From UHGV virus genome UHGV-0033085: DNA of 64,000 nt. The stretch is one strand, 5' to 3'. The position numbers and the translations under genes were made by a program. The notes below the pieces were generated by a model. It was not told the DNA's origin. It saw only the letters and a list, made by a program, of their open reading frames with translations, and ran no database searches. Below, one piece after another: positions 1-64,000 of this stretch (position 1 is the first letter of the stretch; every line of letters begins with the position of its first letter). Source of the DNA: a virus.

Positions 1-861
1 AACCTGGCCTCCCGTAATGCAGGCTTTATCAACAAGCGTTTTGACGGCGTGCTGGCAAGCGAACTGGCTGACCCGCAACTGTACAAAACCTTTACTGATG
101 CCGCTGAAGTGATTGGCGAAGCATGGGAAAGCCGCGAATTTGGTAAAGCTATCCGTGAAATCATGGCATTGGCTGACCTGGCTAACCGCTATGTCGATGA
201 ACAGGCTCCGTGGGTGGTGGCGAAGCAGGAAGGACGCGATGCCGATCTGCAGGCGATTTGCTCTATGGGCATTAACCTGTTCCGCGTGCTGATGACGTAC
301 CTGAAGCCGGTACTGCCGAAACTGACTGAACGTGCAGAAGCATTCCTGAATACAGAACTGACCTGGGATGGTATCCAGCAACCGCTGCTGGGCCATAAAG
401 TGAATCCGTTCAAGGCACTGTATAACCGTATCGATATGAAACAGGTGGAAGCACTGGTGGAAGCATCCAAAGAAGAAGTGAAAGCCACAGCCGCACCGGT
501 AACTGGCCCACTGGCTGACGACCCGATTCAGGAAACCATCACCTTTGACGACTTCGCCAAAGTTGACCTGCGTGTGGCGCTGATTGAAAACGCGGAGTTT
601 GTTGAAGGCTCTGACAAACTGCTGCGTCTGACACTGGATCTCGGTGGTGAAAAGCGTAATGTCTTCTCAGGCATCCGTTCTGCTTATCCAGACCCACAGG
701 CACTGATTGGTCGTCATACCATTATGGTGGCTAACCTGGCTCCGCGTAAAATGCGCTTCGGTATCTCTGAAGGCATGGTGATGGCTGCTGGCCCCGGCGG
801 GAAAGATATCTTCCTGTTAAGCCCGGATGCTGGTGCTAAACCAGGCCACCAGGTTAAGTAA
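1..861 (+). CDS. metG: methionine--tRNA ligase MetG, C-terminal part (5-prime end outside window)
   Basis: Frame 1 open from base 1 to TAA 859-861; translation resembles the anticodon-binding and C-terminal tRNA-binding domains of enterobacterial MetRS. Confidence 0.9.
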
Positions 862-883
862 TTAAACAACCTCTCTTCGCAAT

Positions 884-908
884 GCCCGGCAACACGCTGG
901 GCATTTTC
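884..908 (+). terminator. intrinsic terminator of metG
   Basis: GCCCGGC-aacac-GCTGGGC hairpin followed by ATTTT, 23 nt after the metG stop. Confidence 0.6.
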
Positions 909-944
909 ATATAGACACAATCCCTTCTGATTTACACAGTACCT

Positions 945-1010
945 AAAACAATTTGTTTTCTGCCTTTTGTTGTTTGAGATAATAAGCCACATAAGAAAAC
1001 AACTTGTTTT
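945..1010 (+). promoter_or_regulatory. promoter-operator module: palindrome AAAACAattTGTTTT (945-959), -10 GATAAT (about 977-982), palindrome AAAACAactTGTTTT (996-1010)
   Basis: Two copies of a 15-bp palindrome 51 bp apart bracketing a sigma70-like -10 box; RBS and start codon follow within 15 nt. Confidence 0.5.
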
Positions 1011-1022
1011 GGAGTGGTTGAA

Positions 1023-1322
1023 ATGTTGAACATTACCCAAGCCTACCAGGTGGCATTGATCAGTTCATCTCATACATCAGAGGAAGATGCTCGCCGATTC
1101 ATGATCGCAAGCAATGAGCTGGATTGGGTTTCACAAATTGACGGCGGTTGTATTGTCCACGCTGGGTTACAGGATGATGTCTGGAAAGACGACTTGCGTC
1201 GATATGGTATATCCGAAGGCGCGATTGCTAACATTCAGAAAGTACTTGATGTAGGCTTTGACTCTGTACATTTTGATTGTGGTGCACCGGTCGTTGAAGG
1301 GCTTGAGTGCTGGCAATGGTAA
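1023..1322 (+). CDS. hypothetical small protein
   Basis: ORF track 1014..1322; ATG at 1023 directly after operator and GGAG. Confidence 0.5.
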   Translation: MLNITQAYQVALISSSHTSEEDARRFMIASNELDWVSQIDGGCIVHAGLQDDVWKDDLRRYGISEGAIANIQKVLDVGFDSVHFDCGAPVVEGLECWQW

Positions 1323-1358
1323 TCCGGCAATCGCTTCATACTAGATAACGGAGAATTT

Positions 1359-1544
1359 ATGCTTAAAGAAGACTCATATCTACTAAAGGCGCTTGAAATG
1401 CGTGGCGTTGAACCTACAGTGAAAAACGCTCACGATATCTACCTTCAGTTTTCGCCAGAGCTGAAACAGCTCATAAATAAATATGGAGTGAATGACTCCA
1501 GCGTCAAAGCCATGATAGATGATGAATTAGACCATCTCATCTAA
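1359..1544 (+). CDS. hypothetical small protein
   Basis: ORF with GGAG 7 nt upstream of ATG. Confidence 0.5.
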   Translation: MLKEDSYLLKALEMRGVEPTVKNAHDIYLQFSPELKQLINKYGVNDSSVKAMIDDELDHLI

Positions 1545-1656
1545 CCAAACCGTTGATAATGGCGGTCACAATTTGATTCTTTTCTATAAGAATCCGTTGA
1601 TCGCCACTACTCCCCTTCCATGCCTGCAATCACATCCTTAAATATCAATAGGTTAT

Positions 1657-1684
1657 AGTTGTTTATACCAATAAGAAAACAACT
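1657..1684 (+). promoter_or_regulatory. split operator-like inverted repeat AGTTGTTT-N12-AAACAACT
   Basis: Same half-sites as the AAAACA-N3-TGTTTT palindrome but in tail-to-tail arrangement, at the start of the CA-rich unit. Confidence 0.35.
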
Positions 1685-1689
1685 GAATA

Positions 1690-2512
1690 ACAGATCAACG
1701 AAACGTCAACGCTTTCACCCGATTTGGTCTAAAAAATTGACGTTTTCACACATCACTTCTTATACTCGTAATCCTACGCAGCAGACAGCTCCACAGCGTC
1801 CAATTTTCACTACAGACGACTCAACACACTACCAACAAAAACACACGCTCAAAATCGCTCCCGTTACGTTACACAACCATATAAACAACTTATTTTCAGG
1901 CATAACAAAACAACTAAATAACACATATGCCACTCCCCAAAACAACCAACCTCTTTATGGCAGGCTACCGAAAAGACCCACCTCTTCTTCCCAGGCTACC
2001 GGACAGCCAACCTAACTTTCACAGGCAATCCGAAAACATTCATACGCGCGATACCCACGACACGCCATTCCCCAAACAGCGAAGAAACACCAGAATCACT
2101 GAAAACCCAACGAAGCCTGTAACCGCAAGGATTCTCTCAATCCCAAAAGACACGAAACATAACAATCACGGGAAACGCCATTACCCAATACACGAATAAC
2201 TACAAAAGCCCTTCACGCACTCCAGACAAACAACTCAAACACAACAACGAAAGGAATCGCCCACCTGCCATTACTCCATACATGGAGAAGAACAATCACC
2301 AAAACGACGAGAACACCCCATAGAAGAACCACCGCAAAACGAACGAAACCACATACACCGACAGAGAAAACAACACACCCAATTCACCAACAGAAATAGT
2401 CGCCGTATAGAACATTCTGGAAGGAGTGAGCATTAACGCCTATAGAGAGGTTGAGACAGATAAAACACAACATGCATAGCGAAGAAGCCAGGTATGTATA
2501 AGTGGGGAGGGA
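1690..2512 (+). ncRNA. candidate non-coding CA-rich, G-depleted transcript unit
   Basis: About 0.8 kb where the + strand is almost only A and C; lies between an operator-bearing promoter region and a terminator; overlapping ORFs are low-complexity without RBS. Confidence 0.3.
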
Positions 2513-2536
2513 AGGAGGGGTGTCGCCTCCTTTTTC
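2513..2536 (+). terminator. intrinsic terminator
   Basis: AGGAGG-ggtgtcg-CCTCCT hairpin followed by TTTTT. Confidence 0.55.
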
Positions 2537-2596
2537 GTATTTATTCAACTCCTGATTTTGTCCCCCGTAACACCCCTACGGTCAGCCTTCGGTCCA

Positions 2597-2733
2597 TACA
2601 GGGAAAAGGCTGCATCCCGCTACAGAAACGGCTGGGTTGCCTTCGGGGAACGGCTGGAGGTTTTCAGGGAAACGGTCGAGTTGCCTGTGTGGATTTCGGG
2701 AAAAGGCTCGATGCCGGTTCAGGAACGGCGGCG
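2597..2733 (+). repeat. iteron-like direct repeat array (six copies, consensus TTCAGGGAAACGGCTG)
   Basis: Copies starting about 2599, 2623, 2645, 2665, 2695, 2719; spacing 21-30 bp. Confidence 0.6.
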
Positions 2734-3066
2734 TACCGGTATAGCGTGAGGGAGAGTTTCGGCTACCCACCTGCAATGTGCGGGAAGAAGAGAGGCGCTC
2801 ACGTGCAGGCGGACTAACTTACCGTTGGACTCCCTTTGAATGCCCAACTACAGCGTAATTGTGCCAGAGAGTCAGCGGGTCACAATCGATTTCAGTAGGT
2901 TTTCGGGGAGAGGATTATTCTGCCCACCAGCCACCTTCGGCCACTAAATCAGAATAATGTAAAAAGTGTACTCGGTACTGAACCTGAAAACTCACTGCCA
3001 AAACCACATTCACCGGAATAAAATCCTTTTTCACCTGTGCGTTATTACGATAATAACACCAACAAG

Positions 3067-3081
3067 AAAACATGTTGTTTA
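3067..3081 (+). promoter_or_regulatory. operator palindrome AAAACAtgtTGTTTA downstream of a GATAAT -10
   Basis: Member of the AAGAAAACA-N3-TGTTT family; overlaps the first ATG of the downstream ORF. Confidence 0.45.
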
Positions 3082-3422
3082 AGAATTGCTTTATGTTTGC
3101 AAATATCGACATCAACCAAATCAAGAAATTGACTCAAAAAGAGTTTGACCAGTTCTATGAGCTGGAAGGTTGGTCTTCCACTCTGATTAATTCAAGATGG
3201 GTGCTGGAGCTGATGACTCGTGATGATGCACCTGCTTTGATGATCAGCGACCTGGGTGAAGATGCTGACTTTATGGATATGAGCGAATTTTGTGTGGACA
3301 CATACAACCGCAGCCAGAAGTACTACTTCACATGCGATAGCGAGAACGACGTGATTTCTAAGGTCTATCTTCACCTTGTCCAGCATTGGGACGTTCAGGA
3401 GTTTCTTGAAGTATTCGAGTAA
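3072..3422 (+). CDS. hypothetical acidic protein
   Basis: ORF track; start uncertain (ATG 3072 or 3096). Confidence 0.45.
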   Translation: MLFKNCFMFANIDINQIKKLTQKEFDQFYELEGWSSTLINSRWVLELMTRDDAPALMISDLGEDADFMDMSEFCVDTYNRSQKYYFTCDSENDVISKVYLHLVQHWDVQEFLEVFE

Positions 3423-3551
3423 ACCCAACCAAAGCCAGCAATGCTGGCTTAACTTCATCTATAGCCGCAGGGAAGAACCTGCATATCGCTCATGCACCTG
3501 ATCAATATGCTTTGTAGCCGTTTTCTTACTGGTATTATTTACGCCATTGAG

Positions 3552-3566
3552 AAAACAAGTTGTTTA
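3552..3566 (+). promoter_or_regulatory. operator palindrome AAAACAagtTGTTTA
   Basis: Family member 13 nt after a TATTAT -10-like box; followed by GGAG and ATG 3577. Confidence 0.45.
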
Positions 3567-3576
3567 CGGAGTTGTG

Positions 3577-3888
3577 ATGAAAAAATCATTGGTTCTTGGT
3601 CTGGACAAAGACCAGAAGAGAAAAGAGAAGCCTGCACTGGTTGCTCAATTAACTTTGCTGGACATCGTTGCCAATGGGACCTCTATTCGTCTGTTCCGTG
3701 AAACAGCGGTGTCTTTCGATAAAAACACCTTTACTCGTTATGTAATGAATGTTCGTCGCCAGCGTGGAAAAGGCTGGGTGGCATTTCAAAGAATGTGGCC
3801 GGAACATCAGCTCGAACTGGCTTTGATGGAAGTTAACCGCGTGGCCCAGCAAGAGATTCAGAGAGCATCAGTGATGGCAATAGCCTGA
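3577..3888 (+). CDS. hypothetical basic protein
   Basis: ORF track 3547..3888; ATG 3577 preceded by ACGGAG. Confidence 0.5.
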   Translation: MKKSLVLGLDKDQKRKEKPALVAQLTLLDIVANGTSIRLFRETAVSFDKNTFTRYVMNVRRQRGKGWVAFQRMWPEHQLELALMEVNRVAQQEIQRASVMAIA

Positions 3889-3923
3889 TAATGTGCAAGT
3901 GGCAATTAGTCGACAGTACGACA

Positions 3924-3950
3924 GCCCCGCCATCCTTACGGGGCTTTTTT
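3924..3950 (+). terminator. intrinsic terminator
   Basis: GCCCCG-N9-CGGGGC hairpin plus T6. Confidence 0.65.
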
Positions 3951-3955
3951 GTATT

Positions 3956-3971
3956 GTAAGTACATACTTAC
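3956..3971 (+). promoter_or_regulatory. TAAGTA box (GTAAGTACATACTTAC)
   Basis: Member of the recurrent GATAAGTAAGTA / TAAGTA-N-TACTTA family, 44 nt upstream of ATG 4015. Confidence 0.4.
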
Positions 3972-4014
3972 GATCATAGAATAGAAAAATAACCAATACA
4001 CTACGGAGAGTGAA

Positions 4015-4410
4015 ATGACCGTTAAACGCGAAAAACTGACAGTTGATGTTTACTATGCCTCTGAAACCGCCGAAGGTAAGAATGTGGCAAAAATCACCGT
4101 TGTTACGTACAACACCGAAACTGGTGCCGAAGTCCAGGCCAGTACGATCGTGCGTAAAGGTGATGCCTCCGGCGGCGAGTACGCGACTCAATACCAGTCC
4201 ATTCTCGATGCAACTGACCCGCTGCTGCTGAAAATCGAGAACTACTTCCGCCAGGTTGATGAAGAGGTGTTTGAAACCATGATGAGTATGGTTAATTCCG
4301 TATTCACCTCCAGCCTGAACACCAGCACCACCTGGATTGGCCAGTACGGTCTGCGTATTACCTCCGGCATTCCTGCTGACACCTTAATCCCTGAAAGCGT
4401 ATTCGCTTAA
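4015..4410 (+). CDS. hypothetical protein
   Basis: ORF with ACGGAGAG RBS. Confidence 0.55.
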   Translation: MTVKREKLTVDVYYASETAEGKNVAKITVVTYNTETGAEVQASTIVRKGDASGGEYATQYQSILDATDPLLLKIENYFRQVDEEVFETMMSMVNSVFTSSLNTSTTWIGQYGLRITSGIPADTLIPESVFA

Positions 4411-4419
4411 TCCTCTTTA

Positions 4420-4446
4420 AATGGCGCGTAAACCGCGCCATTTTCT
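4420..4446 (+). terminator. intrinsic terminator
   Basis: AATGGCGCG-taaac-CGCGCCATT hairpin followed by TTTC. Confidence 0.6.
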
Positions 4447-4454
4447 TATGCCCG

Positions 4455-4520
4455 ATAACAATTTGTTTTCTGCCTTTATCTTACTGCGATAATTACAACA
4501 ACAAGAAAACAACGTGTTTA
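4455..4520 (+). promoter_or_regulatory. promoter-operator module: ATAACAattTGTTTT (4455-4469), -10 GATAAT (4488-4493), AAAACAacgTGTTTA (4506-4520)
   Basis: Near-duplicate of the 945-1010 module, including the shared TTTGTTTTCTGCC string. Confidence 0.5.
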
Positions 4521-4537
4521 TTAGGTGGTGAAATAAT

Positions 4538-4690
4538 ATGGAATACATTGTTACTGTCGCTTCGTCAGATCGGGAGTCGTTACTTGAGGCTATCAGAAGC
4601 ATGGAAAACATCATCATGTCAGAGCAGGAGCTTAATGGTTATCTTGAGATGGATGATTTTTCTATCAAAATGGAGGTGAAGAATGACTGA
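4538..4690 (+). CDS. hypothetical small protein (50 aa)
   Basis: Not in ORF track (under 60 aa); AGGTGG RBS; stop overlaps next start (ATGA). Confidence 0.35.
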   Translation: MEYIVTVASSDRESLLEAIRSMENIIMSEQELNGYLEMDDFSIKMEVKND

Positions 4691-4964
4691 CTTCACCATT
4701 ACCCCTAAAGCACAAAATGTATTTCTTGAATCATGGCTGGACTTGCCGGAAACAGAACAGCAAGAAATGGATCATGTGGAATATGACGAGCAGGTAAGCA
4801 CGCGATTCTTCCACTTTGAGGGCTGCGTTTACGACATTGCCGACTTCATGCGAGATGACCGCTTCCCTGAATGGCACGCCAGTTATCCACTAAACGCCTT
4901 CGCCATGCTGATGATCCGTGTGGATGATTCAGGGGATACCATCGACATCGGTCTGCTCCACTAA
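4683..4964 (+). CDS. hypothetical protein
   Basis: ORF track; start overlaps upstream small ORF. Confidence 0.5.
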   Translation: MTDFTITPKAQNVFLESWLDLPETEQQEMDHVEYDEQVSTRFFHFEGCVYDIADFMRDDRFPEWHASYPLNAFAMLMIRVDDSGDTIDIGLLH

Positions 4965-4969
4965 AGAGT

Positions 4970-4993
4970 AAGGCCACCAATGCTGGTGGCCTT
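4970..4993 (+). terminator. conserved GC-rich hairpin AAGGCCACCA-atgc-TGGTGGCCTT (terminator-like, no U-run)
   Basis: Perfect 10-bp stem right after the stop codon; near-identical copy at 6039-6062. Confidence 0.4.
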
Positions 4994-5064
4994 AAATGAC
5001 AACACTTTGCCTTACTTCCTGATAGTAGCCTTATAAATCTTCTTTTTAGCCTATTTCATTCAGC

Positions 5065-5086
5065 GATAATTATCACATCGAAAACA
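5065..5086 (+). promoter_or_regulatory. GATAAT -10 plus AAAACAA half-site
   Basis: Same GATAAT-N10-AAAACA spacing as the other modules but only one half-site. Confidence 0.35.
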
Positions 5087-5101
5087 AACGAGGAATTAAA
5101 A

Positions 5102-6034
5102 ATGAAACCAGTATTTTTGGGACAAATTGACATTAGTGAATTGTTTTCAGTTAAAGATGGGTCCCAATATGACTGTGATTGCCTTGAACTTAATGGTCTT
5201 GAATATGAATACAGATTGGCTATTGTGAATGATGGTAAGAAGACATTTTCTGTCGAATGTTTTAAAAATACTTACTTTAAGCATGTGTTGAGAATAAGAC
5301 AGCGTGTGGAGATGTCAATTCGGGAAAACATCAAAAATAAATGTGAGTTTCTTGCGATTAAAAATGAAATAGATGCAATAAACTTTGTTACGTTCACTGA
5401 TAGTGGTCGATTGGCTATGCTGGAGCTATTTCATCTGATCGTTTCTAATAACAGTATAACAGAAGCCTTGATCAGTCTTTCAACTATAGTATCAAAAGAA
5501 AGAGAACACACTGGCGCTTTAATTGTAGAGAAGCTAGGTGGAATACTCGAGAAGATCAAAAATAAAGAGTTGATTATAGAATATGGCAAGGAAAGTAGAA
5601 AAAATAATTTACATTCAGCTTTTCGTTCCCCATATGTTGAGCGTTTAAATGGTTCGGCATCTTTTGTTAATTTAGAGTTTAATAGATTCTTTAGTTCTCT
5701 TTTTACAGAGTATGGAATTGTTATTGTGGAGGTAAATAATGAGAATGATGTGCCAAAAATCATAGTGCATTCGATGCCGGATATCCCTTTCAATGAGATT
5801 GAGAACAAACTGGAGATTTTAGACGATATAAATACAAAAAGCATGGAAGAACTCATAGAGTATCTGGCCGTAGATGCGGTAGCTATGGCTGATAATGATG
5901 TGTTTGGGGTTGGTGCACTGCATGAAGGCTATCTTGACGCCCTTGAACTTTACGGGACTGCTCGCTGGTTTCTGTCAGGATTAGTGGATGATGCGCCTTT
6001 ACTCATCAATACAGATTATTCTTATTCCAGTTGA
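5102..6034 (+). CDS. hypothetical protein (310 aa), AT-rich gene
   Basis: Long ORF with GAGG RBS; base composition clearly more AT-rich than flanks. Confidence 0.55.
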   Translation: MKPVFLGQIDISELFSVKDGSQYDCDCLELNGLEYEYRLAIVNDGKKTFSVECFKNTYFKHVLRIRQRVEMSIRENIKNKCEFLAIKNEIDAINFVTFTDSGRLAMLELFHLIVSNNSITEALISLSTIVSKEREHTGALIVEKLGGILEKIKNKELIIEYGKESRKNNLHSAFRSPYVERLNGSASFVNLEFNRFFSSLFTEYGIVIVEVNNENDVPKIIVHSMPDIPFNEIENKLEILDDINTKSMEELIEYLAVDAVAMADNDVFGVGALHEGYLDALELYGTARWFLSGLVDDAPLLINTDYSYSS

Positions 6035-6038
6035 AAAC

Positions 6039-6062
6039 AAGGCCACCAGCAGTGGTGGCCTT
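6039..6062 (+). terminator. conserved GC-rich hairpin AAGGCCACCA-gcag-TGGTGGCCTT
   Basis: Second copy of the 4970-4993 hairpin with a different loop. Confidence 0.4.
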
Positions 6063-6203
6063 AAATGACCATCCTGTTTCCCGCAGGCTAAAAACACCAA
6101 CCTCTTACCTCCAGGCAACCGACAAACCCACCTGTTCCCGTCCGGCTACCGCAACTTTCCACTTTGACGCCTTATTCGTACAACGATAATTAACACAAAC
6201 AAG

Positions 6204-6218
6204 AAAACAATTTGTTAT
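6204..6218 (+). promoter_or_regulatory. operator palindrome AAAACAattTGTTAT downstream of GATAAT -10
   Basis: Family member; TTGACG -35-like and GATAAT upstream; GAGGA RBS downstream. Confidence 0.45.
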
Positions 6219-6237
6219 TTACGATGAGGAATTAATC

Positions 6238-6720
6238 ATGAACTTTATCGCTACTGTAAACGCACCCGCACATGGCAATATCGCTGTAACGTTCTCTGAC
6301 ATTGAAAAACGAGTACTTGGTGCATGGCGCGACAATGAGACGGTAGAACTGTCAGCACAAGAAAAATGCATTATTGCACGCGACATCATTGGCAATCGTC
6401 GTTACTCGCGGGTATTTGAGAAAGCGTATGTGGTAAATTCTGGATTCGGAACGTTCGTCTTTCCGGTGCGCTCCGGGCGATTCTGCCAGTCCAAGCTGAT
6501 TGAGTTCGCTACGCAGATTTCTGTCTGGATTAAAACTCAATCGTCGTTCAAATTTTCCGACGATGAAGCAGTATCGCAGGGGATGCGGATCGCCAACAAT
6601 GCGATTAAATGCAAAAACATTACGTATACCGCTGGCGTTGACACATGGAAACTGTTTTGCGCTAACTTTATGCTGAATGTATACGCAAGCAACCGCATCC
6701 ACATCCTTGATGGCGTGTAA
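6238..6720 (+). CDS. hypothetical protein
   Basis: ORF track with RBS. Confidence 0.55.
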   Translation: MNFIATVNAPAHGNIAVTFSDIEKRVLGAWRDNETVELSAQEKCIIARDIIGNRRYSRVFEKAYVVNSGFGTFVFPVRSGRFCQSKLIEFATQISVWIKTQSSFKFSDDEAVSQGMRIANNAIKCKNITYTAGVDTWKLFCANFMLNVYASNRIHILDGV

Positions 6721-6729
6721 CTGAGAAGA

Positions 6730-6750
6730 GGGCCAGAAACGGCCCTTTCT
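6730..6750 (+). terminator. intrinsic terminator
   Basis: GGGCC-agaaac-GGCCC hairpin plus TTTCT. Confidence 0.5.
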
Positions 6751-6769
6751 CTATAGCCACCAGCTGCCG

Positions 6770-6890
6770 CAGGGAAATTTTCAGAAACGGCGAGGAACGT
6801 ATTCATGAGCCGACGGGGAACGGCCAGGATTTTTTCGGGAAACGGCTGCATTCGCCTTTATGTAGAAAAACATCGGGAAGCTGGTGGAAT
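6770..6890 (+). repeat. second iteron-like array (CAGGGAAA / CAGAAACGGC / GGGGAACGGCC / GGGAAACGGCTG / GGGAAGCTGG)
   Basis: Same repeat family as 2597-2733. Confidence 0.5.
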
Positions 6891-6972
6891 CCAACCAGCG
6901 GTTGTCGGACAGGTGAGCGGGGAAAATCATGATGACTTTCGTCGCCTGAGACATCCAGATTTCTTTCGTAGC

Positions 6973-7017
6973 ATAATCACATACGTGATTAAGTGGTGTG
7001 ATTATGTGAAAAATCAC
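6973..7017. repeat. cluster of inverted GTGATT / AATCAC hexamers
   Basis: ATAATCACATACGTGATTAAGTGGTGTGATTATGTGAAAAATCAC; five hexamer copies in 45 bp. Confidence 0.4.
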
Positions 7018-7311
7018 GCGCACATAATACGCGAGCGGATACGGAACAAAACAAAATGCCGATCCGCGCCGACAAATAAACGCGGATCATAAAGCAAGAC
7101 TAAAAGCCAATGATTAACCATACTCTATAGCGCAATATAACGCGTTTTAAGCGCGTTAATATGTTAAGTAATGGGTATGTACTGGTAAGGATATAAAAGC
7201 GCGTCTATGGCGTTATTTTGGCGCTTATTTTTATGTTGTTGGAGTGAGTTAAAGACAATAAAAAACGCGCTAATGATGGCGCGTTATGGTGGGAGTATTG
7301 GAAACGAAAAA

Positions 7312-7330
7312 AGCGCCCATAGTGGGCGCT
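7312..7330 (-). terminator. terminator hairpin AGCGCCCA-tag-TGGGCGCT for the leftward operon
   Basis: Hairpin flanked by A-run and T-run just past the stop of 7336..7566; identical copy at 7820-7838. Confidence 0.55.
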
Positions 7331-7335
7331 CGATT

Positions 7336-7566
7336 TTATTTGTGTAAACTGATTTTAAATCCCATTTCTACAAACGCTTTTAACATTAAAAATATATCAG
7401 CGTCGTTCACGTCTGCTTTTTTTCGCTCCTGGTCGCTCAATAAGTCAATTTTGCGCGTCGTTTCATCTATAAGCTCGACTGCGCGCCCAGCGTAACCAGC
7501 GATCCCAGCGATGCGATTAACATAATATTCATTATGGACGTTAACGCCAGCGATAAGAACAAACAT
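7336..7566 (-). CDS. hypothetical protein
   Basis: ORF track; AAGGAG RBS. Confidence 0.5.
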   Translation of the reverse strand: MFVLIAGVNVHNEYYVNRIAGIAGYAGRAVELIDETTRKIDLLSDQERKKADVNDADIFLMLKAFVEMGFKISLHK

Positions 7567-7586
7567 GATTAAGCTCCTTAAAAAAA

Positions 7587-7802
7587 TTAAATAGAATTTT
7601 GAAGTTTTCCGATTAATGCGCTTAAACGTAAGTATTCACGTTTGCGCTTGCAATCTCGCTTGCTGTTAAGCAAATCAGAAAACGTAAAATTTAATTGGTC
7701 GCGTTGCGCGATCAAATCATCGATTAATTCCAGTTTATAAGCGCGATACTTTGCGCGATACTTTGCGCGATACTTTGCGCGGATCTTGTCATAGCTGACC
7801 AT
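7587..7802 (-). CDS. hypothetical basic protein with AKYR tandem repeat
   Basis: ORF track 7587..7847 shortened to the ATG at 7800-7802, which has an AAGGAG RBS; upstream codons would read through a terminator hairpin. Confidence 0.45.
   Translation of the reverse strand: MVSYDKIRAKYRAKYRAKYRAYKLELIDDLIAQRDQLNFTFSDLLNSKRDCKRKREYLRLSALIGKLQNSI
7741..7782 (-). repeat. 12-bp tandem repeat GCGCGATACTTT x3.5 inside CDS
   Basis: Encodes the AKYRAKYRAKYR segment. Confidence 0.6.
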
Positions 7803-7819
7803 TTTTAAAGCTCCTTTAA

Positions 7820-7838
7820 AGCGCCCATAGTGGGCGCT
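7820..7838 (-). terminator. second copy of hairpin AGCGCCCATAGTGGGCGCT
   Basis: Immediately past the stop of 7851..8501. Confidence 0.5.
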
Positions 7839-7850
7839 TGATTCCATTAA

Positions 7851-8501
7851 TTACGCTTTAAAAGCATCAGCTAAATAATTGTAGAAATCATTCTTGATAA
7901 AGCGATATTGCTGTGTACCAGCTTTGGCGCTTCCCATTCCTTTGACTTTCTCAACAAGTCCGAGACGTTCGCAAAGATTGATTAGCTGGTTAGCTTGAGT
8001 ATAGCCAGCGTCCAATTTAATTTCACACGCTTTTTTAGCTTCATTCATTAAATCGAAAACAGCGCCATTCGTGAACGTGTCGATCTCGTCGTTAATCATA
8101 TCGATTAAAGCGAATACACGAGATCCAGACATATCAGCGATGGAATAAACGCATTTACCAGATTTAATTGATTTAACCAGATAAACCAGTTTTTCCAGTG
8201 AATAACTATTAGTCATAGCATCACGAAAAAATACTTCTGGCGCTTGTTTGCTTGCTTTAATCGCATAGTAGAAAACAGAGCACAATTTTTCGTCTTCTAC
8301 AGCGTTTACAACGTTGTTGATGAAGTAAGCAAGTTTAGTGGTCGCAGCTTGCATATTTGCTTTGTCTGCTTTAGTGTGCGTACCATTTTTATAATGTTCG
8401 TTATATGTTTGAGTTGCTAGATCTGCTTTTTCGCGCAGCTCGTCGGATACAATAGATGCAGCTTCAATGATGGACTTTTTAGAAATGATAATGTTAGCCA
8501 T
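7851..8501 (-). CDS. hypothetical protein (216 aa)
   Basis: ORF track; AAGGAA RBS. Confidence 0.55.
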   Translation of the reverse strand: MANIIISKKSIIEAASIVSDELREKADLATQTYNEHYKNGTHTKADKANMQAATTKLAYFINNVVNAVEDEKLCSVFYYAIKASKQAPEVFFRDAMTNSYSLEKLVYLVKSIKSGKCVYSIADMSGSRVFALIDMINDEIDTFTNGAVFDLMNEAKKACEIKLDAGYTQANQLINLCERLGLVEKVKGMGSAKAGTQQYRFIKNDFYNYLADAFKA

Positions 8502-8763
8502 GATTTTATTCCTTAGTATAAATATTAAAATTTAACTCAAGAAAGAAAGTGTTTTGCACTCGTTCCTGATGCGTTCAATTATCGACACGCGAAAAAAGAT
8601 TGCAAGTATTTTTTTAAGTTTTTTGCAGGGATGAAAGTCCTAGAAATAAAAGCGAGATCGTCGAAGGTGTTCCCTAAATAAATAATAAATTCCGGCTTTT
8701 GACCTTATATATTTATACGGGGGAGAATTGAATGAGTGTTAAACGAATGGCATGTAAAATAAT

Positions 8764-8781
8764 AACCGGACTTAGCCGGTT
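8764..8781 (-). terminator. terminator hairpin AACCGG-acttag-CCGGTT
   Basis: Hairpin with T-run on the minus strand, just past the stop of 8798..9316. Confidence 0.5.
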
Positions 8782-8797
8782 ATTACCCTTATAGAAA

Positions 8798-9316
8798 TTA
8801 AAACGGAAGGATTCGTTCAACCCAATCGAAGAAAATAAGTATTTTTCTGCCGTCTTCCAACTTAAGTGTGACTAGACAGGCGTCAACGCCATCTGACGTT
8901 CCCTCAATTTCGCGACCGTCTGCCATGTAGACCCTTATAGATTTGCCGTTTTGGTAAGCCTGACGACATATCTTAAAAAAGTCACGACGTGATGGCTGAT
9001 TAACCATCTGTTCATTGTTTAGCGTTAGTCGACCTGTGAATGAAGTGTCAACCTCTTCTATGCCCGACTCAATTGTGCTAATGCGCTCAAGAGGGAGCCT
9101 TACACGATTTGTGTTGCTAAACGGATCTGGTGTGAGGTTCAGCTTATTTCTTGCGCTCAACAGCCCGTAGACATACATGCAAAACACTTGGCCGTCTTCG
9201 AGAGTGACTCTTACAGGAAATTGAGCACTCCGCCAGAAGAGCAAGGTGCGCTCAGCATGTTCGTAGTCTCGCGGCCAGACTTCAGCCGGTATGCCGTAGG
9301 TGATGTCTTTAACCAT
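8798..9316 (-). CDS. hypothetical protein
   Basis: ORF track. Confidence 0.5.
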   Translation of the reverse strand: MVKDITYGIPAEVWPRDYEHAERTLLFWRSAQFPVRVTLEDGQVFCMYVYGLLSARNKLNLTPDPFSNTNRVRLPLERISTIESGIEEVDTSFTGRLTLNNEQMVNQPSRRDFFKICRQAYQNGKSIRVYMADGREIEGTSDGVDACLVTLKLEDGRKILIFFDWVERILPF

Positions 9317-9418
9317 AGTCTACCTTTTTAAGTCTTTTTTGGTCATTATATACATCTCTATGATGCGTAGACAGACTAACCGTACATTCCACCAAAAATT
9401 GATTATGGAATAAGTTTC

Positions 9419-10219
9419 ATGAAGAATGGGGTGAATAAAAAATACTCATTAGCATTGTTAATAGCGGCTTTACTATTAACAGGTTGTGATTCTGATGAAG
9501 AGCGAGCCATAGATCTAGTTGAAAAGGATATTCGCTCTACACTGCCAGATCCTGATGCTGGTCGGTTCACGAATATGCGAGCTATTCAGTTAGGTGAAAA
9601 TAGCTATTCATATATGGTATGTGGAGAGGTGAATGGTAAAAACGTCTTGAACGCCTATACAGGTGCGACCGCATTCAATGCACACATCTTTGATGTTCGT
9701 GAACGTAACCCGATTGTATTCGTTGCAATGGATAAAAGTACCAACTCGGCAAGAGAACGATTACGTTTTGAACGCCAAAATCTAGCATGTAAAGAAAATG
9801 GTGTGAAACTTTATCTGGAAAACGAATCTAAAATCAGGAAGGAAAAAGAGAAAATAGATGATTTAAAAAAAACTCCATTAGGTCAGGCTGTGTTTGATGC
9901 TGCAAGTGATTCGACATATGTGAGTAGAGAGTTGGGCGAATCGAGAGGTGTTAGTGAAGTGTATGCAAGAGAAAATGATAAATATGCTCTTGTTAGCGTC
10001 ACCAATTATGACACTCCTGACTTTTACAAATTTAGGAAAAAAGACAACGGTGAACTAGAACCTGTTAGGGGACTGTCTTATACCGGCTATCCATTCGCGG
10101 TTACACTGTGCCATTCTGAACAAACAGATTATGACAAATGTATAACAGAAGAAGAAATCAAGTTGCTTCGAGACGAAAAGAATAAGCTCGATGATTTTGT
10201 CGTGCCACCAGAAGAATAA
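9419..10219 (+). CDS. putative lipoprotein
   Basis: N-terminal signal with lipobox LLTGC. Confidence 0.6.
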   Translation: MKNGVNKKYSLALLIAALLLTGCDSDEERAIDLVEKDIRSTLPDPDAGRFTNMRAIQLGENSYSYMVCGEVNGKNVLNAYTGATAFNAHIFDVRERNPIVFVAMDKSTNSARERLRFERQNLACKENGVKLYLENESKIRKEKEKIDDLKKTPLGQAVFDAASDSTYVSRELGESRGVSEVYARENDKYALVSVTNYDTPDFYKFRKKDNGELEPVRGLSYTGYPFAVTLCHSEQTDYDKCITEEEIKLLRDEKNKLDDFVVPPEE

Positions 10220-10280
10220 TATATACAAAATATTTAATTGCTGTTAATATTTAATTGTTCAGACATAGGGAAAGCCCGAA

Positions 10281-10312
10281 CCCTCGACAAATCTTTCTGA
10301 TATTGTCGAGGG
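10281..10312. terminator. bidirectional terminator hairpin between convergent genes
   Basis: CCCTCGACAA-N12-TTGTCGAGGG, perfect 10-bp stem. Confidence 0.55.
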
Positions 10313-10331
10313 TATGCTTCCAAGTGATGAG

Positions 10332-10706
10332 CTACTTATACCCTAATTCTTTACAGCTTTCTTCAAAAACCTCTTTAGGTAGGATATTTAGATCTACAAT
10401 AGTGTTGCTGTTCTTGGTTAACACGTCATTGTAAGGAATTTGTACCCATCTGTAACCTGTATACCCACCATATGAGTTAGTCGCATTTAGTTTGAAACAA
10501 TATGTATTGCTACCTTCAACGTGATCTGGGAATTTGTATTTAGCTGCATCCGGGGCCAGTAATTGTTTTTCTATAATATTTTTAATGTAATCTTGCTGAA
10601 CGGGCGTTAAAGGTTTGGCTACTGTATTTCCTATATAGAATGCCAAGAATGCCATAGAAAAAAATTGAATTTTTTTAGACTTCATCTTTTTAACCGTCTT
10701 TGACAA
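10332..10706 (-). CDS. secreted hypothetical protein
   Basis: Predicted N-terminal signal peptide; AT-rich. Confidence 0.5.
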   Translation of the reverse strand: MSKTVKKMKSKKIQFFSMAFLAFYIGNTVAKPLTPVQQDYIKNIIEKQLLAPDAAKYKFPDHVEGSNTYCFKLNATNSYGGYTGYRWVQIPYNDVLTKNSNTIVDLNILPKEVFEESCKELGYK

Positions 10707-10713
10707 TGAGAGT

Positions 10714-11289
10714 TTATGAGCGTTTGTTGAGCAGATCTACAATCAGCTTTTGAGGTGTATTTTCCTCTTTTGTCTTAGGTAATCCATTCTGAGGTAGCGT
10801 CGATAGTCTGTTCTTATCTCCTCTAGGTAACTCAAGCCTTTTCTTGATCTGCACAATAAGTTCCCATAGACTGTCTTCGTTCTCAACCTTTATAGAGTAG
10901 CCTACGCCACAATATGAATCACTTTTTAAGCGATTGTGAATTTTGAACGTATTGAAGTTTGAGCTTAACTGAATATATCCAGGGGTAATACCATCTATAT
11001 TTTCGATCACAGGGAGTATTTCTTTTATCTGGAAAGGGAAAATGACCAATGAATAATCATCTCGTCTTTCCTCATTGTCTGGTGAAATTAAATAAATGTA
11101 GTAAGGGTTGTTTTTTGAATAAGATTCTCGTAATGCTGAACTCTTTCCGAAGTAGAAACCTTTAGCGTGAATTTTATCTTTCGTTTCTTTCCCCCGTTGT
11201 ATCTGAATGTTACTTTCGCTAAGTGTCCCATTTGATACATATGAAGCTTTATCCAATATCGTGTGAAGTTGTGTATTTGAAAGAGCCAT
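10714..11289 (-). CDS. hypothetical protein
   Basis: ORF track; same leftward operon. Confidence 0.5.
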   Translation of the reverse strand: MALSNTQLHTILDKASYVSNGTLSESNIQIQRGKETKDKIHAKGFYFGKSSALRESYSKNNPYYIYLISPDNEERRDDYSLVIFPFQIKEILPVIENIDGITPGYIQLSSNFNTFKIHNRLKSDSYCGVGYSIKVENEDSLWELIVQIKKRLELPRGDKNRLSTLPQNGLPKTKEENTPQKLIVDLLNKRS

Positions 11290-11433
11290 TAGCTATCCCT
11301 TCGACCAAACTCAGCGATGAAGCCTACAAATATCATTCAGCCAATCAAGAATTTTTTTCAGCCGGAGGTGTGCACTTCAAAAAATGTGATGAATGTCACA
11401 TGCAGGTGCTCTCATACACCTGCATGTAGACTA

Positions 11434-12000
11434 TTAATCATTCAATAATCTATATTTTCTTTTGATTAAATCTTCACCTTTTTTGGTGAACACAAAACCA
11501 AATTGCGATTTTTTGTTCAGCCTAAGGACTCTGTTATCCAACGCATCGGTTGATGGAATCAATGTTTGATCATCTATCCAATTTAGTAGCGTAAGAAAGT
11601 TCAACAGCCTCAACGTTGTTGTGCGAAGCTCTTTCGATATATTTTCAATGCTGGCAATTCGTCTTTCTTTTTTCTCAGGTGGTACAGATAATTGTTCTTG
11701 AGGTTTCGTGGATAGATAATCAATTTCGTTTGCAGCATCGAATGATATGTGTGGCGTTATTTTGCTAAAAAAGCCTTTCGCTGACTCACTTGATAATAAA
11801 CCAGACCTATTCATATCGTTTGTTATTCTGTACAGGAGTGGACTGTGTTTCATTTCAGGATAACGTTGATAAAAGTTAAGCAATTCAAAAGCAGCATTAG
11901 CGCCAACAAGAAAATCAGAAGGATCGCTGACTTTCCAGAAAGAATGATTTTTCTTAGCGCCAGTGGTGTCAACAAATGATAATTCTTTTAACCAACTCAT
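11434..12000 (-). CDS. hypothetical protein
   Basis: ORF track 11434..12033; ATG at 12000 has an AAGGAG RBS. Confidence 0.5.
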   Translation of the reverse strand: MSWLKELSFVDTTGAKKNHSFWKVSDPSDFLVGANAAFELLNFYQRYPEMKHSPLLYRITNDMNRSGLLSSESAKGFFSKITPHISFDAANEIDYLSTKPQEQLSVPPEKKERRIASIENISKELRTTTLRLLNFLTLLNWIDDQTLIPSTDALDNRVLRLNKKSQFGFVFTKKGEDLIKRKYRLLND

Positions 12001-12065
12001 GATGTGCTCCTTTCTAACAAGTGAGCACATCATAGAATTAGTAGATAGGGGGTAAATATGAAATG

Positions 12066-12344
12066 TTACGGCAACCTGCTCAGTATTTCCTCTAAATCTT
12101 TTTTTGTCATATTGGAGTTTTCATAGATGCGCATGATTTTCTCACGCGTCTTAGCGGAAACCCCAACGGCAGATGTGACTTTGTCAAATTCAGCCATAGT
12201 CATCGTCTCCAGAATGGCATTGATAACTTCAGCCTTAGACATCTTGATTTTTTTCTCTTTGAGTTTTATTTGAAATTTTCCAAGTTTTTCATTGGCCTTA
12301 TCAGACAATGCCACTTGGCAATAAGTTGTTTTTTTTTCGCTCAT
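12066..12344 (-). CDS. hypothetical small lysine-rich protein
   Basis: ORF track; immediately downstream of the helicase gene. Confidence 0.45.
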   Translation of the reverse strand: MSEKKTTYCQVALSDKANEKLGKFQIKLKEKKIKMSKAEVINAILETMTMAEFDKVTSAVGVSAKTREKIMRIYENSNMTKKDLEEILSRLP

Positions 12345-12346
12345 AA

Positions 12347-13906
12347 CTAATCTCGTTTCAGAATTCCAAAATCGAATGCGCCATCAATAGGCAATACACC
12401 TTCCGCAAAGCCAGGTGTGGTGTCGATGATGTGTTTTCGCTCATAAGAGTGAGACAACAGGTATTTGTTGCTAGTGTCAATGAAATCAGTGATAAAACAC
12501 ACGTTTGCCTGATTCTTCTTGGCTCGTAAGCCACGACCGACACGCTGCCTCATTTCAACTTCTGCTTTCCCACCACCAGCAAGAATGACCGCACCAACGC
12601 TTGGCACATCAACACCGACATCCAGAATAGTCGAGCCTATTAAAACATCTATTTCTCCAGACGCTAAACTGTTCAGCTTTGCTTGCCTTGTCGCCTGGTT
12701 AGATTCCCCATAGATGAAATCAACTCTAAGACCTGACTCCTTCATCATCTCCATCAGGATTTGCCCGTGGCGTTTAAGACGAACCAGAGTCATGCAGTTG
12801 AGTGAATGTTGCTTATAAAGCAATGCCTCGCGCACTATGGCCTCGTTACGTCCCAAATTATACACGATCCCCAACTGATAAGCCTTTTGGTAGGCGGTGC
12901 TCATACCAACTCTAAAATTGAGGTGTTTGTTGGCAAGTTCGGCCTTGATTCTGGTCTCGTCTGGCTTGTAGGCAACTTTATGATAAAGGAAGTACGGCTT
13001 TGCCAGAATGCCTCGATCAATCAGGTACTTTTCTGTGACTTTAATTTCAATTCGACCGGCCACAGCCATCAGACGCATGTTGGCTTCTGTAGAATCCTTC
13101 ATGAACGGCGTGGCCGTAAGCGCCAGACGATAGTCTGCGTTCACACATAATCTGGCAATGTCATAGAAATTAGAGCCTGAAGACTCATGCGCTTCTTCCA
13201 GAATAAGTAGAGACACACTTGAAAGGAAGCGTTTCACTAGCTCCCGACGTTTGAGGTGGTAGCTCTTTTTATCTGGTGTTGCATCGCGTGGTGGTTCTTC
13301 AAGGAAACTTGCCAGAGTTTGAACTGTAGCGACGTTGATATGTCGTGATACCTGGAACTCACCCGAGCCAATGACTCCAACCTTTTGGTCCTTTAACCAC
13401 GGTTCGCCATTTTCGGCGCGGTAGTCGATGGATCTCTGGAAGTTTTCGGCCATTTGAAACATCAGAACAGAGCGGGTTGTTAAAAATAATGTCATTCGAC
13501 CGATACGTGCAGCTGCTTTGCAGGCAACGTTAGATTTCCCACCACCAGTAGCGATCTGCGCAATCATCATTCCCTCGCGAACTAGTGTTTCCACAGTCTG
13601 ATCCTGATACGCATAATCAGGATTGTATGGGAATGGGTTAACCGCCGGATTTGGCTTTCCAAGCGCCGGGGCTTTGTCTTTGCGGATATGAACACATTTG
13701 ATGCCCGCCTTGTTCAAGTTCGCCGCTACAGGCTTGGCAAATCCAGCAGGGAACGAGTTTTTACTCCAGTTGAACATCGTGCTTGTGCCCTTCCAGTCGC
13801 CAGTCTCGACTTCGTAGCTCAACATTTGCTGCACCAGTTGCTTTACCTTGTCATCTGCGCCAGAAATAAGCGCATTTACTGCGTTAGATACAATCCGAAC
13901 AGTCAT
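12347..13906 (-). CDS. superfamily 2 DEAD/DEAH-box helicase
   Basis: Motif I ATGGGKS, motif II LEEAHE, motif III TATP, motif VI QRVGRGLR. Confidence 0.8.
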   Translation of the reverse strand: MTVRIVSNAVNALISGADDKVKQLVQQMLSYEVETGDWKGTSTMFNWSKNSFPAGFAKPVAANLNKAGIKCVHIRKDKAPALGKPNPAVNPFPYNPDYAYQDQTVETLVREGMMIAQIATGGGKSNVACKAAARIGRMTLFLTTRSVLMFQMAENFQRSIDYRAENGEPWLKDQKVGVIGSGEFQVSRHINVATVQTLASFLEEPPRDATPDKKSYHLKRRELVKRFLSSVSLLILEEAHESSGSNFYDIARLCVNADYRLALTATPFMKDSTEANMRLMAVAGRIEIKVTEKYLIDRGILAKPYFLYHKVAYKPDETRIKAELANKHLNFRVGMSTAYQKAYQLGIVYNLGRNEAIVREALLYKQHSLNCMTLVRLKRHGQILMEMMKESGLRVDFIYGESNQATRQAKLNSLASGEIDVLIGSTILDVGVDVPSVGAVILAGGGKAEVEMRQRVGRGLRAKKNQANVCFITDFIDTSNKYLLSHSYERKHIIDTTPGFAEGVLPIDGAFDFGILKRD

Positions 13907-13949
13907 AAACCTCTTTCCTTAGTGCCTTTTGTATGTTATTTGGCTATTA

Positions 13950-13969
13950 TAATAAGTAAGTGATTACTT
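13950..13969. promoter_or_regulatory. TAAGTA box (AATAAGTAAGTGATTACTTA) in divergent promoter region
   Basis: Palindromic family member between the leftward helicase operon and the rightward ParB-like gene. Confidence 0.4.
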
Positions 13970-13970
13970 A

Positions 13971-14669
13971 GTGGATTGTAGCAATAAAATGGACGTAAAA
14001 ATCACGATTTTGCAGGTTGATGTTGCCAACCTTCGCCCGAATACCTGGAACACAAATTCGGTTGGTGCGCAGAATTTTGAAAAACTGAAAGGTTCTATCG
14101 AAAAATTGGGCTTTTTTAAGCCAATTTTGGCTCGTGAACTTGAAGATGGATTTTTTGAAATCCTCGGCGGCGAACATCGCTGGCGTGCTGCTATTGAGCA
14201 AGGAATTTCAACGGTTCCGGTACTTTCTGTGGGCAAAATTAGCGATGTCGTGGCAAAACAGATGTCACTGGTGGACAACGAGCGATACGGTGAAGACGAC
14301 CAAATCGCATTGCAACGCTTCATTGAAGAAATTCAGTCAGAACTTGACTATCAACTGTCTGAAATCGCCCCGTATGACGACGAAATCTCGATGGTTTTAG
14401 CAAAAGAGGCTGCAATCGACCTTGAAGTACTGGAGGCGTTGTCTCGTGGTAGTGATGAGCCTGTCGATACCGACAAACGAGAGAAAACCGAACGTGTGGG
14501 GGCGGAACATCAGACCATGCGCTTCAAAGTAACTTTCGATGCGTCAGATCGTGTTGCAGAAACCATAAAAAACATCATCAAAGAGCAGGCTATTAACACC
14601 GGTAATGAAATGGAGAACGCTGGTGAGGCTCTGGTGTGGCTGGTCGACTACTACAAGGAGCGTATGTAA
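13971..14669 (+). CDS. ParB/Srx N-terminal domain protein
   Basis: GGEHRWRAA motif; start may be ATG 13989. Confidence 0.65.
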   Translation: MDCSNKMDVKITILQVDVANLRPNTWNTNSVGAQNFEKLKGSIEKLGFFKPILARELEDGFFEILGGEHRWRAAIEQGISTVPVLSVGKISDVVAKQMSLVDNERYGEDDQIALQRFIEEIQSELDYQLSEIAPYDDEISMVLAKEAAIDLEVLEALSRGSDEPVDTDKREKTERVGAEHQTMRFKVTFDASDRVAETIKNIIKEQAINTGNEMENAGEALVWLVDYYKERM

Positions 14670-15337
14670 TGACCAAAAAGTTTGAAATCGTATATCGCGA
14701 CCCGGCAGATCTTATTCCCTATGAGATGAATGCCAAAAAGCATGATGAACAGCAGATCAGAGATCTGGCCGCAGCCATTAAAAAGCGTGGATTTGACCAG
14801 CCAATTACGGTCGATAAGAACGACGTAATTATTACTGGCCACGGCCGCCGTGAGGCTGCAATTTTTGCTGGACTTGAGCGCGTACCGGTTATTGTTCGCG
14901 ATGATCTCAGTGATGACGAGGTTCGTGCGAAGCGCCTTGAAGATAACCGACTTGCCAGCATTGATTACGATGCAATTAAGCTACAGAAAGAGCTTGAGTC
15001 GCTTGTTCTGGACGATATCGAGGTTTTCGGCTTTGAAGAGCGTGAGTTGAATGTTCTCGTTGGCAGTATGACAGAAGAAATGGACACCGACTCGCTAGTT
15101 ATCGATCTTGGCGAAGAAACTAAACGACAGAAGGATGAACACACCGAGATCAGTCGTGAAGTTGCAGCGGAAGAAGTACGTGTTGTCGACGTATTGGGCT
15201 TTAAAACGCTCCCTGCTGGCTCTGCCATTGTTGTTGGTGATTTGCTTGCCCACATGGAAGAAATGACAGGAGAAAGCGGGGTAGACGCATTTGTGGCATA
15301 TGCGGAGAAGATCTCTTCCGGGGAGATGGCTGCATGA
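14669..15337 (+). CDS. ParB/Srx N-terminal domain protein (second copy)
   Basis: GHGRREAA motif; ATG overlaps upstream stop. Confidence 0.65.
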   Translation: MTKKFEIVYRDPADLIPYEMNAKKHDEQQIRDLAAAIKKRGFDQPITVDKNDVIITGHGRREAAIFAGLERVPVIVRDDLSDDEVRAKRLEDNRLASIDYDAIKLQKELESLVLDDIEVFGFEERELNVLVGSMTEEMDTDSLVIDLGEETKRQKDEHTEISREVAAEEVRVVDVLGFKTLPAGSAIVVGDLLAHMEEMTGESGVDAFVAYAEKISSGEMAA

Positions 15338-15972
15338 GCAAATACATCATCAACGTATCGTTTCAGACACGCGTAAATAAAACCACGCGCACGTTGGAAA
15401 TCGCTGAGTCGTTCGGGCTTGGCCTGGACGAAAAAGAGTGGACGCTTTACGACAATCTGGAGCTGGAAGTGAAGCAGGGCGATGTGGTGTACATCACCGG
15501 CCAATCCGGTTCCGGCAAATCCGTTGTGCTGCGCGAGTTGCAACGACAGATGAAGGATGAAGGGCTGTCTGTAGCCTCCATCGATGATTTTACCTTCGAT
15601 AATGAGGTTAACGTCATCGATCAGTTGGGCAAAACGACCAGTGATGCGCTTGGGTTGTTATCTATGGCTGGTCTGAACGATGCATATCTGTTTGTTCGCA
15701 AGCCTTCTGAAATGTCAGACGGTCAGAAATATCGTCTCAAGATTGCCAAACTGATTGAGTCAGGCGCTAAAGTGTGGGCTGCTGACGAGTTCGGTGCTGT
15801 TCTAGACCGTGTAACCGCTCAGGTTGTGGCATCTAACCTCCAGCGTGCCGCTCGAAAGGTTGGTGCGACGGTAATGGTGGCGACGACTCACGAAGACCTG
15901 AAGAACGCGCTGCGCCCGGATATGCAGATCACCAAGCACTACAAAGAACGCGTGAAGGTGGAATATGCCTGA
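15334..15972 (+). CDS. ABC-type ATPase domain protein
   Basis: Walker A GQSGSGKS, signature-like MSDGQKYR, Walker B VWAADEFG, H-loop ATTHE. Confidence 0.65.
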   Translation: MSKYIINVSFQTRVNKTTRTLEIAESFGLGLDEKEWTLYDNLELEVKQGDVVYITGQSGSGKSVVLRELQRQMKDEGLSVASIDDFTFDNEVNVIDQLGKTTSDALGLLSMAGLNDAYLFVRKPSEMSDGQKYRLKIAKLIESGAKVWAADEFGAVLDRVTAQVVASNLQRAARKVGATVMVATTHEDLKNALRPDMQITKHYKERVKVEYA

Positions 15973-16219
15973 TTTGAAAATTGTAGAGCTGAAGCCATCG
16001 AAAGAGGATGACAATAACAATGTTGAGGTCATCCGCTTGCTGGAAGAAGCACTCCAGTACGCCAGAGAAGGCAAATCCCAGAGTCTGGCGCTGCTGATGA
16101 TCAATAGCGACGGCAGTGTTATGGATTGCTGGCATAACGGTGGGCGTCCATACGTCATGGTTGGGGCGATGGAATCGCTTCGCCTGGACTTCATCAATGC
16201 CAATATAGAGCGCAGGTGA
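15965..16219 (+). CDS. hypothetical protein
   Basis: ORF track; translationally coupled. Confidence 0.45.
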   Translation: MPDLKIVELKPSKEDDNNNVEVIRLLEEALQYAREGKSQSLALLMINSDGSVMDCWHNGGRPYVMVGAMESLRLDFINANIERR

Positions 16220-17115
16220 TCGACATGACAGACATCATCATCAAACGCTACCGCCCGGAAGAGTTCCCGCGTCATCTGGACTTTCTGGAGCGTATGACCG
16301 TTGCCAAAGGTACGGTTGAAGACTGGCACGCTCTTAAGTCTCTTCACTACAAAACAGACGGCAAACCTTTCGCACCAACTTATTATCGCTGCGAACTGGA
16401 TGGCCGTCTGGTGGGCGTCGTGGTAATGGCTTACCCGAAACTTTTGCTGGCACCTCGCCATCGCATGTTTCCTAAGTTGAAACCAACCACCAACACCACC
16501 GTGGCGAACCAGTACTGGGGGCGATACGTGAATAACAACTTCGCGGTGATCAGTCGATCAGTTGTGGATACCCAGTACCGTGGCGTAGGCGTCTCTTATC
16601 GAATGATTAACCTGGTTAGCAGGATGCATGACCGGCCAATCATTGAGATCCAGTCCTCGATGAGCAAATACAACCCCTTCGCCATGAAAGCAGGGTTCAG
16701 GTTCATCCGCCCTGAGCGACCGAAGAGCTATGAAAGTGCACTGCGTGTGTTCCAGCGCCATTTCCGCTCCGACCCGGGTGATAACGAAGCGATCGTCAAA
16801 GAGTTGTTCGCTATGAGCGATGCTCGTCGTCGCCGTGCACTGCGTGATCTGGTGGCGGACTACCACAAGAACAGTTCTCTGGCAAAAGCTGGGCGGAATC
16901 GTGGCACGACGATTCAGGACATTGCCGACAGTCTGGTGGACGAGGCCAGCATTGTGAAGCTGCTCAAGGACATTCACAACCTGAGCTTTACGTCTCCGTT
17001 GTATGGCGTGTACCGAAACCCTGACTTTGGTCGTCGACTGCCTGACACGCTGCCACTGCTGGCATTCGACAAACAACCTTTGGATAAACCGTTAGAAATT
17101 GCTTTACCGGCATAA
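16216..17115 (+). CDS. GNAT-like acetyltransferase-fold protein (tentative)
   Basis: QYRGVGVS and later KAGF motifs resemble GNAT motifs A and B. Confidence 0.45.
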   Translation: MIDMTDIIIKRYRPEEFPRHLDFLERMTVAKGTVEDWHALKSLHYKTDGKPFAPTYYRCELDGRLVGVVVMAYPKLLLAPRHRMFPKLKPTTNTTVANQYWGRYVNNNFAVISRSVVDTQYRGVGVSYRMINLVSRMHDRPIIEIQSSMSKYNPFAMKAGFRFIRPERPKSYESALRVFQRHFRSDPGDNEAIVKELFAMSDARRRRALRDLVADYHKNSSLAKAGRNRGTTIQDIADSLVDEASIVKLLKDIHNLSFTSPLYGVYRNPDFGRRLPDTLPLLAFDKQPLDKPLEIALPA

Positions 17116-17124
17116 GGATTTGCC

Positions 17125-17391
17125 ATGACGTTAACCGATAAACAAAAGGACATCATCAAAACGCTCAATCTCGGTTATGAGCGAGGTCATCTACTTGATC
17201 TGGACGAATTGCTTGAAGTTTTGCCGTACAAGACAACCAAGCAAAGTATCCAGTTCTCAATTCGTGCTCTGATAAAAAAGGGGCTGGTGGAGAAAGGGCA
17301 TACGCGCCAACGCAGTGACAATCGCTATCACCGCCGAACTCTTGGGTTAACCACTTTAGGTCGAGCCAAAGCGAAGTTACTGGTGATGTAA
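17125..17391 (+). CDS. hypothetical protein, possible winged-helix
   Basis: ORF track. Confidence 0.45.
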   Translation: MTLTDKQKDIIKTLNLGYERGHLLDLDELLEVLPYKTTKQSIQFSIRALIKKGLVEKGHTRQRSDNRYHRRTLGLTTLGRAKAKLLVM

Positions 17392-17415
17392 TCGGTCTGG
17401 GAGCTTATTTAAAGA

Positions 17416-17470
17416 CCTGCTTCTGTATATATAAATAATAAGTAATTTATTAAATATATACGGAAGCAGG
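17416..17470. repeat. 55-bp AT-rich palindromic element, copy 1
   Basis: CCTGCTTCTGTATATAT...ATATATACGGAAGCAGG; 54 of 55 identical to 49613-49667. Confidence 0.7.
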
Positions 17471-17508
17471 CTTAATAAGACATGCCCAGACCTAATTAAA
17501 CACCCCAG

Positions 17509-17548
17509 AAAACAAGTTGGTTAGCAGATGCAGTAAACAAGTTGTTTT
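17509..17548 (+). promoter_or_regulatory. two adjacent operator-like palindromes AAAACAagtTGGTTA and TAAACAagtTGTTTT
   Basis: AAAACA-N3-TGTTTT family, 40-80 nt upstream of the small terminase gene. Confidence 0.45.
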
Positions 17549-17587
17549 AGAGCGCATGGACGCGCTCTGTGTGTTTTAGAGGGATCT

Positions 17588-18220
17588 ATGACGGTCGAAA
17601 AAGACGAGGTAAAAACTCGCCTGACACCAGCGGAGTGGGCCGAAGCTGAAGCCAAATGGACGTCAGGCGAATATACACTCTCAAAGCTGGAGGAAGAGTA
17701 CGGCATTCGTCGTGAAACACTCTCCAGACATTTCAAAAAGCGAGGATTAGAGAAAGGCGCGGACTCTGTTGGGAAGATGGTTCGTGAGTCTCTTAAATCT
17801 GACGCAGAGCTTCGCGCTAAAGCCCGTGCGGAAAAGATAGAAGAACGTCGTACACGTTATGACGGCTGGGCGTATGCGTTGGGGCAGATGGTGATGGTCG
17901 AAGTCACTACGGCCAAACGTGATGGTAAGCCTTTAGGGGCGATTGAGGATTCTCTCAAGAGCTTACAGAGAGCCAGTAATACCCTTGCAAAATGCTTTGA
18001 AGTTTCGTCCAAAGCATTGGGCATGGATCATGCGGAAAATGACGAGGAAGAAATTCCGAACCTGGTATTTGGTGAGCTTACGCCTTCCCAGGTGGCGAAA
18101 TTACGTCAGGAAGACGACGAGCCTGAAATCATCGATGACGAATTGCTTGAGACGTTGGAAGAAGAAGCTCTAAGCGAATTTGATGCGACAGATGATGGAA
18201 GTGAAGGGGAGGACGAATAA
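17588..18220 (+). CDS. terminase small subunit (putative)
   Basis: HTH-like N-terminus, acidic C-terminus, directly upstream of the large terminase. Confidence 0.6.
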   Translation: MTVEKDEVKTRLTPAEWAEAEAKWTSGEYTLSKLEEEYGIRRETLSRHFKKRGLEKGADSVGKMVRESLKSDAELRAKARAEKIEERRTRYDGWAYALGQMVMVEVTTAKRDGKPLGAIEDSLKSLQRASNTLAKCFEVSSKALGMDHAENDEEEIPNLVFGELTPSQVAKLRQEDDEPEIIDDELLETLEEEALSEFDATDDGSEGEDE

Positions 18221-19476
18221 TGGCAATCCCGTCCTCGCTCAGTCTTGTGCAACTGCATTCTGGACAGATGAAAGTCTTCCAGTCTCCGCATCGATTTAAA
18301 GTTGTTTGTGCTGGTCGACGCTGGGGAAAATCCCGGTTGTCGATCTCCACTATTATTCGTGCGGCGGCAAAGGAAAAAAAGCAAAGGGTCTGGTATGTCG
18401 CTCCTACTTACCAGATGGCTCGCCAGATTTTGTGGGACGATCTACAGGAAGTTCTGCCTCGTAAGTGGGTTAGGAAAAAGAACGACACCACGATGACAAT
18501 CGTGTTGAAGAACGGTTCGGAGATCGCCCTCAAAGGTGCTGATAAGCCTGACACTCTGCGCGGCGTAGCGTTGCATTTTGTAGTGCTTGATGAATTTCAG
18601 GATATGAAGGCTGACACCTGGTACAAGGTGTTACGACCTACTCTTTCATCGACACGCGGCGGTGCACTGATCATTGGTACGCCAAAAGGCTTCTCGGAAT
18701 TTCACAAACTGTGGACTATAGGCCAGAACGTAGAGCTGCAAAGAAAGGGACAGTGGAAGAGCTGGCAGTTTGTAACTGCCGATTCTCCGTTTGTGCCTAC
18801 GGCGGAAATTGAAGCTGCTAAGAACGATATGGACCCGAAATCGTTCGCTCAGGAGTACCTGGCGAGCTTTGAGAACATGTCCGGGCGCGTTTACTACCCG
18901 TTCGATCGTAACGTGCATGTAAAACCGCTTCAGTTCAACCCTCGGTTGCCTATATGGGTAGGGCAGGACTTCAACATTGACCCGATGTCTTCAGTAATTT
19001 TGCAACCTCAGCCAAATGGTGAGCTATGGGCAATTGATGAATTGGTGCTCTTTTCCTCTAACACGGCAGAGGTTTGTGATGAGCTTGAGAGACGCTTCTG
19101 GCGCTGGAAATCACAGATAACGGTATTTCCAGATCCGGCAGGTGCTTATCGCCAACATGCTCGCGGGGAGTCTGACGTCGACATTTTCAAAGAGAAGGGA
19201 TTCTTACGTGTCGATTATTCGAAAAAGCACCCGCCAATTGCGGATCGTGTTAATGCTGTTAACCGAATGCTGATGACCGCATCTGGAGATATCCGGTTGT
19301 ATATCGATCCGAAGTGCAAGCATTTGATTGATTCACTGGAAAAAGTCATCTACAAGCCTGGAACACGAGATATGGATAAGACAGGTGGCATTGAGCATAG
19401 TGCAGACGCATTGGGCTATCCAGTACATCGTAGGTATCCAGTCAAAAACCGTGTTATTCTTGGTGGTTCTCGATAG
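18220..19476 (+). CDS. terminase large subunit
   Basis: Walker A-like VVCAGRRWGKSR, Walker B VVLDEF; position before portal. Confidence 0.85.
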   Translation: MAIPSSLSLVQLHSGQMKVFQSPHRFKVVCAGRRWGKSRLSISTIIRAAAKEKKQRVWYVAPTYQMARQILWDDLQEVLPRKWVRKKNDTTMTIVLKNGSEIALKGADKPDTLRGVALHFVVLDEFQDMKADTWYKVLRPTLSSTRGGALIIGTPKGFSEFHKLWTIGQNVELQRKGQWKSWQFVTADSPFVPTAEIEAAKNDMDPKSFAQEYLASFENMSGRVYYPFDRNVHVKPLQFNPRLPIWVGQDFNIDPMSSVILQPQPNGELWAIDELVLFSSNTAEVCDELERRFWRWKSQITVFPDPAGAYRQHARGESDVDIFKEKGFLRVDYSKKHPPIADRVNAVNRMLMTASGDIRLYIDPKCKHLIDSLEKVIYKPGTRDMDKTGGIEHSADALGYPVHRRYPVKNRVILGGSR

Positions 19477-19494
19477 GTAGGTAATTATCTAAGG
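19472..19494 (+). promoter_or_regulatory. TAAGTA box (GATAGGTAGGTAATTATCTAAGG)
   Basis: Family member 9 nt upstream of portal ATG. Confidence 0.4.
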
Positions 19495-19502
19495 TTATTC
19501 AA

Positions 19503-21077
19503 ATGGAATTGAACGATAAACAAATTAAGGATCTGGTGGCGCGACGCCACCCGGAATACGAAAAGAAAAAAGAACATTGGGACTTCCTCGCCAGCACTTA
19601 TGCTGGCGGGCGTGGTTGGTTTACAGACAATATCTTTCGTTACTTTAAAGAGGGAGATCAGGAGTTTAAGGAGCGAGTTGAGCGTGCTTATCGTTTCAAC
19701 CACACTCGTGAGGTGGTAAACCTCATCAACAAATATCTCTTTAAAGAAGACATTCATAGAAATATCGAAGAGGCACCAGAGCAGATCCGCAATTTCTGGA
19801 AACGTGCGACTCGCCAGAATGCCTCTATTGACTCATTTATGGCCGCTATTGATTTGCAGTCGTCTATTTACGGTCGCATATGGGTTGTTGTCGATAGCAC
19901 GATGAGTGGTGATGTTGAGTCAGTAGCTGACGAGAAAAAGAAAGATGCTCGCGCCTACGCCTACTGGATTTCACCTCAGCAAATGCTGGATGTGGCATGG
20001 GACGACGACGGGAATATGTTGTGGGCGTTAATTGTGGAAGTCGCTCGTGATGACGCAGATCCTTTTACTTCTACAGGTCAGGAATACCAACGTTATCGTC
20101 TGTGGACACAAAACGAGTGGTATCTGTTCCGTGAGGAAGTGAAGAAGGGCGCTGGTGGAGCAGGTCGCCGTCAGGCAAAAGTTATTTTAGAGGATAGCGG
20201 TGAGCATAATCTCGGCGTAGTTCCTGTGTTTCCTGTTGATTGTATTGGAGAAAGTGAATCACCGTATTTCAGCCCATCGTTGATCGATGATATCGCTTAT
20301 CTTGATCGTGCGGTTGCAAACTATCTGTCAAACCTTGATGCCATTATTCAGGATCAGACATTTAGCCAGTTGGCTATACCGGTACAGTCGCTTTTACCTG
20401 GTGATGAAAACCACACTAAAGTGCTTGAAATGGGCACAAAGCGAGTCTTCACCTACGATTCTGAAGGTGGAAACCAGCCGTTTTATCTGTCACCAGACCC
20501 GAAACAAGCTCAGATGATCATCACTACAATTAAGACGGTGATTAACGAAATCTACCATTCAGTTGGTGTAGCTGGTGAGCGAACGAAGCAGGACAACGCA
20601 CAGGGAATCGATAATTCATCTGGTGCCGCAAAAATGTATGACTTCCAGCGTGTAAATAGCTTGCTTGTCACAAAAGCAGAGCGTCTGGAAAGGGCTGAAC
20701 GCCAAATCATGCTACTGGTTGCGAAATGGATGGGGGTAGATCTGGACGAAGACCACTCTTTAATTGCGTATCCAGAAAGTTTCGATATTCGTGGCCTTAC
20801 TGATGAATTTTCTGTTGCCGAGAAACTGTCATTACTTCAGGCACCGGACTCTGTACGTCGTCACCAGATGGAAATGCTTATTGAGAAGATTTTCCCGAAC
20901 ATTACTGAGGCGATGAAAAAGGAATTTGATAAAGATCTCTTGAATTTTCCTCCAAAAAATGATCTAAATACCCTTGAAAATAAGTCAGTACTTACTTATG
21001 ATCGTGGTGCAGCCCAAGAAAGCGGGCAAGATCAACCCCGAGGGAATGGGGACTCATCTACTCAAGAGAACGAGTGA
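19503..21077 (+). CDS. portal protein
   Basis: 524-aa ORF between terminase and scaffold. Confidence 0.8.
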   Translation: MELNDKQIKDLVARRHPEYEKKKEHWDFLASTYAGGRGWFTDNIFRYFKEGDQEFKERVERAYRFNHTREVVNLINKYLFKEDIHRNIEEAPEQIRNFWKRATRQNASIDSFMAAIDLQSSIYGRIWVVVDSTMSGDVESVADEKKKDARAYAYWISPQQMLDVAWDDDGNMLWALIVEVARDDADPFTSTGQEYQRYRLWTQNEWYLFREEVKKGAGGAGRRQAKVILEDSGEHNLGVVPVFPVDCIGESESPYFSPSLIDDIAYLDRAVANYLSNLDAIIQDQTFSQLAIPVQSLLPGDENHTKVLEMGTKRVFTYDSEGGNQPFYLSPDPKQAQMIITTIKTVINEIYHSVGVAGERTKQDNAQGIDNSSGAAKMYDFQRVNSLLVTKAERLERAERQIMLLVAKWMGVDLDEDHSLIAYPESFDIRGLTDEFSVAEKLSLLQAPDSVRRHQMEMLIEKIFPNITEAMKKEFDKDLLNFPPKNDLNTLENKSVLTYDRGAAQESGQDQPRGNGDSSTQENE

Positions 21078-21087
21078 TAAGTAACAA
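21076..21087 (+). promoter_or_regulatory. TAAGTA box (GATAAGTAACAA)
   Basis: Family member 12 nt upstream of ATG 21099. Confidence 0.35.
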
Positions 21088-21098
21088 AAGGAATTTTT

Positions 21099-21986
21099 AT
21101 GAATCTGTGGCAAATGCTTTTGGCCCGTCGTGGTCTGATGGATGTCGCTGAAGCGCATGAGCGTGGAGGCGCTGGCGGTGTAGCTGCTGATGATGAGCAG
21201 AGTACACAAGATCCTGACAAACAGGGTGAACAAAAAGAGCAGCCGAAGGGCGATGACGAATACGCTGGCATGACTCAGGAAGAGTTACTGGCCGAACTTC
21301 GTAAAACCAAGAAAGCTGGTGCTGAACTGCTGAAGGAGAACATGAAGCGCAAAGAGAAAGAGCGCACATTGGCCGATCAGCTTGCTCAGTACGGTGAAAT
21401 CGACCCGGCGCGTGCTCGCCAGCTTTTAGAAGCTGAACAGGCCGCAGAAAACGCACGTCGTGAGGCGGAGCAAGCTGAACTGGAGCGTCGTGGTGAGTTC
21501 GATGCTGTTAAAAAACAGATGATCGAAGCACACCAGGCAGAGCTGGCACAGCGTGACGAACGTTATGCAGCACTGGAAAGTGAAAACGCATCACTGAAAT
21601 CTCAATTAGTCGAGATGACCGTGGGCGCTTCCTTCAGTAACTCTCTCTTCCTACGTGACAAAGTTCTGATGACTCCGGCAAAAGCCCGCGTGATCTACGG
21701 TTCTCATTTTGAAGTGGGTGAAGACGGTAGCGTAGTGGGTTATGACAAACCGGCAGGTCATAAAGAACGAGCTGTTCTGGTTGACGGTGAAGGTAAGCCG
21801 TTGCCGTTTGAATCCGCGATTGAACGCATTGTGCGGGCAGATCCGGAAGCTGACGCATTGATGCGTAGCGAAGCCAAGCAGGGTGTAGGCTCACATTCCA
21901 AATCGACCTACACAATATCCCGACCGAAGAACAAGTCGACTATGGATAAGTTGGCCTCCGGTCTGGGGAAAATTGGACTTAAGTAA
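21099..21986 (+). CDS. head scaffolding protein
   Basis: Charged coiled-coil-like protein between portal and capsid. Confidence 0.6.
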   Translation: MNLWQMLLARRGLMDVAEAHERGGAGGVAADDEQSTQDPDKQGEQKEQPKGDDEYAGMTQEELLAELRKTKKAGAELLKENMKRKEKERTLADQLAQYGEIDPARARQLLEAEQAAENARREAEQAELERRGEFDAVKKQMIEAHQAELAQRDERYAALESENASLKSQLVEMTVGASFSNSLFLRDKVLMTPAKARVIYGSHFEVGEDGSVVGYDKPAGHKERAVLVDGEGKPLPFESAIERIVRADPEADALMRSEAKQGVGSHSKSTYTISRPKNKSTMDKLASGLGKIGLK

Positions 21987-22011
21987 CATCTAAATCAAAG
22001 GGAATTGATAG

Positions 22012-22890
22012 ATGCCATTACTGCGTGAAGAAGCTGAAAAGCTGTCTAACAACGAACTCGAACAGGGTGTGATCGAAACCATCATTGATCGCGATGACCT
22101 GTTTGCCATCCTGCCTTTCATGAAGATCAATTCGAAGGCATATCTTTATAACCGCGAAAAAACCCTGAGCGAAGCTACTTTCATTGATGTGAACGACACC
22201 ATCACCGAAGGTGCAGCAACCTTCGAAGAGAAAGTTGCGAAGCTGCGCATTCTGGCTGGCGACGTTGACGTCGACAAATTCCTGGCTACCACTATGGCTG
22301 ATACCAACAACCAGCTGGCTATCCAGGTTCGTCAGAAAGTCAAAGGTCTGGCTCGTGCCTTCCGTCGCAATCTGATTGTTGGCGACTCCACCACTAACAA
22401 CAAAGCCTTCGACGGTATTCCGAAGCTGATGCATGACGATCAGAAGATCGACATCTCCGGCGCATCCATGACTTTCTCTATGTTCGACGAACTGGTCGAC
22501 GCAGTTAAAGATCTGGGCGCAGACTGCATCATGATGCGTTCTGAGCATCTTCGCGCATATCGTGCGCTGCTGCGAACTGTAAACGTAGGCCCGTCCGAAA
22601 TCATGATGGAAAACTTCGGTCGACCAATGCTGTGCCATAACGGCGTTCCGTTTATCGTAAACGACTTCATTCCGGTTGCGGACTCCACCAAAGCGGATAT
22701 CTACTGTCTGCACCTTTCTGAAGAAAACGGTGTAACTGGTCTGTACGGCGGCGAAAACGCCGGTATCGTTGTGGAAAACATCGGCACTGTTCAGAACAAA
22801 GACGCAGTACGTACTCGTGTGAAGTGGTACTGCTCTCTGGCCAATAAGCACGATAAGGCTATCGCTGCACTGACCAATGTAAAAATTTAA
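22012..22890 (+). CDS. major capsid protein
   Basis: 292-aa ORF after scaffold; strong GGAA RBS. Confidence 0.75.
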   Translation: MPLLREEAEKLSNNELEQGVIETIIDRDDLFAILPFMKINSKAYLYNREKTLSEATFIDVNDTITEGAATFEEKVAKLRILAGDVDVDKFLATTMADTNNQLAIQVRQKVKGLARAFRRNLIVGDSTTNNKAFDGIPKLMHDDQKIDISGASMTFSMFDELVDAVKDLGADCIMMRSEHLRAYRALLRTVNVGPSEIMMENFGRPMLCHNGVPFIVNDFIPVADSTKADIYCLHLSEENGVTGLYGGENAGIVVENIGTVQNKDAVRTRVKWYCSLANKHDKAIAALTNVKI

Positions 22891-22899
22891 TCAGTGCAG

Positions 22900-22917
22900 T
22901 AGATAAGTAATTATCTA
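22900..22917. promoter_or_regulatory. TAAGTA box, palindrome TAGATAAGTAATTATCTA
   Basis: Near-perfect 18-bp palindrome right after the capsid stop. Confidence 0.4.
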
Positions 22918-22924
22918 TGTTAAA

Positions 22925-22951
22925 GGGTGGGCTATACGCCCACCCTTTTTG
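22925..22951 (+). terminator. intrinsic terminator after capsid gene
   Basis: GGGTGGGC-tatac-GCCCACCC plus T5. Confidence 0.65.
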
Positions 22952-22963
22952 TAGGAGCGAGAA

Positions 22964-23884
22964 ATGCCAGAACAAAAGATGAAGATTACGGAAGAGGCAT
23001 TTTCGGATTTTACGGGGCATATGTGCCGTGCCGGATTTACCAATTCTATCTCCGATGAACCTTTAACCGAGCGACAACAAAGTCAGCTATCTGCTTGTTT
23101 GCAGGCGGTTCCCTTCTCCCAATCCGTAAACATAACCCCGGCTTCACCGTCAGTTTTGGTTGGGAAAACTGTTCAACTTAGTGCAGGTATTACTATGGGT
23201 AAGAGTGCCAGTTCATTCACCTGGAAGTCAGCCAATGATCAAATTGCAACCGTCAACGGCACTGGATTAGTAACTGGCGTAGCACCAGGCAAAGTGGAAA
23301 TTACCGCAACTGATCAGGAAACCCAGCTTTCCGCATCAGTGGAAGTCACCGTAAATCCGGTAGCCGTTCAATCCGTAACGGTAACGCCAGACTCAACCTC
23401 TGTTGAGAAAGGGAAATCAGTCAGTCTGAAAGCGAATGTTCAGCCGTCAAATGCGACGAATAAGGCAGTTACCTGGTCTTCCAAAAATGAAGACAAGGCA
23501 ACGGTAGACCAGAGCGGGAACGTTACTGGTGTAGAAGTTGGCACTGCGACGATTGAGATCGTTTCCCAAGATGGCAGCAAAAAGGCAACTGCAACGGTGG
23601 AAGTAACTGCGCCTGTTGTGGCTGTTACCGGCGTCGAAATCGACCCAAATAGCACAACCGTTGAGGCAAACAAAACTGTTCAGCTGACCGCAAATGTCGA
23701 GCCGGCAGGAGCCACAAATAAAACCGTTACTTGGGAATCCAAAAATACCGAGTTTGCAACGGTTGACAGCGAAACCGGTGTTGTAACTGGTGTTGCGGCT
23801 GGTACTGCCACAATCGAGGTTACTACCCAAGATGGTAGCCACAAAGCGACAGCAACTGTAGAAGTAACTGCCGCACAGGAATAA
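22964..23884 (+). CDS. Ig-like (Big_2-type) domain protein, likely head decoration
   Basis: Three tandem Ig-like repeats of about 85 aa. Confidence 0.65.
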   Translation: MPEQKMKITEEAFSDFTGHMCRAGFTNSISDEPLTERQQSQLSACLQAVPFSQSVNITPASPSVLVGKTVQLSAGITMGKSASSFTWKSANDQIATVNGTGLVTGVAPGKVEITATDQETQLSASVEVTVNPVAVQSVTVTPDSTSVEKGKSVSLKANVQPSNATNKAVTWSSKNEDKATVDQSGNVTGVEVGTATIEIVSQDGSKKATATVEVTAPVVAVTGVEIDPNSTTVEANKTVQLTANVEPAGATNKTVTWESKNTEFATVDSETGVVTGVAAGTATIEVTTQDGSHKATATVEVTAAQE

Positions 23885-23928
23885 CCGATATTGGGCGGCT
23901 TTCGCCGCCCAAGTGGAGAGAAAGCGTT

Positions 23929-24363
23929 ATGAAACCAGCAAAAATTGTTTTATTAGAACCGCAATTTTCCGGTTATTCGGGAATGTTGTGCGGCGTTCAG
24001 TTCGAGAACGGGGTGTCCGTAGCGGAGTTGCCTTTTATCGATCAGCAAAGGATTTGTGCCTCAATGCGAGCATCAACAGTCGAGGGCAAAAATGTTTCTC
24101 CGTCTGCCGCATACAGTGATCGTGGCGAGTTGACCGCAGACCTGATTACCGAGCCAGCAGCACCTAACATTGTACCAATGAAACGTGGGACACCAGATGA
24201 ACCGGCCAAACAGATCCAGACTTTCACACGAGAAGAGCTGGAGTCAATTGCAGACAACGAAGGTATTGCCGGTCTACGAGTTATTGGTAATCAGGTTGGT
24301 GTCAAAGCGAAAGGAATTGTCGAAATGATTGACGGCATCCTGAAAGCACAAGGCGGTGAGTAA
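23929..24363 (+). CDS. hypothetical head/neck protein
   Basis: ORF with RBS; synteny. Confidence 0.45.
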   Translation: MKPAKIVLLEPQFSGYSGMLCGVQFENGVSVAELPFIDQQRICASMRASTVEGKNVSPSAAYSDRGELTADLITEPAAPNIVPMKRGTPDEPAKQIQTFTREELESIADNEGIAGLRVIGNQVGVKAKGIVEMIDGILKAQGGE

Positions 24364-25196
24364 TGGCGCAGATCGACTCGTATCGTAGCGGTGAAGCTGT
24401 TTCCCTTTCATTTGCCTTCAACGTGCTGGATATCGAATCTGCTACCTACACAGTAAAGGACAGCACCGGGGCTATTCTCGTTGATGGCGAGCCGCTAGAA
24501 ATTACCAGCGGTCAAATGTCGATTCCGGTTGTCGTGTCGGCTGAATATAACCAGCTCTCTGAGAAAGAACGCGATCTGCGGTACGTCATTGTGAAGGCTG
24601 TTGCATCGGGTCTGACGCATGAAGAGCGGCAAATGTATGTTCTGCTGAATAGTTTTGAACTGTCGATACCAGAACAGTCGTTTGCAACTGTCGCTGATGC
24701 TCAAATGCAGGCGATCGATATGCTGAATGGGGACACTTTGCTGTCGGATGGTGAAGGCTTAATGCGCAAGCGTCTCATTGAGGCTACCAGACGAATTAAA
24801 ACTTTACCGTTCTCAATCCGCAAAATTCTACGTATCGACTTTGACCGATACGATCGCCCTCAAAATATGCTGAATGTGTATGACATTCCGTGGGGAGCAG
24901 ATGGAGCGTACCGGCATGATTTAGTCGATTGGGAAAAGATGACGCAGGAGAAGTTTGAAGAGTTCCCTGACTACTTCAAAGAAGCGTTGATGCTTGCCGT
25001 TGTCAACGAAGCGTGTGAGATCGCAAATGGCAATGATGTAGCCGCAGCACGAGAGGATGGCATTTTGTCAGAGTCCATCGGTGAAACAACCAACATGTAC
25101 CGTACCGGTAAAGCTGCAAACGTGCATGTGGCTCGTAGTACCTGGCGCTTGCTGGTCAGTTACATCAACAACCGTATGATTGTTCGCCGTGCGTAA
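24363..25196 (+). CDS. hypothetical head-tail joining protein
   Basis: ORF; start overlaps upstream stop. Confidence 0.45.
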   Translation: MAQIDSYRSGEAVSLSFAFNVLDIESATYTVKDSTGAILVDGEPLEITSGQMSIPVVVSAEYNQLSEKERDLRYVIVKAVASGLTHEERQMYVLLNSFELSIPEQSFATVADAQMQAIDMLNGDTLLSDGEGLMRKRLIEATRRIKTLPFSIRKILRIDFDRYDRPQNMLNVYDIPWGADGAYRHDLVDWEKMTQEKFEEFPDYFKEALMLAVVNEACEIANGNDVAAAREDGILSESIGETTNMYRTGKAANVHVARSTWRLLVSYINNRMIVRRA

Positions 25197-25275
25197 CGCC
25201 AGTCGCATTATTTACTTTTGGTCTAAAGGGTTTTTGGCCAGTAATGAGAGCGACCGACAACAACAGGGAGAGAGC

Positions 25276-25620
25276 ATGAATATTTCATGGCAAACAGAAA
25301 TTGCGATCTACCGCTTTGGCGCAAAGAATGTTTACGGCGAGGCGCAATTGCAATTCGTCAGGAAGACGAATGTCGGCGTGGTTAAGTTCGAACAGAGTAA
25401 TGAGAAATCGTCAGTTCGTGCTGATAGCTCTGGTAGTCGTGGTAAGGCGAGCCTGGAACTGTTTGATGCTGTGTTAGTTGTCCCTTTGGAAGCGGCTGTA
25501 CAACTTGATGATGTACTGATCCTTGAAGGTCAAAAATTAAAGGTGTCCAGTGTTCATCGCCGCTGGGGGCTACGAGGAAGACCAGGGCATCTTGAAGTGG
25601 GGGCGAATATATGGGTCTGA
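25276..25620 (+). CDS. hypothetical head-tail connector protein
   Basis: ORF track 25180..25620; internal ATG 25276 has a GGGAGAG RBS. Confidence 0.45.
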   Translation: MNISWQTEIAIYRFGAKNVYGEAQLQFVRKTNVGVVKFEQSNEKSSVRADSSGSRGKASLELFDAVLVVPLEAAVQLDDVLILEGQKLKVSSVHRRWGLRGRPGHLEVGANIWV

Positions 25621-26084
25621 AATACGATGCGCATCAGTTCAAACGTGCGGGGAATAGACTCAACAACAGCCAGAAAGCATTTAAGCGATATCTTATTCGG
25701 GACATGGAAAAGCTGGCGCGTTTGGTTGAGCGCCTCAGCCGTGCAATGGCCCCGCTGGAAACCGGATCTCTGGAGACAGCCATCTTTGCCAGGGTGATTA
25801 AAGAAGGTTATTCAGGGCTGCGCATTGAGCTTTCTGTGTCTGGAGCAAAACCACGTCAGGGGCATCCGGGCGTAGAAGTAGGTGACTATGCTAAGTACAT
25901 GGAGCTGGGTAAATACCGACTCGGTTATCTTTCTCGAATGAAGAACGTGACAAACCCACCAATTGCCGGTGTTAAACCTCGTGTTGGGCCGCACTTTCTG
26001 GAAAGAGCGGTGGAAATTAGCGAGAAGCAGTTCTCAGAAGCGATTCTTGAGGCTGCAAGAAAAGCCGGTTTTACGAGAGGTTAA
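25611..26084 (+). CDS. hypothetical tail completion protein
   Basis: ORF; overlapping start. Confidence 0.5.
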   Translation: MGLKYDAHQFKRAGNRLNNSQKAFKRYLIRDMEKLARLVERLSRAMAPLETGSLETAIFARVIKEGYSGLRIELSVSGAKPRQGHPGVEVGDYAKYMELGKYRLGYLSRMKNVTNPPIAGVKPRVGPHFLERAVEISEKQFSEAILEAARKAGFTRG

Positions 26085-26085
26085 T

Positions 26086-26469
26086 GTGTTTATTGAAGCG
26101 TTTGCAAGTTTGATGCAGAAGGCAAAGATTGGCACGGTCGGGACTGACATTTTCTGTCACTACTTGCCTGCCAATGTGAAATCTGGCGTCCTGCTTATTA
26201 ACCCAAATACCGGTATCAGCATCGATCATGAGCTACAGGGCTTTTACCACGAATCATTCACAATAATTGTGCGTGGTTCGTCAATTACTACGACGGTTGA
26301 GAAAGCCAATAAAATCATTGAGATGTTTCCAGTAGAGGAAACGGAATCTGGTGGTGTTTATTTTCGACTGGTACGACCGATTGCGATGCCAATCATTTAT
26401 CCCAAAAATGATGGAGCATTAATAGAAGCAGGCATTCCTGTTGAATTTGCTGGCTATTTATTGAATTAA
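26086..26469 (+). CDS. hypothetical tail terminator-like protein
   Basis: ORF track 25963..26469; GTG 26086 follows GAGAGG and the upstream stop. Confidence 0.45.
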   Translation: MFIEAFASLMQKAKIGTVGTDIFCHYLPANVKSGVLLINPNTGISIDHELQGFYHESFTIIVRGSSITTTVEKANKIIEMFPVEETESGGVYFRLVRPIAMPIIYPKNDGALIEAGIPVEFAGYLLN

Positions 26470-26476
26470 GTTAATT

Positions 26477-26494
26477 GGTAAGTATATACTTACT
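26477..26494. promoter_or_regulatory. TAAGTA box, palindrome GGTAAGTATATACTTACT
   Basis: Palindrome 50 nt upstream of the major tail gene. Confidence 0.4.
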
Positions 26495-26543
26495 ATTAGC
26501 GCAATGAATGCGTAGAATTAACGGAAAAAGGAGTTTTCCATCA

Positions 26544-27290
26544 ATGTCTAATACCCATGTAAAAAACATCAAACTTGGTGCCTGTAAGGTGTCGTTTGGT
26601 GGTGTGGATTTGGGTTACACCAAAGGTGGTGTTCAGGTTGAAGTAGCCACTGAAACGCTGAAAGTCACTGTCGACCAGCACGGCCAGACAATTATGTCCG
26701 AGCTGGTGCAGGGTCGTAACATTACCATTACTGCGCCGCTGGCCGAGTCTGTGTTGAAAAATATGGTTGATCTGATGCCGGGGTCTACTCTGAACGAAGA
26801 CGACAACGCTGTGACCATCACTTCCGCACAGGGTGTCAACCTGATCGACGTAGCCAAAGAGCTGGTTCTGACTCCGCAGGACACTACCGACTACGTTCTG
26901 ACCATCCCGAAAGCTGCGACCGCAGGTAACTTCACCATGACTTACCAGTCTGATGATGTTCGTGTGTTCTCTGTTCAGTTCAGTGCGTACCCTGATGACG
27001 AAGGCGTTCTGGGAAGAATGAGCGGCCCTAAACCGGTAAAAACCGTGTCGATCAAACCGGAATCTCCAACTGTAAAAGCAGGGGAGACTGTGCAACTGAC
27101 AGCAGAAATCACTCCAGATGATGCCGCAGATAAAACCGGTGTTTGGGAATCCGAAGACCAGGAAAAGGCCACGGTAGATCAAACGGGTCTGGTACGTGGT
27201 GTGGCGCAGGGTACTGCAAACATCTCCTTCACCAGCAATAGCGGCGCTAAGAAGGCAACTAAGTCAGTAACGATTAACTCCGCAGATTAA
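26544..27290 (+). CDS. major tail protein with C-terminal Ig-like domain
   Basis: ORF track 26508..27290; ATG 26544 with AAAGGAG RBS; C-terminal Big_2-like domain as in lambda gpV. Confidence 0.7.
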   Translation: MSNTHVKNIKLGACKVSFGGVDLGYTKGGVQVEVATETLKVTVDQHGQTIMSELVQGRNITITAPLAESVLKNMVDLMPGSTLNEDDNAVTITSAQGVNLIDVAKELVLTPQDTTDYVLTIPKAATAGNFTMTYQSDDVRVFSVQFSAYPDDEGVLGRMSGPKPVKTVSIKPESPTVKAGETVQLTAEITPDDAADKTGVWESEDQEKATVDQTGLVRGVAQGTANISFTSNSGAKKATKSVTINSAD

Positions 27291-27303
27291 TCAGTAACTA
27301 AGC

Positions 27304-27330
27304 AGAGGCTCAGGATGAGCCTCTCTTTTA
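27304..27330 (+). terminator. intrinsic terminator after major tail gene
   Basis: AGAGGCTC-agga-GAGCCTCT plus T4. Confidence 0.6.
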
Positions 27331-27345
27331 AAAGGATTTAAACCA

Positions 27346-27663
27346 ATGACCAAATTACTCGATCTCGACTCCATTCTGCCGCCGAAAAAAAGCATCAAAT
27401 TTGGCGGTCAGGAATATCCCATCGTTGAAATGACGGTAGGTTTGTTCGTTTCCATCAAGCAGATGGAAGGCAAAGATCTCATGAACATGTCTCCTGTTGA
27501 GCAAGTGACAGCTTATGCAGATCTGGTTCGTAAGGTTATCCCTTCAGTACCTGACGAAGTTCTTGAAAAACTGACTGTTCCGCAACTCCAGCAGATCTTC
27601 ACCTTCGCTATGGAAGTGATTGATGAAGAAAACGAAAAAGCGGCTGGCGAAGGGGCAAAGTAA
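27346..27663 (+). CDS. tail assembly chaperone (lambda G-like)
   Basis: Small acidic ORF between major tail and tape measure genes. Confidence 0.7.
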   Translation: MTKLLDLDSILPPKKSIKFGGQEYPIVEMTVGLFVSIKQMEGKDLMNMSPVEQVTAYADLVRKVIPSVPDEVLEKLTVPQLQQIFTFAMEVIDEENEKAAGEGAK

Positions 27664-28016
27664 TTTCCCGCGATGAATCCGGGACAAGGACCGTCTCAAT
27701 AGATCTCGGATTCTATTTCAGTCGTGTAGTTGCTCACTACGCCGTGTCGCCATTAGAGCTACTGAACGTTCCTCTCACGATGTTCTGGATGCTCAGTCGC
27801 AATATAGACCGTCTGCGTGCGGAAGAGGATGTCCGCAACTTACAAGTCGCTCGTGCGTCCCAGGCGGATGGCGAGGCTGTGAAGGCGTTCATGGAGGGTT
27901 TGCAACTCAGGATTGGAAGACCAGTCGTAACAGATAAAGTCTACGATCCAAGCCAGGATAAGGCAGACCCTGACGCCAAAGAGCAACTGATGCAAATATT
28001 TGGCAGAGGATGACAA
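27627..28016 (+). CDS. tail assembly chaperone extension (GT-like, via programmed -1 frameshift)
   Basis: -1 frame open from 27627 across the G stop; candidate slip site GAAAAAG at 27634-27640. Confidence 0.5.
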
Positions 28017-28020
28017 GGGA

Positions 28021-31000
28021 ATGTCACAAAACGTAGAGTTTATCCTGTCGCTGGAAGACAAACAGTTTACAGCGTCAATCGATCGTGCGGGGAAACTGCT
28101 TACTCGATTTGGTGAGCAGGTAACAAAGCCTGCTCAAAAAATCCAAACCTTTGAACGCTCTTTGGGTTCGGTCGCCCGTATCATTGGCGTTCTGGAAAGC
28201 AAGCTCGATTCTACGGCAGATAAACTACAGGATGTAGCTGCCGGTTTTGAGCTTGCTTCAGATGCTACGCGTAAAATGCGTGGCAACATCACCAGCCTCA
28301 ATTCTGGTCTTAAAGCCCTGATTGAGCGCGTCGATACGACAACTTCTTCAGTAGATAAACTCACCGCGTCATTACGTAAAGTGCAATCAGAGCTAAATGA
28401 TTTCTCTGATTGGGCGACCTATGCAAGCAAAAGCGCAAGCCGCTTTGGTACGGAGGTCAAAGAAGCCTCTGCGTCCGTGAGTGGCATGAATACGCGCCTT
28501 AATACCACGACGAAGCGACTCAGTAATTGGGGTGTCACAACGAGTCAGGCTGCCGAGGGACTGAAAAAGGTTCGTGAGCAGATGGACGAAGTTATCGGAC
28601 GTCAGCAACTGATTAGCAAGCCGGTACGCGTTCGTACATCTGGAAGTGGCGATGGTGGCAGCGGGCGGCGTAGCGGCTCTGGCCATAGCGGTAAAAGTAA
28701 CGAAGGAGGTATGTTCTCTGGCCTTCGTGGCAACATTTTCCTGCTTGGCGAGATCGGAGATGCAGCCAGAACGGTTACTGACATCATGTTTGGGTGGCAG
28801 AAGCCTATTGTTGAAGCTGCGGCCGAAATGGAACGTATGCGGGTGATGCTTCGAGGGTTGAATAAGGAGAAGTCCAACCCGGGCCAGGCTGCCGCTGATG
28901 ATATGAAGTACATCGTGGATATGGCTAAGAGCGCCCCATTTGCGATGAAAGCTCTAACCGATTCGTTCGTTAAATTCCGCTCAGCAGGATTAGATCCAAC
29001 AGATGGCTCTTTAAAGACTCTTGTCGATTCCGTTGCTCGTTTTGGTGGGGATAGCGAACTTCTGAAGCGTGCATCCATTGCTGTTCAGCAGATGTCTGGT
29101 AAGGGTGTTGTATCGATGGAAGAGCTTCGCCAGCAATTAGGTGAAGCCGTTCCTAACGCGATGCAGGCAATGGCAGACGCCGCAGGCATCACTATGGGGG
29201 AACTGACTAAAGCCGTTACCAGCGGTACGGTTGAGGCAAAACAGGCGTTGTCTCTGATGTTTGTTGGTCTGCGTGCGGAGAATGAGAACGCAGCGAAAGA
29301 CATGATGCAAACCTACACAGGTGCGCTGGCGCAACTTCAGACGTCATTCACGTTATTTGCTGATCGGGTTGGTCAGGCCGGATATCTGGATTCTCTATCG
29401 AAGGGGATGAAAGAACTGGCTTCAATCATGAATAGCGCCGAAGGGATTTCGTTTGCCAATTCTTTAGGTTCGGGGTTAACAACGGCAATCGATGGGTTGC
29501 GTCAGCTTGCTCAATGGTTAGCAAAGAACCAAGAGCTGGTAATTAATCTCGGTAAGGTCGTGGCCGCGATGGTTGCGTTCAAACTGATGCGAGCAGGGAT
29601 CATGGGGGTAGTTGGCGCTGGGAGCCAGATGGTTAGCACCTTTGCCACGATGGCGACCGCCATACAGACTCCATTTAACCTCGGCGCTACAGCAGTAACT
29701 CGATTCAATCGTGCGGCACGTATGGGGCTGGCTCCGATCCCCTCTCTTATTTTCGCCATCCGTGGGGCGATTACGGGGCTTAAAGGCGCTTTTGCTGGCC
29801 TGACTGCGTTTATTGCGGCGAATCCGATAGGTTTTGTTTTCACTGCTGCAATGACCGCTGTTGCTGGCTTAATCACGTATATGACCATGCTTCGTAGCGA
29901 AACTTCAAAGGTCGTTGACGAGATTAGGAAAATACCAGAAGCGATGACGGCGGCTAAACGTGCACAGATGGCCGAGTATAAAGCGCGTCTTGAGCAACAA
30001 ATCACGCAAAAGGAACAAGAGTTAAAATCTGGCGAAAAGGTGGTTTATGGGCCGGGTATGGCCGGAACTACAGTAAAGATTAATCAGGATGAACGTAAGC
30101 GTATAGAAAATGAGCTAAATGACCTTCGTAAGAAACGCGATAAAACTACTGGGGCAATTGAACGCGGAGACATTGCTGTAGCCAAACGTCTTGCAAAAGA
30201 TGCGGCAGAATCACAGATAGAGAAAATACTCGAAGAGAATAGAGACTTTGCGGCAACGTTCGTGAAAGCTCGTCAGGAGGCTCTGGAGAAAATCCAGAAA
30301 ATCAAGGATGACGGTTCACTTTCGGATGACGAAAAGAACAAGCTATTGGCACCGTTACGTGAAACGGTAAACAAAAGCTATCTGGAGCCTGCGCAAAAAC
30401 TGGTTGATTCACTTTCTTCTCGTAAGAATGCGACCGAGAAGCAAATCGCGACTCTTAATGATCAGCTTGAAAAAGCGAAAAAGGAAGGAAATACCGAGCA
30501 GATTCAGAAACTGCAAGGAAGTATTCGTGGCTATCAGGAGCATTTGGAAGTCGTTGCTCAGGAACTGACTCAGGCAGAGTTTAAGAGGGATAACGCGGCC
30601 AAAAGTGGTAATGGCTTAGTGTCAATCAATGGAGATGTTCTTGGGTTAGGTACAACTGATAAAGCTGCTCAGAAGGCGCTGGCGCAATATATGCGAAACC
30701 AGATGGATTCTGCGACTTATCAGCGTACTCTGCCTGACGGCACTCCGATGATGGACTTCGAAGGTAAGCCGATTATTGGGCCTAAACAACTCAAGACGCA
30801 GCTTAATTTGCAGAAAGCATCCAGCGCCAGCTCTCTGGAGAAAATGAGCGATGAAGAGCGTGCCGCAGCCATTGCTGCACTAACTAAAGCTCGTGAACAG
30901 GATGCAGCAGCTGCCGAGAAAGCAGCCCAACGATCAGCTAACGCCTCGCAGCGTGCGGCCAAGAAGGAACAGGCAGCGCAACAGAAACTGGCAGCCGGAT

Positions 31001-32577
31001 ACCAGAAGGCTCTGGACAAAGCCGATCAGCTTATGGGGCAAATGGGTGAAAGCTCTAAGGCTACGGTATCGTTTGATCAGTCTCTTCGCGATACAACGAA
31101 ATCGCTGTCAGATTTGGCTAATGCGGTTCCTAACGAGTTCATCACTCAAGAGATGATCGACAAGGCGAAAAAACGTCTTGAAGACCTCAAAAATGCGACA
31201 CCTGAATATCGCGAGATGTTTAATCGCCGCAATGTTGAGCAGATGATCTCCACTTGGGCACCGGAGGCGGATTCCATTATTAGTGCTGGCTATACGCCGT
31301 CTCGCGAAGAGAAAGTTGCTGATTTCGAAGACACCTACAACCGCAATCTCAAAGCGTTGATAGAACTTCGTGATAAGGCGTCTGATCCTAAAGTTGTGGC
31401 GCTTTATACAAAGAAAATCAATCAACTGATTGCTGCTGGCAATACCGCGCTCATTAAAGAGACGGGGACTGCGACGCAGAAGTTGGCACTGGAATACGAA
31501 AACTTGGCAGAGCAGATCGAAAGCACCTGGACTGATTTGTTTAGTGGCTTAACTGATGTCCTGACTGATTTCGTTATTAACGGGAAGATGAGCTTCTCCA
31601 GCCTATCTCAGTCCATTTTGAAAGATATCACCAATATGGTCGTGAAGTCGCAGATCACGCTGCCTCTAATGAACATGTTGGGGATGGGAACCACCGCAGC
31701 TGGTAGTTCACAGAGTGGTAATTTGCTGACCGGGGTTGCTTCCGCCGTTGCCAATCAAGGGGTACGAATGGGCAACACTGTTAACGGCGACAAGTCGGTA
31801 GGAGAAGCCACGAAGGAGACGTCCAGTTCGGTAACTGGATTGGGGCAAACAACACAGCAGACCACCAGCGCAATTGGCACTGCAACAAATGCGATTGGTA
31901 GCTGGGTATCAGGGCTATTTGATAGCACTGAAGCCAAAGATGCCGAGACAAAAGCCGTGAAGGACTCCATCTTTTCGATGCAGAACCTCAGCTCTGTTAC
32001 CGGCGCGTTGTCTGCCGCGTTTGCAATGCTTGGAGCTAATGCTTCTGGCTCTGGTAATAAGTGGTTGAGTTTTGGAGCAACGGTTGCATCTGGTCTTGTT
32101 TCAGCTTGGGCTGGCGGTGGTTTCGACAGCGTGACATCAAGCTCTGCTAAAACCGCAACCAGCAGTGTGGCTGACGGAACTAAAGGCATTCCTGCAATCC
32201 CGAAGTTTGCAAATGGAGGAATATTCGGAAAAGACGGCGTGATCCCACTCCGGGCATACCAGAAAGGCGGTATTGCTAACTCGCCTCAATTAGCGTTATT
32301 TGGGGAAGGTTCTATGAATGAGGCGTATGTTCCATTGCCTGATGGTCGAACAATCCCTGTAACGCTCAGTACCGATGGTATGAGTGGAGGAGGAAATGTT
32401 CTTTCTCCGGTATCAATTGAGATCAACGTCCATAGTGACGGTAGCACAACTGAATCCGGCGATACAGAAAGCATATGGAACAATGCCGCTCAACGGATGA
32501 AAGCAATCGTGCTTGAGACTATCGCTCAAGAAAAACGCCCTGGCGGATCACTCAACCCAAACACTCAACGTAACTAA
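28021..32577 (+). CDS. tail tape measure protein
   Basis: 1518-aa helical and Gly/Ala-rich protein; ATG 28021 with AAGGGA RBS. Confidence 0.85.
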   Translation: MSQNVEFILSLEDKQFTASIDRAGKLLTRFGEQVTKPAQKIQTFERSLGSVARIIGVLESKLDSTADKLQDVAAGFELASDATRKMRGNITSLNSGLKALIERVDTTTSSVDKLTASLRKVQSELNDFSDWATYASKSASRFGTEVKEASASVSGMNTRLNTTTKRLSNWGVTTSQAAEGLKKVREQMDEVIGRQQLISKPVRVRTSGSGDGGSGRRSGSGHSGKSNEGGMFSGLRGNIFLLGEIGDAARTVTDIMFGWQKPIVEAAAEMERMRVMLRGLNKEKSNPGQAAADDMKYIVDMAKSAPFAMKALTDSFVKFRSAGLDPTDGSLKTLVDSVARFGGDSELLKRASIAVQQMSGKGVVSMEELRQQLGEAVPNAMQAMADAAGITMGELTKAVTSGTVEAKQALSLMFVGLRAENENAAKDMMQTYTGALAQLQTSFTLFADRVGQAGYLDSLSKGMKELASIMNSAEGISFANSLGSGLTTAIDGLRQLAQWLAKNQELVINLGKVVAAMVAFKLMRAGIMGVVGAGSQMVSTFATMATAIQTPFNLGATAVTRFNRAARMGLAPIPSLIFAIRGAITGLKGAFAGLTAFIAANPIGFVFTAAMTAVAGLITYMTMLRSETSKVVDEIRKIPEAMTAAKRAQMAEYKARLEQQITQKEQELKSGEKVVYGPGMAGTTVKINQDERKRIENELNDLRKKRDKTTGAIERGDIAVAKRLAKDAAESQIEKILEENRDFAATFVKARQEALEKIQKIKDDGSLSDDEKNKLLAPLRETVNKSYLEPAQKLVDSLSSRKNATEKQIATLNDQLEKAKKEGNTEQIQKLQGSIRGYQEHLEVVAQELTQAEFKRDNAAKSGNGLVSINGDVLGLGTTDKAAQKALAQYMRNQMDSATYQRTLPDGTPMMDFEGKPIIGPKQLKTQLNLQKASSASSLEKMSDEERAAAIAALTKAREQDAAAAEKAAQRSANASQRAAKKEQAAQQKLAAGYQKALDKADQLMGQMGESSKATVSFDQSLRDTTKSLSDLANAVPNEFITQEMIDKAKKRLEDLKNATPEYREMFNRRNVEQMISTWAPEADSIISAGYTPSREEKVADFEDTYNRNLKALIELRDKASDPKVVALYTKKINQLIAAGNTALIKETGTATQKLALEYENLAEQIESTWTDLFSGLTDVLTDFVINGKMSFSSLSQSILKDITNMVVKSQITLPLMNMLGMGTTAAGSSQSGNLLTGVASAVANQGVRMGNTVNGDKSVGEATKETSSSVTGLGQTTQQTTSAIGTATNAIGSWVSGLFDSTEAKDAETKAVKDSIFSMQNLSSVTGALSAAFAMLGANASGSGNKWLSFGATVASGLVSAWAGGGFDSVTSSSAKTATSSVADGTKGIPAIPKFANGGIFGKDGVIPLRAYQKGGIANSPQLALFGEGSMNEAYVPLPDGRTIPVTLSTDGMSGGGNVLSPVSIEINVHSDGSTTESGDTESIWNNAAQRMKAIVLETIAQEKRPGGSLNPNTQRN

Positions 32578-32619
32578 CTATCGACTGCCCCGGTCGGGGC
32601 AGTCTCACAAGGATGTGAG

Positions 32620-32955
32620 ATGGAAAGACAAACGTTTAATTGGTATCCAGATTACGAATCTGAGAAAAGCGTAAAACCGAATGTAACGGTACTTAATTTT
32701 GGTGATGACTACGAGCAACGACAGGCTCAAGGTCTTAATCGTATTAAAGAAGAATGGTCGTTAACCTTTACCAGATCATACAACGAAATTAATGCAATCG
32801 ATGACTTCCTGACTGAGCGAGCAGGTGTTGAGTCGTTCTATTGGGTTAATCCAAGAGGAAAACGGATTGTAGTTGTATGCGACAGTCATACGGTCAAGCG
32901 ATATCAAGGGTACGCAGTATTAACCGCTCCATTCAGACAAGTATTTGAGGCTTAA
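32620..32955 (+). CDS. minor tail protein (lambda M-like)
   Basis: Size and position after tape measure. Confidence 0.7.
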   Translation: MERQTFNWYPDYESEKSVKPNVTVLNFGDDYEQRQAQGLNRIKEEWSLTFTRSYNEINAIDDFLTERAGVESFYWVNPRGKRIVVVCDSHTVKRYQGYAVLTAPFRQVFEA

Positions 32956-32962
32956 GCATCTG

Positions 32963-32974
32963 GATAAGTAAGTA
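32963..32974 (+). promoter_or_regulatory. TAAGTA box (GATAAGTAAGTA)
   Basis: Consensus copy followed by a GGCGCT...AGCGCC hairpin, RBS and ATG 33038. Confidence 0.4.
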
Positions 32975-33037
32975 CTAATTTACTATTATTGTGGCGCTGA
33001 CAGGATGTTAGCGCCTACTTATTTCAAGGATGAAACA

Positions 33038-33736
33038 ATGGGAATTAAAGCTGATATTCAGAGCTTATCTCCCTCTGCACTCATTGAGTTGTTCGTACTG
33101 GATATGTCGAACACAACTTCAGGGGGGAAGCTATTCTTCCACGCCGGAACAAACGAACTGATGCAACCGGTCGTCTGGCAAGGAGTGACATATGAGCCGT
33201 GGCCAATCAAAGCATCAGGTTTTGACAAAACGGGCCAGGGAACGTTGCCACGTCCAAAAATTCAGGTGTCGAACTTTGCCGGAACCGTCTCTGCGGAAGT
33301 TCAGGCAAACGACGATCTTGTTGGCTGCCGCATTATTCGCAAGATGACGCTGGCTCGCTTCCTCGATGCCGTTAATTTTAAAGACGGCAACCCAACAGCA
33401 GATCCAAACCAACATTTCCCGGATGAAATGTGGTTTATCGAACAGAAAACTCTCGAAACTCATCAGGTTGTCGAGTTTGAATTGTCTAGTGTGTTCGATT
33501 TGATGGGGGTGCAACTGCCGTATCGTCAGATCATTAAAAACACCTGCCCGTGGAAATACCGAGGGCCAGAATGCGGCTATACCGGTCCATATTTCGACAA
33601 AAATAACCAGCAGACGTCTATGTCTGGTGCGGATTACTGCACAAAACGTTATGACGCCTGTAATGCGCGTCGGAATTATTTTGCCGACGGTGTGATCCAT
33701 TTTGGCGGATTTATTGGAGCTACGCGGTATGGGTAA
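33038..33736 (+). CDS. minor tail protein (lambda L-like)
   Basis: Conserved CPWKYRGPECGY cysteine motif. Confidence 0.75.
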   Translation: MGIKADIQSLSPSALIELFVLDMSNTTSGGKLFFHAGTNELMQPVVWQGVTYEPWPIKASGFDKTGQGTLPRPKIQVSNFAGTVSAEVQANDDLVGCRIIRKMTLARFLDAVNFKDGNPTADPNQHFPDEMWFIEQKTLETHQVVEFELSSVFDLMGVQLPYRQIIKNTCPWKYRGPECGYTGPYFDKNNQQTSMSGADYCTKRYDACNARRNYFADGVIHFGGFIGATRYG

Positions 33737-34526
33737 TAAAGCAATCCCTGAGCTTGGCTCTGACGTTATGCAGCAAATCTATCTCTGCGCCATAAATCGC
33801 TACCCTAATGAAGCGTGTGGCTTTCTGGTGAGAACTAATGGCGACAAATATCGCTTTATGGAAGCGCGAAATGTTTCGGAGAACCCGCAGAGCACTTTTG
33901 TAATGCATGTTGACGACATTATGGCGGCAGAGGATGCAGGTGACGTAATCGCAATCTGGCATTCACATACTGATGAATCAGCAGAAGCATCTGATGCCGA
34001 TCGTGCAGGCTGTGAAGCGACGGAAGTTCCGTGGATGATTCTGGCTATTCGCAAGAATGTTGAGGGAGATGCCCCTTTCCATTTTAGCGAGATGAATGTG
34101 ATCACACCTGATGGTTTCGAAATGCCATACCTGGGCAGACCGTATGTATTTGGCGTATTCGATTGCTGGATGTTGTGTCGGGACTATTTGAAGCGTGAGT
34201 TTAACGTCGAACTAAACTCGAACGCACACCTGCATATTCCATCGTGGTACACCGGCGATAACGACATTCTCGATCAGAACTACCGTAACGAGGGATTGGT
34301 GCGTCTTGCGCCCGGAACAGAGCCTCAACGTGGGGACGTATTCTTTATCCAATACGGGAAAATGCCTGACCACTGCGCGGTTTATATCGGCGATGGAATG
34401 ATTCTTCATCACCAGATCGACCGCCTAAGTTGTCGTGCTTATTACGGCGGAATGTATCAGAAACATACGACGCATCACTTGCGTCACAGAGACTTGCTCA
34501 AGGGAGATGAGACGTGTCTGAGTTAG
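33729..34526 (+). CDS. tail assembly protein (lambda K-like, MPN/JAB plus NlpC/P60)
   Basis: JAMM-like HSHTDESAEASD and NlpC/P60-like Cys/His region. Confidence 0.75.
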   Translation: MGNKAIPELGSDVMQQIYLCAINRYPNEACGFLVRTNGDKYRFMEARNVSENPQSTFVMHVDDIMAAEDAGDVIAIWHSHTDESAEASDADRAGCEATEVPWMILAIRKNVEGDAPFHFSEMNVITPDGFEMPYLGRPYVFGVFDCWMLCRDYLKREFNVELNSNAHLHIPSWYTGDNDILDQNYRNEGLVRLAPGTEPQRGDVFFIQYGKMPDHCAVYIGDGMILHHQIDRLSCRAYYGGMYQKHTTHHLRHRDLLKGDETCLS

Positions 34527-35107
34527 TTCATGTGCAGCTTGGCGGCCCTATGGCTAAACATTTTGGCCGCCACTGGCATCTAAAGGTGCGCAATACAAAA
34601 CAGGCTCTGGATTTAATTGAGGCCAACAAGCCTGGGTTTAAAGCATGGATGAAGCGCAACATCAAAACCTATGACAGATACCACATCCAGATCACCAATA
34701 AACAGGGCCACAAGTGGTCTGTGGACGAGAGTGAATATCAGATGATGGGGCAGTCTGACAACATAGCCAAAATCCGCATTACCCCTGTTCCGCGAGGAAG
34801 CGGCGGTTCTGCTTTTGGGTGGTTTCAGACGGTAGTAGGAGCCGCTTTGTTGGTTGTATCGGCGGTAATGATGCCCGCTCTTGCGCCTCTCGGTTTGTCA
34901 CTGATGATGGGCGGTATAGCGCAAATCATATCTCCGCAAGCCACTAACGAAAGTGTGAGGCAGGCGGATAACTCGAACTCTTATTACTTTGATGGACCTC
35001 AAAACACAACAAACCAGGGGAACCCTGTACAGCTTATCTATGGCGAGGAAATTTTAGTTGGCTCACAGGTCGTGAGTTCTTCTATCACCATCGACCAGCT
35101 TATGTAA
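34514..35107 (+). CDS. tail assembly protein (lambda I-like)
   Basis: Hydrophobic Gly-rich segment; position between K-like and J-like genes. Confidence 0.65.
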   Translation: MSELVHVQLGGPMAKHFGRHWHLKVRNTKQALDLIEANKPGFKAWMKRNIKTYDRYHIQITNKQGHKWSVDESEYQMMGQSDNIAKIRITPVPRGSGGSAFGWFQTVVGAALLVVSAVMMPALAPLGLSLMMGGIAQIISPQATNESVRQADNSNSYYFDGPQNTTNQGNPVQLIYGEEILVGSQVVSSSITIDQLM

Positions 35108-35124
35108 TCAAGGATTTTTTGGAC

Positions 35125-38100
35125 ATGGAACAGTTCAAGAAGAAAAAATTACCGCTTCTTATTGCCGGTGCTGGTGGCAAGAAAAGTAAAAGCTCCAGCC
35201 GTACCCCGGTTGAAGCTGATGATACTGTCAATTCTCGTGCTATGGCAGCCATCCTCGACCTTCTTGGCGAGGGGGTTATCGGTGGCCTGGTAAATGGCGC
35301 AAAGTCGATCTTCATCGACGATTTACCGATCTTGAATGAAGATGGCTCTTCCAACTTCAGCGGTATTACATGGGATTTTCGTGACGGCTCACAAGACCAG
35401 ACGCCAATGGCTGGTTTTGATTTTGTTGAAACGCCTAAGTCCGTAAATATTCAGCTTAAAAAAACACACGACGTTACGGTTTCAATCGATAACGATGAAT
35501 CTGATCGCGTTCGTGTCATCATGAAATTCCCCTCTTTACGTAGCGTTGATAAAAGCTCTGGCGATACAAATGGCACTACGGTGAAGTACAAATTCCAGAT
35601 CGCCAACGGAGACGCAACATTTTCTGATGTGGTTGCAGAAGGTGAGAAAAGCGTTGATATCACGCTAACGGCAAAGAAAACAGGCGTGTATTACCGTAGC
35701 TATGAGCTGAAACTACCTAAGCCTGGTCGTGCATACAAGGTTAGGGTGATTCGCCTTACAGATGATAACAGTAGCCAGTACCTCTACAACGACACATGGG
35801 TTGATTCCATCGGTGAGATTGTCGACACGCCAATGAACTACCCTAACTCTGCTCTTGTTGGCTTGAAGGTCAATTCAGAGCAGTTTGGTAGCACAATGCC
35901 TTCCCGTTCGTATTTGGTGCGCGGTATCAAAATCCGAGTACCGTCAAACTACAACGAATACACCAATACTTATGTCGGCGTATGGGACGGTACTTTTAAG
36001 CTGTTGTCTTCTTCAAACCCTGCGTGGATTCTCTACGATTTGCTTACCAATACTCGGTATGGTCTTGGGCAATTTGTGTCGGAATCCATGATTGACCTCG
36101 GCCAGCTCTACCAGATTGGTCGATATTGTGACGAAGAGGTCGATGATGGCTTTGGGGGTAAAGAGAAACGCTTTGCAATCAATACGCAGATCACCAGTCG
36201 ACAAGACGCATACCGATTAATTCAGGATATTGCCGGTGCATTCCGCGGCATGGTGTTTTGGGCTGGTGGCATGGTTAACATCATGCAGGATAGCCCATCA
36301 GATCCGGTAATGATGTTTACCAACTCCAACGTCAAAGATGGACTGTTTACCTATAAAGGTTCTGCGCGTAAAGATCGCCCATCCGTTGCGCTCGTAACCT
36401 ACAACAACAAGGAGGACGGTTATAAGCAAAATATCGAGTACGTTGAAGATCAGGACGCAATGCGCCGTTATGGTGAGCGTAAAACAGAAGTCGTAGCATT
36501 TGGATGTACAAGCCGAGGCCAGGCTCACCGAGTTGGTTTGTGGCTTTTGTATACCGCCAGAATGGAGTCGGATGTAATTACATTTACTGCCGGCTTAGAC
36601 GCCTCATTTCTGATGCCCGGTGAAACCGTTCTGATTCAGAACAAATATCGTGCAGGTAAACGTAACTCCGGTCGAATTGTGGAGTTTACCAAAAACAGCA
36701 TCACTCTCGATGCGCCTGTGTCGTTAGCTAAAAGCGGCAGCTTTATTCGGATATTGAATCAGGAAGGCAAAATCGTTGAACGCGATGTTCTTGAAACTGG
36801 CGAAAACATAACAAAGGTTACGTTTTCAAAAGCCCTGTCGTCAGCGGAAACGCCTGTTTTGAACGGTGTCTGGACAATTACAGAACCAGATCTCGAACCT
36901 ATGCGCGTTCGCATCGTTAACATCGCGCAGGGGGAAACGCCGGGTAGCTTTGACATCACCGCTGTTGAGAACAATCCGTCTAAATATGAGGCAATCGACA
37001 ATGGTGCAACGCTGATCCCGCAGAATACGACGGTATTGGACCCAACTTACTCCAAGCCATCTAATCTGCAAATCACTGAAGGGACTTATCTCTCAAGCCC
37101 GGGCAACCTGTCAGTAAAACTGACTGCAACATGGGAAGGAAAATCTCCAGAGTATTGGATCAGTTGGCGACGTTCTGATGAAAACAATGTATCGAACTGG
37201 CAATCGGCGCGTGTAACCGAAGAGCAATACGAAATCGTTAATGTCGCGGAGAATGGACGCTACGACTTCCAGCTGTATGCGGTTTCATTCAACGGTAAAA
37301 AAACAGAGATTATCAGTACCGTTTATCAGGTGTTGGGCACAATGACACCGCCGGATGCCCCAACGTCATTAACGGCCGTTGGAGACTATCGTAATGTGAT
37401 ACTGAATTGGGTTAATCCAGATTCGGTAGACCTTGATCACATTAATGTTTACGCATCCCAGACCAACAATCTGGATACGGCGAAACTGATCGCAGAGTCT
37501 GCAAGCACCACCTTTACACATGCTGGTCTTGGGGATAGCGAAACGTGGTATTACTGGGTTCGAGCATCGAACAAGCGAGGTATGTTAAGCCCTCCGAACT
37601 CAAACTTGGGTACAGAGGCGACAACTCGCGATGTACTGTCGTTCCTGGCTGGCAAAATTACATCTTCCGAGCTTGGTCAGGCTCTGCTTGAGGACATCAA
37701 CAGTAAAGCCTCTCAAGAAGCAGTTGACGAGTTAAATGAGCATATCAACCAGAGCGTCGAATCTTTGGAGGGGTCGGTAAACGACGTTAAGGAAGATATA
37801 GCTGAATTAGATAAGCAGTTCAGCGATAACCTCGCGAATTTTGAAATAAAATTCAACGAGCGTAGCGATGCTTTGGAGAACGCACAAACCGAGCTTAAAG
37901 GTGAGGTTTCGGCAACGATCGACAAGGTCAATGAAGCGTTTGAAAAAATTGATGCTACTGATGCTGCAATTGTTGAAATCGAAAACACCGTATCTGAACA
38001 CGATAAAGCTCTCGCTAATACAGTCGAGGCAATAAAGGCTGCAAGAGATGAAGCGGCGGCTCTTATTGCTAAGGAAAGCGAGGCTCGTGTAGAAGGTGAT

Positions 38101-39849
38101 GCCGCAAACGCTAAACAACTGGAAGTGTTGCAGTCGACGGTAGAGGAAAGTTCCGCAGCTGTTGAAGAAATGAAAAAGACGGTTGCAGAGGTCGATCGTG
38201 CCAGTGCAGAACTGACTACGAACATTGAGGCGTTAGCCAAAACAAATATTGACCTGGCTCTTCGTCAAGATGAAGACCAGCACAAGCAGATGGTCAATAA
38301 CGCGAAGATCGCAACAACACAGAAAACCTTTGCTGATGATATGTCTGCAATGGCCACGAAGGTTGAGGAAATTCGCGTAGAAATTGGCGAAGACATTAAG
38401 GCCAGTATTCTGGAAGAGTCCACCGCTCGTGCCGATGGCGATGAAGCGTTGGCAAAGCGTGTCACTCAGCTGCAATCTAAGTTTGAAGGAGATATCAGCG
38501 CGGCGATTAGTACAGAACAGGAGGCTCGTACATCTGCCGATGAAGCTTTGACGAAACAAATAACTCAGCTTGAGTCGAAAGTAAGCAACGATATTGTCGC
38601 AGCCATTAAGGAAGAGCAAGAAGCCCGAGCAACGGAAGATTCGGCTCTGGCAAGCCAGATCACCCAACTTCAGGCAAAAGTTGATGATGATATTTCTGCT
38701 GCAATACGCAGTGAGCAGGAGGCGCGTGCGAGCGGAGACTCTGCGTTAGCTAAACAAATAAACCAGCTTCAAGCAAAAGTTGACGGTGATATATCCGCCG
38801 CCATCACTCAGGAGCAGGAGGCCAGAGCAAGTGCTGACGAGGCGCTCTCACGAGAAATTAACAGCCTGCGAGCACAGACCGGAACTGATATTGCCGCAGC
38901 GGTTGCTGTAGAGACAAAGGCAAGGACTGATGCCGATAGTGCATTGTCCACTCAGATTACGTCTCTTACAGCAAAAGCTAATGATCTCGAGGCATCTCTT
39001 GCCAGAGAAACAACGGCTCGTGCTGATGGTGATACCGCTTTAACAAAAGAGGTTTCAAGTTTAAAAGCACAGACTGCGAAAGATATTAGTGCGGCCGTTG
39101 CAGTTGAAACGCAGGCTCGAACTGATGCTGACTCGGCGTTATCATCTCAGATCACCAAACTGACCTCTCAATACAAAGAGGATATTAAAGCGGCTGTAGC
39201 AACCGAAACGAAAACGCGTACAGAGCAAGATGCGGCACTGGCGACTCAAATCACAAACTTAGAGTCTCAAACAGCAGCCAACATTTCTGCGGCGGTCACA
39301 ACTGAAACGACAGCGAGAACGCAGGCAGATAATGCTCTAAGTGGGCGAATCGACACTCTGAAAGCAGAGGTGGATGGAAATACCGCGACAATTCAACAGC
39401 AGGCAACAGCTATTGCTGATACCAACAAAAAAGTGTCAACCGCGTGGACGTTGAAAATGGAGACTTCAACGAGCGGAGGGCAGAAGTATGTTGCTGGTAT
39501 TGCGCTTGGTATCGACACCACTGGCCTTTCTCAGTTTTTGGTGCAGGCTGACAGGTTTGGTTTGGTCAACTCTGTTAACGGGAAGATCACCACGCCATTT
39601 GTTATCGAAAACAGTATCGCCTATATGAATGGTGCGTATATCAAGGATGGCACAATCACCAATGCAAAAGTAGGCGATCTGCAATCTACCAATTTTGTTA
39701 GCGGTAGATCTGGATGGCGGTTCGGCAAAAATGGAACGCTTGAGATCAACGGTAATAGCGGGGGTAATGGGCGACTGGTCATAAATGGTCAGCGGATTGA
39801 CGTTTATGACGATAACAACGTCCTACGAGTAAGAATTGGCCTTCTGTAA
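35125..39849 (+). CDS. tail tip / host specificity protein (lambda J-like) with C-terminal coiled-coil repeats
   Basis: 1575-aa ORF after the I-like gene; degenerate 27-aa repeats in the C-terminal half. Confidence 0.8.
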   Translation: MEQFKKKKLPLLIAGAGGKKSKSSSRTPVEADDTVNSRAMAAILDLLGEGVIGGLVNGAKSIFIDDLPILNEDGSSNFSGITWDFRDGSQDQTPMAGFDFVETPKSVNIQLKKTHDVTVSIDNDESDRVRVIMKFPSLRSVDKSSGDTNGTTVKYKFQIANGDATFSDVVAEGEKSVDITLTAKKTGVYYRSYELKLPKPGRAYKVRVIRLTDDNSSQYLYNDTWVDSIGEIVDTPMNYPNSALVGLKVNSEQFGSTMPSRSYLVRGIKIRVPSNYNEYTNTYVGVWDGTFKLLSSSNPAWILYDLLTNTRYGLGQFVSESMIDLGQLYQIGRYCDEEVDDGFGGKEKRFAINTQITSRQDAYRLIQDIAGAFRGMVFWAGGMVNIMQDSPSDPVMMFTNSNVKDGLFTYKGSARKDRPSVALVTYNNKEDGYKQNIEYVEDQDAMRRYGERKTEVVAFGCTSRGQAHRVGLWLLYTARMESDVITFTAGLDASFLMPGETVLIQNKYRAGKRNSGRIVEFTKNSITLDAPVSLAKSGSFIRILNQEGKIVERDVLETGENITKVTFSKALSSAETPVLNGVWTITEPDLEPMRVRIVNIAQGETPGSFDITAVENNPSKYEAIDNGATLIPQNTTVLDPTYSKPSNLQITEGTYLSSPGNLSVKLTATWEGKSPEYWISWRRSDENNVSNWQSARVTEEQYEIVNVAENGRYDFQLYAVSFNGKKTEIISTVYQVLGTMTPPDAPTSLTAVGDYRNVILNWVNPDSVDLDHINVYASQTNNLDTAKLIAESASTTFTHAGLGDSETWYYWVRASNKRGMLSPPNSNLGTEATTRDVLSFLAGKITSSELGQALLEDINSKASQEAVDELNEHINQSVESLEGSVNDVKEDIAELDKQFSDNLANFEIKFNERSDALENAQTELKGEVSATIDKVNEAFEKIDATDAAIVEIENTVSEHDKALANTVEAIKAARDEAAALIAKESEARVEGDAANAKQLEVLQSTVEESSAAVEEMKKTVAEVDRASAELTTNIEALAKTNIDLALRQDEDQHKQMVNNAKIATTQKTFADDMSAMATKVEEIRVEIGEDIKASILEESTARADGDEALAKRVTQLQSKFEGDISAAISTEQEARTSADEALTKQITQLESKVSNDIVAAIKEEQEARATEDSALASQITQLQAKVDDDISAAIRSEQEARASGDSALAKQINQLQAKVDGDISAAITQEQEARASADEALSREINSLRAQTGTDIAAAVAVETKARTDADSALSTQITSLTAKANDLEASLARETTARADGDTALTKEVSSLKAQTAKDISAAVAVETQARTDADSALSSQITKLTSQYKEDIKAAVATETKTRTEQDAALATQITNLESQTAANISAAVTTETTARTQADNALSGRIDTLKAEVDGNTATIQQQATAIADTNKKVSTAWTLKMETSTSGGQKYVAGIALGIDTTGLSQFLVQADRFGLVNSVNGKITTPFVIENSIAYMNGAYIKDGTITNAKVGDLQSTNFVSGRSGWRFGKNGTLEINGNSGGNGRLVINGQRIDVYDDNNVLRVRIGLL
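38410..39380 (+). repeat. degenerate tandem 81-bp (27-aa) repeats inside the J-like gene
   Basis: About 12 repeats of the pattern ...TEQEARASADEAL..QI.QLQAKV..DISAAI... Confidence 0.6.
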
Positions 39850-39879
39850 TGTAGAAAAAAATATTTATATCGGTAAAAA

Positions 39880-39897
39880 TAAGTAGGTACATACTTA
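39880..39897. promoter_or_regulatory. TAAGTA box (TAAGTAGGTACATACTTA)
   Basis: Palindromic family member, then GGTGGGC...GCCCACC hairpin, AAGGAG and fibre ATG. Confidence 0.4.
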
Positions 39898-39941
39898 ATG
39901 GTGGGCAAGGATAGCCCACCAAATCAAGGAGCATATTCAAC

Positions 39942-42900
39942 ATGTGGTACAGGGAAGGTACTATCACATTTACACAGGGCAGCAATACTCTGGTTGGGGC
40001 AGGGACAGCCTGGAACGTAACAGCTAATGGTGTGTTGCCGGGGATGATCGTCATTGGCCCCGACAACAAGCTGTATGAGATCAAGCGCGTAACCAGTGAT
40101 ACGAACATTGTTCTCTCAGAACCTTATACCGGCGAAACTCAGTCTGAAGTTCCGTGCCGAATCATTACGACCTATGAAGGCGACTTAACACAGTTTAGCG
40201 CGCGCTTTACTGCACTAATGTCGCGTATGTCGGCTGATTCAAAGTCCATGCGCAGTTGGTTGACTGCTCTGGATGAGGTGACAATCGAGCGTGAAGACGG
40301 TACAGAAGTGACCGTTAAGCCGCTAATGCAGATCGTCAACGAGCACAACGAAAACGTTGAGTGGTATAAAAATAACACTGACGCGATTAATGCTGCTGGC
40401 GACAAAGCTCGTGAGGCGGCGGCCAGTGCTGCCGCAGCAGCCGAAAGCGCCAATACCGCTGGAGAAAAAGCCTCTCAAGCGTCTCAAAGTGCATCCGCTG
40501 CGGCATCTTCACAAAGTGCTGCAAGTGCGAGTGCAACTGCTGCGAAAAAATCTGAAACGAACGCAGAATCAGCACATCTAGCGGCAGCAGAATCAGCGTC
40601 TGTAGCGTCGACCAAAGCATCGGAGGCAGCAACATCTGCGTCCAGTGCCTCTGCATCTAAGGATGCAGCCAAAGCATCAGAGACTAACGCTTCATCGAGT
40701 GCAAACGCGGCTGCATCATTTGCAACAGAAGCTGAAAATTCGTCTAAGGCAGCAAAAGCGTCAGAGACAAACGCAAAAGCATCTGAAACGGCAGCCGGGC
40801 AGAGTGCATCGTCTGCAAACAGTTCGAAATCTGCGGCAGAAGCGTCAGCAAGCGCAGCCTCAGCAAGTGCGGATAGTGCTTCATCAAGTGCAACTGCGGC
40901 AGGAAAATCTGCGGATAGTGCATCGTCATCAGCGACAATAGCTACCACAAAAGCGACAGAGGCGACAAGTCAGGCTACAGCTGCTAAAAATTCAGCATCG
41001 GCAGCAAAAACCTCTGAAACAAATGCAAAGGTCTCAGAAGACAATGCGGCTTCCTCTAAGGCGGCAGCTGCTGAATCTGCAAGTTCTGCGTCTGCATCAG
41101 CCACCTCAGCATCCGCTTCAAAAGATGAGGCGACCAAGCAGGCATCAGCAGCGAAGGGTAGTGCTTCAACGGCATCCACGAAAGCAACAGAGGCGGCAGG
41201 TAGTGCGACGGCTGCATCTCAGAGCAAAGCTGCTGCTGAATCCGCTGCGACCCGTGCAGAAGCTGCCGCTGATCGTGCTGAAGAGATCGCCGGTGCAGTT
41301 GCGATGGAAGACGCAAGCCTTACCACCAAAGGTGTTGTGAAACTTAGCAGTGCTGTCGATAGCACCAGTGAATCGCTGGCCGCAACGCCAAAGGCAGTTA
41401 AAGCAGTCAATGACAATGCGAACAGCAGGGTGCCATCTAACCGAAAAATTAACGGGAAAGCACTGACTGCGGATATCACATTAACGCCGAAAGATATTGG
41501 TACTTTAAATTCAATAACGATGTCTTTCTCTGGCGGGGCCGGGTGGTTCAAACTGGCTACTGTTACAATGCCACAAGCGAGTTCCATCGTTTACATCGCA
41601 TTGATTGGTGGCGCTGGTTACAACGTCGGCTCCCCACATCAGGCAGGCATTTCAGAACTGGTTCTACGAGCAGGCAATGGAAACCCCAAAGGGATTACAG
41701 GTGCTTTGTGGAAGCGTACAGCTGTCGGATTAACGAATTTCGCCTGGATCAACACATCCGGCGATACATATGATATTTACGTTGAAATTGGCAATTATGC
41801 GACGAGTGTAAATATCCATTGGGATTGTACTGCAGATGCGTCAGTTTCTATTTATACATCGCCAACATATTCAGCGAGTAAGCCTTCCAGCGTTACCGAT
41901 GGTGTTGTTTATACGATGTATAGCACACATCAGAAACCTACACCATCAGATATTGGAGCACTGCCAACAACCGGAGGAACAGTTTCAGGTCCGTTGTCTG
42001 TTACAGGTGGATTAACTGGTTCATTGAATGGTAATGCAAGTACAGCCACGAAATTGCAGACGGCAAGATCTATCGGTGGAGTTGTTTTCGACGGTTCTGC
42101 AAATATTAACCTTCCAGGTGTAAACACTACGGGTAATCAGAACACTACTGGTAATGCTGCAACTGCTACAAAACTTCAGACTGCAAGAAAAATATCCGGT
42201 GTTCCATTTGATGGTTCTACTGATATCACTTTAACCGCTGCGCATGTTGCCGCTTTCGCAAGAAGGGCAACAGGGTCATATGCGGATGCTGATGGTGGCG
42301 TTCCCTGGAATGCCGAATCAGGCGCTTACAATGTCACCAGCTCTGGCGAAAGCTATATTCTGGTTAACTTCTATACCGGAGTCGGAAGTTGCCGCACCCT
42401 GCAGATGAAGGCACATTACAGAAATAGAGGTCTGTTCTACCGTTCTTCAAGAGACGGTTATGGTTTTGAAAGTGGTTGGGAGCAGGTTTACACGACTGGA
42501 TTTATGCCTCAGCCGGCTGATATAAACGCACCAACCGCTGCCGCTGGATGGTTAAATAGTGGTAACGGAACGGCATTTACGACTGCTCAATTTATAACTT
42601 GGCTAAATAATCAGGGGGCATTTACAAACAAACATTGGATCGCACGGTGCTCATGGACTTACGCCAACAATAATTATATAGACGACACTGGTTGCGGTAG
42701 GATCGATCTATCTGGTTCCGTGATTGAGGTGTTTAGTAATAAGGCAACAAGCCACTACACTATTCGTGTTACAACGACAACAACATCAGGTCATGGTGGT
42801 GTTAATAATGCGGAATTTATTTATGTGTACAATGGGAGTGATTATGCGCCAGGCTGGCGTCGTTCTTATAACACTAGAAACAAACCAACAGCTTCTGATG

Positions 42901-43841
42901 TAGGAGCATTACCGCTTTCAGGTGGCACATTATCTGGAGGGTTGACGTCTTCTGGTGAGATCGTTTCAAAATATGCAAATGGTTTCCGCATTGCTTACGG
43001 TAACTATGGGTTCTTTATCCGTAATGACGGCGGAAGCACATATTTCATGCTAACAGCATCAGGAGACACATTAGGTTCATGGAACGGTTTGCGACCTATT
43101 ACAATTAATAATACCAGCGGTGCTGTATCAATTGGTAATGGACTAAATGTTACTGGTGGCGTAAATGGTAGTTTGAACGGTAATGCTTCAACAGCCACAA
43201 AATTGCAGACAGCAAGGAAAATTGCTGGTGTGGCGTTTGATGGCTCTGCCGATATTACTTTGACTGCGGCTAACCTTAATGCTTATACGAAAACAGAGGT
43301 AACAAACCTTCTAAGTTCCTATGCAAGCAGATCATCACTGACAGGCTATAGTGGCAACCTGGATATTATTGCTGAAACACTGGTTGTCAAATCAGGCGGT
43401 AGTGGAGGGTTTGCTATATGGGATATTGGCACAACTACTAGCGGTGCCAATATGTACATTGATCCAAACCCAGGTATCAATACAGTTTGGCGTTCAACAT
43501 CTTCAAGGCGCTATAAAAAGGAAATTGAAACATTACAAGATCGATATGCTGATGAACTTTTGTCATTAAGACCTGTTTGGTATCGTTCAATTTGTCGAGG
43601 TGACCGAAAGGATTGGGGGTATTACGGCCTTATTGCTGAAGAGGTTGGTGAGATTGCCCCGCAATATGTCCATTGGCGTGAACCAACAAATAATGATTCT
43701 CCAGAAGATATTTCCTCAAATGGTATGGTCGCTGAAGGGGTGATGTATGAGCGTTTGGTTGTACCACTCATTCATCATATTCAGCAATTGACCAAAAGGG
43801 TTGAGGAGCTTGAAACGAAGTTAAATTCACCTAAAGAATAA
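39942..43841 (+). CDS. tail fibre protein with Ala/Ser-rich repeats and C-terminal intramolecular chaperone (peptidase S74-like)
   Basis: Low-complexity A/S/E/T/K repeat region; C-terminal ...YGLIAEEV... block typical of self-cleaving chaperone domains. Confidence 0.8.
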   Translation: MWYREGTITFTQGSNTLVGAGTAWNVTANGVLPGMIVIGPDNKLYEIKRVTSDTNIVLSEPYTGETQSEVPCRIITTYEGDLTQFSARFTALMSRMSADSKSMRSWLTALDEVTIEREDGTEVTVKPLMQIVNEHNENVEWYKNNTDAINAAGDKAREAAASAAAAAESANTAGEKASQASQSASAAASSQSAASASATAAKKSETNAESAHLAAAESASVASTKASEAATSASSASASKDAAKASETNASSSANAAASFATEAENSSKAAKASETNAKASETAAGQSASSANSSKSAAEASASAASASADSASSSATAAGKSADSASSSATIATTKATEATSQATAAKNSASAAKTSETNAKVSEDNAASSKAAAAESASSASASATSASASKDEATKQASAAKGSASTASTKATEAAGSATAASQSKAAAESAATRAEAAADRAEEIAGAVAMEDASLTTKGVVKLSSAVDSTSESLAATPKAVKAVNDNANSRVPSNRKINGKALTADITLTPKDIGTLNSITMSFSGGAGWFKLATVTMPQASSIVYIALIGGAGYNVGSPHQAGISELVLRAGNGNPKGITGALWKRTAVGLTNFAWINTSGDTYDIYVEIGNYATSVNIHWDCTADASVSIYTSPTYSASKPSSVTDGVVYTMYSTHQKPTPSDIGALPTTGGTVSGPLSVTGGLTGSLNGNASTATKLQTARSIGGVVFDGSANINLPGVNTTGNQNTTGNAATATKLQTARKISGVPFDGSTDITLTAAHVAAFARRATGSYADADGGVPWNAESGAYNVTSSGESYILVNFYTGVGSCRTLQMKAHYRNRGLFYRSSRDGYGFESGWEQVYTTGFMPQPADINAPTAAAGWLNSGNGTAFTTAQFITWLNNQGAFTNKHWIARCSWTYANNNYIDDTGCGRIDLSGSVIEVFSNKATSHYTIRVTTTTTSGHGGVNNAEFIYVYNGSDYAPGWRRSYNTRNKPTASDVGALPLSGGTLSGGLTSSGEIVSKYANGFRIAYGNYGFFIRNDGGSTYFMLTASGDTLGSWNGLRPITINNTSGAVSIGNGLNVTGGVNGSLNGNASTATKLQTARKIAGVAFDGSADITLTAANLNAYTKTEVTNLLSSYASRSSLTGYSGNLDIIAETLVVKSGGSGGFAIWDIGTTTSGANMYIDPNPGINTVWRSTSSRRYKKEIETLQDRYADELLSLRPVWYRSICRGDRKDWGYYGLIAEEVGEIAPQYVHWREPTNNDSPEDISSNGMVAEGVMYERLVVPLIHHIQQLTKRVEELETKLNSPKE
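40390..41300 (+). repeat. low-complexity Ala/Ser-rich coding repeats in tail fibre gene
   Basis: Reiterated SETNAKASE-like units; source of many spurious overlapping ORFs. Confidence 0.6.
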
Positions 43842-43853
43842 ACAACTTCAATC

Positions 43854-43881
43854 GGGGCTGGAACTAAACCAGCCCCTGCTT
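43854..43881 (+). terminator. hairpin after tail fibre gene (weak terminator)
   Basis: GGGGCTGG-N7-CCAGCCCC followed by TGCTT. Confidence 0.4.
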
Positions 43882-43901
43882 AAAAGTATAAGGATATATT
43901 T

Positions 43902-44156
43902 ATGAGCTATGGTGCACAGGTATGGTCGCCATCAAGACAGGAGATGGTCGATGCGTTGGCCCCTGTTTATTACCTCGATTATTTTACTCCCTCTGGTTCT
44001 GGAAGTAGAACATATGAGGTTGAGGCGGGATTGGGAATCGACTATTACATAATGGACGTAACCAATGGGAAATACACAAGTCTTACGGTTTCTGGAAATA
44101 CCATTTCATGGTCTGGAGCTAGTGGCAATTTAAACATATTGGTTTTTCAAAAATAA
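43902..44156 (+). CDS. hypothetical small protein
   Basis: ORF with AAGGA RBS; first of three coupled small genes after the fibre. Confidence 0.4.
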   Translation: MSYGAQVWSPSRQEMVDALAPVYYLDYFTPSGSGSRTYEVEAGLGIDYYIMDVTNGKYTSLTVSGNTISWSGASGNLNILVFQK

Positions 44157-44458
44157 TGTACGGAAGCAAGATATATCGATCTGACGGGAAGGTCTGGATG
44201 TCTCCTTCTTTGTCTCCTATCGTTTTTCAGAGAAAGCAGGTTGTTTCTTTGTCTGGCGGGACAGAGTTTAACACCCAAATATCTCCAGATCGTTCACCGA
44301 TGATTTTTGTTGCCTATTCGAAAGCTGTTTCATTAATAGCCAACAGAATAGTGCGTAACAACCAGGTGATTTACAGTTTCGGAGGTCAGGGTAGCGACTC
44401 TAGTGCCACGATATACGTATTTTCGAAAGGTATAGCCAAAAAGAAACTTGGGGCATGA
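44156..44458 (+). CDS. hypothetical small protein
   Basis: ORF; start overlaps upstream stop. Confidence 0.4.
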   Translation: MYGSKIYRSDGKVWMSPSLSPIVFQRKQVVSLSGGTEFNTQISPDRSPMIFVAYSKAVSLIANRIVRNNQVIYSFGGQGSDSSATIYVFSKGIAKKKLGA

Positions 44459-44763
44459 GTTTTTTCAATGCGCGAGGAGAGGAGATCTATAATACGGCAA
44501 ATATCCCACTTTCATTTACCTTTCTTAATAATACGGAGTGGAACAGTTCTGGAGGGCATGTTTTTGATTACCCGCCAGCGATAATCCCAACATATGCAAA
44601 TGTGTTCGCGGTTCCAGTACCGGGCGGGGCCATGACAATGGTTTATGGATATGCGGCATATGGAAATACTGTTAGTTCCATATTCGTAAACCAACTTAAT
44701 GGCGGCCATAGTTTTAGCGTAAATGGCAGAGTACCGGTAATAAATAGAAATCTGTATAACTGA
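44455..44763 (+). CDS. hypothetical small protein
   Basis: ORF; ATGA overlap with upstream gene. Confidence 0.4.
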   Translation: MSFFNARGEEIYNTANIPLSFTFLNNTEWNSSGGHVFDYPPAIIPTYANVFAVPVPGGAMTMVYGYAAYGNTVSSIFVNQLNGGHSFSVNGRVPVINRNLYN

Positions 44764-44773
44764 TGAGTAAACG

Positions 44774-45004
44774 ATGAAAAGATTATTTCTAACAATAGCT
44801 GTTGTTCTCTCTCTTACTGGCTGTCAGAAATTGCCGACACCCATATGTTATGGTGAGGCTATCATTGGTGGACAGGAGACAGTCATACCTATATATGCTG
44901 TTAAAAAGGTTAACGGCTATACCTTATACAAAGCGGGTAGCATCTATAACTGGCGATGGGTTGGAGTAGGTGCTTTCTCATCAGTGCGTTGCAATGCTGA
45001 ATGA
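44774..45004 (+). CDS. small lipoprotein
   Basis: Signal peptide with lipobox LSLTGC; 76 aa. Confidence 0.55.
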   Translation: MKRLFLTIAVVLSLTGCQKLPTPICYGEAIIGGQETVIPIYAVKKVNGYTLYKAGSIYNWRWVGVGAFSSVRCNAE

Positions 45005-45014
45005 TAAGTAAGTA
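45003..45014 (+). promoter_or_regulatory. TAAGTA box (GATAAGTAAGTA)
   Basis: Consensus copy overlapping the lipoprotein stop, 70 nt upstream of the lysis cluster. Confidence 0.4.
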
Positions 45015-45085
45015 CACACCTACAACAAAAGGGTGAAATGTGATATAAATCCGCCATCCCGATTTGACTTTTCATGGAGGAAAAC

Positions 45086-45409
45086 ATGTCGAACGAGATG
45101 GCGGGCGTTACAACAGAGCAAGTTGAGCGTATTGCCGCGATCGTTGCTCGGGAGGTTGTTGGCAAATTAGGTAAAGAGCTACGTGAAGAAATTGGCCAGG
45201 AGGTCAACGACCAGCTCAAAACCTACTTTGGCGATATGACGCCTTCGCAACACAGCATTCAGCACTCCAACCTGGACAAACTACTTAATCGGCTAGACGC
45301 CATCTCCAGCGGGTTCTTTGGCGGCATTATCTCAAAGATAACGTCGTTCCTGATTACCGCGCTGCTGCTGGGTCTGGCCGCTTATGGCGTGAAGAATGGA
45401 CTGCAATAA
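45086..45409 (+). CDS. tail-anchored membrane protein, possible holin
   Basis: ORF track 45074..45409; ATG 45086 with GGAGGA RBS; single C-terminal TM helix. Confidence 0.35.
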   Translation: MSNEMAGVTTEQVERIAAIVAREVVGKLGKELREEIGQEVNDQLKTYFGDMTPSQHSIQHSNLDKLLNRLDAISSGFFGGIISKITSFLITALLLGLAAYGVKNGLQ

Positions 45410-45422
45410 CAGGAGATCAAGG

Positions 45423-46115
45423 ATGAAAACTCCGAGAGGCATTCGTAATAACAACCCTGGCAACCTCGACAAAGGTTCGCCGTGGCAGGGGCTAATCGAC
45501 AACCCTGCCGAACCGCGCTTTTGCACGTTTAAAGACCCTGTTTGGGGGATTCGTGCGCTGGCGGTGACTCTAATTACCTACCACGATAAACGTCGCGCAA
45601 AAGACGGCACAAGTATCGATACCATTCGTGAAGTTATTGAACGCTGGGCACCGCCGAATGAAAACAATACTGACGCCTACATTAATGAGGTGTCTAAAGC
45701 CGTTGGTGTAACCGCAGACATGATCATCGATCTGCATGATTACGACATCCTTCGACCTTTGGTTGAGGCAATCATTCGCCACGAGAATGGCCGAGGCCCG
45801 CTAAAAACGCTGAACACCTGGTATGCGGCAGAAGTTATTGAGGAAGGTCTGCGTCGAGCTGGCGTTGTTAAGCCGGTGAAAACCGTGAAGGCTGTTCCTG
45901 TAACTAAAGAAACCGCAGGCGCAACTGTTACAGCAGGTATTGGTCTGGCGCAGCTGGCCGATGTTATGCCGCAGGTTTCCGCTGCTATGGATAAAGCACA
46001 AGGTCATATCTCTAGCGGGGATACAGTACGCATCATCTTCGGTATTGCCACTATTGTTGTGGCAGGATTCATTGCCTGGTCGCAGGTAAGAAAACACCAG
46101 AAAGGGATGGTCTAA
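45423..46115 (+). CDS. membrane-anchored protein, possible endolysin
   Basis: ORF track 45396..46115; ATG 45423 with AGGAG RBS; C-terminal TM helix; role inferred from position only. Confidence 0.35.
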   Translation: MKTPRGIRNNNPGNLDKGSPWQGLIDNPAEPRFCTFKDPVWGIRALAVTLITYHDKRRAKDGTSIDTIREVIERWAPPNENNTDAYINEVSKAVGVTADMIIDLHDYDILRPLVEAIIRHENGRGPLKTLNTWYAAEVIEEGLRRAGVVKPVKTVKAVPVTKETAGATVTAGIGLAQLADVMPQVSAAMDKAQGHISSGDTVRIIFGIATIVVAGFIAWSQVRKHQKGMV

Positions 46116-46116
46116 T

Positions 46117-46368
46117 ATGCTAGGCAGCCTGATGACAAAGCTAAAAGTTGCTTTGATTACGCTGGCTGCCGTTCTTTTCGTTCTTGTCGGCGCTTACACG
46201 ATGGGCGGGAATGCGGCGCGACGAGCAATGGAAGAGAAGGCAAAACAGGAAGACAGAAAACGACTTCAAAGCACAGTGGAAGTGGTGAATGAGACGAGCA
46301 ATAAAATACGTCAGAAAGATGCTTCTGCCGTTCATCGTGAGTTGTATGATAAGTGGGTGCGTCATTAA
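46117..46368 (+). CDS. i-spanin-like protein (Rz-like)
   Basis: N-terminal TM helix then charged helical region. Confidence 0.45.
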   Translation: MLGSLMTKLKVALITLAAVLFVLVGAYTMGGNAARRAMEEKAKQEDRKRLQSTVEVVNETSNKIRQKDASAVHRELYDKWVRH

Positions 46369-46504
46369 ACCACAAACAGCCAGCGTGTTGTTCTGCGATG
46401 GGGCTGAGCCTATCTATATCAGCAATAATGATGTAATGACTGAAGAAACCGAACGCCAAATCCTTTTTCACAATACGATGGGAGAGAGGGTTTGTGGTTG
46501 GTGA
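46289..46504 (+). CDS. o-spanin-like lipoprotein (Rz1-like), out of frame with upstream gene
   Basis: Lipobox MISGC; overlaps the 3-prime end of the Rz-like gene; true start may be ATG 46319. Confidence 0.45.
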   Translation: MRRAIKYVRKMLLPFIVSCMISGCVIKPQTASVLFCDGAEPIYISNNDVMTEETERQILFHNTMGERVCGW

Positions 46505-46536
46505 TGTCGAAGTTCCCCTCAAATGAGGGGAACACA

Positions 46537-47058
46537 TTATTCTTCGAACAATTTTTCGATAGATTTTGTAGGATAGAACAAAGAACGCTCGTTGTTACCA
46601 ACCAGCTGGATAAAGTCTAAACTTTTATAAAACGCCTTGGCTTTGTCATTTAACGCCTCAACGAAAAGTCCATGAATGCCTACAGCAAGAGATGCATTGT
46701 ACACAACGCGCATTGCATGTGTTACAAGCATTGAGCCAAATCCTTGACCTTGAAGGGACTTGTCCAAAGCCAGCCTACCCAAAGTAACACTTGGAACATT
46801 CCGATAAGGTACCTTCTTTTGCTGGCTTCTTGAAGGTAAGGACTCCTTTTCAAAGCAGCTACCTGACAAAGTGTAATACCCTAACACTTTTGGTCTGCCT
46901 TCTTTCGTGCAGAGCACATAAGCGCGAAGAATTTTTCCCTCATGCTGCCTTTTTAAGTGGTTGGTTAAAAAGGCATTTAGTGATTCTTCACCGCAATCAA
47001 AACCATTCAAATCATAATCTTTCTCTCCAGAGAAAATTTCTATCTTTATATTATCCAC
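46537..47058 (-). CDS. GNAT-family toxin (TacT-like)
   Basis: GNAT motifs; paired with DUF1778-like antitoxin. Confidence 0.8.
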   Translation of the reverse strand: MDNIKIEIFSGEKDYDLNGFDCGEESLNAFLTNHLKRQHEGKILRAYVLCTKEGRPKVLGYYTLSGSCFEKESLPSRSQQKKVPYRNVPSVTLGRLALDKSLQGQGFGSMLVTHAMRVVYNASLAVGIHGLFVEALNDKAKAFYKSLDFIQLVGNNERSLFYPTKSIEKLFEE

Positions 47059-47065
47059 GAGTAAA

Positions 47066-47335
47066 CTACTCCATGCTTTTCAGACGATCAGCAGCTCGTT
47101 TCAGCTTGTCGTTCGGTGCCGGAGGATTGCTTATAGCGTCCATAACCAGATTCCAGGATTCTTCATTCAGAACTAGTCTACGGTGTTGCTCTATAACTTT
47201 CACGGCACGTTCAGATGCACTGCTAACCATAAACTGAGTAATGCTCTGGTTAGACATTGCGGCAGCTTCCTCGATGATGCTTTTATCGTCATCGGTTAAT
47301 CTCAAATCGATGCGCTGCTTTTTTAGTGCTGACAT
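47066..47335 (-). CDS. DUF1778-type antitoxin (TacA-like)
   Basis: N-terminal RIDLRLTDDDK...SITQFMVSSA motif; ORF track 47066..47374, ATG 47335 has AGGAGG RBS. Confidence 0.8.
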   Translation of the reverse strand: MSALKKQRIDLRLTDDDKSIIEEAAAMSNQSITQFMVSSASERAVKVIEQHRRLVLNEESWNLVMDAISNPPAPNDKLKRAADRLKSME

Positions 47336-47604
47336 GTATTCCTCCTGATGGCCGTGATGTAGGAAGGCCATCAATCTCCTCTGTTCAAACTGAGTTTTCG
47401 ACTCAAAAATTACTTTAAAAGGCTATAGCCCATTACGTGTGCATTATCAAATTGTGTACGGCATATCACCGTACTTGTAATATAGAGGTCATTGTTACTT
47501 TTTTCAACAGACAAATACAAGCTATGTTTGCCAATTGTTAATCACAACCTACCATTTAACCTTTACACCGCAGCCGTAGGCATTTAGGCTATATCACATA
47601 TAAG

Positions 47605-47619
47605 AAAACAAATTGTTTC
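47605..47619 (+). promoter_or_regulatory. operator palindrome AAAACAaatTGTTTC upstream of parA
   Basis: AAAACA-N3-TGTTTT family; GATAAT 5 nt downstream. Confidence 0.45.
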
Positions 47620-47653
47620 AGACGATAATTATATACGCAAAGGGAACTCTCCA

Positions 47654-48322
47654 ATGACCAAGATCTTTGTGGTTGGCGGCACAAAGGGCGGGCCTGGCAA
47701 ATCCACCGTTGCCCAGCAAATTGCCGTTTGCCTGAAAGTCAAAAAGAAGAAGAAGGTTTATATCACTGATATAGATATTCAGCGCACGACAACGAGCTGG
47801 TGTGAAGACCGTCGACAGAACGAATACCTTGAGCTGATTCCTTTTGCATACGTTCAGGATGACATCATTAAGCACCTAAAATCGCTTCAGGGTAGAGCTG
47901 AGTTTGTAGTGGTAGATGCTGGTGGCTTCGACTCCGAAATTCAGCGACAAGCGATGCTGATGGCCGACGTTATCATTATCCCGCTTCGTCCTAAGCGTCG
48001 TGATTTGAAATCTCTGCGTGACATCGATCCTATTATCGACAATGTTCGCAATGTAAACGATAAAGTGAAGGTCCGCGCGGTCATGAACCAGTGCCCGGCT
48101 TTGCCATCACAAGTGTCTCGCATTCTGGCGGCTAAAGAGATTGTTGAGACGTTTGGAATCGAGTCTGCGCCAGTCAATCTATATAACCGCAACGTCTATG
48201 ATGATGCGGAAGAGTCTGGTCGTTCTATCTTTGAAATGACCGGTAGCGAGCGCGACAAAAAGGCGGAAGCCGAGTTTGAAGAATTTGTAGATTATCTGTT
48301 GAGTCTGGAGGAAGAAGAATAA
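47654..48322 (+). CDS. parA: ParA-family partition ATPase
   Basis: Deviant Walker A GGTKGGPGKST; small type Ib-like ParA. Confidence 0.85.
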   Translation: MTKIFVVGGTKGGPGKSTVAQQIAVCLKVKKKKKVYITDIDIQRTTTSWCEDRRQNEYLELIPFAYVQDDIIKHLKSLQGRAEFVVVDAGGFDSEIQRQAMLMADVIIIPLRPKRRDLKSLRDIDPIIDNVRNVNDKVKVRAVMNQCPALPSQVSRILAAKEIVETFGIESAPVNLYNRNVYDDAEESGRSIFEMTGSERDKKAEAEFEEFVDYLLSLEEEE

Positions 48323-48681
48323 TGTCCATGAAAATGGGTGACCTAGCAAAGCGCAAAGAGCCTGATGCACCGGCTAAGAACACAACTCCTTTGCGCCAAC
48401 CAGTCAGACCACAGGGACGCCCGACTCGTGGCAAAGAGAAAATTAAAAGCCGCACAATGTCACTGGAGGACGAATACTTCGAACTGCTGGAGATGATGAA
48501 GTTCATCCCTCGCTTCGAGAAGTTCACTCGTTCTGACGTGATTCGAGCAGCCATTTTCCATCTGGCAGAGAAGTCACCGCAGGAAATCGAGGACATCGTG
48601 AAATTGAATGAGGCGATCACCGCTGCCGATGTCACGATGCGTACCGATGAAATCAAACGAGAGTTGATGAAGAAAGGTTAA
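48322..48681 (+). CDS. ParG-like partition partner (putative)
   Basis: Small basic protein coupled to parA. Confidence 0.45.
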   Translation: MSMKMGDLAKRKEPDAPAKNTTPLRQPVRPQGRPTRGKEKIKSRTMSLEDEYFELLEMMKFIPRFEKFTRSDVIRAAIFHLAEKSPQEIEDIVKLNEAITAADVTMRTDEIKRELMKKG

Positions 48682-48733
48682 AAATTATGCATTGGCGCAA
48701 TGTACGCGCCAATGCATAACTACAGTGTCAGCT

Positions 48734-49501
48734 TTATGCCGCGCTAACACTATGTTCAGTCCTAACCACCCCAACCTTCACAAAAGGGCTACCGTAGCTT
48801 GGTGGCTTCTTGATTAATTTGCCTACATACAGTTTTCTAATATGCTCATCGGCTATTCTGCCAACAAATTCATAACGTTTTGTGTCGGGGCCAAGAGCTA
48901 TATCCCTTGTAAAGTACTGCTGAGAACCGGCTTTGACCCAGCATTCAATCTGATAAACTTCCATTATCAGCCCACCATATGTAGCGTAGGCATATTTGAG
49001 ATTCTCGTCTCTTGGAACCTTTGCCCATACGCCACGCGTAGCTTCATATAATGCCAGAGCGGACATTCCTGACTTGTAGGTGCTGTTTAGCAGGAAGGCA
49101 AGACCGGCGTGCTCAGGAGCAATTTCAGTTTCCTCTTGCAGCACTAAGTGATGGTAGGCGTCCAGTGATATTCTGCCCATCATGGAACCACTTCCTCGTA
49201 CCTTATTCGTAAGCTCTCCGACCCCCATAAGGTCGATGCATGTCGCCTCAACAAGTTTGGCTGTGGTTTCATCCATACCATGACGAAGTATATCTATGCC
49301 TAATTTTTTATTAGCCAAAAGTTCTTTGATCCGCATGGATTTGGGAGAGTCATCGGGATACTTGATGTGATCGAGACAACGAGTCGATTTGCCTTTTCCT
49401 ATGTAAAACGGTCTTTTCATCTTGTCTTCTGTATCATAGAGACAGTAAACATAGTATTTAGCCTTATCCAATGATCTCGCGTATACCGATAAATCGTCCA
49501 T
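48734..49501 (-). CDS. GIY-YIG nuclease domain protein
   Basis: N-terminal YYVYCLYD...PFYIGKGK motif. Confidence 0.6.
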   Translation of the reverse strand: MDDLSVYARSLDKAKYYVYCLYDTEDKMKRPFYIGKGKSTRCLDHIKYPDDSPKSMRIKELLANKKLGIDILRHGMDETTAKLVEATCIDLMGVGELTNKVRGSGSMMGRISLDAYHHLVLQEETEIAPEHAGLAFLLNSTYKSGMSALALYEATRGVWAKVPRDENLKYAYATYGGLIMEVYQIECWVKAGSQQYFTRDIALGPDTKRYEFVGRIADEHIRKLYVGKLIKKPPSYGSPFVKVGVVRTEHSVSAA

Positions 49502-49612
49502 TATTGCATCTCTTAGCTACTGACTAATGCGTTCTATTTTACACATAAGTTTTTAATCAATTTAACAGGCTCAAAGTGTAGAGCTTCTGGGCGTCTAAGA
49601 CGACAAGTTATG

Positions 49613-49667
49613 CCTGCTTCTGTATATATAAATAATAAGTAACTTATTAAATATATACGGAAGCAGG
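49613..49667. repeat. 55-bp AT-rich palindromic element, copy 2
   Basis: One mismatch to 17416-17470; followed by TCTTTT; in a divergent intergenic region. Confidence 0.7.
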
Positions 49668-49750
49668 TCTTTTAAAAGACACCACCAGAACAACTCCCTT
49701 CCGTTTCCACTTCCAAAAACTGCCACCAGTCGCTATCATCCGCTCATTGT

Positions 49751-49762
49751 GATAAGTAAGTA
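49751..49762 (+). promoter_or_regulatory. TAAGTA box (GATAAGTAAGTA)
   Basis: Consensus copy 22 nt upstream of ATG 49784. Confidence 0.4.
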
Positions 49763-49783
49763 ACTACCTACTAGGTGAGCCAC

Positions 49784-50524
49784 ATGAGCCAAATCTTTTT
49801 CGATACCATCGACAACGACCAGTACGACTTCATGACAGAGTGGAATACCGCTGTTATGGACAAGTGGGTCGCTGAAAACATTGGTTTGTCGCGCTGTAAA
49901 GACGAGGCTGAACTCTTCGAGACGAAGTGGTTTGATTACCGCGACATGCATCCTCTCATGGCCACCTGTCTTTTTACGGAGGCATACAAACGTCAGTACT
50001 CAAATATCATGCTGACGCACGGTCGCGAACACTTTGAAACAGCTCCGTTCACCACCGGGTTAAAACGCCTGCCTTATCAGGAGTTGTCGACTGCCAATAA
50101 AACGTCGCTATGGAAAGCACGCCAGTTTGCGGATCGCTATTGCTGCTCATACGACTACTTTATCTCCACCGTTCTTTCCGCAGCTGCACGACGGCTGTGG
50201 GACAAGCTGCCGCGCCCACAGCATTTGTGGCAGCCAGAACTGATTGAGATATTTGAAGAGAAATTAGCCAGACGCGCAACAACCCGTCTGGATGACTCTC
50301 TTGTTAGCTTTAAGCATATGGGAGACATGCAGTTCAACCCGATTCAGGAAAGCTATTTTGAGTGGATTCTGGAGCGTTTGCGCACCATCCCTCGCAGCAA
50401 GCGCATACGCGCAATTTTCTCCGCTATCTGGCTAATGGAAATCGTTCCAGAGCGCCTTATTTCCGCCCACTTTCCAGAAGAACTGGAAGAAGCACGGCGG
50501 TTTATTGATCCCCTATCTAATTAA
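49784..50524 (+). CDS. hypothetical protein, first gene of replication module
   Basis: ORF track 49775..50524; ATG 49784 after AGGTGA. Confidence 0.5.
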   Translation: MSQIFFDTIDNDQYDFMTEWNTAVMDKWVAENIGLSRCKDEAELFETKWFDYRDMHPLMATCLFTEAYKRQYSNIMLTHGREHFETAPFTTGLKRLPYQELSTANKTSLWKARQFADRYCCSYDYFISTVLSAAARRLWDKLPRPQHLWQPELIEIFEEKLARRATTRLDDSLVSFKHMGDMQFNPIQESYFEWILERLRTIPRSKRIRAIFSAIWLMEIVPERLISAHFPEELEEARRFIDPLSN

Positions 50525-50534
50525 CTAATACTAG

Positions 50535-50549
50535 AAAACAATTTGTTTA
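50535..50549 (+). promoter_or_regulatory. operator palindrome AAAACAattTGTTTA upstream of helicase gene
   Basis: Family member followed by AAGGAAA RBS. Confidence 0.45.
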
Positions 50550-50567
50550 AAAAACAAAGGAAAGCAC

Positions 50568-51908
50568 ATGACCGAACTTTGCCATACAGGACGCGGGCTG
50601 TCCGAAGAGTTTGATGAAGATTTCCAGAACAGACTGACGGCATATTTTTGTCGTGATCACGAGTTTCTTACTCGTGCGGGAGATCTGGTTGTGCCTAGCC
50701 AATTTGCCAATGCGGCCAATGCCATATTGGTTAATATGGTTTCGGGCTATTACCGTATGTACAAGAGCGCGCCCTCTTCATCTGCAATTCTTGATATGCT
50801 TAAGCGTGCGAAACGCGATAAGACTATCCGTGAGGAACTATTCGCCGATGTTGTTGCTGCGTTTAAGCGCATTCTTGCAGAAAAATTGTCCGATACCTCG
50901 TACATGGTTGACCAGGTATCAACCTTCGCAAAAAGTGTAGCGTTTGATGATGCTCTGATTAAGGCTGCTGAACTGAAAGAGAAAGGCGACTTTCAGGGGG
51001 CGATGGCAATCATGGCCAAGGTTCAGCAGATTGGATCGAACGAAGCGACCGGAATCTATGACTACTACACCTCCGCAAGTGAGCGATTGAAAGCGCGTGA
51101 ATATGAGGCTTCAGAGGAGTATGTGCCAAACAGCATTACAACTGGACTCCCTCTGCTCGATAGGTTGCTGTACCAAAAAGGCTGGGCGAAGCGTGAAATG
51201 GTGCTCTTCATGGGGTTCGCTAAATCCGGTAAATCGACTGCAATGGGTGAATTTTCCATAAACGCAACGCTTGCTGGCTACAATGTTCTGTATCTCTCGC
51301 TGGAGGTTCACACCACCATTTTATCCGACCGTTTTGATGCAAGATTGTCGGAGACAGAAATGTCCAAGCTGGTGGAACGGCGCGATGAGGTTCATCGTAA
51401 GTTGGCAGAGTTGGGAGCCACGAAGGGGATTGGTAGTTTGTGGGTGGTTGAGCGTCCGTCAGGAAGTATGTCACCGGCAGATCTGGACCGTATGCTTAAC
51501 AGCATGAAAGCCAACGGCATGGTGCCTGACATGGTTGTTGTCGACTACGCAGATTTGATGCGTGCCAGTTATGACCTTCGTGATGATCGCGCCAACATTC
51601 GTAGTATCTACACCGATTTACGTGCTCTTTATGACAAGCATAACGTTGCTGGGATCACGGCATCGCAGACAAACCGTGAAGGTGGCGCGTCAGAAGTTGC
51701 CACAATGATGCACGCCGCCGACAACATCGAAAAAGTACGTATTGCTGACCTGGTAATAACGATCAACAAAACCGAAGAAGAAGAAGCGAAAGGAGAGGCT
51801 CGTCTCTACTTTGCCGGTTCACGTAACCAGCAGGGAGGGATCAGCATTCGCGTTAAACAAAACCTCGAACAAATGCGCTTCATTGAGCGAATCTTAGACG
51901 TTACCTAA
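50568..51908 (+). CDS. DnaB-like helicase (RecA-fold ATPase)
   Basis: Walker A GFAKSGKST, Walker B VVVDYADLM; upstream of primase. Confidence 0.7.
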   Translation: MTELCHTGRGLSEEFDEDFQNRLTAYFCRDHEFLTRAGDLVVPSQFANAANAILVNMVSGYYRMYKSAPSSSAILDMLKRAKRDKTIREELFADVVAAFKRILAEKLSDTSYMVDQVSTFAKSVAFDDALIKAAELKEKGDFQGAMAIMAKVQQIGSNEATGIYDYYTSASERLKAREYEASEEYVPNSITTGLPLLDRLLYQKGWAKREMVLFMGFAKSGKSTAMGEFSINATLAGYNVLYLSLEVHTTILSDRFDARLSETEMSKLVERRDEVHRKLAELGATKGIGSLWVVERPSGSMSPADLDRMLNSMKANGMVPDMVVVDYADLMRASYDLRDDRANIRSIYTDLRALYDKHNVAGITASQTNREGGASEVATMMHAADNIEKVRIADLVITINKTEEEEAKGEARLYFAGSRNQQGGISIRVKQNLEQMRFIERILDVT

Positions 51909-51914
51909 AAAATA

Positions 51915-51937
51915 AGCGTGGAGAACACCTCCACGCT
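51915..51937 (+). terminator. hairpin AGCGTGGAG-aacac-CTCCACGCT (attenuator or terminator)
   Basis: Perfect 9-bp stem after helicase stop, weak U-run. Confidence 0.4.
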
Positions 51938-51989
51938 TGATTCATTGGTGAAACAACTTTTCTTTTGCCAAACCACAAAAGAAAAACAC

Positions 51990-53171
51990 ATGAGCCTTTA
52001 TGTTATATCAACATTTAGGTTGGTCACAATATTGCCTGTTAAAAGTGGAATTATCGTGAGCGAGCTGAAAGAGCTAATTACCGAATTAGATTTTGAACAA
52101 TGGTTGGATACTGAAGGTATCGTTTATCGACGTGGAGGCGTGAGTACTCGCGGTCGTGAAGTGAATATCAAGGAGTGTCCGGTATGCGGCAGCTCCAACT
52201 GGAAGGTATATTTCAATCTGACCAGTGGCGTCGGTAAATGCTTCGCTGGTGATCATCCCGAAGAGATTCAGTTCAATAAGCTGGTCTTCCTCAAGCACTA
52301 CAGCGGCAAATCACGACGACAGTTCGAGGAATATGTGCAGAACGCCCTTCTTTCCCAGGGGTGGGCACCAAAGAAAGAAGAGCTAGTGCTTGCAAGCACA
52401 GTCGAGTTAGAGGGGCCAGTTGCACTCCCTCGTCATTACGAGCTTCCTATAGATGGCCGTCTTCCAGACTATCTGGTTGAACGAAACATATCGCCTGAAA
52501 TGGCAAAGTATTTTGACCTACGATACTGCGTCGAAGGCAAGCACGCCTATGTAGATCCGTATACAGATCAGGTTAAAGGACAGATATTCGATATGCGAAT
52601 ACTGATACCGGTTTACGATCTGGATGGGGTAATGAAGACATTTCAGGGACGAGACATTACCGGTACAGCTGAACGTCGCTACCTCTTTCCTATGCAGCTT
52701 CCAGCTTCAGGTAAGTTTCTCTACAACGGCCATAATGCGGTCGGCAAACAGACTGTAGTTGTCTGTGAGGGGGCGTTCGATGTTATGGGGGTTAAACGAG
52801 CTATTTTTGATGAAGAAACATTACGTGATTACGTGGAACCGATAGGAACGTTCGGGATGCATCTATCTGGTAACACCACTCAGGATGCAGAAGATCAGTT
52901 AGGCGCGTTCCTGACGCTCAAGGCGCGTGGGTTACGTAATGTGATCATGATGTGGGATAGTGAAAAGCAAGCTATACGCAACACTATGGCCGCAGCCAGG
53001 CGACTGACCAGTATCGGTCTTAATGTCAAAGTTGCGTGTTTGGGGGAGGAAGGACTCGACCCGGGCGGTGCAACGCCAGAACAAATTATCAAAGCCTATT
53101 ATCGGGCAAAACCGTATACCAAACAGTTGGAGTTGCAAAGCAAGGTTTTGGGCATTAAGGCTATATCGTAA
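51990..53171 (+). CDS. DNA primase (zinc-ribbon plus TOPRIM)
   Basis: CPVCGSSNW...C zinc ribbon and VVVCEGAFDVMGV motif; ORF track start 51918 lies inside the hairpin, so ATG 51990 is preferred. Confidence 0.7.
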   Translation: MSLYVISTFRLVTILPVKSGIIVSELKELITELDFEQWLDTEGIVYRRGGVSTRGREVNIKECPVCGSSNWKVYFNLTSGVGKCFAGDHPEEIQFNKLVFLKHYSGKSRRQFEEYVQNALLSQGWAPKKEELVLASTVELEGPVALPRHYELPIDGRLPDYLVERNISPEMAKYFDLRYCVEGKHAYVDPYTDQVKGQIFDMRILIPVYDLDGVMKTFQGRDITGTAERRYLFPMQLPASGKFLYNGHNAVGKQTVVVCEGAFDVMGVKRAIFDEETLRDYVEPIGTFGMHLSGNTTQDAEDQLGAFLTLKARGLRNVIMMWDSEKQAIRNTMAAARRLTSIGLNVKVACLGEEGLDPGGATPEQIIKAYYRAKPYTKQLELQSKVLGIKAIS

Positions 53172-53185
53172 CAAGTGCCGCCAAA

Positions 53186-53206
53186 ATAAGTAGATGATTA
53201 CTTATC
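53186..53206. promoter_or_regulatory. TAAGTA box, palindrome ATAAGTAGATGATTACTTATC
   Basis: Palindromic family member 40 nt upstream of ATG 53247. Confidence 0.4.
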
Positions 53207-53246
53207 TTTCTGTAAGAATACTTTCATCTGTTAGCTAGGAGTTGGT

Positions 53247-54023
53247 ATGAAAGACGAAATTCACAAATTAGCCTGCGACATCATTGATAAAACTGGTTTA
53301 GAAATCAGCGAGAGCAATCGACTAGACATCATTGAAAAAGCGGTAAAAACAGCAATGGATCATATCGCCACTCGTTTGGTTGAGATCCCGCTACCAGGGC
53401 TACCTTATCTGAAAGTTGAGTTACACGTATGGGGTGAACCTTCTTGTGCACGACGTTCTGCATTAGTTGTTTTTATTAGCAAAGAAAACCCGCTCAGTCT
53501 TAAAGTGCAGGTTGGAGCATGGCTTGATGGCAGAGTGATCTACACAAATACCGTTTTTTGTCTTTCAAACGACGAAACTATTGAAGCGGCCATTCAAGAA
53601 GCAGTTCTAGCAATGCGCAGCAGCGGTTTGATGAAGAATAACTACGAAGAGTACTTGCGTTCGATAAGTGGTGAAAAGACATTATCTCTGAAAGCAGATT
53701 TCGTTACCCCGAAAAATCTGTTGGAAGTCTTGCTTAATAAAGGGGCTAATGATGCCGTAAATGTAATCAGAGAGAGTGAGTATGCGTCTCTTTGCGACAT
53801 GTGCAAAAGCCAGTTGGATCTGGTGCATATCGTTATTGATGCTGGGAAGGCATGTGATGGCGTAATGGCGGAATTTGCTTGGAAGGTGGTCAGGATTGCT
53901 AACGAATTACCGATGATAGAGCAAGAGGCTAAATCATACGCCACCAATCATATCACAGAGCTTCTTGCCCCCTATCGCTTAGAAAGCAATCAGCGCAAGA
54001 TGATTAGCTGGGGAAGTTGGTAA
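53247..54023 (+). CDS. hypothetical protein
   Basis: ORF with GGAG RBS. Confidence 0.5.
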   Translation: MKDEIHKLACDIIDKTGLEISESNRLDIIEKAVKTAMDHIATRLVEIPLPGLPYLKVELHVWGEPSCARRSALVVFISKENPLSLKVQVGAWLDGRVIYTNTVFCLSNDETIEAAIQEAVLAMRSSGLMKNNYEEYLRSISGEKTLSLKADFVTPKNLLEVLLNKGANDAVNVIRESEYASLCDMCKSQLDLVHIVIDAGKACDGVMAEFAWKVVRIANELPMIEQEAKSYATNHITELLAPYRLESNQRKMISWGSW

Positions 54024-54055
54024 TCTCTCCGCGCGTCGTTTTTTACGCAAATAAC

Positions 54056-54067
54056 GATAGGTAAGTA
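54056..54067 (+). promoter_or_regulatory. TAAGTA box (GATAGGTAAGTA)
   Basis: Family member 12 nt upstream of ATG 54079. Confidence 0.4.
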
Positions 54068-54078
54068 CAAGATTATTT

Positions 54079-54561
54079 ATGGCGGTAGTTGTGAAAGCTG
54101 ATTTGTCAAAAATCCCCTCTATTTCAGGAAATAATGGTTATTCACTTCGTTGTGAGGAAGTAAAGATAAACGGTGAGTCGGCATATTGCAGCTACTCCGT
54201 TTGCCAGCACACCATTCTTGCCTTCAAAGAAAACCGTCTTCCTCGAACTTCATTCCAGTCGTGCGCAACCGCTATCAAAGCAGGCAAATGCAAGGCGTTA
54301 AAAATGATGGTTGAAGAGATTCGTAAAGGAGAATCTCTGTATTTCGAAGATATGACCGCGCTCATTAAGGAGGTTGAAGAACAGAATAAACAAGCCAGAA
54401 CTTTAAAACGAAAACGTGACAGTGTAACGATTAATAGCATGGTTAAGAAGAGCACCACATCACAAACAGCGATCACTGACGTGTATGCGGCGTTGCTTGA
54501 AGAAACAACAAAAGAAACACATGAGCAAATCGATCAACATATGGAGGTAAAACAACAATGA
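54079..54561 (+). CDS. hypothetical protein
   Basis: ORF track. Confidence 0.5.
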   Translation: MAVVVKADLSKIPSISGNNGYSLRCEEVKINGESAYCSYSVCQHTILAFKENRLPRTSFQSCATAIKAGKCKALKMMVEEIRKGESLYFEDMTALIKEVEEQNKQARTLKRKRDSVTINSMVKKSTTSQTAITDVYAALLEETTKETHEQIDQHMEVKQQ

Positions 54562-55880
54562 AAAAGTTGATCGCACTTAAGCATAAGCTGGACGAAATGA
54601 AAGCTATGGGCACCAATGCAAAAAAAGAGGCATTGGCCAACATGGATGACTTTGAACAAAGCATGGTTTCATTGATGCTCAACCCTTTCATCCGTTTTGG
54701 GGTAAAGAAATACAAAGTGGCAGAGCCGCTTAGTGAGTCCATCCCAAGTGACGAAAAAGCCATTGATGTACTGAATAAGCTGGCCTCTCGCGAGCTAACG
54801 GGGAACGCAGCAATAGCAGCTGTTGAGTCTATCGTGGCGTCAATGTGCGCCGATGGGCAGGACGTGTTCCGTCGTTTCCTCTTAAAAGACCCGAAAGCTG
54901 GCGTTGGGATTAGCCTATGCAACAAGGTTTTTGAAAATCCCATTCCGAAATTCGAGGTGCAGCTGGCGTCACCGTATAAAGAAAAAGGCGACAAATACCC
55001 CTTCAAGCCAAATCCTAAAGCAAAATGGCCGATGATTGGCAGTCTTAAGCTCGATGGTTTGCGAGTAATTTGCGAGGTTATTGTTGACGAGGAAGAGGTT
55101 AACTTCCTTTCTCGTACTGGTAATCCAATCACGTCTCTCGATCACCTAAAGCCAGCCATGCTCGAATTAGGCAAACTTTCAGGCCACAAACACATCTTCT
55201 TCGATGGTGAAGGAACTGCCGGTTCATTTAACCAGTCCGTATCTGCATTGCGCAAAAAGAACGTGCAGGCAATTGGCGCTATTTATCATGTTTTCGACTT
55301 CTTCCTACCGGAATGGCGAGCACAGGCTAAATCCAAAGAGTATGCAAAGACAGGTATGAAGCTGAAAGAGCGCCTGGCTATGCTGGTGGCGTTGTTCAAA
55401 AACGATCGCAGTGAAGGCTACACACAAGACATTCACCTGCATCCGTTCTATATCATCCATAGCCACGAAGACTTCATCGAACGCTTCATGAAACGCCTGG
55501 ACGATAACGAAGAAGGGGAGATGGGCAAAGATCCGAACTCTGTTTACGAGTTTAAACGTACCCGCAGCTGGTGGAAGTTAAAAGACGAAGATTCAGAAGA
55601 TGGTGAAATTATCGACTTTGAGCCGGGCGACCCGGACTCTGGTTTTGCCAACACACTTGGAAAAATTGTTATTCGTCTTGAAAACGGCGTCATCGTTCGT
55701 GCGAGCGGCATTAAGCATAAATATCTGGATGAGATCTGGAACAACAAAGAGAAGTACCGTGGTCGTATTGTCGAGGTTCATTGTCACGAGAAAACACCGG
55801 ACGGCAGCTTACGCCACCCACGACTGAAATGGCCGCGTTGCTTACGCGATACAGAAGATCGAATCGGAGATAAAGAATGA
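54558..55880 (+). CDS. ATP-dependent DNA ligase
   Basis: Adenylation motif I KLDGLR in GSLKLDGLRVICEV. Confidence 0.8.
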   Translation: MKKLIALKHKLDEMKAMGTNAKKEALANMDDFEQSMVSLMLNPFIRFGVKKYKVAEPLSESIPSDEKAIDVLNKLASRELTGNAAIAAVESIVASMCADGQDVFRRFLLKDPKAGVGISLCNKVFENPIPKFEVQLASPYKEKGDKYPFKPNPKAKWPMIGSLKLDGLRVICEVIVDEEEVNFLSRTGNPITSLDHLKPAMLELGKLSGHKHIFFDGEGTAGSFNQSVSALRKKNVQAIGAIYHVFDFFLPEWRAQAKSKEYAKTGMKLKERLAMLVALFKNDRSEGYTQDIHLHPFYIIHSHEDFIERFMKRLDDNEEGEMGKDPNSVYEFKRTRSWWKLKDEDSEDGEIIDFEPGDPDSGFANTLGKIVIRLENGVIVRASGIKHKYLDEIWNNKEKYRGRIVEVHCHEKTPDGSLRHPRLKWPRCLRDTEDRIGDKE

Positions 55881-56056
55881 TGCTCGGCTGGATGATTGCA
55901 TTTTTAGCAGTTGGTTTTTTCATAGGTATTGTGGTGATGTCCAGTTGCATCAATGACTACATTAAAAGCGGTGTTATAGAAAGACGCGGTCGTATTTATC
56001 GCATTGTAGAAATAACCAACACCCTGAAGGAGATTAAGGATGATCGTATTAAGTAA
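55877..56056 (+). CDS. small single-TM membrane protein (59 aa)
   Basis: Not in ORF track; ATGA overlap with ligase stop; paralogous to 56252..56404. Confidence 0.4.
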   Translation: MMLGWMIAFLAVGFFIGIVVMSSCINDYIKSGVIERRGRIYRIVEITNTLKEIKDDRIK

Positions 56057-56255
56057 ACGGGAGAAGGAAACGCTTCATGAAATCAGTAAGTGGCCGGAGT
56101 TCCCTGAGTACTGGAAGCCTAAAACGCGAGCTAAGTTAGAGCGTTTAGGGTTGGTTGCAAACGTTTCTGAAACGTGGTGTTCGGCCAACTACCAGTTAAC
56201 TGATAAAGGGAAAGTATTGCTACAGCAATTAGTAGAATCAGGAGCGTTAAAATGA
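56040..56255 (+). CDS. hypothetical small protein
   Basis: ORF track; GGAG RBS; translationally coupled. Confidence 0.45.
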   Translation: MIVLSKREKETLHEISKWPEFPEYWKPKTRAKLERLGLVANVSETWCSANYQLTDKGKVLLQQLVESGALK

Positions 56256-56404
56256 TTCCATACATCTCATTAGCTTTTATGGGTGGCTTCCTTATCGGCT
56301 TCGGCATCTGTCGTGATTTAATTAAGCAGGAACTTAAAACCAAAACACTGTGCATCGGAAAGCGTGTGTATCGGGTAGTTCATGAAACAAAGGTGAAAAA
56401 ATGA
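56252..56404 (+). CDS. small single-TM membrane protein (50 aa)
   Basis: Not in ORF track; ATGA overlaps at both ends; shares the G(K/R)R(I/V)YR(I/V)V motif with 55877..56056. Confidence 0.4.
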   Translation: MIPYISLAFMGGFLIGFGICRDLIKQELKTKTLCIGKRVYRVVHETKVKK

Positions 56405-56691
56405 GCAATTTAACTTCTTGGGAATGGTGGTTGGCCACCTATTTCTTAGCGGCCGGAGTCGCATTCGCCTTTTACGTAGGTCAGTTAGTCGTAAAACTGT
56501 TGCTGATTAAATTTGCTAGTCATAAACGTATCGATGATGGTCTGTGGCGTCTTGGCACCCTGGTGGAAACTCGCTACGGGCAACTTAAGGAGAACGAAAC
56601 CATTACTATCCAAGCGAAACGATTCACTGCCACCATTACAAGAACACCTAGTCGTAGAGTGGCCTTGATCAAAAAAGTCACAACCGAATAA
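56401..56691 (+). CDS. membrane protein (N-terminal TM helix)
   Basis: ORF track; ATGA-coupled. Confidence 0.45.
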   Translation: MSNLTSWEWWLATYFLAAGVAFAFYVGQLVVKLLLIKFASHKRIDDGLWRLGTLVETRYGQLKENETITIQAKRFTATITRTPSRRVALIKKVTTE

Positions 56692-56700
56692 AAACATATT

Positions 56701-56722
56701 GATAAGTATTTACTTACTTATC
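56701..56722. promoter_or_regulatory. TAAGTA box, palindrome GATAAGTA-tttact-TACTTATC
   Basis: Perfect 8-bp arms at the start of the non-coding tRNA region. Confidence 0.4.
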
Positions 56723-56896
56723 TTTTGTGTATAAGATGACTTTGTTTTCGTTGAGACGCGACTGTTTGAACTTAAATACAAGTGCAAACGAAGAAGTCTA
56801 TCTGGCAGTAGCCTAATAAGCCAAACACCAGCGAGGTCAGTTTCCAGCCTCGTTACCGAAATGGGACACACTGAGCGAGTGTGATTGCAGAACGCA

Positions 56897-56920
56897 GGAG
56901 GGAACATTCATGTTCCCTCC
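56897..56920. repeat. perfect 24-bp palindrome GGAGGGAACATtcATGTTCCCTCC
   Basis: 11-bp perfect arms; contains SD-like AGGAGG plus ATG in both orientations. Confidence 0.7.
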
Positions 56921-57081
56921 GATGAAGTAACAGAATGGGCGGTTGGTATATTTTCAACTCCATATGACTCCCGGATTCTTAGCCACTGACCGCCCATCCT
57001 GTTACGTCATTTTGTTCAATTATGTCGTTTATACTGGGTTAAAAAGCGGCGACGTAGCCCGGCTGGTATGGTTAGCCAGCA

Positions 57082-57203
57082 CACAACGTTGAGGCCATTA
57101 CATTTTTATCAATTCTAAGGTTCTATTCACAGAGATACCGGCGAGCGTTGATATGTAACATGTTGGGCAAACATTCAATCGGAGTAGTGGCCTCAACGTT
57201 GTG
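57082..57203 (+). repeat. long stem-loop element A (CACAACGTTGAGGCC ... GGCCTCAACGTTGTG)
   Basis: 15-bp perfect inverted repeat around about 92 nt, upstream of tRNA-Asn. Confidence 0.6.
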
Positions 57204-57469
57204 AAGACAGGATTGTTGTGTAGGTTTAACCACTGTTGCCATTGGTGCCTGTTTTCACAACAAATGATTCCATACATCACATTGTATAAATTACAAAGTA
57301 GGTGCTGTCCTCAGAAACATCATCTACTTAAAGATTTTGCCTTCTACTATTGAGCGAAGTCGAAAGCGTCTGGCACTAACGAAAAGTGCAAGTAGCGGTG
57401 CGTTTCCTGGCAGAAACTAAACCGTCGCGATTGGCACTGTTGAGTAATAAATACTGGCAGTGCTGAATT

Positions 57470-57544
57470 GATGGTGTAGCTCAGCGGTAGAGCAGTTGGC
57501 TGTTAACCAACTGGTCGGTGGTTCGAATCCACCCACCATCGCCA
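57470..57544 (+). tRNA. tRNA-Asn (anticodon GTT)
   Basis: Cloverleaf folded by hand: 7-bp acceptor, GCTC/GAGC D-stem, GTTGG/CCAAC anticodon stem, loop CTGTTAA, TTCGAAT T-loop, encoded CCA. Confidence 0.85.
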
Positions 57545-57549
57545 ATTTA

Positions 57550-57636
57550 GGGGAGTTAGTCCGTAGAGGTAGCGGTGTAGACTGTAAATCTACTGTCATG
57601 GCGACTCGGGTGGTTCGACTCCATCACTCCCCACCA
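57550..57636 (+). tRNA. tRNA-Tyr (anticodon GTA), type II
   Basis: Acceptor GGGGAGT/ACTCCCC, anticodon stem GTAGA/TCTAC with loop CTGTAAA, long variable arm, TTCGACT T-loop, encoded CCA. Confidence 0.8.
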
Positions 57637-57640
57637 AATT

Positions 57641-57716
57641 GCCGGTTTAGCTCAGTTGGTAGAGCGCCTGCCTTGTAAGCAGGATGTCAGCGGTTCGAGT
57701 CCGTTAACCGGCACCA
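57641..57716 (+). tRNA. tRNA-Thr (anticodon TGT)
   Basis: Acceptor GCCGGTT/AACCGGC, GCTC/GAGC D-stem, anticodon stem CCTGC/GCAGG with loop CTTGTAA, TTCGAGT T-loop, CCA. Confidence 0.85.
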
Positions 57717-57717
57717 A

Positions 57718-57806
57718 CACAACAGGTAAGTGCATTGGGCGAATCGGCGATACTGACCCACAAGCCCGTAAATCGATAGAGTCAGACCAGTGCTCTTACC
57801 GTTGTG
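57718..57806 (+). repeat. long stem-loop element C (CACAACAGGTAAG ... CTTACCGTTGTG)
   Basis: 12-bp arms around about 64 nt, immediately after tRNA-Thr. Confidence 0.55.
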
Positions 57807-57857
57807 AGGAAGTGCAGCTCTTTGAGGCAACCAGAAGATAAGCATCTGGCTTCACAA

Positions 57858-57936
57858 CACAACGATAAGATCATTACGGTTAATCGTCGTTCATGTGCAC
57901 AATGACTGGTCGAAAGGTAGTGATCTTACCGTTGTG
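57858..57936 (+). repeat. long stem-loop element D (CACAACGATAAGA ... TCTTACCGTTGTG)
   Basis: 13-bp arms with one mismatch around about 53 nt. Confidence 0.55.
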
Positions 57937-58080
57937 GTGGATTCGCAGACTGATGCGATAGCTTTCTTGGATGTTAGGGAAATGCGGCCGCAAATCTTCC
58001 CTTTCGCGAGCGGTGATCGTCCGTAGTCCTAATTGGCTGCACCGTATGCCGGAGATTCAGTACCGGCCACCACAACGGCC

Positions 58081-58167
58081 GGAGAGTAGGGAGCATGGTG
58101 CTCAAGCGGTCTTGAAAACCGTCCCATTGCGCAAGCGATGATGGTTCGATTCCATTACTCTCCGCCA
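58081..58167 (+). tRNA. tRNA-Ser (anticodon TGA), type II
   Basis: Acceptor GGAGAGT/ACTCTCC, anticodon stem GCGGT/ACCGT with loop CTTGAAA, 17-nt variable arm, TTCGATT T-loop, discriminator G, CCA. Confidence 0.8.
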
Positions 58168-58169
58168 GA

Positions 58170-58247
58170 CACAGCGTTGAGCGGTTTGGCCTTTTAATCA
58201 CCCAGATTAAGACTCCGCTAACATAAACCAGACCGCTCAACGCTGTG
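58170..58247 (+). repeat. long stem-loop element B (CACAGCGTTGAGCGGT ... ACCGCTCAACGCTGTG)
   Basis: 16-bp perfect arms around a 46-nt loop, directly after tRNA-Ser. Confidence 0.6.
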
Positions 58248-58389
58248 ATAGACAATTACGGCAGACGTTCTTAACCATAGCTTGCTAACATCCTAGCAAC
58301 ACTTTTTTTCAGCGCAAAATTCAAAGGGGCTTCGGCCACTTTTTTTGCAACTGAAAGAGTCAAGTCTACGAACTTTGTAGGAAGAAATA

Positions 58390-58740
58390 ATGACCAGCAA
58401 AGAGAACACACCACTAAAAGTCACCCCTGAACACATTGAACAACTCATTCAAAGTGAACATTATTTCACTGCATATGATGCCAGCCACGGGGATAACTTC
58501 ATCTCTGTTTACAATTCAAAAACAGATATCGACAAAGGTCATGAGTCGTTAAAACTCTTAACGTTCTGCGTTATGGTTCTCAAAAATGGATATACCGTAA
58601 CGGGAAAATCTGCGTGCGTAAGACCAGAAATCTTCAATTTTGATGTTGGTCGCGAGTACGCTCGAAAAGATGCTATCGATCAAATCTGGCCCCTGGAAGG
58701 CTATCTCCTGAAGCAAAAGTGGCATGAGGCAAAGCAATGA
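58390..58740 (+). CDS. hypothetical phage protein (N4 gp49-like, tentative)
   Basis: ORF with GGAAG RBS; C-terminal ...IWPLEGYLLKQ block. Confidence 0.45.
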   Translation: MTSKENTPLKVTPEHIEQLIQSEHYFTAYDASHGDNFISVYNSKTDIDKGHESLKLLTFCVMVLKNGYTVTGKSACVRPEIFNFDVGREYARKDAIDQIWPLEGYLLKQKWHEAKQ

Positions 58741-58982
58741 CGATCACTATCTACGGATGAGATAACTGCTCATACTGCAAACGTGCGGTCGAGCTGGCGA
58801 AGCAACTAAAGGGACATGGCTACGGTGATTATGAGTACATCGACATCACCACTGCCGGTATCAACAAGGAAAAACTAAGTGAAATTGTTGGTAAACCGGT
58901 AGAGACTATCCCCCAAGTGCTGATCGATGGCCAACCGATTGGCGGATACACAGAACTGGCTGCATACGTCAGCACCCTCTGA
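58737..58982 (+). pseudogene. Grx1-like glutaredoxin interrupted by in-frame TGA at codon 8 (58758-58760)
   Basis: Translation MTITIYG*DNCSYCKRAVELAKQL...GKPVETIPQVLIDGQPIGGYTELAAYV has the glutaredoxin fold signature; the stop sits where Grx1 has the Arg of GRSGCPYC. Confidence 0.6.
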
Positions 58983-59061
58983 TTTTAACGGCTCACAGGA
59001 GCCGTTTTTATTCCCACCAAACTCACTCCCGTTTCCCTTAAAATTCAAAAAACAACGTCAA

Positions 59062-59094
59062 AATGATTCCATACCTACTATGTATGGAATCATT
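59062..59094. repeat. inverted repeat AATGATTCCATAC-ctactat-GTATGGAATCATT upstream of integrase
   Basis: Perfect 13-bp arms; left arm is one of three direct copies of ATGATTCCATAC (56252, 57264, 59063). Confidence 0.6.
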
Positions 59095-59192
59095 ACTGAA
59101 AATGAGTTACTTTTACTCTTGATCCTATAAGAATCTATGCCTAATATACTGTTTACTTATACAGTGCATCGGCGTAACTCGGTGATTGTCAT

Positions 59193-60296
59193 ATGAAAAA
59201 TAGCTTTGACAGAGCACGCGCTGCGGAGAACACCTCAAAAGAGGCGATTGAGTATCTCGAAAGAGCATCTCAAATGCAGGCCGTTATGATCTCCCAGGTC
59301 AGCAATGACATGAGATTCTCGGACGCATTCATGTTATTCACTCGCTTATCTCTGCTGATAACAAGACGTCGGCCAGAGATCGCTGTTCATTGTATTTTGA
59401 TACATGTTTTGCCGCACATTGCCGATGTAAAAGTAAGTGACATTAATAGGTTCATGGTGAACCAACTGGTCAACCCACTAATACTGGATGGCAAAATTGT
59501 TATGGGCCGCCGCGTTTTCTCTCTGATGAAGCAGTTCCTTAGCTGGTGCGCCTTCCAGGGGATGATAGACGTGTCACCGTTAAACGATATGTCACTTAAC
59601 AAAGTTGCCGGTGGCGCAAAGCCCACACCTCGCGAGCGGAAGCTGACCGACGCAGAGGTATGGGTGTTCTGGAATATATGGGACTACTTCAATGTGTGCG
59701 CTGGTACAAAATGGGCGGCCAGGCTGTGTCTTGTATCCGCAAGACGACCTGACGAAGTACTGCGTGCTAAAAAAAGTGAGTTCAATCTTAAGCGTGGGGT
59801 TTGGAATCAAGGCAAGAGGAACAAATCTGCCCGTGAGCATTCGCTGCCTTTAAGCACATTAATGCGCACATGTATTGAAGAGTTGTTCGAATACGGTAAA
59901 GGCAGCCAGTGGCTCGTGCCTTCGAATAAAAAAATCGGGAAAGACCTTCCTATGTCTAAAGTGGCAATAGCCCAGGCATTACGTCGTATTCTGGAACGAC
60001 CAGAACTGATGGAGCTTGAGCCATTTACACCCCGAGACTTGCGCCGTACTGCGCGTAGTTACTTCCCAGCATTAGACATAAGCCAGGAGGTATCACGCAA
60101 AATCATGAACCACAGTCTTGAGGGGATAGATCGAGTCTACGACCGGCACGATTATATGGACGAGATGCGAGACGCCTTAGAAAGTTTCTCGACGTACATC
60201 GCATCAATCGTAGAGCAACCGGATTTAGACGAAATTGACCACAAATTCAAGGGAGATCGTCTATCAACAGAGCTTATTCGTGTAAATTTTTCATAG
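59193..60296 (+). CDS. tyrosine recombinase / phage integrase
   Basis: Conserved LVSARRPDEV, TPRDLRRTA and VYDRHDYMDE blocks consistent with the R..H-x-x-R..Y catalytic signature. Confidence 0.8.
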   Translation: MKNSFDRARAAENTSKEAIEYLERASQMQAVMISQVSNDMRFSDAFMLFTRLSLLITRRRPEIAVHCILIHVLPHIADVKVSDINRFMVNQLVNPLILDGKIVMGRRVFSLMKQFLSWCAFQGMIDVSPLNDMSLNKVAGGAKPTPRERKLTDAEVWVFWNIWDYFNVCAGTKWAARLCLVSARRPDEVLRAKKSEFNLKRGVWNQGKRNKSAREHSLPLSTLMRTCIEELFEYGKGSQWLVPSNKKIGKDLPMSKVAIAQALRRILERPELMELEPFTPRDLRRTARSYFPALDISQEVSRKIMNHSLEGIDRVYDRHDYMDEMRDALESFSTYIASIVEQPDLDEIDHKFKGDRLSTELIRVNFS

Positions 60297-60677
60297 AGAC
60301 TTTATGGCCTCAACAACCTTTTGTGATGCGCCTTTCTCTTTACCGAATCGCTCGTTATATGCAGCAAGAACCTGTTTTTCGTCCTCGTTAAGAGGAGCGG
60401 TGCCTTCTTTGTATAAAAATGCTGCGAGTTCAGGTTGGCGTTCTTCCAGCACCATCATCATAAGACGACTTGGCTCAATACCCAGCGCCAGCGCCAACGG
60501 ACGAACCTTATCGATAGGCAAAGGAATTTTGCCACTTTTAATTAAAGAAAGGTTGTTGGCATTTTTATAACCAATAAGTCTGGCTATTTGGGCCTGACTC
60601 ATAGGTGAGGATTCAATCAGCCCTGCGATAAAAGCAGCATAGCGACTTTCTATAAATTCAATCTTGTTGTCAGACAT
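60291..60677 (-). CDS. XRE-family helix-turn-helix regulator
   Basis: HTH segment MSQAQIARLIGYKNANNLSLIKSGK; convergent with integrase. Confidence 0.7.
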   Translation of the reverse strand: MSDNKIEFIESRYAAFIAGLIESSPMSQAQIARLIGYKNANNLSLIKSGKIPLPIDKVRPLALALGIEPSRLMMMVLEERQPELAAFLYKEGTAPLNEDEKQVLAAYNERFGKEKGASQKVVEAIKSL

Positions 60678-60708
60678 TGTTACAACCTTTGCGCGTTCAA
60701 TTCTCTCT

Positions 60709-60722
60709 GGTAAGTGCTTACC
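60709..60722. promoter_or_regulatory. palindrome GGTAAGtgCTTACC upstream of the XRE regulator gene
   Basis: Perfect 6-bp arms 32 nt upstream of the regulator start; further GGTAAG / CTTACC copies follow in the AT-rich divergent region. Confidence 0.4.
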
Positions 60723-60927
60723 GATATTACATCAAAGGTTAGGGTTGTAAAGCTATTATCATTTTTTCGATAGGCACTTAAAAGACCGGTTAAAGGCCAT
60801 TGCACGGAGAAAAATTAGCCCAAAACAGGTAAGAAAATTAACTTGCATATGATATGAATGTATTCAGTATTGATATAAATTTTAGTAGTATTCCTTACCA
60901 TAGTATAAGTTAGAATGGATTGATTGA

Positions 60928-61140
60928 ATGAACACCACTATTTCCAGCCTAATCGCTCTTGAGATCGGACACGTACAGAAATTAGCTGATGAGTGTGTAG
61001 CTGACATCCTCACCGATCTACCGAATGAGCAGATTCAGGTTGGTGTGAATGACACAACTGGCTTTATATTCGAACTTAACAACAAACGCTTCACGCTTCT
61101 CAATATCGGCTCCGGGTCTTTAGCCGTCAGAATCTGTTAA
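60928..61140 (+). CDS. hypothetical small protein
   Basis: ORF track; no clear RBS. Confidence 0.3.
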   Translation: MNTTISSLIALEIGHVQKLADECVADILTDLPNEQIQVGVNDTTGFIFELNNKRFTLLNIGSGSLAVRIC

Positions 61141-61152
61141 CCCCTCTTCTCC

Positions 61153-61185
61153 CTGCGCGAATGGCTTAGTTCCCTGTTCGCGCAG
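61153..61185 (+). terminator. hairpin CTGCGCGAA-N15-TTCGCGCAG (possible terminator)
   Basis: 9-bp perfect stem, no U-run. Confidence 0.35.
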
Positions 61186-61206
61186 TGCTACATTAAACAC
61201 AGTAGT

Positions 61207-61221
61207 AAATAATTTGTTTTC
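61207..61221 (+). promoter_or_regulatory. degenerate operator AAATAAtttGTTTTC upstream of vWA gene
   Basis: Right half-site matches the AAAACA-N3-TGTTTT family; followed by AAGGA RBS. Confidence 0.3.
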
Positions 61222-61238
61222 ATAACAAAGGATTAGCC

Positions 61239-63347
61239 ATGTCTAAAAAACGTTCCATCAAAGAGGTTCAGGACTTCCGTGACAGTGTAAAACGAGTAGT
61301 CGCTCTCCTTTCAGGTAAAAACATCCCTGTTGCAGAACGAGGGGACGACGCTTATGTACGCTATAACGATGATGGAGAGCCAATTCTCGTAAACATCCCA
61401 TCAATCCCGGATAACGCAACACCGGCATTGATGAATGCTGTGCGCGGATTTCTCGATCATGAGGTTGCTCACATTTTGTTTACCGATATTCGTGTGTCCA
61501 ACAAAATGAGAGAAAAAGGACGCGTTCCTTCCTGGTCGCTATGGAATGCCTTAGAAGACGTGTTCATCGAGCGAAAAATGGGTCAGGTCTTTAACGGAAC
61601 AAGACGTAATCTGATGGCAACTCAGCGCCTTATAATCGAAAAAGTCTTTAAACCAAAGGCTTCAGAGGCTATTGCTTATTGTGGCAAAGATCAGCGCGCG
61701 CTTTTTCTAAACTTCTTTCTCTGTCCGGTTGTAAGAGCCTGGGATGGCCAAGCACCGTTCGTAGATTTCATGGATGAACATTGGCCTGTCATTGAGAAAC
61801 CAATTTCATTATTAAAAGAACATGGTATCGATGTGGCCGTGCGTAACATGTCTTGCACCGAGGATTGTGTAAAGGTGGCTGCGACCATAGCTAAGATCCT
61901 CAAAGACACTGAAAGTGAAAGCAAAGGTAAGGAGTCAGCTCCGGGAAAAACTTCCGATCCTTCAGACGCTGACCAGACGGATGCCTCTGGAGAAAACAAT
62001 GAAGACAACGAAGATCATGAGACACCCTCAGCGTTAGATAATCACAAATCTATCAAATCAGAATCACATAGTAAGTACAAACATGATAATAACGACAGTG
62101 ATGATTCAGATAATTCTGAATCATCAGAAACAATATTCGATGATACAGAAAATGATAAAGAGGTATCAGATTCTGATGCTTCTGATAACGCGGCGTCAGA
62201 ATCATTAACCGCTGACCACGAAAAAAGAAAAACGACAGAAGACGGCTCTTCAGATATCCCAACTCCGTCAAAAATGAGTCTGGAAGAGGCTTTAGAGGAG
62301 TTGGATAGCATGGAAGATGAAGTCGGAGGCATGACAGAAGATGCGCTATCCGAAACGATTAAAAGCGAGTTAACAGAAAGCTCGAAAAGCGAATACAGGC
62401 CATACAATCGCTCATACGACTTCATCGGCTCGATTGATCAGGCAGAAGCCCATATCAAACGGCTTATTAAAACATTCTCCGATATTGATTTGGGAGGATA
62501 TCCAATCAGCCGCTATCGCATCGTTCCTGAAGGCAACCAGCTCTTCGACAAATATATTGAAAAGCATCTTTCGTCAGGTGTTTCGTCGACGCTGGCAAAA
62601 GACCTGGAGCGAGCAATAGCAAGCAGAAACAGAGTTCAGTTTATACCGGGCCAGCGTCGGGGGCGCATTCATGGTTCTAGTATCTACAGATTAGCAATGA
62701 ATGATGCTCGCGTGTTTCGTAAAAAAGAAGAATCTAAAGCCGTTAACGCCTGTGTTCAACAAGTGATTGATTTATCAGGTTCAATGAGTGGTATAACGAT
62801 TAAACTGGCTCTTGCAAGTGCATATACCATCGCCGATGCCCTTGATCGAATAAATGTTCCCAACATTATCACCGGCTTCACTACATTTGGTAGTCATATG
62901 GCGGCAGGAGAACTTAAGGCTGTCAAGTATGAGTTCTCTCGCTTTGAATCTTTAATGCTACCTATCATCAAAAATTGGAATGAAAAGGTAAATTCTCGCG
63001 AAGTTCGCTCACGTATGGGGTGCGTAGGCTACACATTCCCACTTCTTAATAACGTGGATGGTGAAAGCATAGCCAGCCTTGCATCGTTATTTTCCGGTCG
63101 CTTGGAGGACAGGAAGATCATGCTTGTTCTGAGTGATGGCGCGCCGTGGGCTGTTGGGAGAGGTTTTGACGCTCATTTGCGTTCAGTTGCGAAGCAAATT
63201 GAAACGCAGACTGATATTGATTTGATGGCAATTGGCATCATGACTGACGCACCGGAGAGATTTTACTCAAATCATGCCCTGGTAACGAGCGTTGATAGTC
63301 TTGGTTCATCTGTAGTTACTGAACTATCTCGTATCATTTTAAAGTGA
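61239..63347 (+). CDS. von Willebrand factor A domain protein with acidic linker (CobT-like)
   Basis: MIDAS-like DLSGSMSG motif; long D/E/S-rich acidic segment. Confidence 0.7.
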   Translation: MSKKRSIKEVQDFRDSVKRVVALLSGKNIPVAERGDDAYVRYNDDGEPILVNIPSIPDNATPALMNAVRGFLDHEVAHILFTDIRVSNKMREKGRVPSWSLWNALEDVFIERKMGQVFNGTRRNLMATQRLIIEKVFKPKASEAIAYCGKDQRALFLNFFLCPVVRAWDGQAPFVDFMDEHWPVIEKPISLLKEHGIDVAVRNMSCTEDCVKVAATIAKILKDTESESKGKESAPGKTSDPSDADQTDASGENNEDNEDHETPSALDNHKSIKSESHSKYKHDNNDSDDSDNSESSETIFDDTENDKEVSDSDASDNAASESLTADHEKRKTTEDGSSDIPTPSKMSLEEALEELDSMEDEVGGMTEDALSETIKSELTESSKSEYRPYNRSYDFIGSIDQAEAHIKRLIKTFSDIDLGGYPISRYRIVPEGNQLFDKYIEKHLSSGVSSTLAKDLERAIASRNRVQFIPGQRRGRIHGSSIYRLAMNDARVFRKKEESKAVNACVQQVIDLSGSMSGITIKLALASAYTIADALDRINVPNIITGFTTFGSHMAAGELKAVKYEFSRFESLMLPIIKNWNEKVNSREVRSRMGCVGYTFPLLNNVDGESIASLASLFSGRLEDRKIMLVLSDGAPWAVGRGFDAHLRSVAKQIETQTDIDLMAIGIMTDAPERFYSNHALVTSVDSLGSSVVTELSRIILK

Positions 63348-63363
63348 ACAAAACAGCCTTAAC

Positions 63364-63380
63364 GATAAGTAACCACTTAC
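63364..63380 (+). promoter_or_regulatory. TAAGTA box (GATAAGTAACCACTTAC)
   Basis: Family member 60 nt upstream of ATG 63443. Confidence 0.35.
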
Positions 63381-63442
63381 GATATATAATGATATATTTA
63401 TATAAGAAGTTGAACGCTCATTAGAGAACAAAGGAAAAACGC

Positions 63443-64000
63443 ATGACGACTACTGCACTGCAAAATGAAAAAAATCCTTCTGATTACCTTGTTTGCAAGT
63501 GGTGCGGCAAATCATTTCACTATTTTAAGTCCCATGTAGCCAATGGTAATTGCGAGGGCATTCCTGAGTCAGTAAAAGATGCCGATCCTGACACCGTACT
63601 GAAAATGTACACAACGCAGTTTCCAGATGAACCAACGCTATCGAAAAAGGCACTTGATGCAATTCAAGCTAAACGTGCCGAGCAAAAAAGCGAAATGGCC
63701 AAATCTTCTGGCTTGACCAGTAGCCCTGGCTACACAGGCACAGTTGAGTACAAGACAGATCTGGTCGCAGCTCACGAACTGCTAAACGTAACAGTGGAAG
63801 AACTCGGAACAAAACGTGGGACGCCGCTCATGGTTAGCGTCAACGTCAATACGCCGTATCCAGAGTTCGTTCCCGAAGTGAAGAAAGGCTACGTATATGG
63901 CGACTTCGAACTGATCAAAGATATTTTCATGATGCTTGAACTTGGCATACCTGGCTATTTGTGGGGTCATGCAGGAACAGGCAAATCGTCATTGCCTACA
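63443..64000 (+). CDS. AAA+ ATPase, MoxR/CobS-like (3-prime end outside window)
   Basis: Open to window end; N-terminal CxxC...C motif then Walker A GHAGTGKS; absent from ORF track because no stop in window. Confidence 0.7.
   Translation, partial: MTTTALQNEKNPSDYLVCKWCGKSFHYFKSHVANGNCEGIPESVKDADPDTVLKMYTTQFPDEPTLSKKALDAIQAKRAEQKSEMAKSSGLTSSPGYTGTVEYKTDLVAAHELLNVTVEELGTKRGTPLMVSVNVNTPYPEFVPEVKKGYVYGDFELIKDIFMMLELGIPGYLWGHAGTGKSSLPT

Follow-up and report, generated by a model that had tools for sequence, protein, structure and literature searches.

In the stretch of DNA analysed here (64,000 nucleotides in full, hereafter the window), two small leftward genes lie between lysis genes and parA, which raises the questions of which toxin-antitoxin (TA) lineage they represent, how they are regulated and what they do for the element that carries them. 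We conclude, with a probability of roughly 0.8, that the pair is an intact type II TA operon of the AtaRT/KacAT lineage on an SSU5-like phage-plasmid, and that it most likely serves as an addiction module. The features of the locus are collected in Table 1.

Table 1. Features of the TA cassette and its surroundings in the window.
Feature	Position	Strand	Description
Exchangeable cassette	46502..47546		1,045 bp; terminator hairpin, toxin, antitoxin, leader, operator, promoter
GC-rich 9-bp hairpin	46512..46533		between the convergent toxin and Rz1 genes; terminator-like scan
GNAT toxin gene	46537..47058	-	173 aa + stop; GTG 47058, stop 46537; ORF
Catalytic Tyr144 codon of toxin	46629-46627	-	
Acetyl-CoA loop of toxin	46752-46735	-	Q103-G-Q-G-F-G108
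Antitoxin gene	47066..47335	-	89 aa + stop; ATG 47335, stop 47066; ORF
[quoted passage not shown]
Untranslated leader	47336..47455	-	120 nt
Leader hairpin hp3	arms 47373-47366 and 47353-47346	-	perfect 8-bp inverted repeat; 3' arm abuts Shine-Dalgarno AGGAGG
SD-like AGGAG	47380-47376	-	immediately 5' of hp3
Leader hairpin hp2	47405-47391	-	
Leader hairpin hp1	about 47431-47420	-	weak
Predicted operator	47456..47474		GTACGG-TGATATG-CCGTAC; palindrome GTACGG-N7-CCGTAC; match to KacAT/ataRT operators
Sigma-70-type promoter	47479..47507	-	-35 TTGAAA 47507-47502; 17-nt spacer; -10 TATATT 47484-47479
ParA	47654-48322		Pfam ParA/MipZ/CbiA matches
PD-T4-3-like defence gene	48734-49501		other side of parAB; PADLOC E=1.3e-23

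Identity of the antitoxin and the toxin

The two open reading frames form an antitoxin-first bicistron on the minus strand, with a 7-nt gap between the antitoxin stop at 47066 and the toxin GTG at 47058. Both frames, and the antitoxin N-terminus (MSALKKQRIDLRLTDDDK), are present as the preliminary description of this DNA had given them, and its reading of the products as a DUF1778 antitoxin and a GNAT toxin is borne out by Pfam and PDB matches far beyond chance and by residue alignment.

The antitoxin matches the profile PF08681 (TacA1/DUF1778) at E=5.7e-26 in Pfam. Against the PDB it is aligned end to end and gap-free with KacA (6.6e-42, the best match) and with AtaR (1.3e-40), to which it is 76% identical. 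R8, D10 and R12, which correspond to the DNA-reading residues of KacA (PMC6698736), are invariant in the alignment of homologues. The neutralisation residues of KacA are M65, I68, Q70 and R77, and R77 is a functionally tested residue (PMC6698736); the first two are the same in the present antitoxin, and the latter two are replaced by N70 and K77. Both substitutions are conservative and both residues are identical in AtaR, by which AtaT is neutralised.

The antitoxin starts at the position equivalent to 47335 in PGAP, AtaR and KacA, and a Shine-Dalgarno (SD) sequence, AGGAGG, is located at 47346-47341. A longer antitoxin of 101 aa, beginning at the in-frame ATG 47371 as in the Cyrano record or at TTG 47374, was rejected because that frame is not conserved: a 1-nt insertion disrupts the upstream 47371 frame in the ET220 allele, and the nucleotides conserved upstream of the antitoxin fall in differing reading frames among other lineages.

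The toxin scores above the Pfam gathering cut-off for Acetyltransf_1 and Acetyltransf_7 (GNAT), its scores against these generic profiles being modest (about 29 bits), and NCBIfam gave no equivalog match above cut-off. Its relationship is much clearer at the level of structures, where residues 1-172 of the toxin match AtaT (6GTS) with E=8e-79 and the E-value for KacT is 4e-74; the remaining GNAT structures in the PDB list are weaker, at about 2.5e-20 to 3e-3. Identity to AtaT and KacT is 69% and 66%, respectively. Loss of the acetyl-CoA residues, which the preliminary description had named as a result that would speak against its reading, was not seen on alignment: the QGQGFG loop (residues 103-108) and Y144, the counterpart of the catalytic Y145 of KacT, are kept. 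The same is true of all of the KacT residues Y48, G67, Y86, V119 and Y145, and thus of its dimer and antitoxin-contact residues; the Y145F form of KacT is the inactive one used for crystallisation (PMC6698736). Comparison with the ET220 allele (89% identical) gives dN/dS values of about 0.04 (antitoxin) and about 0.06 (toxin); judged from these alleles, strong purifying selection acts on both genes.

Comparison with known systems

Several GNAT-DUF1778 pairs invite comparison. TacA-TacT of Salmonella and ItaR-ItaT of E. coli share with the present pair the GNAT and DUF1778/RHH combination, the chemistry of aminoacyl-tRNA N-acetylation and the Pfam name TacA1; the structures 5FVJ and 7BYY are presumably those of TacT and ItaT, respectively, and matches of presumed TacT and ItaT type have E-values of only about 1e-11 to 3e-3. 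The clades of TacT and ItaT are, by PDB E-value, much more distant than AtaT, and their substrate range is narrower (PMC9177977). The label "TacAT-like", used in the preliminary description, is loose: it is right as to the GNAT-DUF1778 kind, but AtaT and KacT are far closer than the TacT, ItaT or AtaT2 clades. By sequence, the lineage is clade A of the GNAT-DUF1778 family as defined by Bikmetov et al. 2022 (PMC9177977), rather than TacAT. In that classification clade A is of broad specificity for aminoacyl-tRNAs, clade D acts on Gly-tRNA, and clade B on the Ile, Leu and Val tRNAs (PMC9177977).

AtaR-AtaT of E. coli O157:H7 (6GTS, 6AJM and others) has the same operon order and size, a similar intergenic gap and a near-full-length gap-free alignment with the present pair, and Y144, G108, the QGQGxG loop and R8/D10/R12 are common to both. 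The operator spacers are also similar (TGACATA in ataRT and TGATATG here). In contrast, ataRT is located on the chromosome, in the interval from livJ to panM, and the present pair is phage-plasmid cargo; AtaT starts with ATG and the toxin here with GTG; in ataRT about 26 nt, without a leader hairpin, separate the operator from the ATG, instead of the structured leader of 120 nt seen here; and DNA identity to ataRT is only 65%. KacA-KacT of K. pneumoniae (5XUN, 5ZGN) resembles the pair in that R8, D10, R12, M65 and I68 of KacA are kept in the antitoxin, and differs from it in being chromosomal and in having a short leader (about 30 nt, locus L046).

Another type II TA system on a plasmid prophage is phd-doc of the phage-plasmid P1, which keeps the P1 plasmid state by post-segregational killing (PMC7969092). 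Its proteins belong to other families than those of the present pair, for which stabilisation is presumed, and its toxin works by an unrelated chemistry.

Operator and promoter

The predicted operator has half-sites and a 7-bp spacing identical to those of the crystallised 27-bp KacAT operator DNA, TGTACGGTTATTAACCGTACA (PMC6698736), and the ataRT promoter carries the same half-sites with the same spacing. The palindrome occurs once in the 64-kb window, against 0.02 occurrences expected by chance. Almost all of the Enterobacterales homologues that were examined (about 65 loci) have it upstream, the half-sites free of mismatches and the spacer variable. The preliminary description had proposed 47336-47420 as the place to look for autoregulatory palindromes; the inverted repeats of that interval turned out to be leader hairpins, which vary in sequence among homologues and are not operator-like, and the operator is situated further upstream, as given in Table 1.

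A promoter with 10 of the 12 consensus positions matched (consensus scan) precedes the operator, which begins 4 nt after the -10 element. The same arrangement of -35, 17-nt spacer and -10, with the operator following after about 4 nt, is present at 63 of 68 distinct homologous loci. Transcription would start near 47472, within the left operator half-site. Since the palindrome overlaps the predicted transcription start of the TTGAAA-17-TATATT promoter, the operon is predicted to repress itself, and the operator is expected to bind two antitoxin RHH dimers of a toxin2-antitoxin4 complex. Repression of KacAT follows "conditional cooperativity", i.e. it depends on the toxin:antitoxin ratio (PMC6698736).

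The leader and its hairpins

The characterised ataRT and kacAT operons have short leaders without a counterpart of the 120-nt leader found here, suggesting that regulation may differ in detail. None of 40 dinucleotide shuffles is as stable as hp3, and 14 of 27 representative leaders have a significant hairpin of the same kind next to the SD sequence, often with SD-like GAGGAG tracts on both sides. The SD-adjacent stem appears to be preserved through compensatory changes and, from one sub-lineage to another, through stems of unrelated sequence. For hp3, pairing is 89% and five pairs have both sides changed; the values for hp2 are 84% and three pairs, and those for hp1 are 74% and one pair. With this weak support, and disrupted in the lineage of L135 and L177-L179, hp1 was not retained as a conserved helix.

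Further analyses addressed the leader. The fold of the leader as a whole is not unusually stable (z=-0.28), and only the local hairpins stand out. The leader was not assigned to a known RNA family, as Rfam gave no match to it at E<=1. Two Rfam matches, a group II intron fragment at 46422-46496 and mir-4922, were listed far below the gathering score. In a strand-asymmetry test for action at the RNA level, the sense strand was stabler than the antisense strand in no more than 10 of 21 cases. RNAalifold pairs the SD sequence with CUUCCU in the loop of hp3; the covariation term is weak (-0.66) and the loop motif is not conserved in L024 or L043, so that an anti-SD switch through this loop would be speculation. 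The leader hairpin may control how much antitoxin is made or how stable the mRNA is, and a leader with an SD-adjacent hairpin that recurs across the clade with compensatory changes is possibly a new detail.

The cassette in its phage-plasmid setting

We assign the window to the SSU5-like phage-plasmids of E. coli. Escherichia phage Cyrano and CMS-2020a share 98% identity with the region, in which tail fibre, holin, endolysin, Rz/Rz1, TA, ParA and helicase genes follow one another. The partition module that the preliminary description had placed next to the pair is real as far as ParA is concerned, and parA is divergent from the cassette at a distance of 318 bp. Homology to SSU5 and PhiR41_1 is lost at 46496/46501 and is back at 47547 (blastn), so that the cassette is flanked by conserved backbone, with lysis genes on the left and the parA region on the right. 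The GC-rich hairpin near its left end is possibly a bidirectional terminator, with no clear U-tract on either strand.

In SSU5 and PhiR41_1 the slot is filled with unrelated two-gene cargo, for which neither Pfam nor PADLOC gave matches. In the SSU5-like elements of four other groups (Enterobacter, Cronobacter, Citrobacter and K. oxytoca), the slot between Rz and parA is taken by diverged alleles of the TA pair (50-63% toxin identity), again pointing away from parA. The allele of the window type was found in 145 PLSDB plasmids, as against 241 Escherichia plasmids with the shared parAB backbone. SSU5, PhiR41_1 and most Klebsiella SSU5-like elements are without this TA and are still maintained, indicating that the pair is accessory and not essential for maintenance. 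Meanwhile, chromosomal homologues (ataRT, kacAT) are common, ataRT giving 1,626 chromosomal places, a number equal to about 30% of the 5,426 complete E. coli genomes, and the family is therefore not intrinsically a plasmid-stability device.

Proposed mechanism and role

For this allele, toxicity, the tRNA targets, the stoichiometry of the complex and a stabilising phenotype are predictions. If it works like its homologues AtaT and KacT, the free toxin would dimerise and transfer acetyl groups from acetyl-CoA to the alpha-amino group of charged tRNAs, by which translation would be blocked. As expected of clade A, the targets would probably be several, namely Gly-tRNA and hydrophobic aminoacyl-tRNAs including the initiator Met-tRNA. 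The C-terminal region of the antitoxin would wrap the toxin, covering the acetyl-CoA site and the dimer interface, and its N-terminal RHH dimers would seat the complex on the palindrome. Because the cassette divergently adjoins parAB on a low-copy plasmid prophage, it is most likely an addiction module, whose role would most likely be post-segregational killing that penalises loss of the element. The cassette may likewise put a cost on being displaced by a related element that carries another allele.

Three other explanations were weighed against addiction. The modest GNAT scores, the missing NCBIfam equivalog and the generic RefSeq names ("GNAT family N-acetyltransferase" and "DUF1778 domain-containing protein") might be expected of a non-toxic acetyltransferase with a small regulator, or of a decayed and inactive TA remnant. 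This is very improbable, however, given the full-length toxin identity of 66-69% to two experimentally toxic enzymes, the retention of all tested functional residues, a dN/dS of about 0.05 and the intact operator and promoter. It is also unlikely that the primary function is anti-phage abortive infection, in which the labile antitoxin would be depleted by another phage and the freed toxin would stop translation, to the benefit of the clonal population and of the phage-plasmid residing in it. Phage defence is known for other tRNA-targeting TA toxins. Such a function would be in keeping with the variable cargo carried in the slot between Rz and parA, with the PD-T4-3-like gene on the other side of parAB, and with the reported carriage of PD-T4-3 and further defence systems by SSU5-group elements (bioRxiv 10.1101/2025.09.12.675607). 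However, neither protein matched any PADLOC-DB v2 family at E<=0.01, and phage defence by a GNAT-DUF1778 pair was not found in literature searches; moreover, abortive infection would be compatible with addiction, the two roles not being exclusive.

Finally, the cassette might chiefly determine competition or exclusion, with the allele at the slot letting a phage-plasmid resist displacement by a related one, and with chromosomal ataRT possibly acting as anti-addiction or being cross-regulated. The TA alleles at the slot (50-63% amino acid identity) are far more diverged than the parAB backbone (80-87% nucleotide identity), which argues for allelic replacement and not co-divergence, and the clade-invariant operator half-sites and R8/D10/R12 predict transcriptional cross-talk with chromosomal ataRT. 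Nevertheless, this reasoning is inferential throughout, and we regard competition as the chief role as distinctly unlikely. Addiction remains the preferred reading of the cassette.

Implications

The pair belongs to a system that is already known: the literature covers the chemistry of the family, its structures, its operator and its regulation, and the same sequence is annotated, together with its antitoxin, in a phage record, that of Cyrano, in which the homologue is called "KacT Acetyltransferase-type toxin". For annotation, the value of the present analysis lies in the correct antitoxin start, in the placement of the operator and the promoter, and in the assignment to clade A instead of TacAT.

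SSU5-like elements are common among clinical E. coli, Klebsiella, Enterobacter and Salmonella, and the junction of the lysis genes and parA in these phage-plasmids is a cargo slot that has repeatedly been taken by diverged alleles of one TA family. We tentatively propose that those AtaRT/KacAT pairs which have a long leader, the present allele among them, may possess a new element of post-transcriptional control, the SD-abutting hairpin, and that, in parallel, the TA cassette may act as an exchangeable "allele" between Rz and parA that mediates competition between related elements; the proposal as a whole is possible but rather doubtful. If functional, the SD-adjacent hairpin would add a post-transcriptional layer to a family that has been described solely as transcriptionally autoregulated.

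Gene pair and family

The preliminary description had placed a DUF1778 antitoxin gene followed by a GNAT toxin gene at 46537-47335, and its coordinates and quoted peptide agree exactly with the two open reading frames called here. The genes are separated by 7 nt; an AGGAGG Shine-Dalgarno (SD) sequence lies 5 nt upstream of the antitoxin ATG, and a GGAG lies 10 nt 5' of the toxin GTG, within the final antitoxin codons. Profile searches against Pfam bore out the family assignment, the antitoxin matching PF08681 (TacA1, formerly DUF1778; E=5.7e-26) and the toxin exceeding the gathering score for the GNAT families Acetyltransf_1 and Acetyltransf_7. RefSeq offers only the product names 'GNAT family N-acetyltransferase' and 'DUF1778 domain-containing protein', because no NCBIfam equivalog scores above cut-off for either protein.

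Coordinates of the toxin-antitoxin (TA) locus and of the cargo in the equivalent slot of two related elements
Feature	Position	Strand	Description
Antitoxin gene	ATG 47335 to stop 47066	minus	89 aa; ORF call
Toxin gene	GTG 47058 to stop 46537	minus	173 aa; ORF call
Promoter	-35 TTGAAA 47507-47502; -10 TATATT 47484-47479		17-nt spacer; best sigma-70 match in the region
Hairpin hp3	47373-47366 and 47353-47346		perfect 8-bp inverted repeat; 3' arm ends at first SD base
SSU5 slot cargo	L002 (SSU5 locus) 2797-3953		140+233 aa
PhiR41_1 slot cargo	L003 (PhiR41_1 locus) 2770-3945		132+258 aa

Among solved structures, the toxin aligned without gaps to AtaT of E. coli O157 (6GTS, 6AJM; E=8e-79) and KacT of K. 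pneumoniae (5XUN, 5ZGN; E=4e-74), the remaining GNAT toxin structures giving E values of 2.5e-20 or worse; the antitoxin aligned end to end to KacA (6.6e-42) and AtaR (1.3e-40). Amino-acid identity is 69% to AtaT and 66% to KacT for the toxin, and 76% to AtaR for the antitoxin. AtaT and KacT fall in the basal clade A, whose toxins have a similar substrate range and acetylate tRNAs charged with glycine or hydrophobic amino acids, while TacT-type toxins form the Gly-specific clade D (Bikmetov et al. 2022, PMC9177977). Therefore, the earlier label 'TacAT-like' holds at the rank of the family, within which the pair belongs to the AtaRT/KacAT lineage.

The acetyl-CoA loop QGQGFG (residues 103-108) is intact in the toxin, as is the catalytic Tyr144, equivalent to Y145 of KacT, which was crystallised as the Y145F mutant (PMC6698736). 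The KacT dimer and antitoxin-contact residues Y48/G67/Y86/V119 are all conserved (Y47/G66/Y85/V118), and the antitoxin retains the DNA-reading R8, D10 and R12 together with M65 and I68; Q70 and R77 of KacA are replaced by N70 and K77, which are identical in AtaR. With these functional residues conserved, the alignment therefore gives no ground for rejecting a GNAT toxin. Purifying selection is strong on both genes: comparison with the 89%-identical allele from ET220 gives a dN/dS of 0.035/0.607 (toxin) and 0.010/0.249 (antitoxin). Because two systems of known structure and biochemistry share 66-76% identity with the pair, we infer the biochemical mechanism with high confidence.

Operator and leader

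The KacAT-DNA crystal used AAATGTACGGTTATTAACCGTACATGA, and the palindrome there spans the kacAT transcription start (PMC6698736); the chromosomal ataRT promoter carries TGTACGGTGACATACCGTACA. The window has the palindrome GTACGGTGATATGCCGTAC, a match unique in 64 kb (chance expectation 0.02), which starts 4 nt past the -10 element. It lies at 47474-47456, outside the interval 47336-47420 proposed earlier for an autoregulatory palindrome. In a collection of about 65 distinct loci homologous to this one, drawn from 58 Enterobacterales genomes, from viral contigs and from plasmids, both half-sites are invariant, with 0 mismatches, and the 7-bp spacer varies freely; a -35/17/-10 promoter ends 2-7 nt (usually 4) upstream of the operator in 63 of 68 distinct segments. 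Thus, the predicted autoregulatory site is well supported by homology. Two IMG/VR contigs (L116 and L117) carry tandem operators 5' of the antitoxin, a perfect GTACGG-N7-CCGTAC and then a degenerate GTACAAAAGCAGGCCGTAC, with 14-15 nt between copies and starts 32-33 nt apart, followed by a leader of the long class to which the window's leader belongs.

The operator lies 120 nt from the antitoxin ATG in the window. The two characterised operons, ataRT and kacAT, have 26-30 nt at this place, and the clade-wide range is 14 to 222 nt. A 101-aa antitoxin starting at the in-frame ATG 47371, as in the record of Escherichia phage Cyrano, was rejected, the coding sequence there not being conserved. Three predicted hairpins (hp1 to hp3) occupy the leader, and hp3, nearest the SD, exceeded all 40 of its dinucleotide shuffles in stability. 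Of 27 representative leaders with a length of 36 nt or more, 14 have an SD-adjacent hairpin that outranks at least 95% of shuffles (about 1.4 expected). Different sub-lineages have stems of unrelated sequence: GATGGCC/GGCCATC in the window, GACCGCCC/GGGTGGTC in Enterobacter soli, GCTATCA/TGATAGC in Pseudescherichia and CCTCAC/GTGAGG in a Citrobacter phage-plasmid.

A covariance model was built for the homologous long-leader class, to which a metagenome scan contributed six members. On 16 distinct sequences, representing only about seven independent lineages in an alignment fitted to the model, 84% of cells pair against 20-46% with partners slid, and nine pairs are altered on both sides against 2-5; the covariation score was matched by 0 of 500 shuffles. 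In these sequences hp3 is 89% paired with five compensated pairs, hp2 (47405-47391) 84% with three, and hp1 74% with one. The whole-leader fold showed no unusual stability (z=-0.28), an Rfam search of the leader gave no family match, and the sense strand was the stabler in 10 of 21 cases of a strand-asymmetry test. We regard the SD-adjacent hairpin as real. It may plausibly serve as a 5' stabiliser following leader processing; another plausible role would be modulation of ribosome access, possibly with the upstream SD-like AGGAG as a standby site. This AGGAG and an ATG (47380-47369) stand directly 5' of hp3, so that hp3 is bracketed by two purine tracts (AGGAG and AGGAGG). A GAG[G/A/C]AG-like tract occupies this position in most members of the long-leader class and could act as a standby site for ribosomes or begin a short uORF.

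Leaders vary greatly in length, whereas the operator and terminal hairpin are conserved. Six tandem CTGAAAA copies lie between operator and SD-adjacent hairpin in Enterobacter hormaechei pOSUCZKPC4-74-2 (L122), within its parA-antitoxin intergenic region 2394-2721, and the AT-rich leaders of two further loci (L123 and L124) are 211-222 nt long and unrelated.

The Rz|parA slot and apparent allele exchange

The region is 98-99% identical to Escherichia phages Cyrano and CMS-2020a, with the gene order tail fibre, holin, endolysin, Rz/Rz1, TA, ParA, helicase; in the Cyrano record the pair is labelled 'KacT Acetyltransferase-type toxin' and 'putative antitoxin'. SSU5 and PhiR41_1 lose homology to the window at 46496/46501, at the Rz1 end, and regain it at 47547, and their slots hold two-gene cassettes on the opposite strand, unrelated to the TA pair. 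Therefore, the TA locus is a self-contained 1,045-bp cassette (46502-47546) with the promoter and operator, both genes and, at 46512-46533, a GC-rich hairpin. The slot is a cargo hotspot. The SSU5 and PhiR41_1 proteins, which gave no Pfam or PADLOC match, could be uncharacterised accessory or defence systems. The left cassette boundary coincides with the end of the spanin genes Rz (83 aa) and Rz1 (71 aa; lipobox-like ...ISGC), which overlap in different frames at 46117-46504 (+); only the hairpin, with 9 bp and no clear U-tract, separates Rz1 from the convergent toxin gene.

The window-type allele occurs in 145 PLSDB plasmids, almost all of them non-mobilizable E. coli replicons of about 110 kb, along with derivatives of 62-66 kb in E. 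albertii and Shigella that have the same flanking genes. Among 5,426 complete E. coli genomes, about 155 replicon records carry it (about 3%). The parAB backbone is found in 737 plasmids, 241 of them from Escherichia. SSU5-like elements of Enterobacter, Cronobacter, Citrobacter and K. oxytoca carry family alleles in exactly the position and orientation of the window (toxin identity 63%, 61%, 62% and 50%, respectively), and in every case the operator is perfect and an SD-adjacent hairpin particular to that allele is present. The backbones of these genera are 80-87% identical in DNA, so the TA alleles appear to have been exchanged rather than to have co-diverged. A further allele (about 71% toxin identity) occurs in more than 400 PLSDB plasmids (about 420 besides pPEC1021-3), mostly conjugative, of Citrobacter, Enterobacter, Klebsiella, Salmonella and E. 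coli; its neighbours in E. coli pPEC1021-3 (L006), close to repB, are vapBC and a TnpB remnant.

Partition module and role of the pair

Just right of parAB, a 255-aa protein (48734-49501, minus strand) matches LEM-3-like GIY-YIG in Pfam (E=5.5e-7) and the single-gene defence system PD-T4-3 in PADLOC (E=1.3e-23), so two accessory loci flank the partition genes; PD-T4-3 has been reported from SSU5-group phage-plasmids (bioRxiv 10.1101/2025.09.12.675607). At the ParB position, a 119-aa ORF (48322-48681, plus strand) overlaps the parA stop and has no Pfam match. Nothing in the present analysis supports the Cyrano label 'RelE/ParE putative toxin' for its homologue, and a small centromere-binding partner of ParA is the more likely identity.

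Because the pair lies next to the partition genes of a low-copy plasmid prophage and its family recurs in this slot, we favour a role in post-segregational stabilisation, in competition between related elements or in both, with less certainty than for the mechanism. Abortive-infection defence, also raised in the preliminary description, is possible but unsupported, because no PADLOC model matches either protein and a literature search found no precedent for defence by a GNAT-DUF1778 pair; nor did such a search find an experimental study of this allele. The TA pair is real, was correctly interpreted, is ordinary and is already annotated in public records. What may be new is only the turnover of cassette alleles in the lysis|parA slot of SSU5-like elements and the conserved SD-adjacent leader hairpin.

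Follow-up and report, generated by a model that had tools for sequence, protein, structure and literature searches.

A predicted type Ib partition cassette and an element-wide operator in a probable SSU5-type phage-plasmid of Escherichia coli and Shigella

Phage-plasmids of the SSU5 type are common in clinical Escherichia coli, Shigella, Salmonella and Klebsiella, and their cargo includes, for example, metG, dfrA51 and toxin-antitoxin modules. SSU5, pHCM2, pLF82/Cyrano, CMS-2020a, pWPMR2, the Klebsiella pKpn-type elements and pMT1 form a supergroup with a shared gene order of lysis genes, par, the helicase, primase and ligase genes, tRNAs and a recombinase gene. Among these elements, pMT1 stands apart in that a P1-type ParAB replaces the small-ParA par module of the other members. 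Virions have been reported for SSU5 (PMC7969092), and Cyrano both makes virions and is maintained at about 5.5 copies per cell (PMC9928086).

The stretch of DNA analyzed here, 64,000 nucleotides of the UHGV virus genome UHGV-0033085 (hereafter the window), represents the same type of element. It differs from the described members only in accessory cassettes, namely a toxin-antitoxin pair, a GIY-YIG gene and variable blocks at 4.5-6, 8.8-12.1 and 42.2-42.8 kb. The window is 98% identical to phage Cyrano/pLF82, and it is collinear with the circular 110-kb E. coli plasmid p4_0.2 over 58 of its 64 kb, at 95-98% identity. The par region is 98-99% identical to circular E. coli plasmids of about 110 kb and to the phages Cyrano, CMS-2020a and PhiR41_1, and the par block retains 86% identity to SSU5 and 80% to the Klebsiella members. 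A first-pass annotation, made from the letters alone, had guessed at an SSU5-type phage-plasmid and proposed a comparison with known phage-plasmid genomes; the collinearity with p4_0.2 and the par identities to SSU5 and to the E. coli members bear out this guess. The element belongs to the E. coli/Shigella lineage, alongside pLF82-Cyrano, p4_0.2 and the pWPMR2-like elements, and, judging from the annotations of its relatives, its structural and lysis gene set is complete. It is thus an ordinary and previously described kind of element, a well-known E. coli/Shigella phage type that lives as a plasmid. The whole is probably best explained as an internal 64-kb piece of an SSU5-supergroup phage-plasmid, with the partition, adaptor, operator and recombinase roles proposed below. 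As the phage-plasmid lifestyle is already established, its confirmation for this window adds little in itself.

One alternative is that the window derives from an integrated prophage or a chimeric contig, in which metG would be host chromosome and the tyrosine recombinase a true integrase. The first-pass annotation had raised this possibility after reading the start of the window as a chromosomal-looking metG. The recombinase is indeed a member of the phage integrase family, and the metG segment, the 3' part of the gene at positions 49-861 (plus strand), shares 90-95% identity with chromosomal E. coli metG. However, the segment is 97% identical to plasmid metG, which exceeds its identity to any chromosome, and metG sits together with apbC inside more than 200 circular plasmids. 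These include p4_0.2, whose collinearity with the window runs across the supposed metG junction. Pfam identifies the gene, this plasmid identity marks it as a phage-plasmid-borne copy, and carriage of metG and apbC is a feature of pWPMR2-like phage-plasmids (PMC12452169; bioRxiv 10.1101/2025.09.12.675607), with phage-plasmid-borne metG already published (Tam et al., as cited in PMC12452169). Furthermore, a survey of 5,426 complete E. coli genomes gave 265 copies of the par block (about 5% of the genomes), all 265 of them plasmid-borne and none chromosomal, and the lox-like site described below has no chromosomal location either. Since the par block is always found on plasmids and metG is carried by such plasmids, integration and chimerism are rejected as extremely improbable. 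These counts from relatives uphold the plasmid-prophage lifestyle that was first suggested, and during lysogeny the element would be kept as a low-copy circular plasmid.

The replication module attributed to the element at the outset is also present. The replication block (50568-55880, plus strand) encodes a DnaB-like helicase (50568-51908), a primase (51918-53171) and a DNA ligase (54558-55880), all on the plus strand and with two unknown ORFs between the primase and ligase genes. These assignments follow the annotations of Cyrano and p4_0.2, which place the plasmid initiator RepB (IncFIB) outside the window.

The tyrosine integrase noted earlier corresponds to an ORF at 59193-60296 (plus strand), whose product of 367 amino acids matches PF00589 (E 5e-9) and the phrog_1 integrase family (E 1.5e-45) and is conserved across the SSU5 supergroup, pMT1 included. 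Located 100 nt upstream of the gene is a lox-like candidate site, AATGATTCCATAC-CTACTAT-GTATGGAATCATT (59062-59094), with perfect 13-bp inverted arms around a 7-bp spacer (13+7+13). When four diverged elements are compared, the arms are invariant, and sequence variation in pMT1, pJN2-26 and CMS-2020a affects the spacer and flanks. In E. coli genomes, the site is found on plasmids only, with 252 genomes carrying it and no chromosomal occurrence. Because the site is never found on chromosomes, its distribution favors multimer resolution, the other role that had been offered for the recombinase, over chromosomal integration. The enzyme would act on the adjacent site to resolve multimers and, by analogy with Cre/loxP of P1, may also circularize incoming genomes. 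The lox-like site would thereby account for the presence of a tyrosine recombinase in a phage-plasmid that "should lack integrases".

Next to par is the toxin-antitoxin pair that the first-pass annotation had recognized. The toxin (46537-47058, minus strand) is a GNAT-fold tRNA-acetylating enzyme of the AtaT/KacT type, identified by Pfam GNAT matches and by PDB matches to AtaT (6gts, E 8e-79; 6ajm, E about 1e-78) and KacT (5xun, E 1e-73). The antitoxin (47066-47374, minus strand) is of the TacA/AtaR/KacA type (DUF1778; PF08681, E 8.6e-26), for which the PGAP annotation of relatives uses a start equivalent to position 47335. The two genes form one minus-strand operon, with the antitoxin gene upstream and 7 nt between them. 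The pair is present at 45 of 99 related loci and is an accessory neighbor of par, which may serve as an addiction or defense module.

The par locus itself, at 47548-48681, is on sequence grounds a compact and self-contained type Ib partition cassette of 1.13 kb with sharp boundaries. Its first gene, parA (47654-48322, plus strand), encodes a small type Ib (ParF-like) deviant Walker A partition ATPase of 222 amino acids, in agreement with the initial reading. The N-terminus, MTKIFVVGGTKGGPGKST, contains the deviant Walker A motif KGGxxK[ST] at residues 11-18; by direct reading of the translation, this is K11-G-G-P-G-K16-S-T, with the motif beginning at residue 8-11. The length falls within the range of small ParAs (about 190-310 amino acids), and the N-terminal regulatory HTH domain of type Ia is absent. 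The best solved relative is ParF of TP228 (4dzz; also 5u1g), with E 2e-10 over residues 9-199, and the protein also matches phrog_164 (ParA-like partition protein, E 1e-50). A further match (E 3e-33), spanning the full length of the protein, is to the 203-position NCBIfam model NF041546, "ParA family partition ATPase"; its score of 115 bits lies below the equivalog cut-off of 180. This full-length match leaves no room for an extra domain.

The ParA and its partner could instead position or regulate something other than a segregating plasmid, in a MipZ-like or defense-related role, since Pfam reports a MipZ match (E 1.5e-13), some PGAP records read "division plane positioning ATPase MipZ" and a centromere array was not found. 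However, the similarity to MipZ is limited to the P-loop region (residues 4-56); the matches to ParF and NF041546 run over the full length. The module is also confined to low-copy plasmid-state elements that have no other partition system, and in pMT1, where the module is missing, the P1-type ParAB constitutes a functional replacement. Such a role is therefore highly improbable, and plasmid segregation is the preferred function of the pair.

In type Ib systems, small ParF-like ParAs use small downstream adaptors. The corresponding gene here (48322-48681, plus strand; start possibly at 48328 or 48334) encodes a protein of 119 amino acids, a putative centromere-binding adaptor. Its ORF and the parA stop share one base (TAATG), and a Shine-Dalgarno sequence, GGAGGA, lies at 48307-48312, in agreement with the coupled small partner reported initially. 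This coupling is seen in 98 of 99 related loci, and the gene adjoins parA even in relatives with 35% identity from Morganella, Xenorhabdus and Photorhabdus. In the protein, a conserved MGDLAKR peptide at the N-terminus is followed by a disordered basic linker rich in Pro and Arg and by a helical C-terminal domain with the motif SRTMS.EDE...RSDVIRAA, in which the SRT.S.E and RSDV.RA blocks are invariant in the family alignment. In the AlphaFold2 model, residues 1-45 are disordered and are followed by four helices with pLDDT 80-92.

The partner belongs to PHROG 5111 ("unknown function"), and when 1.84 billion representatives were searched exhaustively with an HMM, only 18 cluster representatives were recovered, all from one narrow family. 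By this sequence sampling, it is an uncharacterized, lineage-restricted orphan family. Comparisons by sequence, profile and fold gave no significant match to ParG, omega or any solved structure. When 12 members of the partner family were searched, the ParG family of Pfam (PF09274) gave no match even at E 10, and hhalign against ParG returned a probability of 0.1%. A weak, sub-threshold match was obtained to the ribbon-helix-helix family aCcr1 (E 2.3e-4). The C-terminal domain is probably a dimeric ribbon-helix-helix fold; given the lack of significant matches to ParG, omega and solved structures, this assignment rests on the motif and the one sub-threshold match. The earlier description of the protein as "ParG-like" is thus apt for its layout and architecture, which also resemble those of omega, and does not extend to its sequence or fold.

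In the record of phage Cyrano, the 119-residue ORF is annotated as "RelE/ParE putative toxin". This label was set aside, as Pfam and NCBIfam gave no match of that kind and the model is disordered and all-helical. A related proposal is that the ORF is unrelated to partition, for instance as a RelE/ParE-type toxin in keeping with the Cyrano record, and that ParA works instead with one of two proteins with ParB/Srx N-domains encoded at 13971-15337. Both of these proteins strongly match "ParB-like partition protein" PHROGs, and PGAP calls one of them a "ParB/RepB/Spo0J family partition protein". However, the genes lie 32 kb away, next to the terminase operon, and the pair is kept with its ABC ATPase in pMT1, which has no small ParA, indicating that it is not tied to the small ParA. 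Small downstream adaptors are, moreover, usual for ParF-like ParAs, and the 119-residue ORF is the one translationally coupled to parA across the related loci. It has no ParE or RelE match in Pfam even at E 10, and its product is predicted to be half disordered and otherwise all-helical. It is therefore very doubtful that the ParB/Srx proteins serve this ParA. With the coupled ORF as the adaptor, the partition adaptor is an unannotated orphan family that has been mis-annotated in one record.

Upstream of parA, a strongly constrained non-coding core of 78 nt (47548-47625, plus strand) contains the promoter, a candidate binding site and a palindrome. It is identical to SSU5 and to Klebsiella pJN2-26 at 76 of 78 positions (97%), whereas third-codon positions of parA in the same comparison are only 51-63% identical. 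The left border of the core is sharp, with many unrelated left flanks among 53 distinct upstream contexts. The sigma-70 promoter of par is placed at 47562-47590 (plus strand), with TTTACA (47562-47567), a 17-nt spacer and TAGGCT (47585-47590), which aligns with TTGACC-17-TACCAT in a relative, L011; another possible reading is TAGGCA/16 nt/TATAAG. A consensus promoter scan did not return this promoter, whose -10 box matches at only 3 of 6 positions, and the call is thus one we infer from reading the sequence. Within the same interval, TAGGCA (47577-47582) and TAGGCT (47585-47590) lie 8 nt apart and constitute a candidate autoregulatory or centromere site.

The first-pass annotation had suggested identifying the centromere repeats to which the partner would bind. 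The two TAGGC boxes provide a candidate; searches for direct, inverted and tandem repeats around the operon revealed no iterated centromere. By BLAST, a 66-nt core was single-copy in the window and in p4_0.2, an Rfam scan of the window returned tRNAs only, and a literature search for experimental work on the par locus or its operator found none. The centromere-like features present are therefore the two TAGGC boxes, one palindrome and the 78-nt core. Relatives in which the partner is about 50% identical (L007, L011 and L020) show no conservation with one another upstream of the palindrome, which weakens the assignment of a centromere to that stretch. A downstream centromere was rejected, as conservation among relatives ends exactly at the stop codon of the partner gene. 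A perfect 14-nt inverted repeat at 48685-48719 was likewise rejected as a par site, as it is part of the variable GIY-YIG cassette that Cyrano, SSU5 and pJN2-26 all lack.

The palindrome, AAACAA-N-TTGTTT (here AAACAA-A-TTGTTT, 47606-47618), lies at approximately +10 to +22 from the presumed transcription start. No other element upstream of parA is conserved throughout the enterobacterial lineages, some of which have partners of only 50% identity. It occurs 13 times in the window (allowing one mismatch), in comparison to 0.17 expected and a maximum of one in 100 shuffles, and these sites are located at promoters. The other copies start at 946, 997, 1883, 3068, 3553, 4456, 4507, 6205, 17510, 17535, 50536 and 61207. 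The operator is thus shared, as had been stated at first. However, it is not a hallmark of partition, as it is genome-wide and persists in pMT1 without the par module.

This distribution bears on whether the partner combines centromere binding with global regulation, the dispersed palindromes acting as both centromeres and operators, as modeled on the SopB sites of N15, the KorB operators of RK2 and the omega sites of pSM19035. The 13 copies at promoters, the conservation of the palindrome alone upstream of parA even with partners of 50% identity, the invariance of the putative DNA-reading residues SRTMS across those enterobacterial lineages and the lack of other repeat arrays found near the operon are all consistent with such a dual role. 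However, homologs of ParA and the partner are both missing from pMT1, in which the palindrome is nevertheless retained at six homologous promoters with diverged flanks, and relatives in the Morganellaceae keep ParA and the partner with no palindrome in their 6-kb loci. In addition, a palindrome with arms of 6-8 bp is more typical of a helix-turn-helix dimer. The dual role is therefore unlikely. Decidedly unlikely as well is the idea that the partner founds a new ParA-adaptor family without an iterated centromere, which uses at least 13 genome-wide palindromes as dispersed centromere and operator sites. Were it true, segregation would be directly coupled to control of the early, replication and packaging operons of the phage, as a type Ib analog of KorB and of SopB in N15.

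As the shared operator persists in pMT1 without the partner, the partner is probably not the protein that binds the palindrome, and a private operator of the partner is disfavored for the same reason. The preferred reading is that the palindrome in the 5' leader of par would be a separate input, an operator for an element-wide regulator that has at least 13 such sites, and it is proposed that this regulator controls par together with the operons for replication and packaging and the small early operons. The dispersed operator defines a regulon, and one candidate binder of the palindrome is the product of the ORF at 60291-60677, which has a weak HTH.

With the palindrome assigned to a separate regulator, partition itself may proceed as follows. 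ParA would dimerize with ATP and bind the nucleoid, as its relatives do, and the partner would be its co-translated adaptor. The C-terminal domain of the partner is envisaged to bind a site within the 78-nt core upstream of the operon, and the bound site would provide both autoregulation and the centromere, the exact position of which is a matter of prediction. The flexible basic N-terminal tail, with its MGDLAKR-type peptide, may contact ParA and stimulate its ATPase, and this stimulation would drive segregation of the diffusion-ratchet type. The 78-nt cis region would in addition be a natural target for incompatibility-based curing.

Among described partition systems, ParF-ParG-parH of TP228 provides a close parallel. 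Both systems have a small ParA without an N-terminal domain, ParF being the best solved relative, and, encoded downstream of it, a small adaptor whose compact C-terminal domain is preceded by a disordered N-terminal tail. A cis site upstream of the operon, overlapping the promoter, is expected in both. The boxes of parH have an 8-bp periodicity, which the recurrence of the TAGGC boxes at 8 bp recalls. However, neither sequence nor profile comparison detected any similarity between the partner and ParG, and the partner is longer and, in the model, has two extra C-terminal helices. In addition, a multi-box array comparable to parH was not seen near the operon, nor were arrays like parS of pSM19035 or parC of pB171.

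The delta-omega system of pSM19035, IncC-KorB of RK2 and SopAB of N15, whose partition proteins double as global regulators with dispersed sites, share with this locus a partition operon headed by an operator common to many promoters of the replicon. However, the operator here persists without the partner in pMT1, and the likeness is one of layout only. The toxin-antitoxin pair is an ordinary member of the AtaRT/KacAT/TacAT systems, from which nothing notable distinguishes it. The P1 phage-plasmid presents the same triad of active partition, a tyrosine recombinase with a simple site and an addiction toxin-antitoxin, and Cre/loxP in particular shares with the recombinase described here a site of 13-bp inverted arms beside its gene. 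However, all three parts of P1 (ParAB, Cre/loxP and Phd/Doc) are unrelated in sequence to their counterparts in this element: where P1 has a type Ia ParA, an 8-bp spacer and the Doc toxin, the element described here has a type Ib ParA, a 7-bp spacer and a GNAT toxin.

The 3.2 kb around the par operon are 98-99% identical to circular E. coli plasmids of ~110 kb and similarly close to the phages CMS-2020a, Cyrano and PhiR41_1, and 703 of the 737 plasmid records matching this region are typed as non-mobilizable. By local BLAST, the window is collinear throughout with the 110-kb E. coli plasmid p4_0.2 (NZ_CP023851.1; positions 78,782 to 16,968, descending), with 58 of 64 kb matching at 95-98% and just a few replaced cassettes breaking the match. 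Among the genes of this plasmid are a complete set for siphovirus structure and lysis and those for a RepB (IncFIB) initiator, DNA polymerase III alpha and RecA. The likeness to SSU5-type phage-plasmids, which the first-pass annotation had suggested, was borne out by comparison with phage and plasmid genomes, the block of parA and its partner gene being 86% identical to that of Salmonella phage SSU5 and ~80% identical to those of Klebsiella phage-plasmids. SSU5-like elements form the largest recognised phage-plasmid supergroup (PMC7969092), and Cyrano, which is pLF82 of E. coli LF82, produces virions and has a copy number of ~5.5 per cell (PMC9928086). A block absent from p4_0.2 (8796-12095) holds a minus-strand ORF (8798-9316) matching 'Repressor of phase-1 flagellin' (FljA-like, PF03614; E 7e-69), which may be a moron modulating host motility. 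An intergenic perfect tandem repeat, 3.4 copies of GCGCGATACTTT with 100% matches, lies at 7741-7781.

The window opens in the 3' part of metG (49-861), which had been noted as chromosomal-looking. The first 3 kb find full-length matches at ~97% on more than 180 plasmids, whereas chromosomal metG is just 90-95% identical to this copy, and p4_0.2 holds metG together with its chromosomal neighbour apbC internally. Judged by these identities, metG is plasmid-borne and evidently not a host junction. Carriage of metG by a phage-plasmid has precedent in pWPMR2 of Shigella sonnei and E. coli, to which PMC12452169 refers and which bioRxiv 10.1101/2025.09.12.675607 also treats. A survey of 5,426 complete E. 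coli genomes placed the block of parA and partner at 265 sites in 264 genomes, all on plasmid records and none chromosomal. Thus the integrated state that had been considered for this element, chromosomal residence between attL and attR repeats, is seen in no relative.

The par operon begins with parA (47654-48322, plus strand), encoding 222 residues with the N-terminus MTKIFVVGGTKGGPGKST, so that in translation the deviant Walker A box (KGGxxK[ST]) sits nearly at the N-terminus. Among solved structures, plasmid TP228 ParF (4dzz/5u1g; E 2e-10, residues 9-199 aligned) comes closest. ParA matches the NCBIfam model NF041546 'ParA family partition ATPase' along its whole length, at E 3e-33 but under the strict equivalog cut-off, and also PHROG 164 'ParA-like partition protein', while its matches to Pfam MipZ, AAA_31 and CbiA cover mainly the P-loop. 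The partner ORF (48322-48681, plus strand; 119 aa) is preceded by a GGAGGA Shine-Dalgarno sequence and shares a single base with the stop codon of parA (TAATG). The operon thereby has the ATPase features and the gene layout of type Ib systems. Upstream, on the opposite strand, lie genes for an AtaT/KacT-type GNAT toxin (46537-47058; PDB 6gts E 8e-79, 5xun E 1e-73) and a TacA/DUF1778 antitoxin (47066-47374; PF08681 E 8.6e-26), a pair found in 45 of 99 loci. Downstream follow a minus-strand GIY-YIG gene, an ORF of unknown function, and genes for a DnaB-like helicase, primase and ligase. The small ParA with its deviant Walker A box, the coupled partner, the adjacent toxin-antitoxin pair and the replication module are therefore all present as first annotated. 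Toxins of the AtaT family acetylate charged initiator Met-tRNA, and the element has, besides this toxin gene, a further gene for methionyl-tRNA synthetase (metG).

The partner, a putative ParA adaptor, is not a member of the ParG family to which it had been likened. A Pfam search assigned it no family, and it falls in PHROG 5111 ('unknown function'). A word-indexed search recovered just 25 homologues, and an exhaustive HMM search against 1.84 billion cluster representatives just 18; every one adjoins a ParA on a contig of phage-plasmid size, among them Morganella, Photorhabdus and Xenorhabdus relatives that are 35-42% identical. In alignments, a conserved N-terminal peptide, MGDLAKR/K (GLGGL or FGGLGKK in distant members), is followed by a variable acidic stretch, an invariant basic Pro/Arg segment (RPQGRPTRGK), the motif I-K/R-S-R-T-x-S-x-E-D/E-E and, after ~20 residues, F/L-T/S-R-S-D-V-I-R-A-A. 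The better AlphaFold2 run leaves residues 1-45 disordered and predicts helices at 48-59, 70-82, 86-97 and 101-118 (pLDDT 80-92). The label 'RelE/ParE putative toxin' on the Cyrano copy (CYRAN_29, 9923-10282 of locus L001) seems mistaken; elsewhere the protein is recorded as hypothetical, and the SSU5 record gives a truncated start.

Alignment of the window with Cyrano, an 87%-identical E. coli plasmid, SSU5 and the Klebsiella relative pJN2-26 revealed a nearly invariant stretch upstream of parA that starts at 47548. Its 78-nt core (47548-47625) is identical at 76 of 78 positions with SSU5 and pJN2-26, compared with merely 51-63% identity at parA third codon positions. The left border of the core is sharp, with 53 distinct upstream contexts among 98 related loci, and the abutting sequences, which include the toxin-antitoxin module and a terminator hairpin, are wholly different. 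On the right, conservation among relatives stops exactly at the partner stop codon. Together these two edges mark the par module as a discrete cassette of 1.13 kb, flanked on either side by hot-spots for insertion of accessory genes. In the window, a LEM-3-like GIY-YIG nuclease gene (48682-49501, minus strand), which comes with a perfect inverted repeat of 14 nt (48685-48719), takes the place of other genes directly after this stop codon; the codon is TAA in the window, and relatives without the GIY-YIG cassette have TGA. Present in 30 of 99 related loci, this gene may be a mobile homing-type cassette.

Within the core, TTTACA (47562-47567) and TAGGCT (47585-47590), 17 nt apart on the plus strand, can be read as a putative par promoter. 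A consensus scan did not call it, and in a divergent relative the aligned sequence is TTGACC-17-TACCAT. The invariant spacer of the putative promoter holds two copies, 8 nt apart, of the rare pentamer TAGGC (19 copies in 64 kb), a pair that recurs at identical spacing in a lineage of 61-68% identity; in a lineage of ~50% identity the spacer stretch is not conserved. Repeat searches around the operon found no centromere repeat array typical of type Ib, and the spacer region is the best candidate for a binding site of the partner.

The palindrome AAACAA-N-TTGTTT at 47606-47618 is the sole upstream element kept across all enterobacterial lineages, with more symmetric forms in relatives (GAAAACAA-N-TTGTTTTC or GAAAACA-NNN-TGTTTTC). 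It is indeed shared, as first annotated, but is not par-specific. With up to one mismatch, the window holds 13 copies (0.17 expected; maximum of 1 in 100 shuffles), starting at 946, 997, 1883, 3068, 3553, 4456, 4507, 6205, 17510, 17535, 47606, 50536 and 61207, and p4_0.2 holds 17 in 100 kb. Many (e.g., 997, 3068, 4507 and 6205) lie ~13 nt 3' of a GATAAT-like -10 hexamer, and most have a start codon 20-70 nt downstream. Operons with such a site include those of small ORFs that follow metG and that of the terminase (17510/17535), as well as those of parA, the helicase (50536) and a CobT-like gene (61207), and two pairs 51 nt apart (946/997 and 4456/4507) each bracket a promoter. In a rival reading, the partner itself would bind the palindrome, in the manner of KorB, omega or N15. 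This has low probability: in the Yersinia pestis plasmid pMT1, tblastn found neither the small ParA nor the partner, a P1-type ParAB standing in their place, and the palindrome persists at six homologous promoters although their flanks have diverged; conversely, at the loci examined in Morganellaceae, ParA and partner are kept and the palindrome is absent. The preferred reading is therefore that the palindrome is the operator of an element-wide regulator that also controls par, and not the par centromere. Two paralogous ParB/Srx-N-domain proteins, encoded with an ABC-type ATPase beside the terminase operon (13971-15972), are likewise kept in pMT1, which rules them out as dedicated partners of the small ParA. 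A minus-strand ORF overlapping the 3' end of the recombinase gene (60291-60677; 128 aa) has a weak HTH_19 match (E 0.0015) and stays recombinase-adjacent in p4_0.2 and pMT1; its product is a candidate for the regulator binding the dispersed palindrome.

[quoted passage not shown] Four tRNA genes (Asn-GTT, Tyr-GTA, Thr-TGT and Ser-TGA; 57470-58167) lie between the ligase block and this gene. About 100 nt upstream of it is a 33-bp lox-like site (59062-59094), AATGATTCCATAC-CTACTAT-GTATGGAATCATT, with perfect 13-bp inverted arms and an asymmetric 7-bp spacer. The arms are invariant in pMT1, pJN2-26 and a second CMS-2020a isolate, where the spacers read CTATTAA, CTACCAA and CTAAAGA and the flanks are unrelated. 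Fixed arms with a drifting spacer fit sites that always recombine with copies of themselves, as in a plasmid dimer, rather than an attP matching a fixed attB. This anatomy favours a Cre/loxP-like role in resolving multimers, with circularisation of infecting genomes as a further possibility. Chromosomal integration finds no support in relatives, as the site occurs in 252 E. coli genomes on plasmids alone and has no match on E. coli chromosomes even at E 10.

Published work and databases already cover the element and its lifestyle, as well as its ParA and the metG it carries. The adaptor family, the 78-nt core, the lox-like site and the dispersed operator, for none of which a description was found in the literature searched, are incremental additions. 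By analogy, the par operon may work like type Ib systems such as TP228 ParFGH or pSM19035 delta/omega; ParF of TP228 is the best solved relative of its ParA, but the partner lies outside the ParG family. The element would also share with P1 the functional triad of active partition, a putative simple-site tyrosine recombinase and an addiction module, although all three components are unrelated to those of P1.

Follow-up and report, generated by a model that had tools for sequence, protein, structure and literature searches.

The proteins p16.7 and p1 of Bacillus phage phi29, which organise its DNA replication at the membrane, are small, early and non-essential; they are encoded with replication genes and carry an N-terminal membrane anchor, p16.7 being composed of a transmembrane (TM) segment, a coiled coil and a C-terminal part that binds nucleic acid. 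The imm and sp genes of phage T4 lie among replication genes as well, and their products are small membrane-associated proteins, of which Sp acts in the periplasm. Host regulators of the AcrZ/MgrB/SgrT class are 30-60 aa long, with a single TM and, in some members, a cytoplasmic C-terminus, and type I toxins (Hok/Gef, TisB) and holins are short hydrophobic peptides with a charged C-terminus. Here we compare with these systems a run of four small genes in an SSU5-like phage-plasmid, for whose products the searches found no characterised homolog, p16.7 and p1 included.

The window (the whole 64,000-nt stretch of DNA analysed) represents an E. coli SSU5-like phage-plasmid; phage Cyrano is 98.6% identical to it, and plasmid p4_0.2 shows 100% identity across the small-gene block. 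The replication-gene operon runs in the order helicase, primase, two unknown genes, ligase and then P59-P71-P50-P96. The features of its distal part are as follows:

54558..55880, + strand: ATP-dependent DNA ligase, 440 aa (PHROG 114, E=8e-126)
55877..55880, + strand: ATGA stop/start overlap of ligase and P59 (a -4 or -1 junction among relatives)
55877..56056, + strand: P59, predicted bitopic membrane protein, 59 aa (PHROG 4381, E=1e-39)
56040..56056, + strand: 17-nt, non-ATGA overlap of P59 and P71, the AGGAG Shine-Dalgarno motif of P71 lying within the P59 coding sequence
56040..56255, + strand: P71, predicted soluble protein, 71 aa (PHROG 4054, E=1e-45)
56252..56255, + strand: ATGA overlap of P71 and P50
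56252..56404, + strand: P50, predicted bitopic membrane protein and P59 paralog, 50 aa (PHROG 6302, E=1e-36)
56401..56404, + strand: ATGA overlap of P50 and P96, the most invariant junction
56401..56691, + strand: P96, predicted bitopic membrane protein, 96 aa (PHROG 4507, E=2e-58)
56709..56737, + strand: promoter-like motif TTTACT-N17-TAAGAT, 18 nt after the P96 stop codon, in invariant columns of the relatives' alignment

The sequence-only reading had described a run of small membrane proteins downstream of a DNA ligase gene, with all four genes overlapping by ATGA. The four ORFs are present where it placed them, and the ligase assignment is borne out by the PHROG 114 match at 54558-55880, the gene being labelled DNA ligase in the Cyrano, SSU5 and p4_0.2 annotations. 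The ATGA overlap holds for three of the junctions but not for P59/P71, where the 17-nt overlap is found instead; likewise, P59, P50 and P96 are single-TM proteins, whereas P71 appears soluble. The junction types are kept across 87 loci. The second ATG (55880, a TGATG junction) serves as the P59 start in 27 of 68 relatives; RefSeq calls this start too, and it gives a protein of 58 aa.

All four ORFs are under purifying selection, with dN/dS values of 0.05-0.2 against relatives at nearly saturated synonymous sites (0.05-0.19 for P59, about 0.07-0.10 for P71), and Shine-Dalgarno motifs are conserved for each of them, including the GGAG of P59. A lack of conservation in relatives had been named beforehand as an observation that would speak against the small ORFs; the homolog search showed the contrary. 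The four-gene block was found in 752 plasmid records, Y. pestis pMT1 among them, and the P59/P50 family is confined to SSU5-like elements. The genes are already annotated, always as hypothetical proteins (SSU5_045-048, pJN2-26 0094-0097, RefSeq WP_ entries), and the four PHROGs listed above carry the category 'unknown function'. At the scanner threshold, no sigma-70-like promoter site was detected in the 7-kb region 51500-58500. Taken as a whole, we regard it as very highly probable, at the least, that P59, P71, P50 and P96 are real genes, that they form the promoter-distal end of the SSU5-like replication-gene operon, and that the four proteins are made by translational coupling.

The block has been subject to natural losses, which affect either P59 alone or ligase, P59 and P71 together, with P50 and P96 remaining. 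P59 is cleanly deleted in 13 of the 87 loci and is thus dispensable, and the retention of P50 and P96 after the larger loss implies that they do not strictly need P71. In pMT1 all four genes are kept along with the first ~500 nt of an RNA region that follows them (see below); IS100 lies upstream, a ligase CDS is missing from the annotation there, and the downstream part has given way to the caf operon.

The Kyte-Doolittle hydropathy maximum (19-residue) is 2.55 for P59, 1.84 for P50 and 2.00 for P96 and only 0.33 for P71, which points to P71 as a soluble protein. In P59, P50 and P96 all K/R residues lie C-terminal of the TM, 9-13 of them in each protein, and no charged residue is found on the N-side, so that for P96, too, hydropathy and charge distribution together argue for a bitopic protein, the third of the block. 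The single TM helix proposed earlier for P59 and P50 is supported by both properties in all three proteins, which are predicted to lie N-out/C-in with hardly any residue in the periplasm. The TM spans approximately aa 3-25 in P59, where it contains G13xxxG17, and approximately aa 2-20 in P50, also with a GxxxG.

The kinship of P59 and P50 was clearly seen in several comparisons. BLASTP aligned them with 31% identity over 45 aa, hhalign matched the two families at E=1.2e-5 (81% probability), a segment-preserving shuffle test gave p=0.0013, and intermediate sequences match both proteins. The joint alignment is gapless and collinear, with R39, Y41 and R42 invariant and G13 and G17 near-invariant, and GxxxG is retained in both families. 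Together with hydropathy, these data confirm the paralogous single-TM pair of the sequence-only reading and show that P59 and P50 are true paralogs. The motif quoted in their support, G(K/R)R(I/V)YR(I/V)V(E/H)(I/T)T, was slightly wrong in its full form, the sequences being RGRIYRIVEIT in P59 and GKRVYRVVHET in P50, but its core R-[IV]-Y-R-[IV]-V is common to both. The core lies in the basic, predicted cytoplasmic tail of P59 (R39-I-Y-R-I-V44, nt 55991-56008) and in the predicted cytoplasmic tail of P50, LKTKTLRIGKRVYRVVHET (R38-V43, nt 56363-56380). This P50 tail is nearly invariant and is the most conserved part of the family alignment, whereas the TM is variable. The tails of both proteins are only 25-35 aa long; the AF2 models are low-confidence single helices (in P59 a long helix with pLDDT 70 and no compact fold), and a PDB profile search with the P59/P50 family returned noise only. 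A lipoprotein assignment for P59, considered on account of a conserved SSC, was rejected on inspection: the n-region is devoid of K/R, the sequence makes a poor lipobox, and P50 does not share the Cys.

P96 combines an N-terminal TM with a long helix and a basic C-terminus. Its AF2 model comprises a helix at 6-61 and a hairpin at 67-80 (pLDDT 66) with no compact fold, and a weak match to the tetrabrachion coiled coil was obtained (E=0.5); there was no Pfam match, and the PDB profile search gave noise only. The resemblance of its DGLWRL to GRIYRI, noticed by eye, did not make P96 a third paralog, since neither BLASTP nor hhalign nor the shuffle tests gave a significant result. RefSeq mislabels P96 as 'C-type natriuretic protein'; neither the literature on this name and on the YPMT1 loci nor the Klebsiella p2 plasmid paper yielded any useful information.

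P71, encoded between the two paralogs, is probably a winged helix, as judged from profile matches. Pfam HTH_45 matched 11 of 13 P71 orthologs, all below threshold, the best being E=0.006; the P71 encoded in the window itself scored 12.5 bits where the cutoff is 25.5. Weak matches were also obtained with the PADLOC Csa3 wHTH (E=0.0015) and MarR 2rdp (E=0.21), and the PDB profile search gave noise only. A kinship of P71 with the soluble part of P96 was discarded (hhalign E=0.36).

With low confidence, we propose that the tails of P59, P50 and P96 may keep a cytoplasmic partner attached to the inner membrane while the phage replicates lytically. The TM helices would serve mainly as anchors and oligomerisation modules, and the conserved cytoplasmic tails would recruit the partner to the inner membrane face in lytic/replicative development; its most plausible candidate is the interleaved putative winged-helix P71 and, via P71, phage DNA. 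Such an accessory membrane-tethering role for replication would be analogous to that of phi29 p16.7 and p1. In its favour, the block directly follows the helicase, primase and ligase genes, the P50 tail is nearly invariant while the TM varies, GxxxG is kept in both families, P71 lies between the paralogs with consistent sub-threshold winged-helix matches, and the genes are silent in the lysogen. Against it, the tails are short and modelled as low-confidence helices, the winged helix of P71 is sub-threshold, and P50 and P96 persist in natural elements without P71. Like p16.7, these proteins possess an N-terminal TM anchor and are encoded with early replication genes, and the plan of p16.7 would match the AF2 model of P96 (TM, long helix and basic hairpin, with a pLDDT of only 66). 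In contrast to the phi29 pair, they show no sequence or demonstrated fold similarity to it, the host here is Gram-negative, and P59 and P50 are much shorter.

The sequence-only reading had suggested superinfection exclusion, holins or toxins, none of which is supported: the lysis cassette lies elsewhere, the block is silent in the lysogen, and no matches to families of these kinds were found. We nevertheless weighed whether the block might serve superinfection or genetic exclusion in the lytic phase, as Imm and Sp do in T4; inner-membrane proteins made early would then block the entry of secondary phage DNA. The setting would suit such a function, since T4 imm and sp likewise lie among replication genes and the block consists of small membrane proteins within an early replication gene cluster; the P59 copy, duplicated and variably lost, would fit an arms-race accessory gene. 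However, no exclusion matches were obtained in PADLOC or PHROGs, there is no homology to Imm or Sp, and, unlike Sp, P59, P50 and P96 expose essentially nothing in the periplasm, the conserved part being the cytoplasmic tail. This topology fits poorly with periplasm-facing injection blockers. Furthermore, RNA-seq of the LF82/Cyrano lysogen in LB gave values of 5.0-7.6 for CYRAN_36-39 on a scale with a floor of 4.99 (PMC9928086 S1 Table). These genes, which comprise the ligase gene and three of the small ones (P59 being unannotated in that data set), are at the FPKM floor and are not on the list of lysogen-expressed 'morons' (PMC9928086). Lysogen silence argues against prophage-type superinfection exclusion, as such genes would leave the lysogen unprotected. 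Altogether, we consider lytic-phase exclusion unlikely.

The proteins could also be modulators of host inner-membrane proteins, like AcrZ, MgrB and SgrT, acting as part of host takeover. Through the TM with its GxxxG they would dock on a component of the host, namely a transporter, a sensor, a protease or part of the divisome, whose activity the tail would then change. In size, N-out/C-in bitopic build and GxxxG the proteins agree with this class, and the genes are at least partly dispensable and lineage-restricted. On the other hand, the P50 TM is poorly conserved and the tail invariant, which suggests an interface in the cytoplasm and not within the membrane; P59 and P50 are phage-encoded and operon-coupled, not stand-alone, with the tail as the conserved determinant, and no homology to any known small regulator was found. 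We regard both this function and its docking mechanism as doubtful.

Just downstream of P96 lies a conserved structured RNA with a tmRNA-like tag frame. The promoter-like TTTACT-N17-TAAGAT motif, read by eye and below the threshold of the promoter scanner, recurs with the same spacing in a distant lineage (L090) and marks the place where the operon ends and a separate RNA gene starts. The tag frame (56784-56819) encodes ANEEVYLAVA followed by two stop codons and has no start codon; the corresponding peptides of relatives are ANEDTYLAVA, ANDNQYLAVA and ANDNVVLMAA, and an in-frame start codon is missing from most lineages. As in tmRNA tags, the frame begins with an Ala codon and has a hydrophobic A-x-A end, and its stop codon lies in a hairpin loop (columns 104-124 of the relatives' RNA alignment). 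BLASTN similarity to E. coli ssrA is confined to the tag region (32/47 nt). A tRNA-like domain (acceptor stem, T-arm, CCA end) was undetected: ARAGORN recognised no tmRNA, either in the window or in 17 relatives, and at a relaxed 60% threshold it returned noise-level candidates only, with implausible tRNA domains. The best Rfam score, 30 bits, fell short of the gathering threshold of 47, and in the window the scores were 14-17 bits; GOLLD and ROOL were rejected as the identity of the RNA, with no Rfam match at E<=10.

The membrane proteins might act with this adjacent RNA and the tRNAs just downstream; they could, for instance, regulate a phage ribosome-rescue/translation module or localise it at the membrane. 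P50, P96, the RNA and tRNA-Asn stay in synteny in almost every lineage, even in those that have lost ligase, P59 and P71; pMT1 retains the RNA portion together with the four genes, and the tails are basic and could bind RNA. However, synteny is the sole basis of this reading, the RNA has its own promoter-like motif, and no RNA-binding domain was detected in the proteins, which makes such a partnership very improbable.

Equally little speaks for holin, antiholin or membrane-depolarising toxin peptides. A single TM with a highly charged C-terminus gives a superficial resemblance to holins and type I toxins, and the holin feature of at least one TM plus a charged cytoplasmic C-terminus is seen in hydropathy and charge, although it is not specific for holins. 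Against this, a complete holin-endolysin-Rz-Rz1 cassette (CYRAN_22-25 in the near-identical Cyrano) lies ~10.5 kb upstream of the block, which places the small genes outside the lysis context; their coupling is with early replication genes. Type I toxins stand alone under their own promoter and have a cis or trans antisense RNA, whereas here the neighbours overlap by 4 or 17 nt in a five-gene run with no separate promoter or antisense RNA; such tight coupling is unlike type I toxins. None of the four proteins matched holin families in PHROGs or Pfam, PADLOC had no match for P59, P50 or P96, and across PADLOC, Pfam, NCBIfam and PDB families no characterised homolog of the small proteins and no toxin family emerged, apart from the sub-threshold matches of P71. 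We thus rate this possibility as very slight. As to chance, untranslated reading frames, the products are short and absent from some annotations (P59 is uncalled in Cyrano), but the conservation data effectively refute this, with dN/dS well below 1, frames and lengths conserved in 87 loci, conserved Shine-Dalgarno motifs and full-length PHROG matches.

Real genes at the operon end combined with membrane tethering are therefore, tentatively, the best explanation overall. A more specific proposal, that P59, P50, P96 and the putative winged-helix P71 form one membrane-bound complex positioning phage-plasmid nucleic acid in lytic development, seems to us improbable as a whole; this nucleic acid could be the replicating DNA or a product of the tmRNA-like RNA/tRNA cluster. 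If true, it would mean a phi29-type membrane organiser in Gram-negative phage-plasmids, including pMT1 and the S. Typhi pHCM2-type plasmids.

SSU5-like phage-plasmids are common in clinical Enterobacteriaceae, as the 752 plasmid records indicate, and their accessory genes are almost entirely uncharacterised. Taken alone, the block is nothing unusual, a phage operon with genes for small hypothetical membrane proteins; it is also compact and tractable, encoding a putative lineage-restricted family of membrane-tethered peptides for which natural knock-outs can be compared. The larger value lies in the neighbouring RNA: if it is functional, a widespread phage-plasmid family interferes with, or supplies, ribosome rescue.

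Over the 951 nt around the four small genes that follow the ligase (P59, P71, P50 and P96, named by length in amino acids), the window shares 98.6% identity with Escherichia phage Cyrano, which is the SSU5-like phage-plasmid pLF82, about 75% with Salmonella phage SSU5 and about 69% with Klebsiella phage-plasmids; the block of four genes itself shows 100% identity to the E. coli plasmid p4_0.2. In Cyrano the order is helicase, primase, two hypothetical genes, ligase, small genes, tRNAs, glutaredoxin, integrase and repressor. The small ORFs, put forward in the sequence-only reading, are conserved in relatives, at 87 loci and in 752 PLSDB plasmids (Klebsiella, Escherichia, Enterobacter, Salmonella, Yersinia, Citrobacter, Cronobacter), with low dN/dS. 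All four proteins match PHROG families of unknown function over their full length (E=1e-36 to 2e-58) and are already listed as hypothetical proteins in the annotation of SSU5, pJN2-26 and RefSeq. Judged by this conservation, the four ORFs are real genes. P96 orthologs widely carry the RefSeq name 'C-type natriuretic protein', for which there is no supporting family in Pfam or NCBIfam, so that the label looks like a propagated misannotation.

Ligase and small genes (dN/dS of the window vs. relatives, with synonymous sites near saturation)
54558-55880, + strand, ATP-dependent ligase, 440 aa; dN/dS 0.02-0.04
55877-56056, + strand, P59, PHROG 4381; dN/dS 0.05-0.19
56040-56255, + strand, P71, PHROG 4054; dN/dS about 0.07-0.10
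56252-56404, + strand, P50, PHROG 6302; dN/dS 0.06-0.5 (gapless comparisons)
56401-56691, + strand, P96, PHROG 4507; dN/dS 0.07-0.11

The earlier observation was right in essence; three details needed correcting. The ORFs were confirmed as placed, and the proposed ATGA overlaps are present at the ligase/P59, P71/P50 and P50/P96 junctions, but not at P59/P71, where the overlap is 17 nt. The junction types are kept over the 87 loci (ligase/P59 -4 or -1, P59/P71 -17 or -14, P71/P50 -4 or -1, P50/P96 nearly always -4), and a conserved GGAG, AGGAG or AGGT motif lies 5-9 nt before every start, within the preceding coding sequence. Since the first ATG of P59 is absent in many relatives, which have the second ATG alone, the conserved product is 58 aa long.

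The paralogy of P59 and P50, also claimed initially, holds, and we consider it established. Compared directly, the two proteins are modestly similar (31% identity over 45 aa); a shuffle test preserving the TM and tail segments gave p=0.0013, and the profile comparison gave E=1.2e-5. The joint alignment is gapless, with R39, Y41 and R42 invariant and G13 and G17 (GxxxG) near-invariant, and the searches also turned up intermediates matching both families, P0117 (32 bits vs. P59, 50 bits vs. P50) and P0121 (33 and 36 bits, respectively). Only 24 proteins came out of an exhaustive profile search against 1.84 billion representatives; all of those looked up were on Enterobacterales contigs about 105-113 kb long, and from these matches we consider the family restricted to SSU5-like elements. 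A relationship of P96 to P59 or P50 was not demonstrable in comparisons.

Kyte-Doolittle maxima over 19 residues are 2.55 for P59, 1.84 for P50, 2.00 for P96 and 0.33 for P71. The three single-TM proteins have no K or R in the N-terminal flank and 9-13 in the C-terminal part, from which the positive-inside rule predicts an N-out/C-in topology with essentially no periplasmic exposure. The P50 family combines an almost invariant tail, LKTKTLRIGKRVYRVVHET, with a variable TM, while the conserved parts of the P59 family are the N-terminal MMLGWM, SSC-x-NDY and RRGRIYRIV[DE]IT. AF2 models of P59 and P96 gave long helices (pLDDT 66-70) and no fold suited to searching. None of the four proteins had a match in family, defence or structure libraries; for P71, winged-helix matches recurred consistently among the searches, all of them sub-threshold (HTH_45 with 11 of 13 orthologs, best E=0.006; PADLOC Csa3 wHTH, E=0.0015; MarR, E=0.21).

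Natural variation indicates which genes persist. P59 is exactly missing from 13 E. coli-type loci:

about 2630-2650 (window equivalent 55877-56044), P59-less loci L015-L018, L021, L022, L024, L025, L028, L034, L036, L037, L042

This is a clean 163-bp deletion in one subclade of E. coli phage-plasmids, flanked by two imperfect 16-nt repeats, GGAGAT[AT]AAG[AG]ATGAT. It joins two ATGAT start contexts, so that the ligase stop codon overlaps the P71 start codon and stop/start coupling is preserved. In a distant K. oxytoca lineage, ligase, P71-like, P50-like and P96-like genes are present without P59, which marks P59 as the extra copy. Some Klebsiella elements keep P50 and P96, having lost P59, P71 and most of the ligase. 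In the KPC-carrying Klebsiella phage vB_Kpn_1825-KPC53 (L004, 3078-3500), the P59 TM is lost in-frame (MMLSCINDY...), foreign sequence interrupts P50 after residue 34 and P96 is mostly missing. In Y. pestis pMT1 the four small genes lie between an IS100 copy and caf1R; in KIM10+ pMT-1 (L087, 3503-4832) they are followed by a tag-RNA region of about 500 nt just before caf1R, with IS100 upstream and no ligase CDS listed there. Judging from these variants, P59 is dispensable, and the core that persists is P50-P96.

Expression data for the LF82 lysogen place the ligase and CYRAN_37-39 (the three small genes annotated in Cyrano) at 5.0-7.6 on a scale with a floor of 4.99, outside the set expressed in lysogeny, with a modest rise in other conditions of the table (PMC9928086). 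In columns B6 and MB1 the log2(FPKM+5) values are about 4.4-6.3 for the three small genes and about 3.9-4.3 for the ligase (PMC9928086 S1 Table), a difference that, short-gene counts being noisy, is no more than a hint that mRNA stability differs or that there is an internal start. No sigma-70-like promoter sites were found in 51500-58500 (7 kb) vs. 10.0 +/- 2.7 in dinucleotide shuffles. The absence fits a long operon or a phage-specific promoter type, and suggests selection against internal promoters in the replication module or use of another promoter type.

The exclusion, holin-like or toxin roles suggested from the sequence found no support: the lysis cassette of Cyrano (holin, endolysin, Rz, Rz1) lies about 10.5 kb upstream of the block, lysogen expression is at floor level, and the lack of promoter sites and family matches likewise speaks against prophage-type exclusion and against a holin or type I toxin. 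The same lysis-cassette, expression and promoter results favour lytic-phase accessory proteins with the cytoplasmic tails as their working part. As a mechanism we tentatively prefer membrane tethering, though as a possibility rather than a probability: the tails would tether a cytoplasmic partner, most plausibly P71 and, via P71, DNA, to the membrane during replication, in the manner of phi29 p16.7 and p1. Two rivals are still live, both somewhat less likely than tethering and equal to each other: exclusion in the lytic phase, as by T4 Imm/Sp, and AcrZ/MgrB-type modulation of host membrane proteins.

Beyond P96, about 400-590 nt are non-coding, yet 77-82% conserved vs. 69-75% for the small genes.

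Features downstream of P96
56709-57280, + strand, structured RNA gene region, directly after P96
56784-56819, + strand, tag frame, GCA AAC GAA GAA GTC TAT CTG GCA GTA GCC TAA TAA (ANEEVYLAVA and two stops)
57470-57716 and 58081-58167, + strand, cluster of tRNA-Asn(GUU), Tyr(GUA), Thr(UGU) and Ser(UGA)

RNAalifold predicted 101 base pairs from 14 divergent loci, with five compensatory pairs in a hairpin (56887-56910), three in a 26-bp helix (56911-57000) and more than 12 invariant G-U pairs on the + strand. The observed covariation was reached in 0 of 500 shuffles, and the MFE z-score is -6.5. A conserved promoter-like motif, TTTACT-N17-TAAGAT (56709-56737), precedes the RNA, also in the distant lineage represented by L090 (K. 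oxytoca pCAV1015-111).

The tag frame was noticed via weak Rfam tmRNA matches. Its product compares with ANDENYALAA of E. coli ssrA and reads ANEDTYLAVA or ANDNQYLAVA in relatives and ANDNVVLMAA in the distant lineage; codons 6 and 10 show synonymous changes, there are zero indels, and the stop codons lie within a hairpin loop. The RNA resembles tmRNA in that an in-frame start codon is missing in most lineages. It differs in that a tRNA-like domain was looked for and not found, and in its sub-threshold Rfam scores (L090 vs. tmRNA_permuted, 30 bits, E=5e-4, gathering threshold 47); ARAGORN called no tmRNA in the window or 17 relatives. GOLLD and ROOL are known large RNAs near phage tRNA islands (PMC12286853); neither gave an Rfam match. 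The searchable literature showed no link of tmRNA with SSU5, pHCM2 or pMT1.

Both the window and 15 of 17 scanned relatives have the tRNA-Asn after the RNA, 0.7-0.8 kb past the P96 stop; the tRNA-Ser scores 46.6 bits against the Rfam tRNA-Sec model (gathering threshold 47). In L090 two tRNA-like sequences (about 4108-4190 and 4230-4358), with T-arm, acceptor 3′ strand and encoded CCA and no ARAGORN call, occupy the place of the tRNA cluster. The metagenomic protein P0104 is a chimera of the first ~60 P96 residues and the C-terminal part of a Gp49/PF13876 protein, encoded in the window at 58390-58740, which implies that this element has lost the RNA gene and tRNAs by deletion.

The set of small genes is ordinary and of modest interest, being hypothetical membrane proteins of a phage that were annotated before, and the RNA downstream of them may be the more interesting finding.
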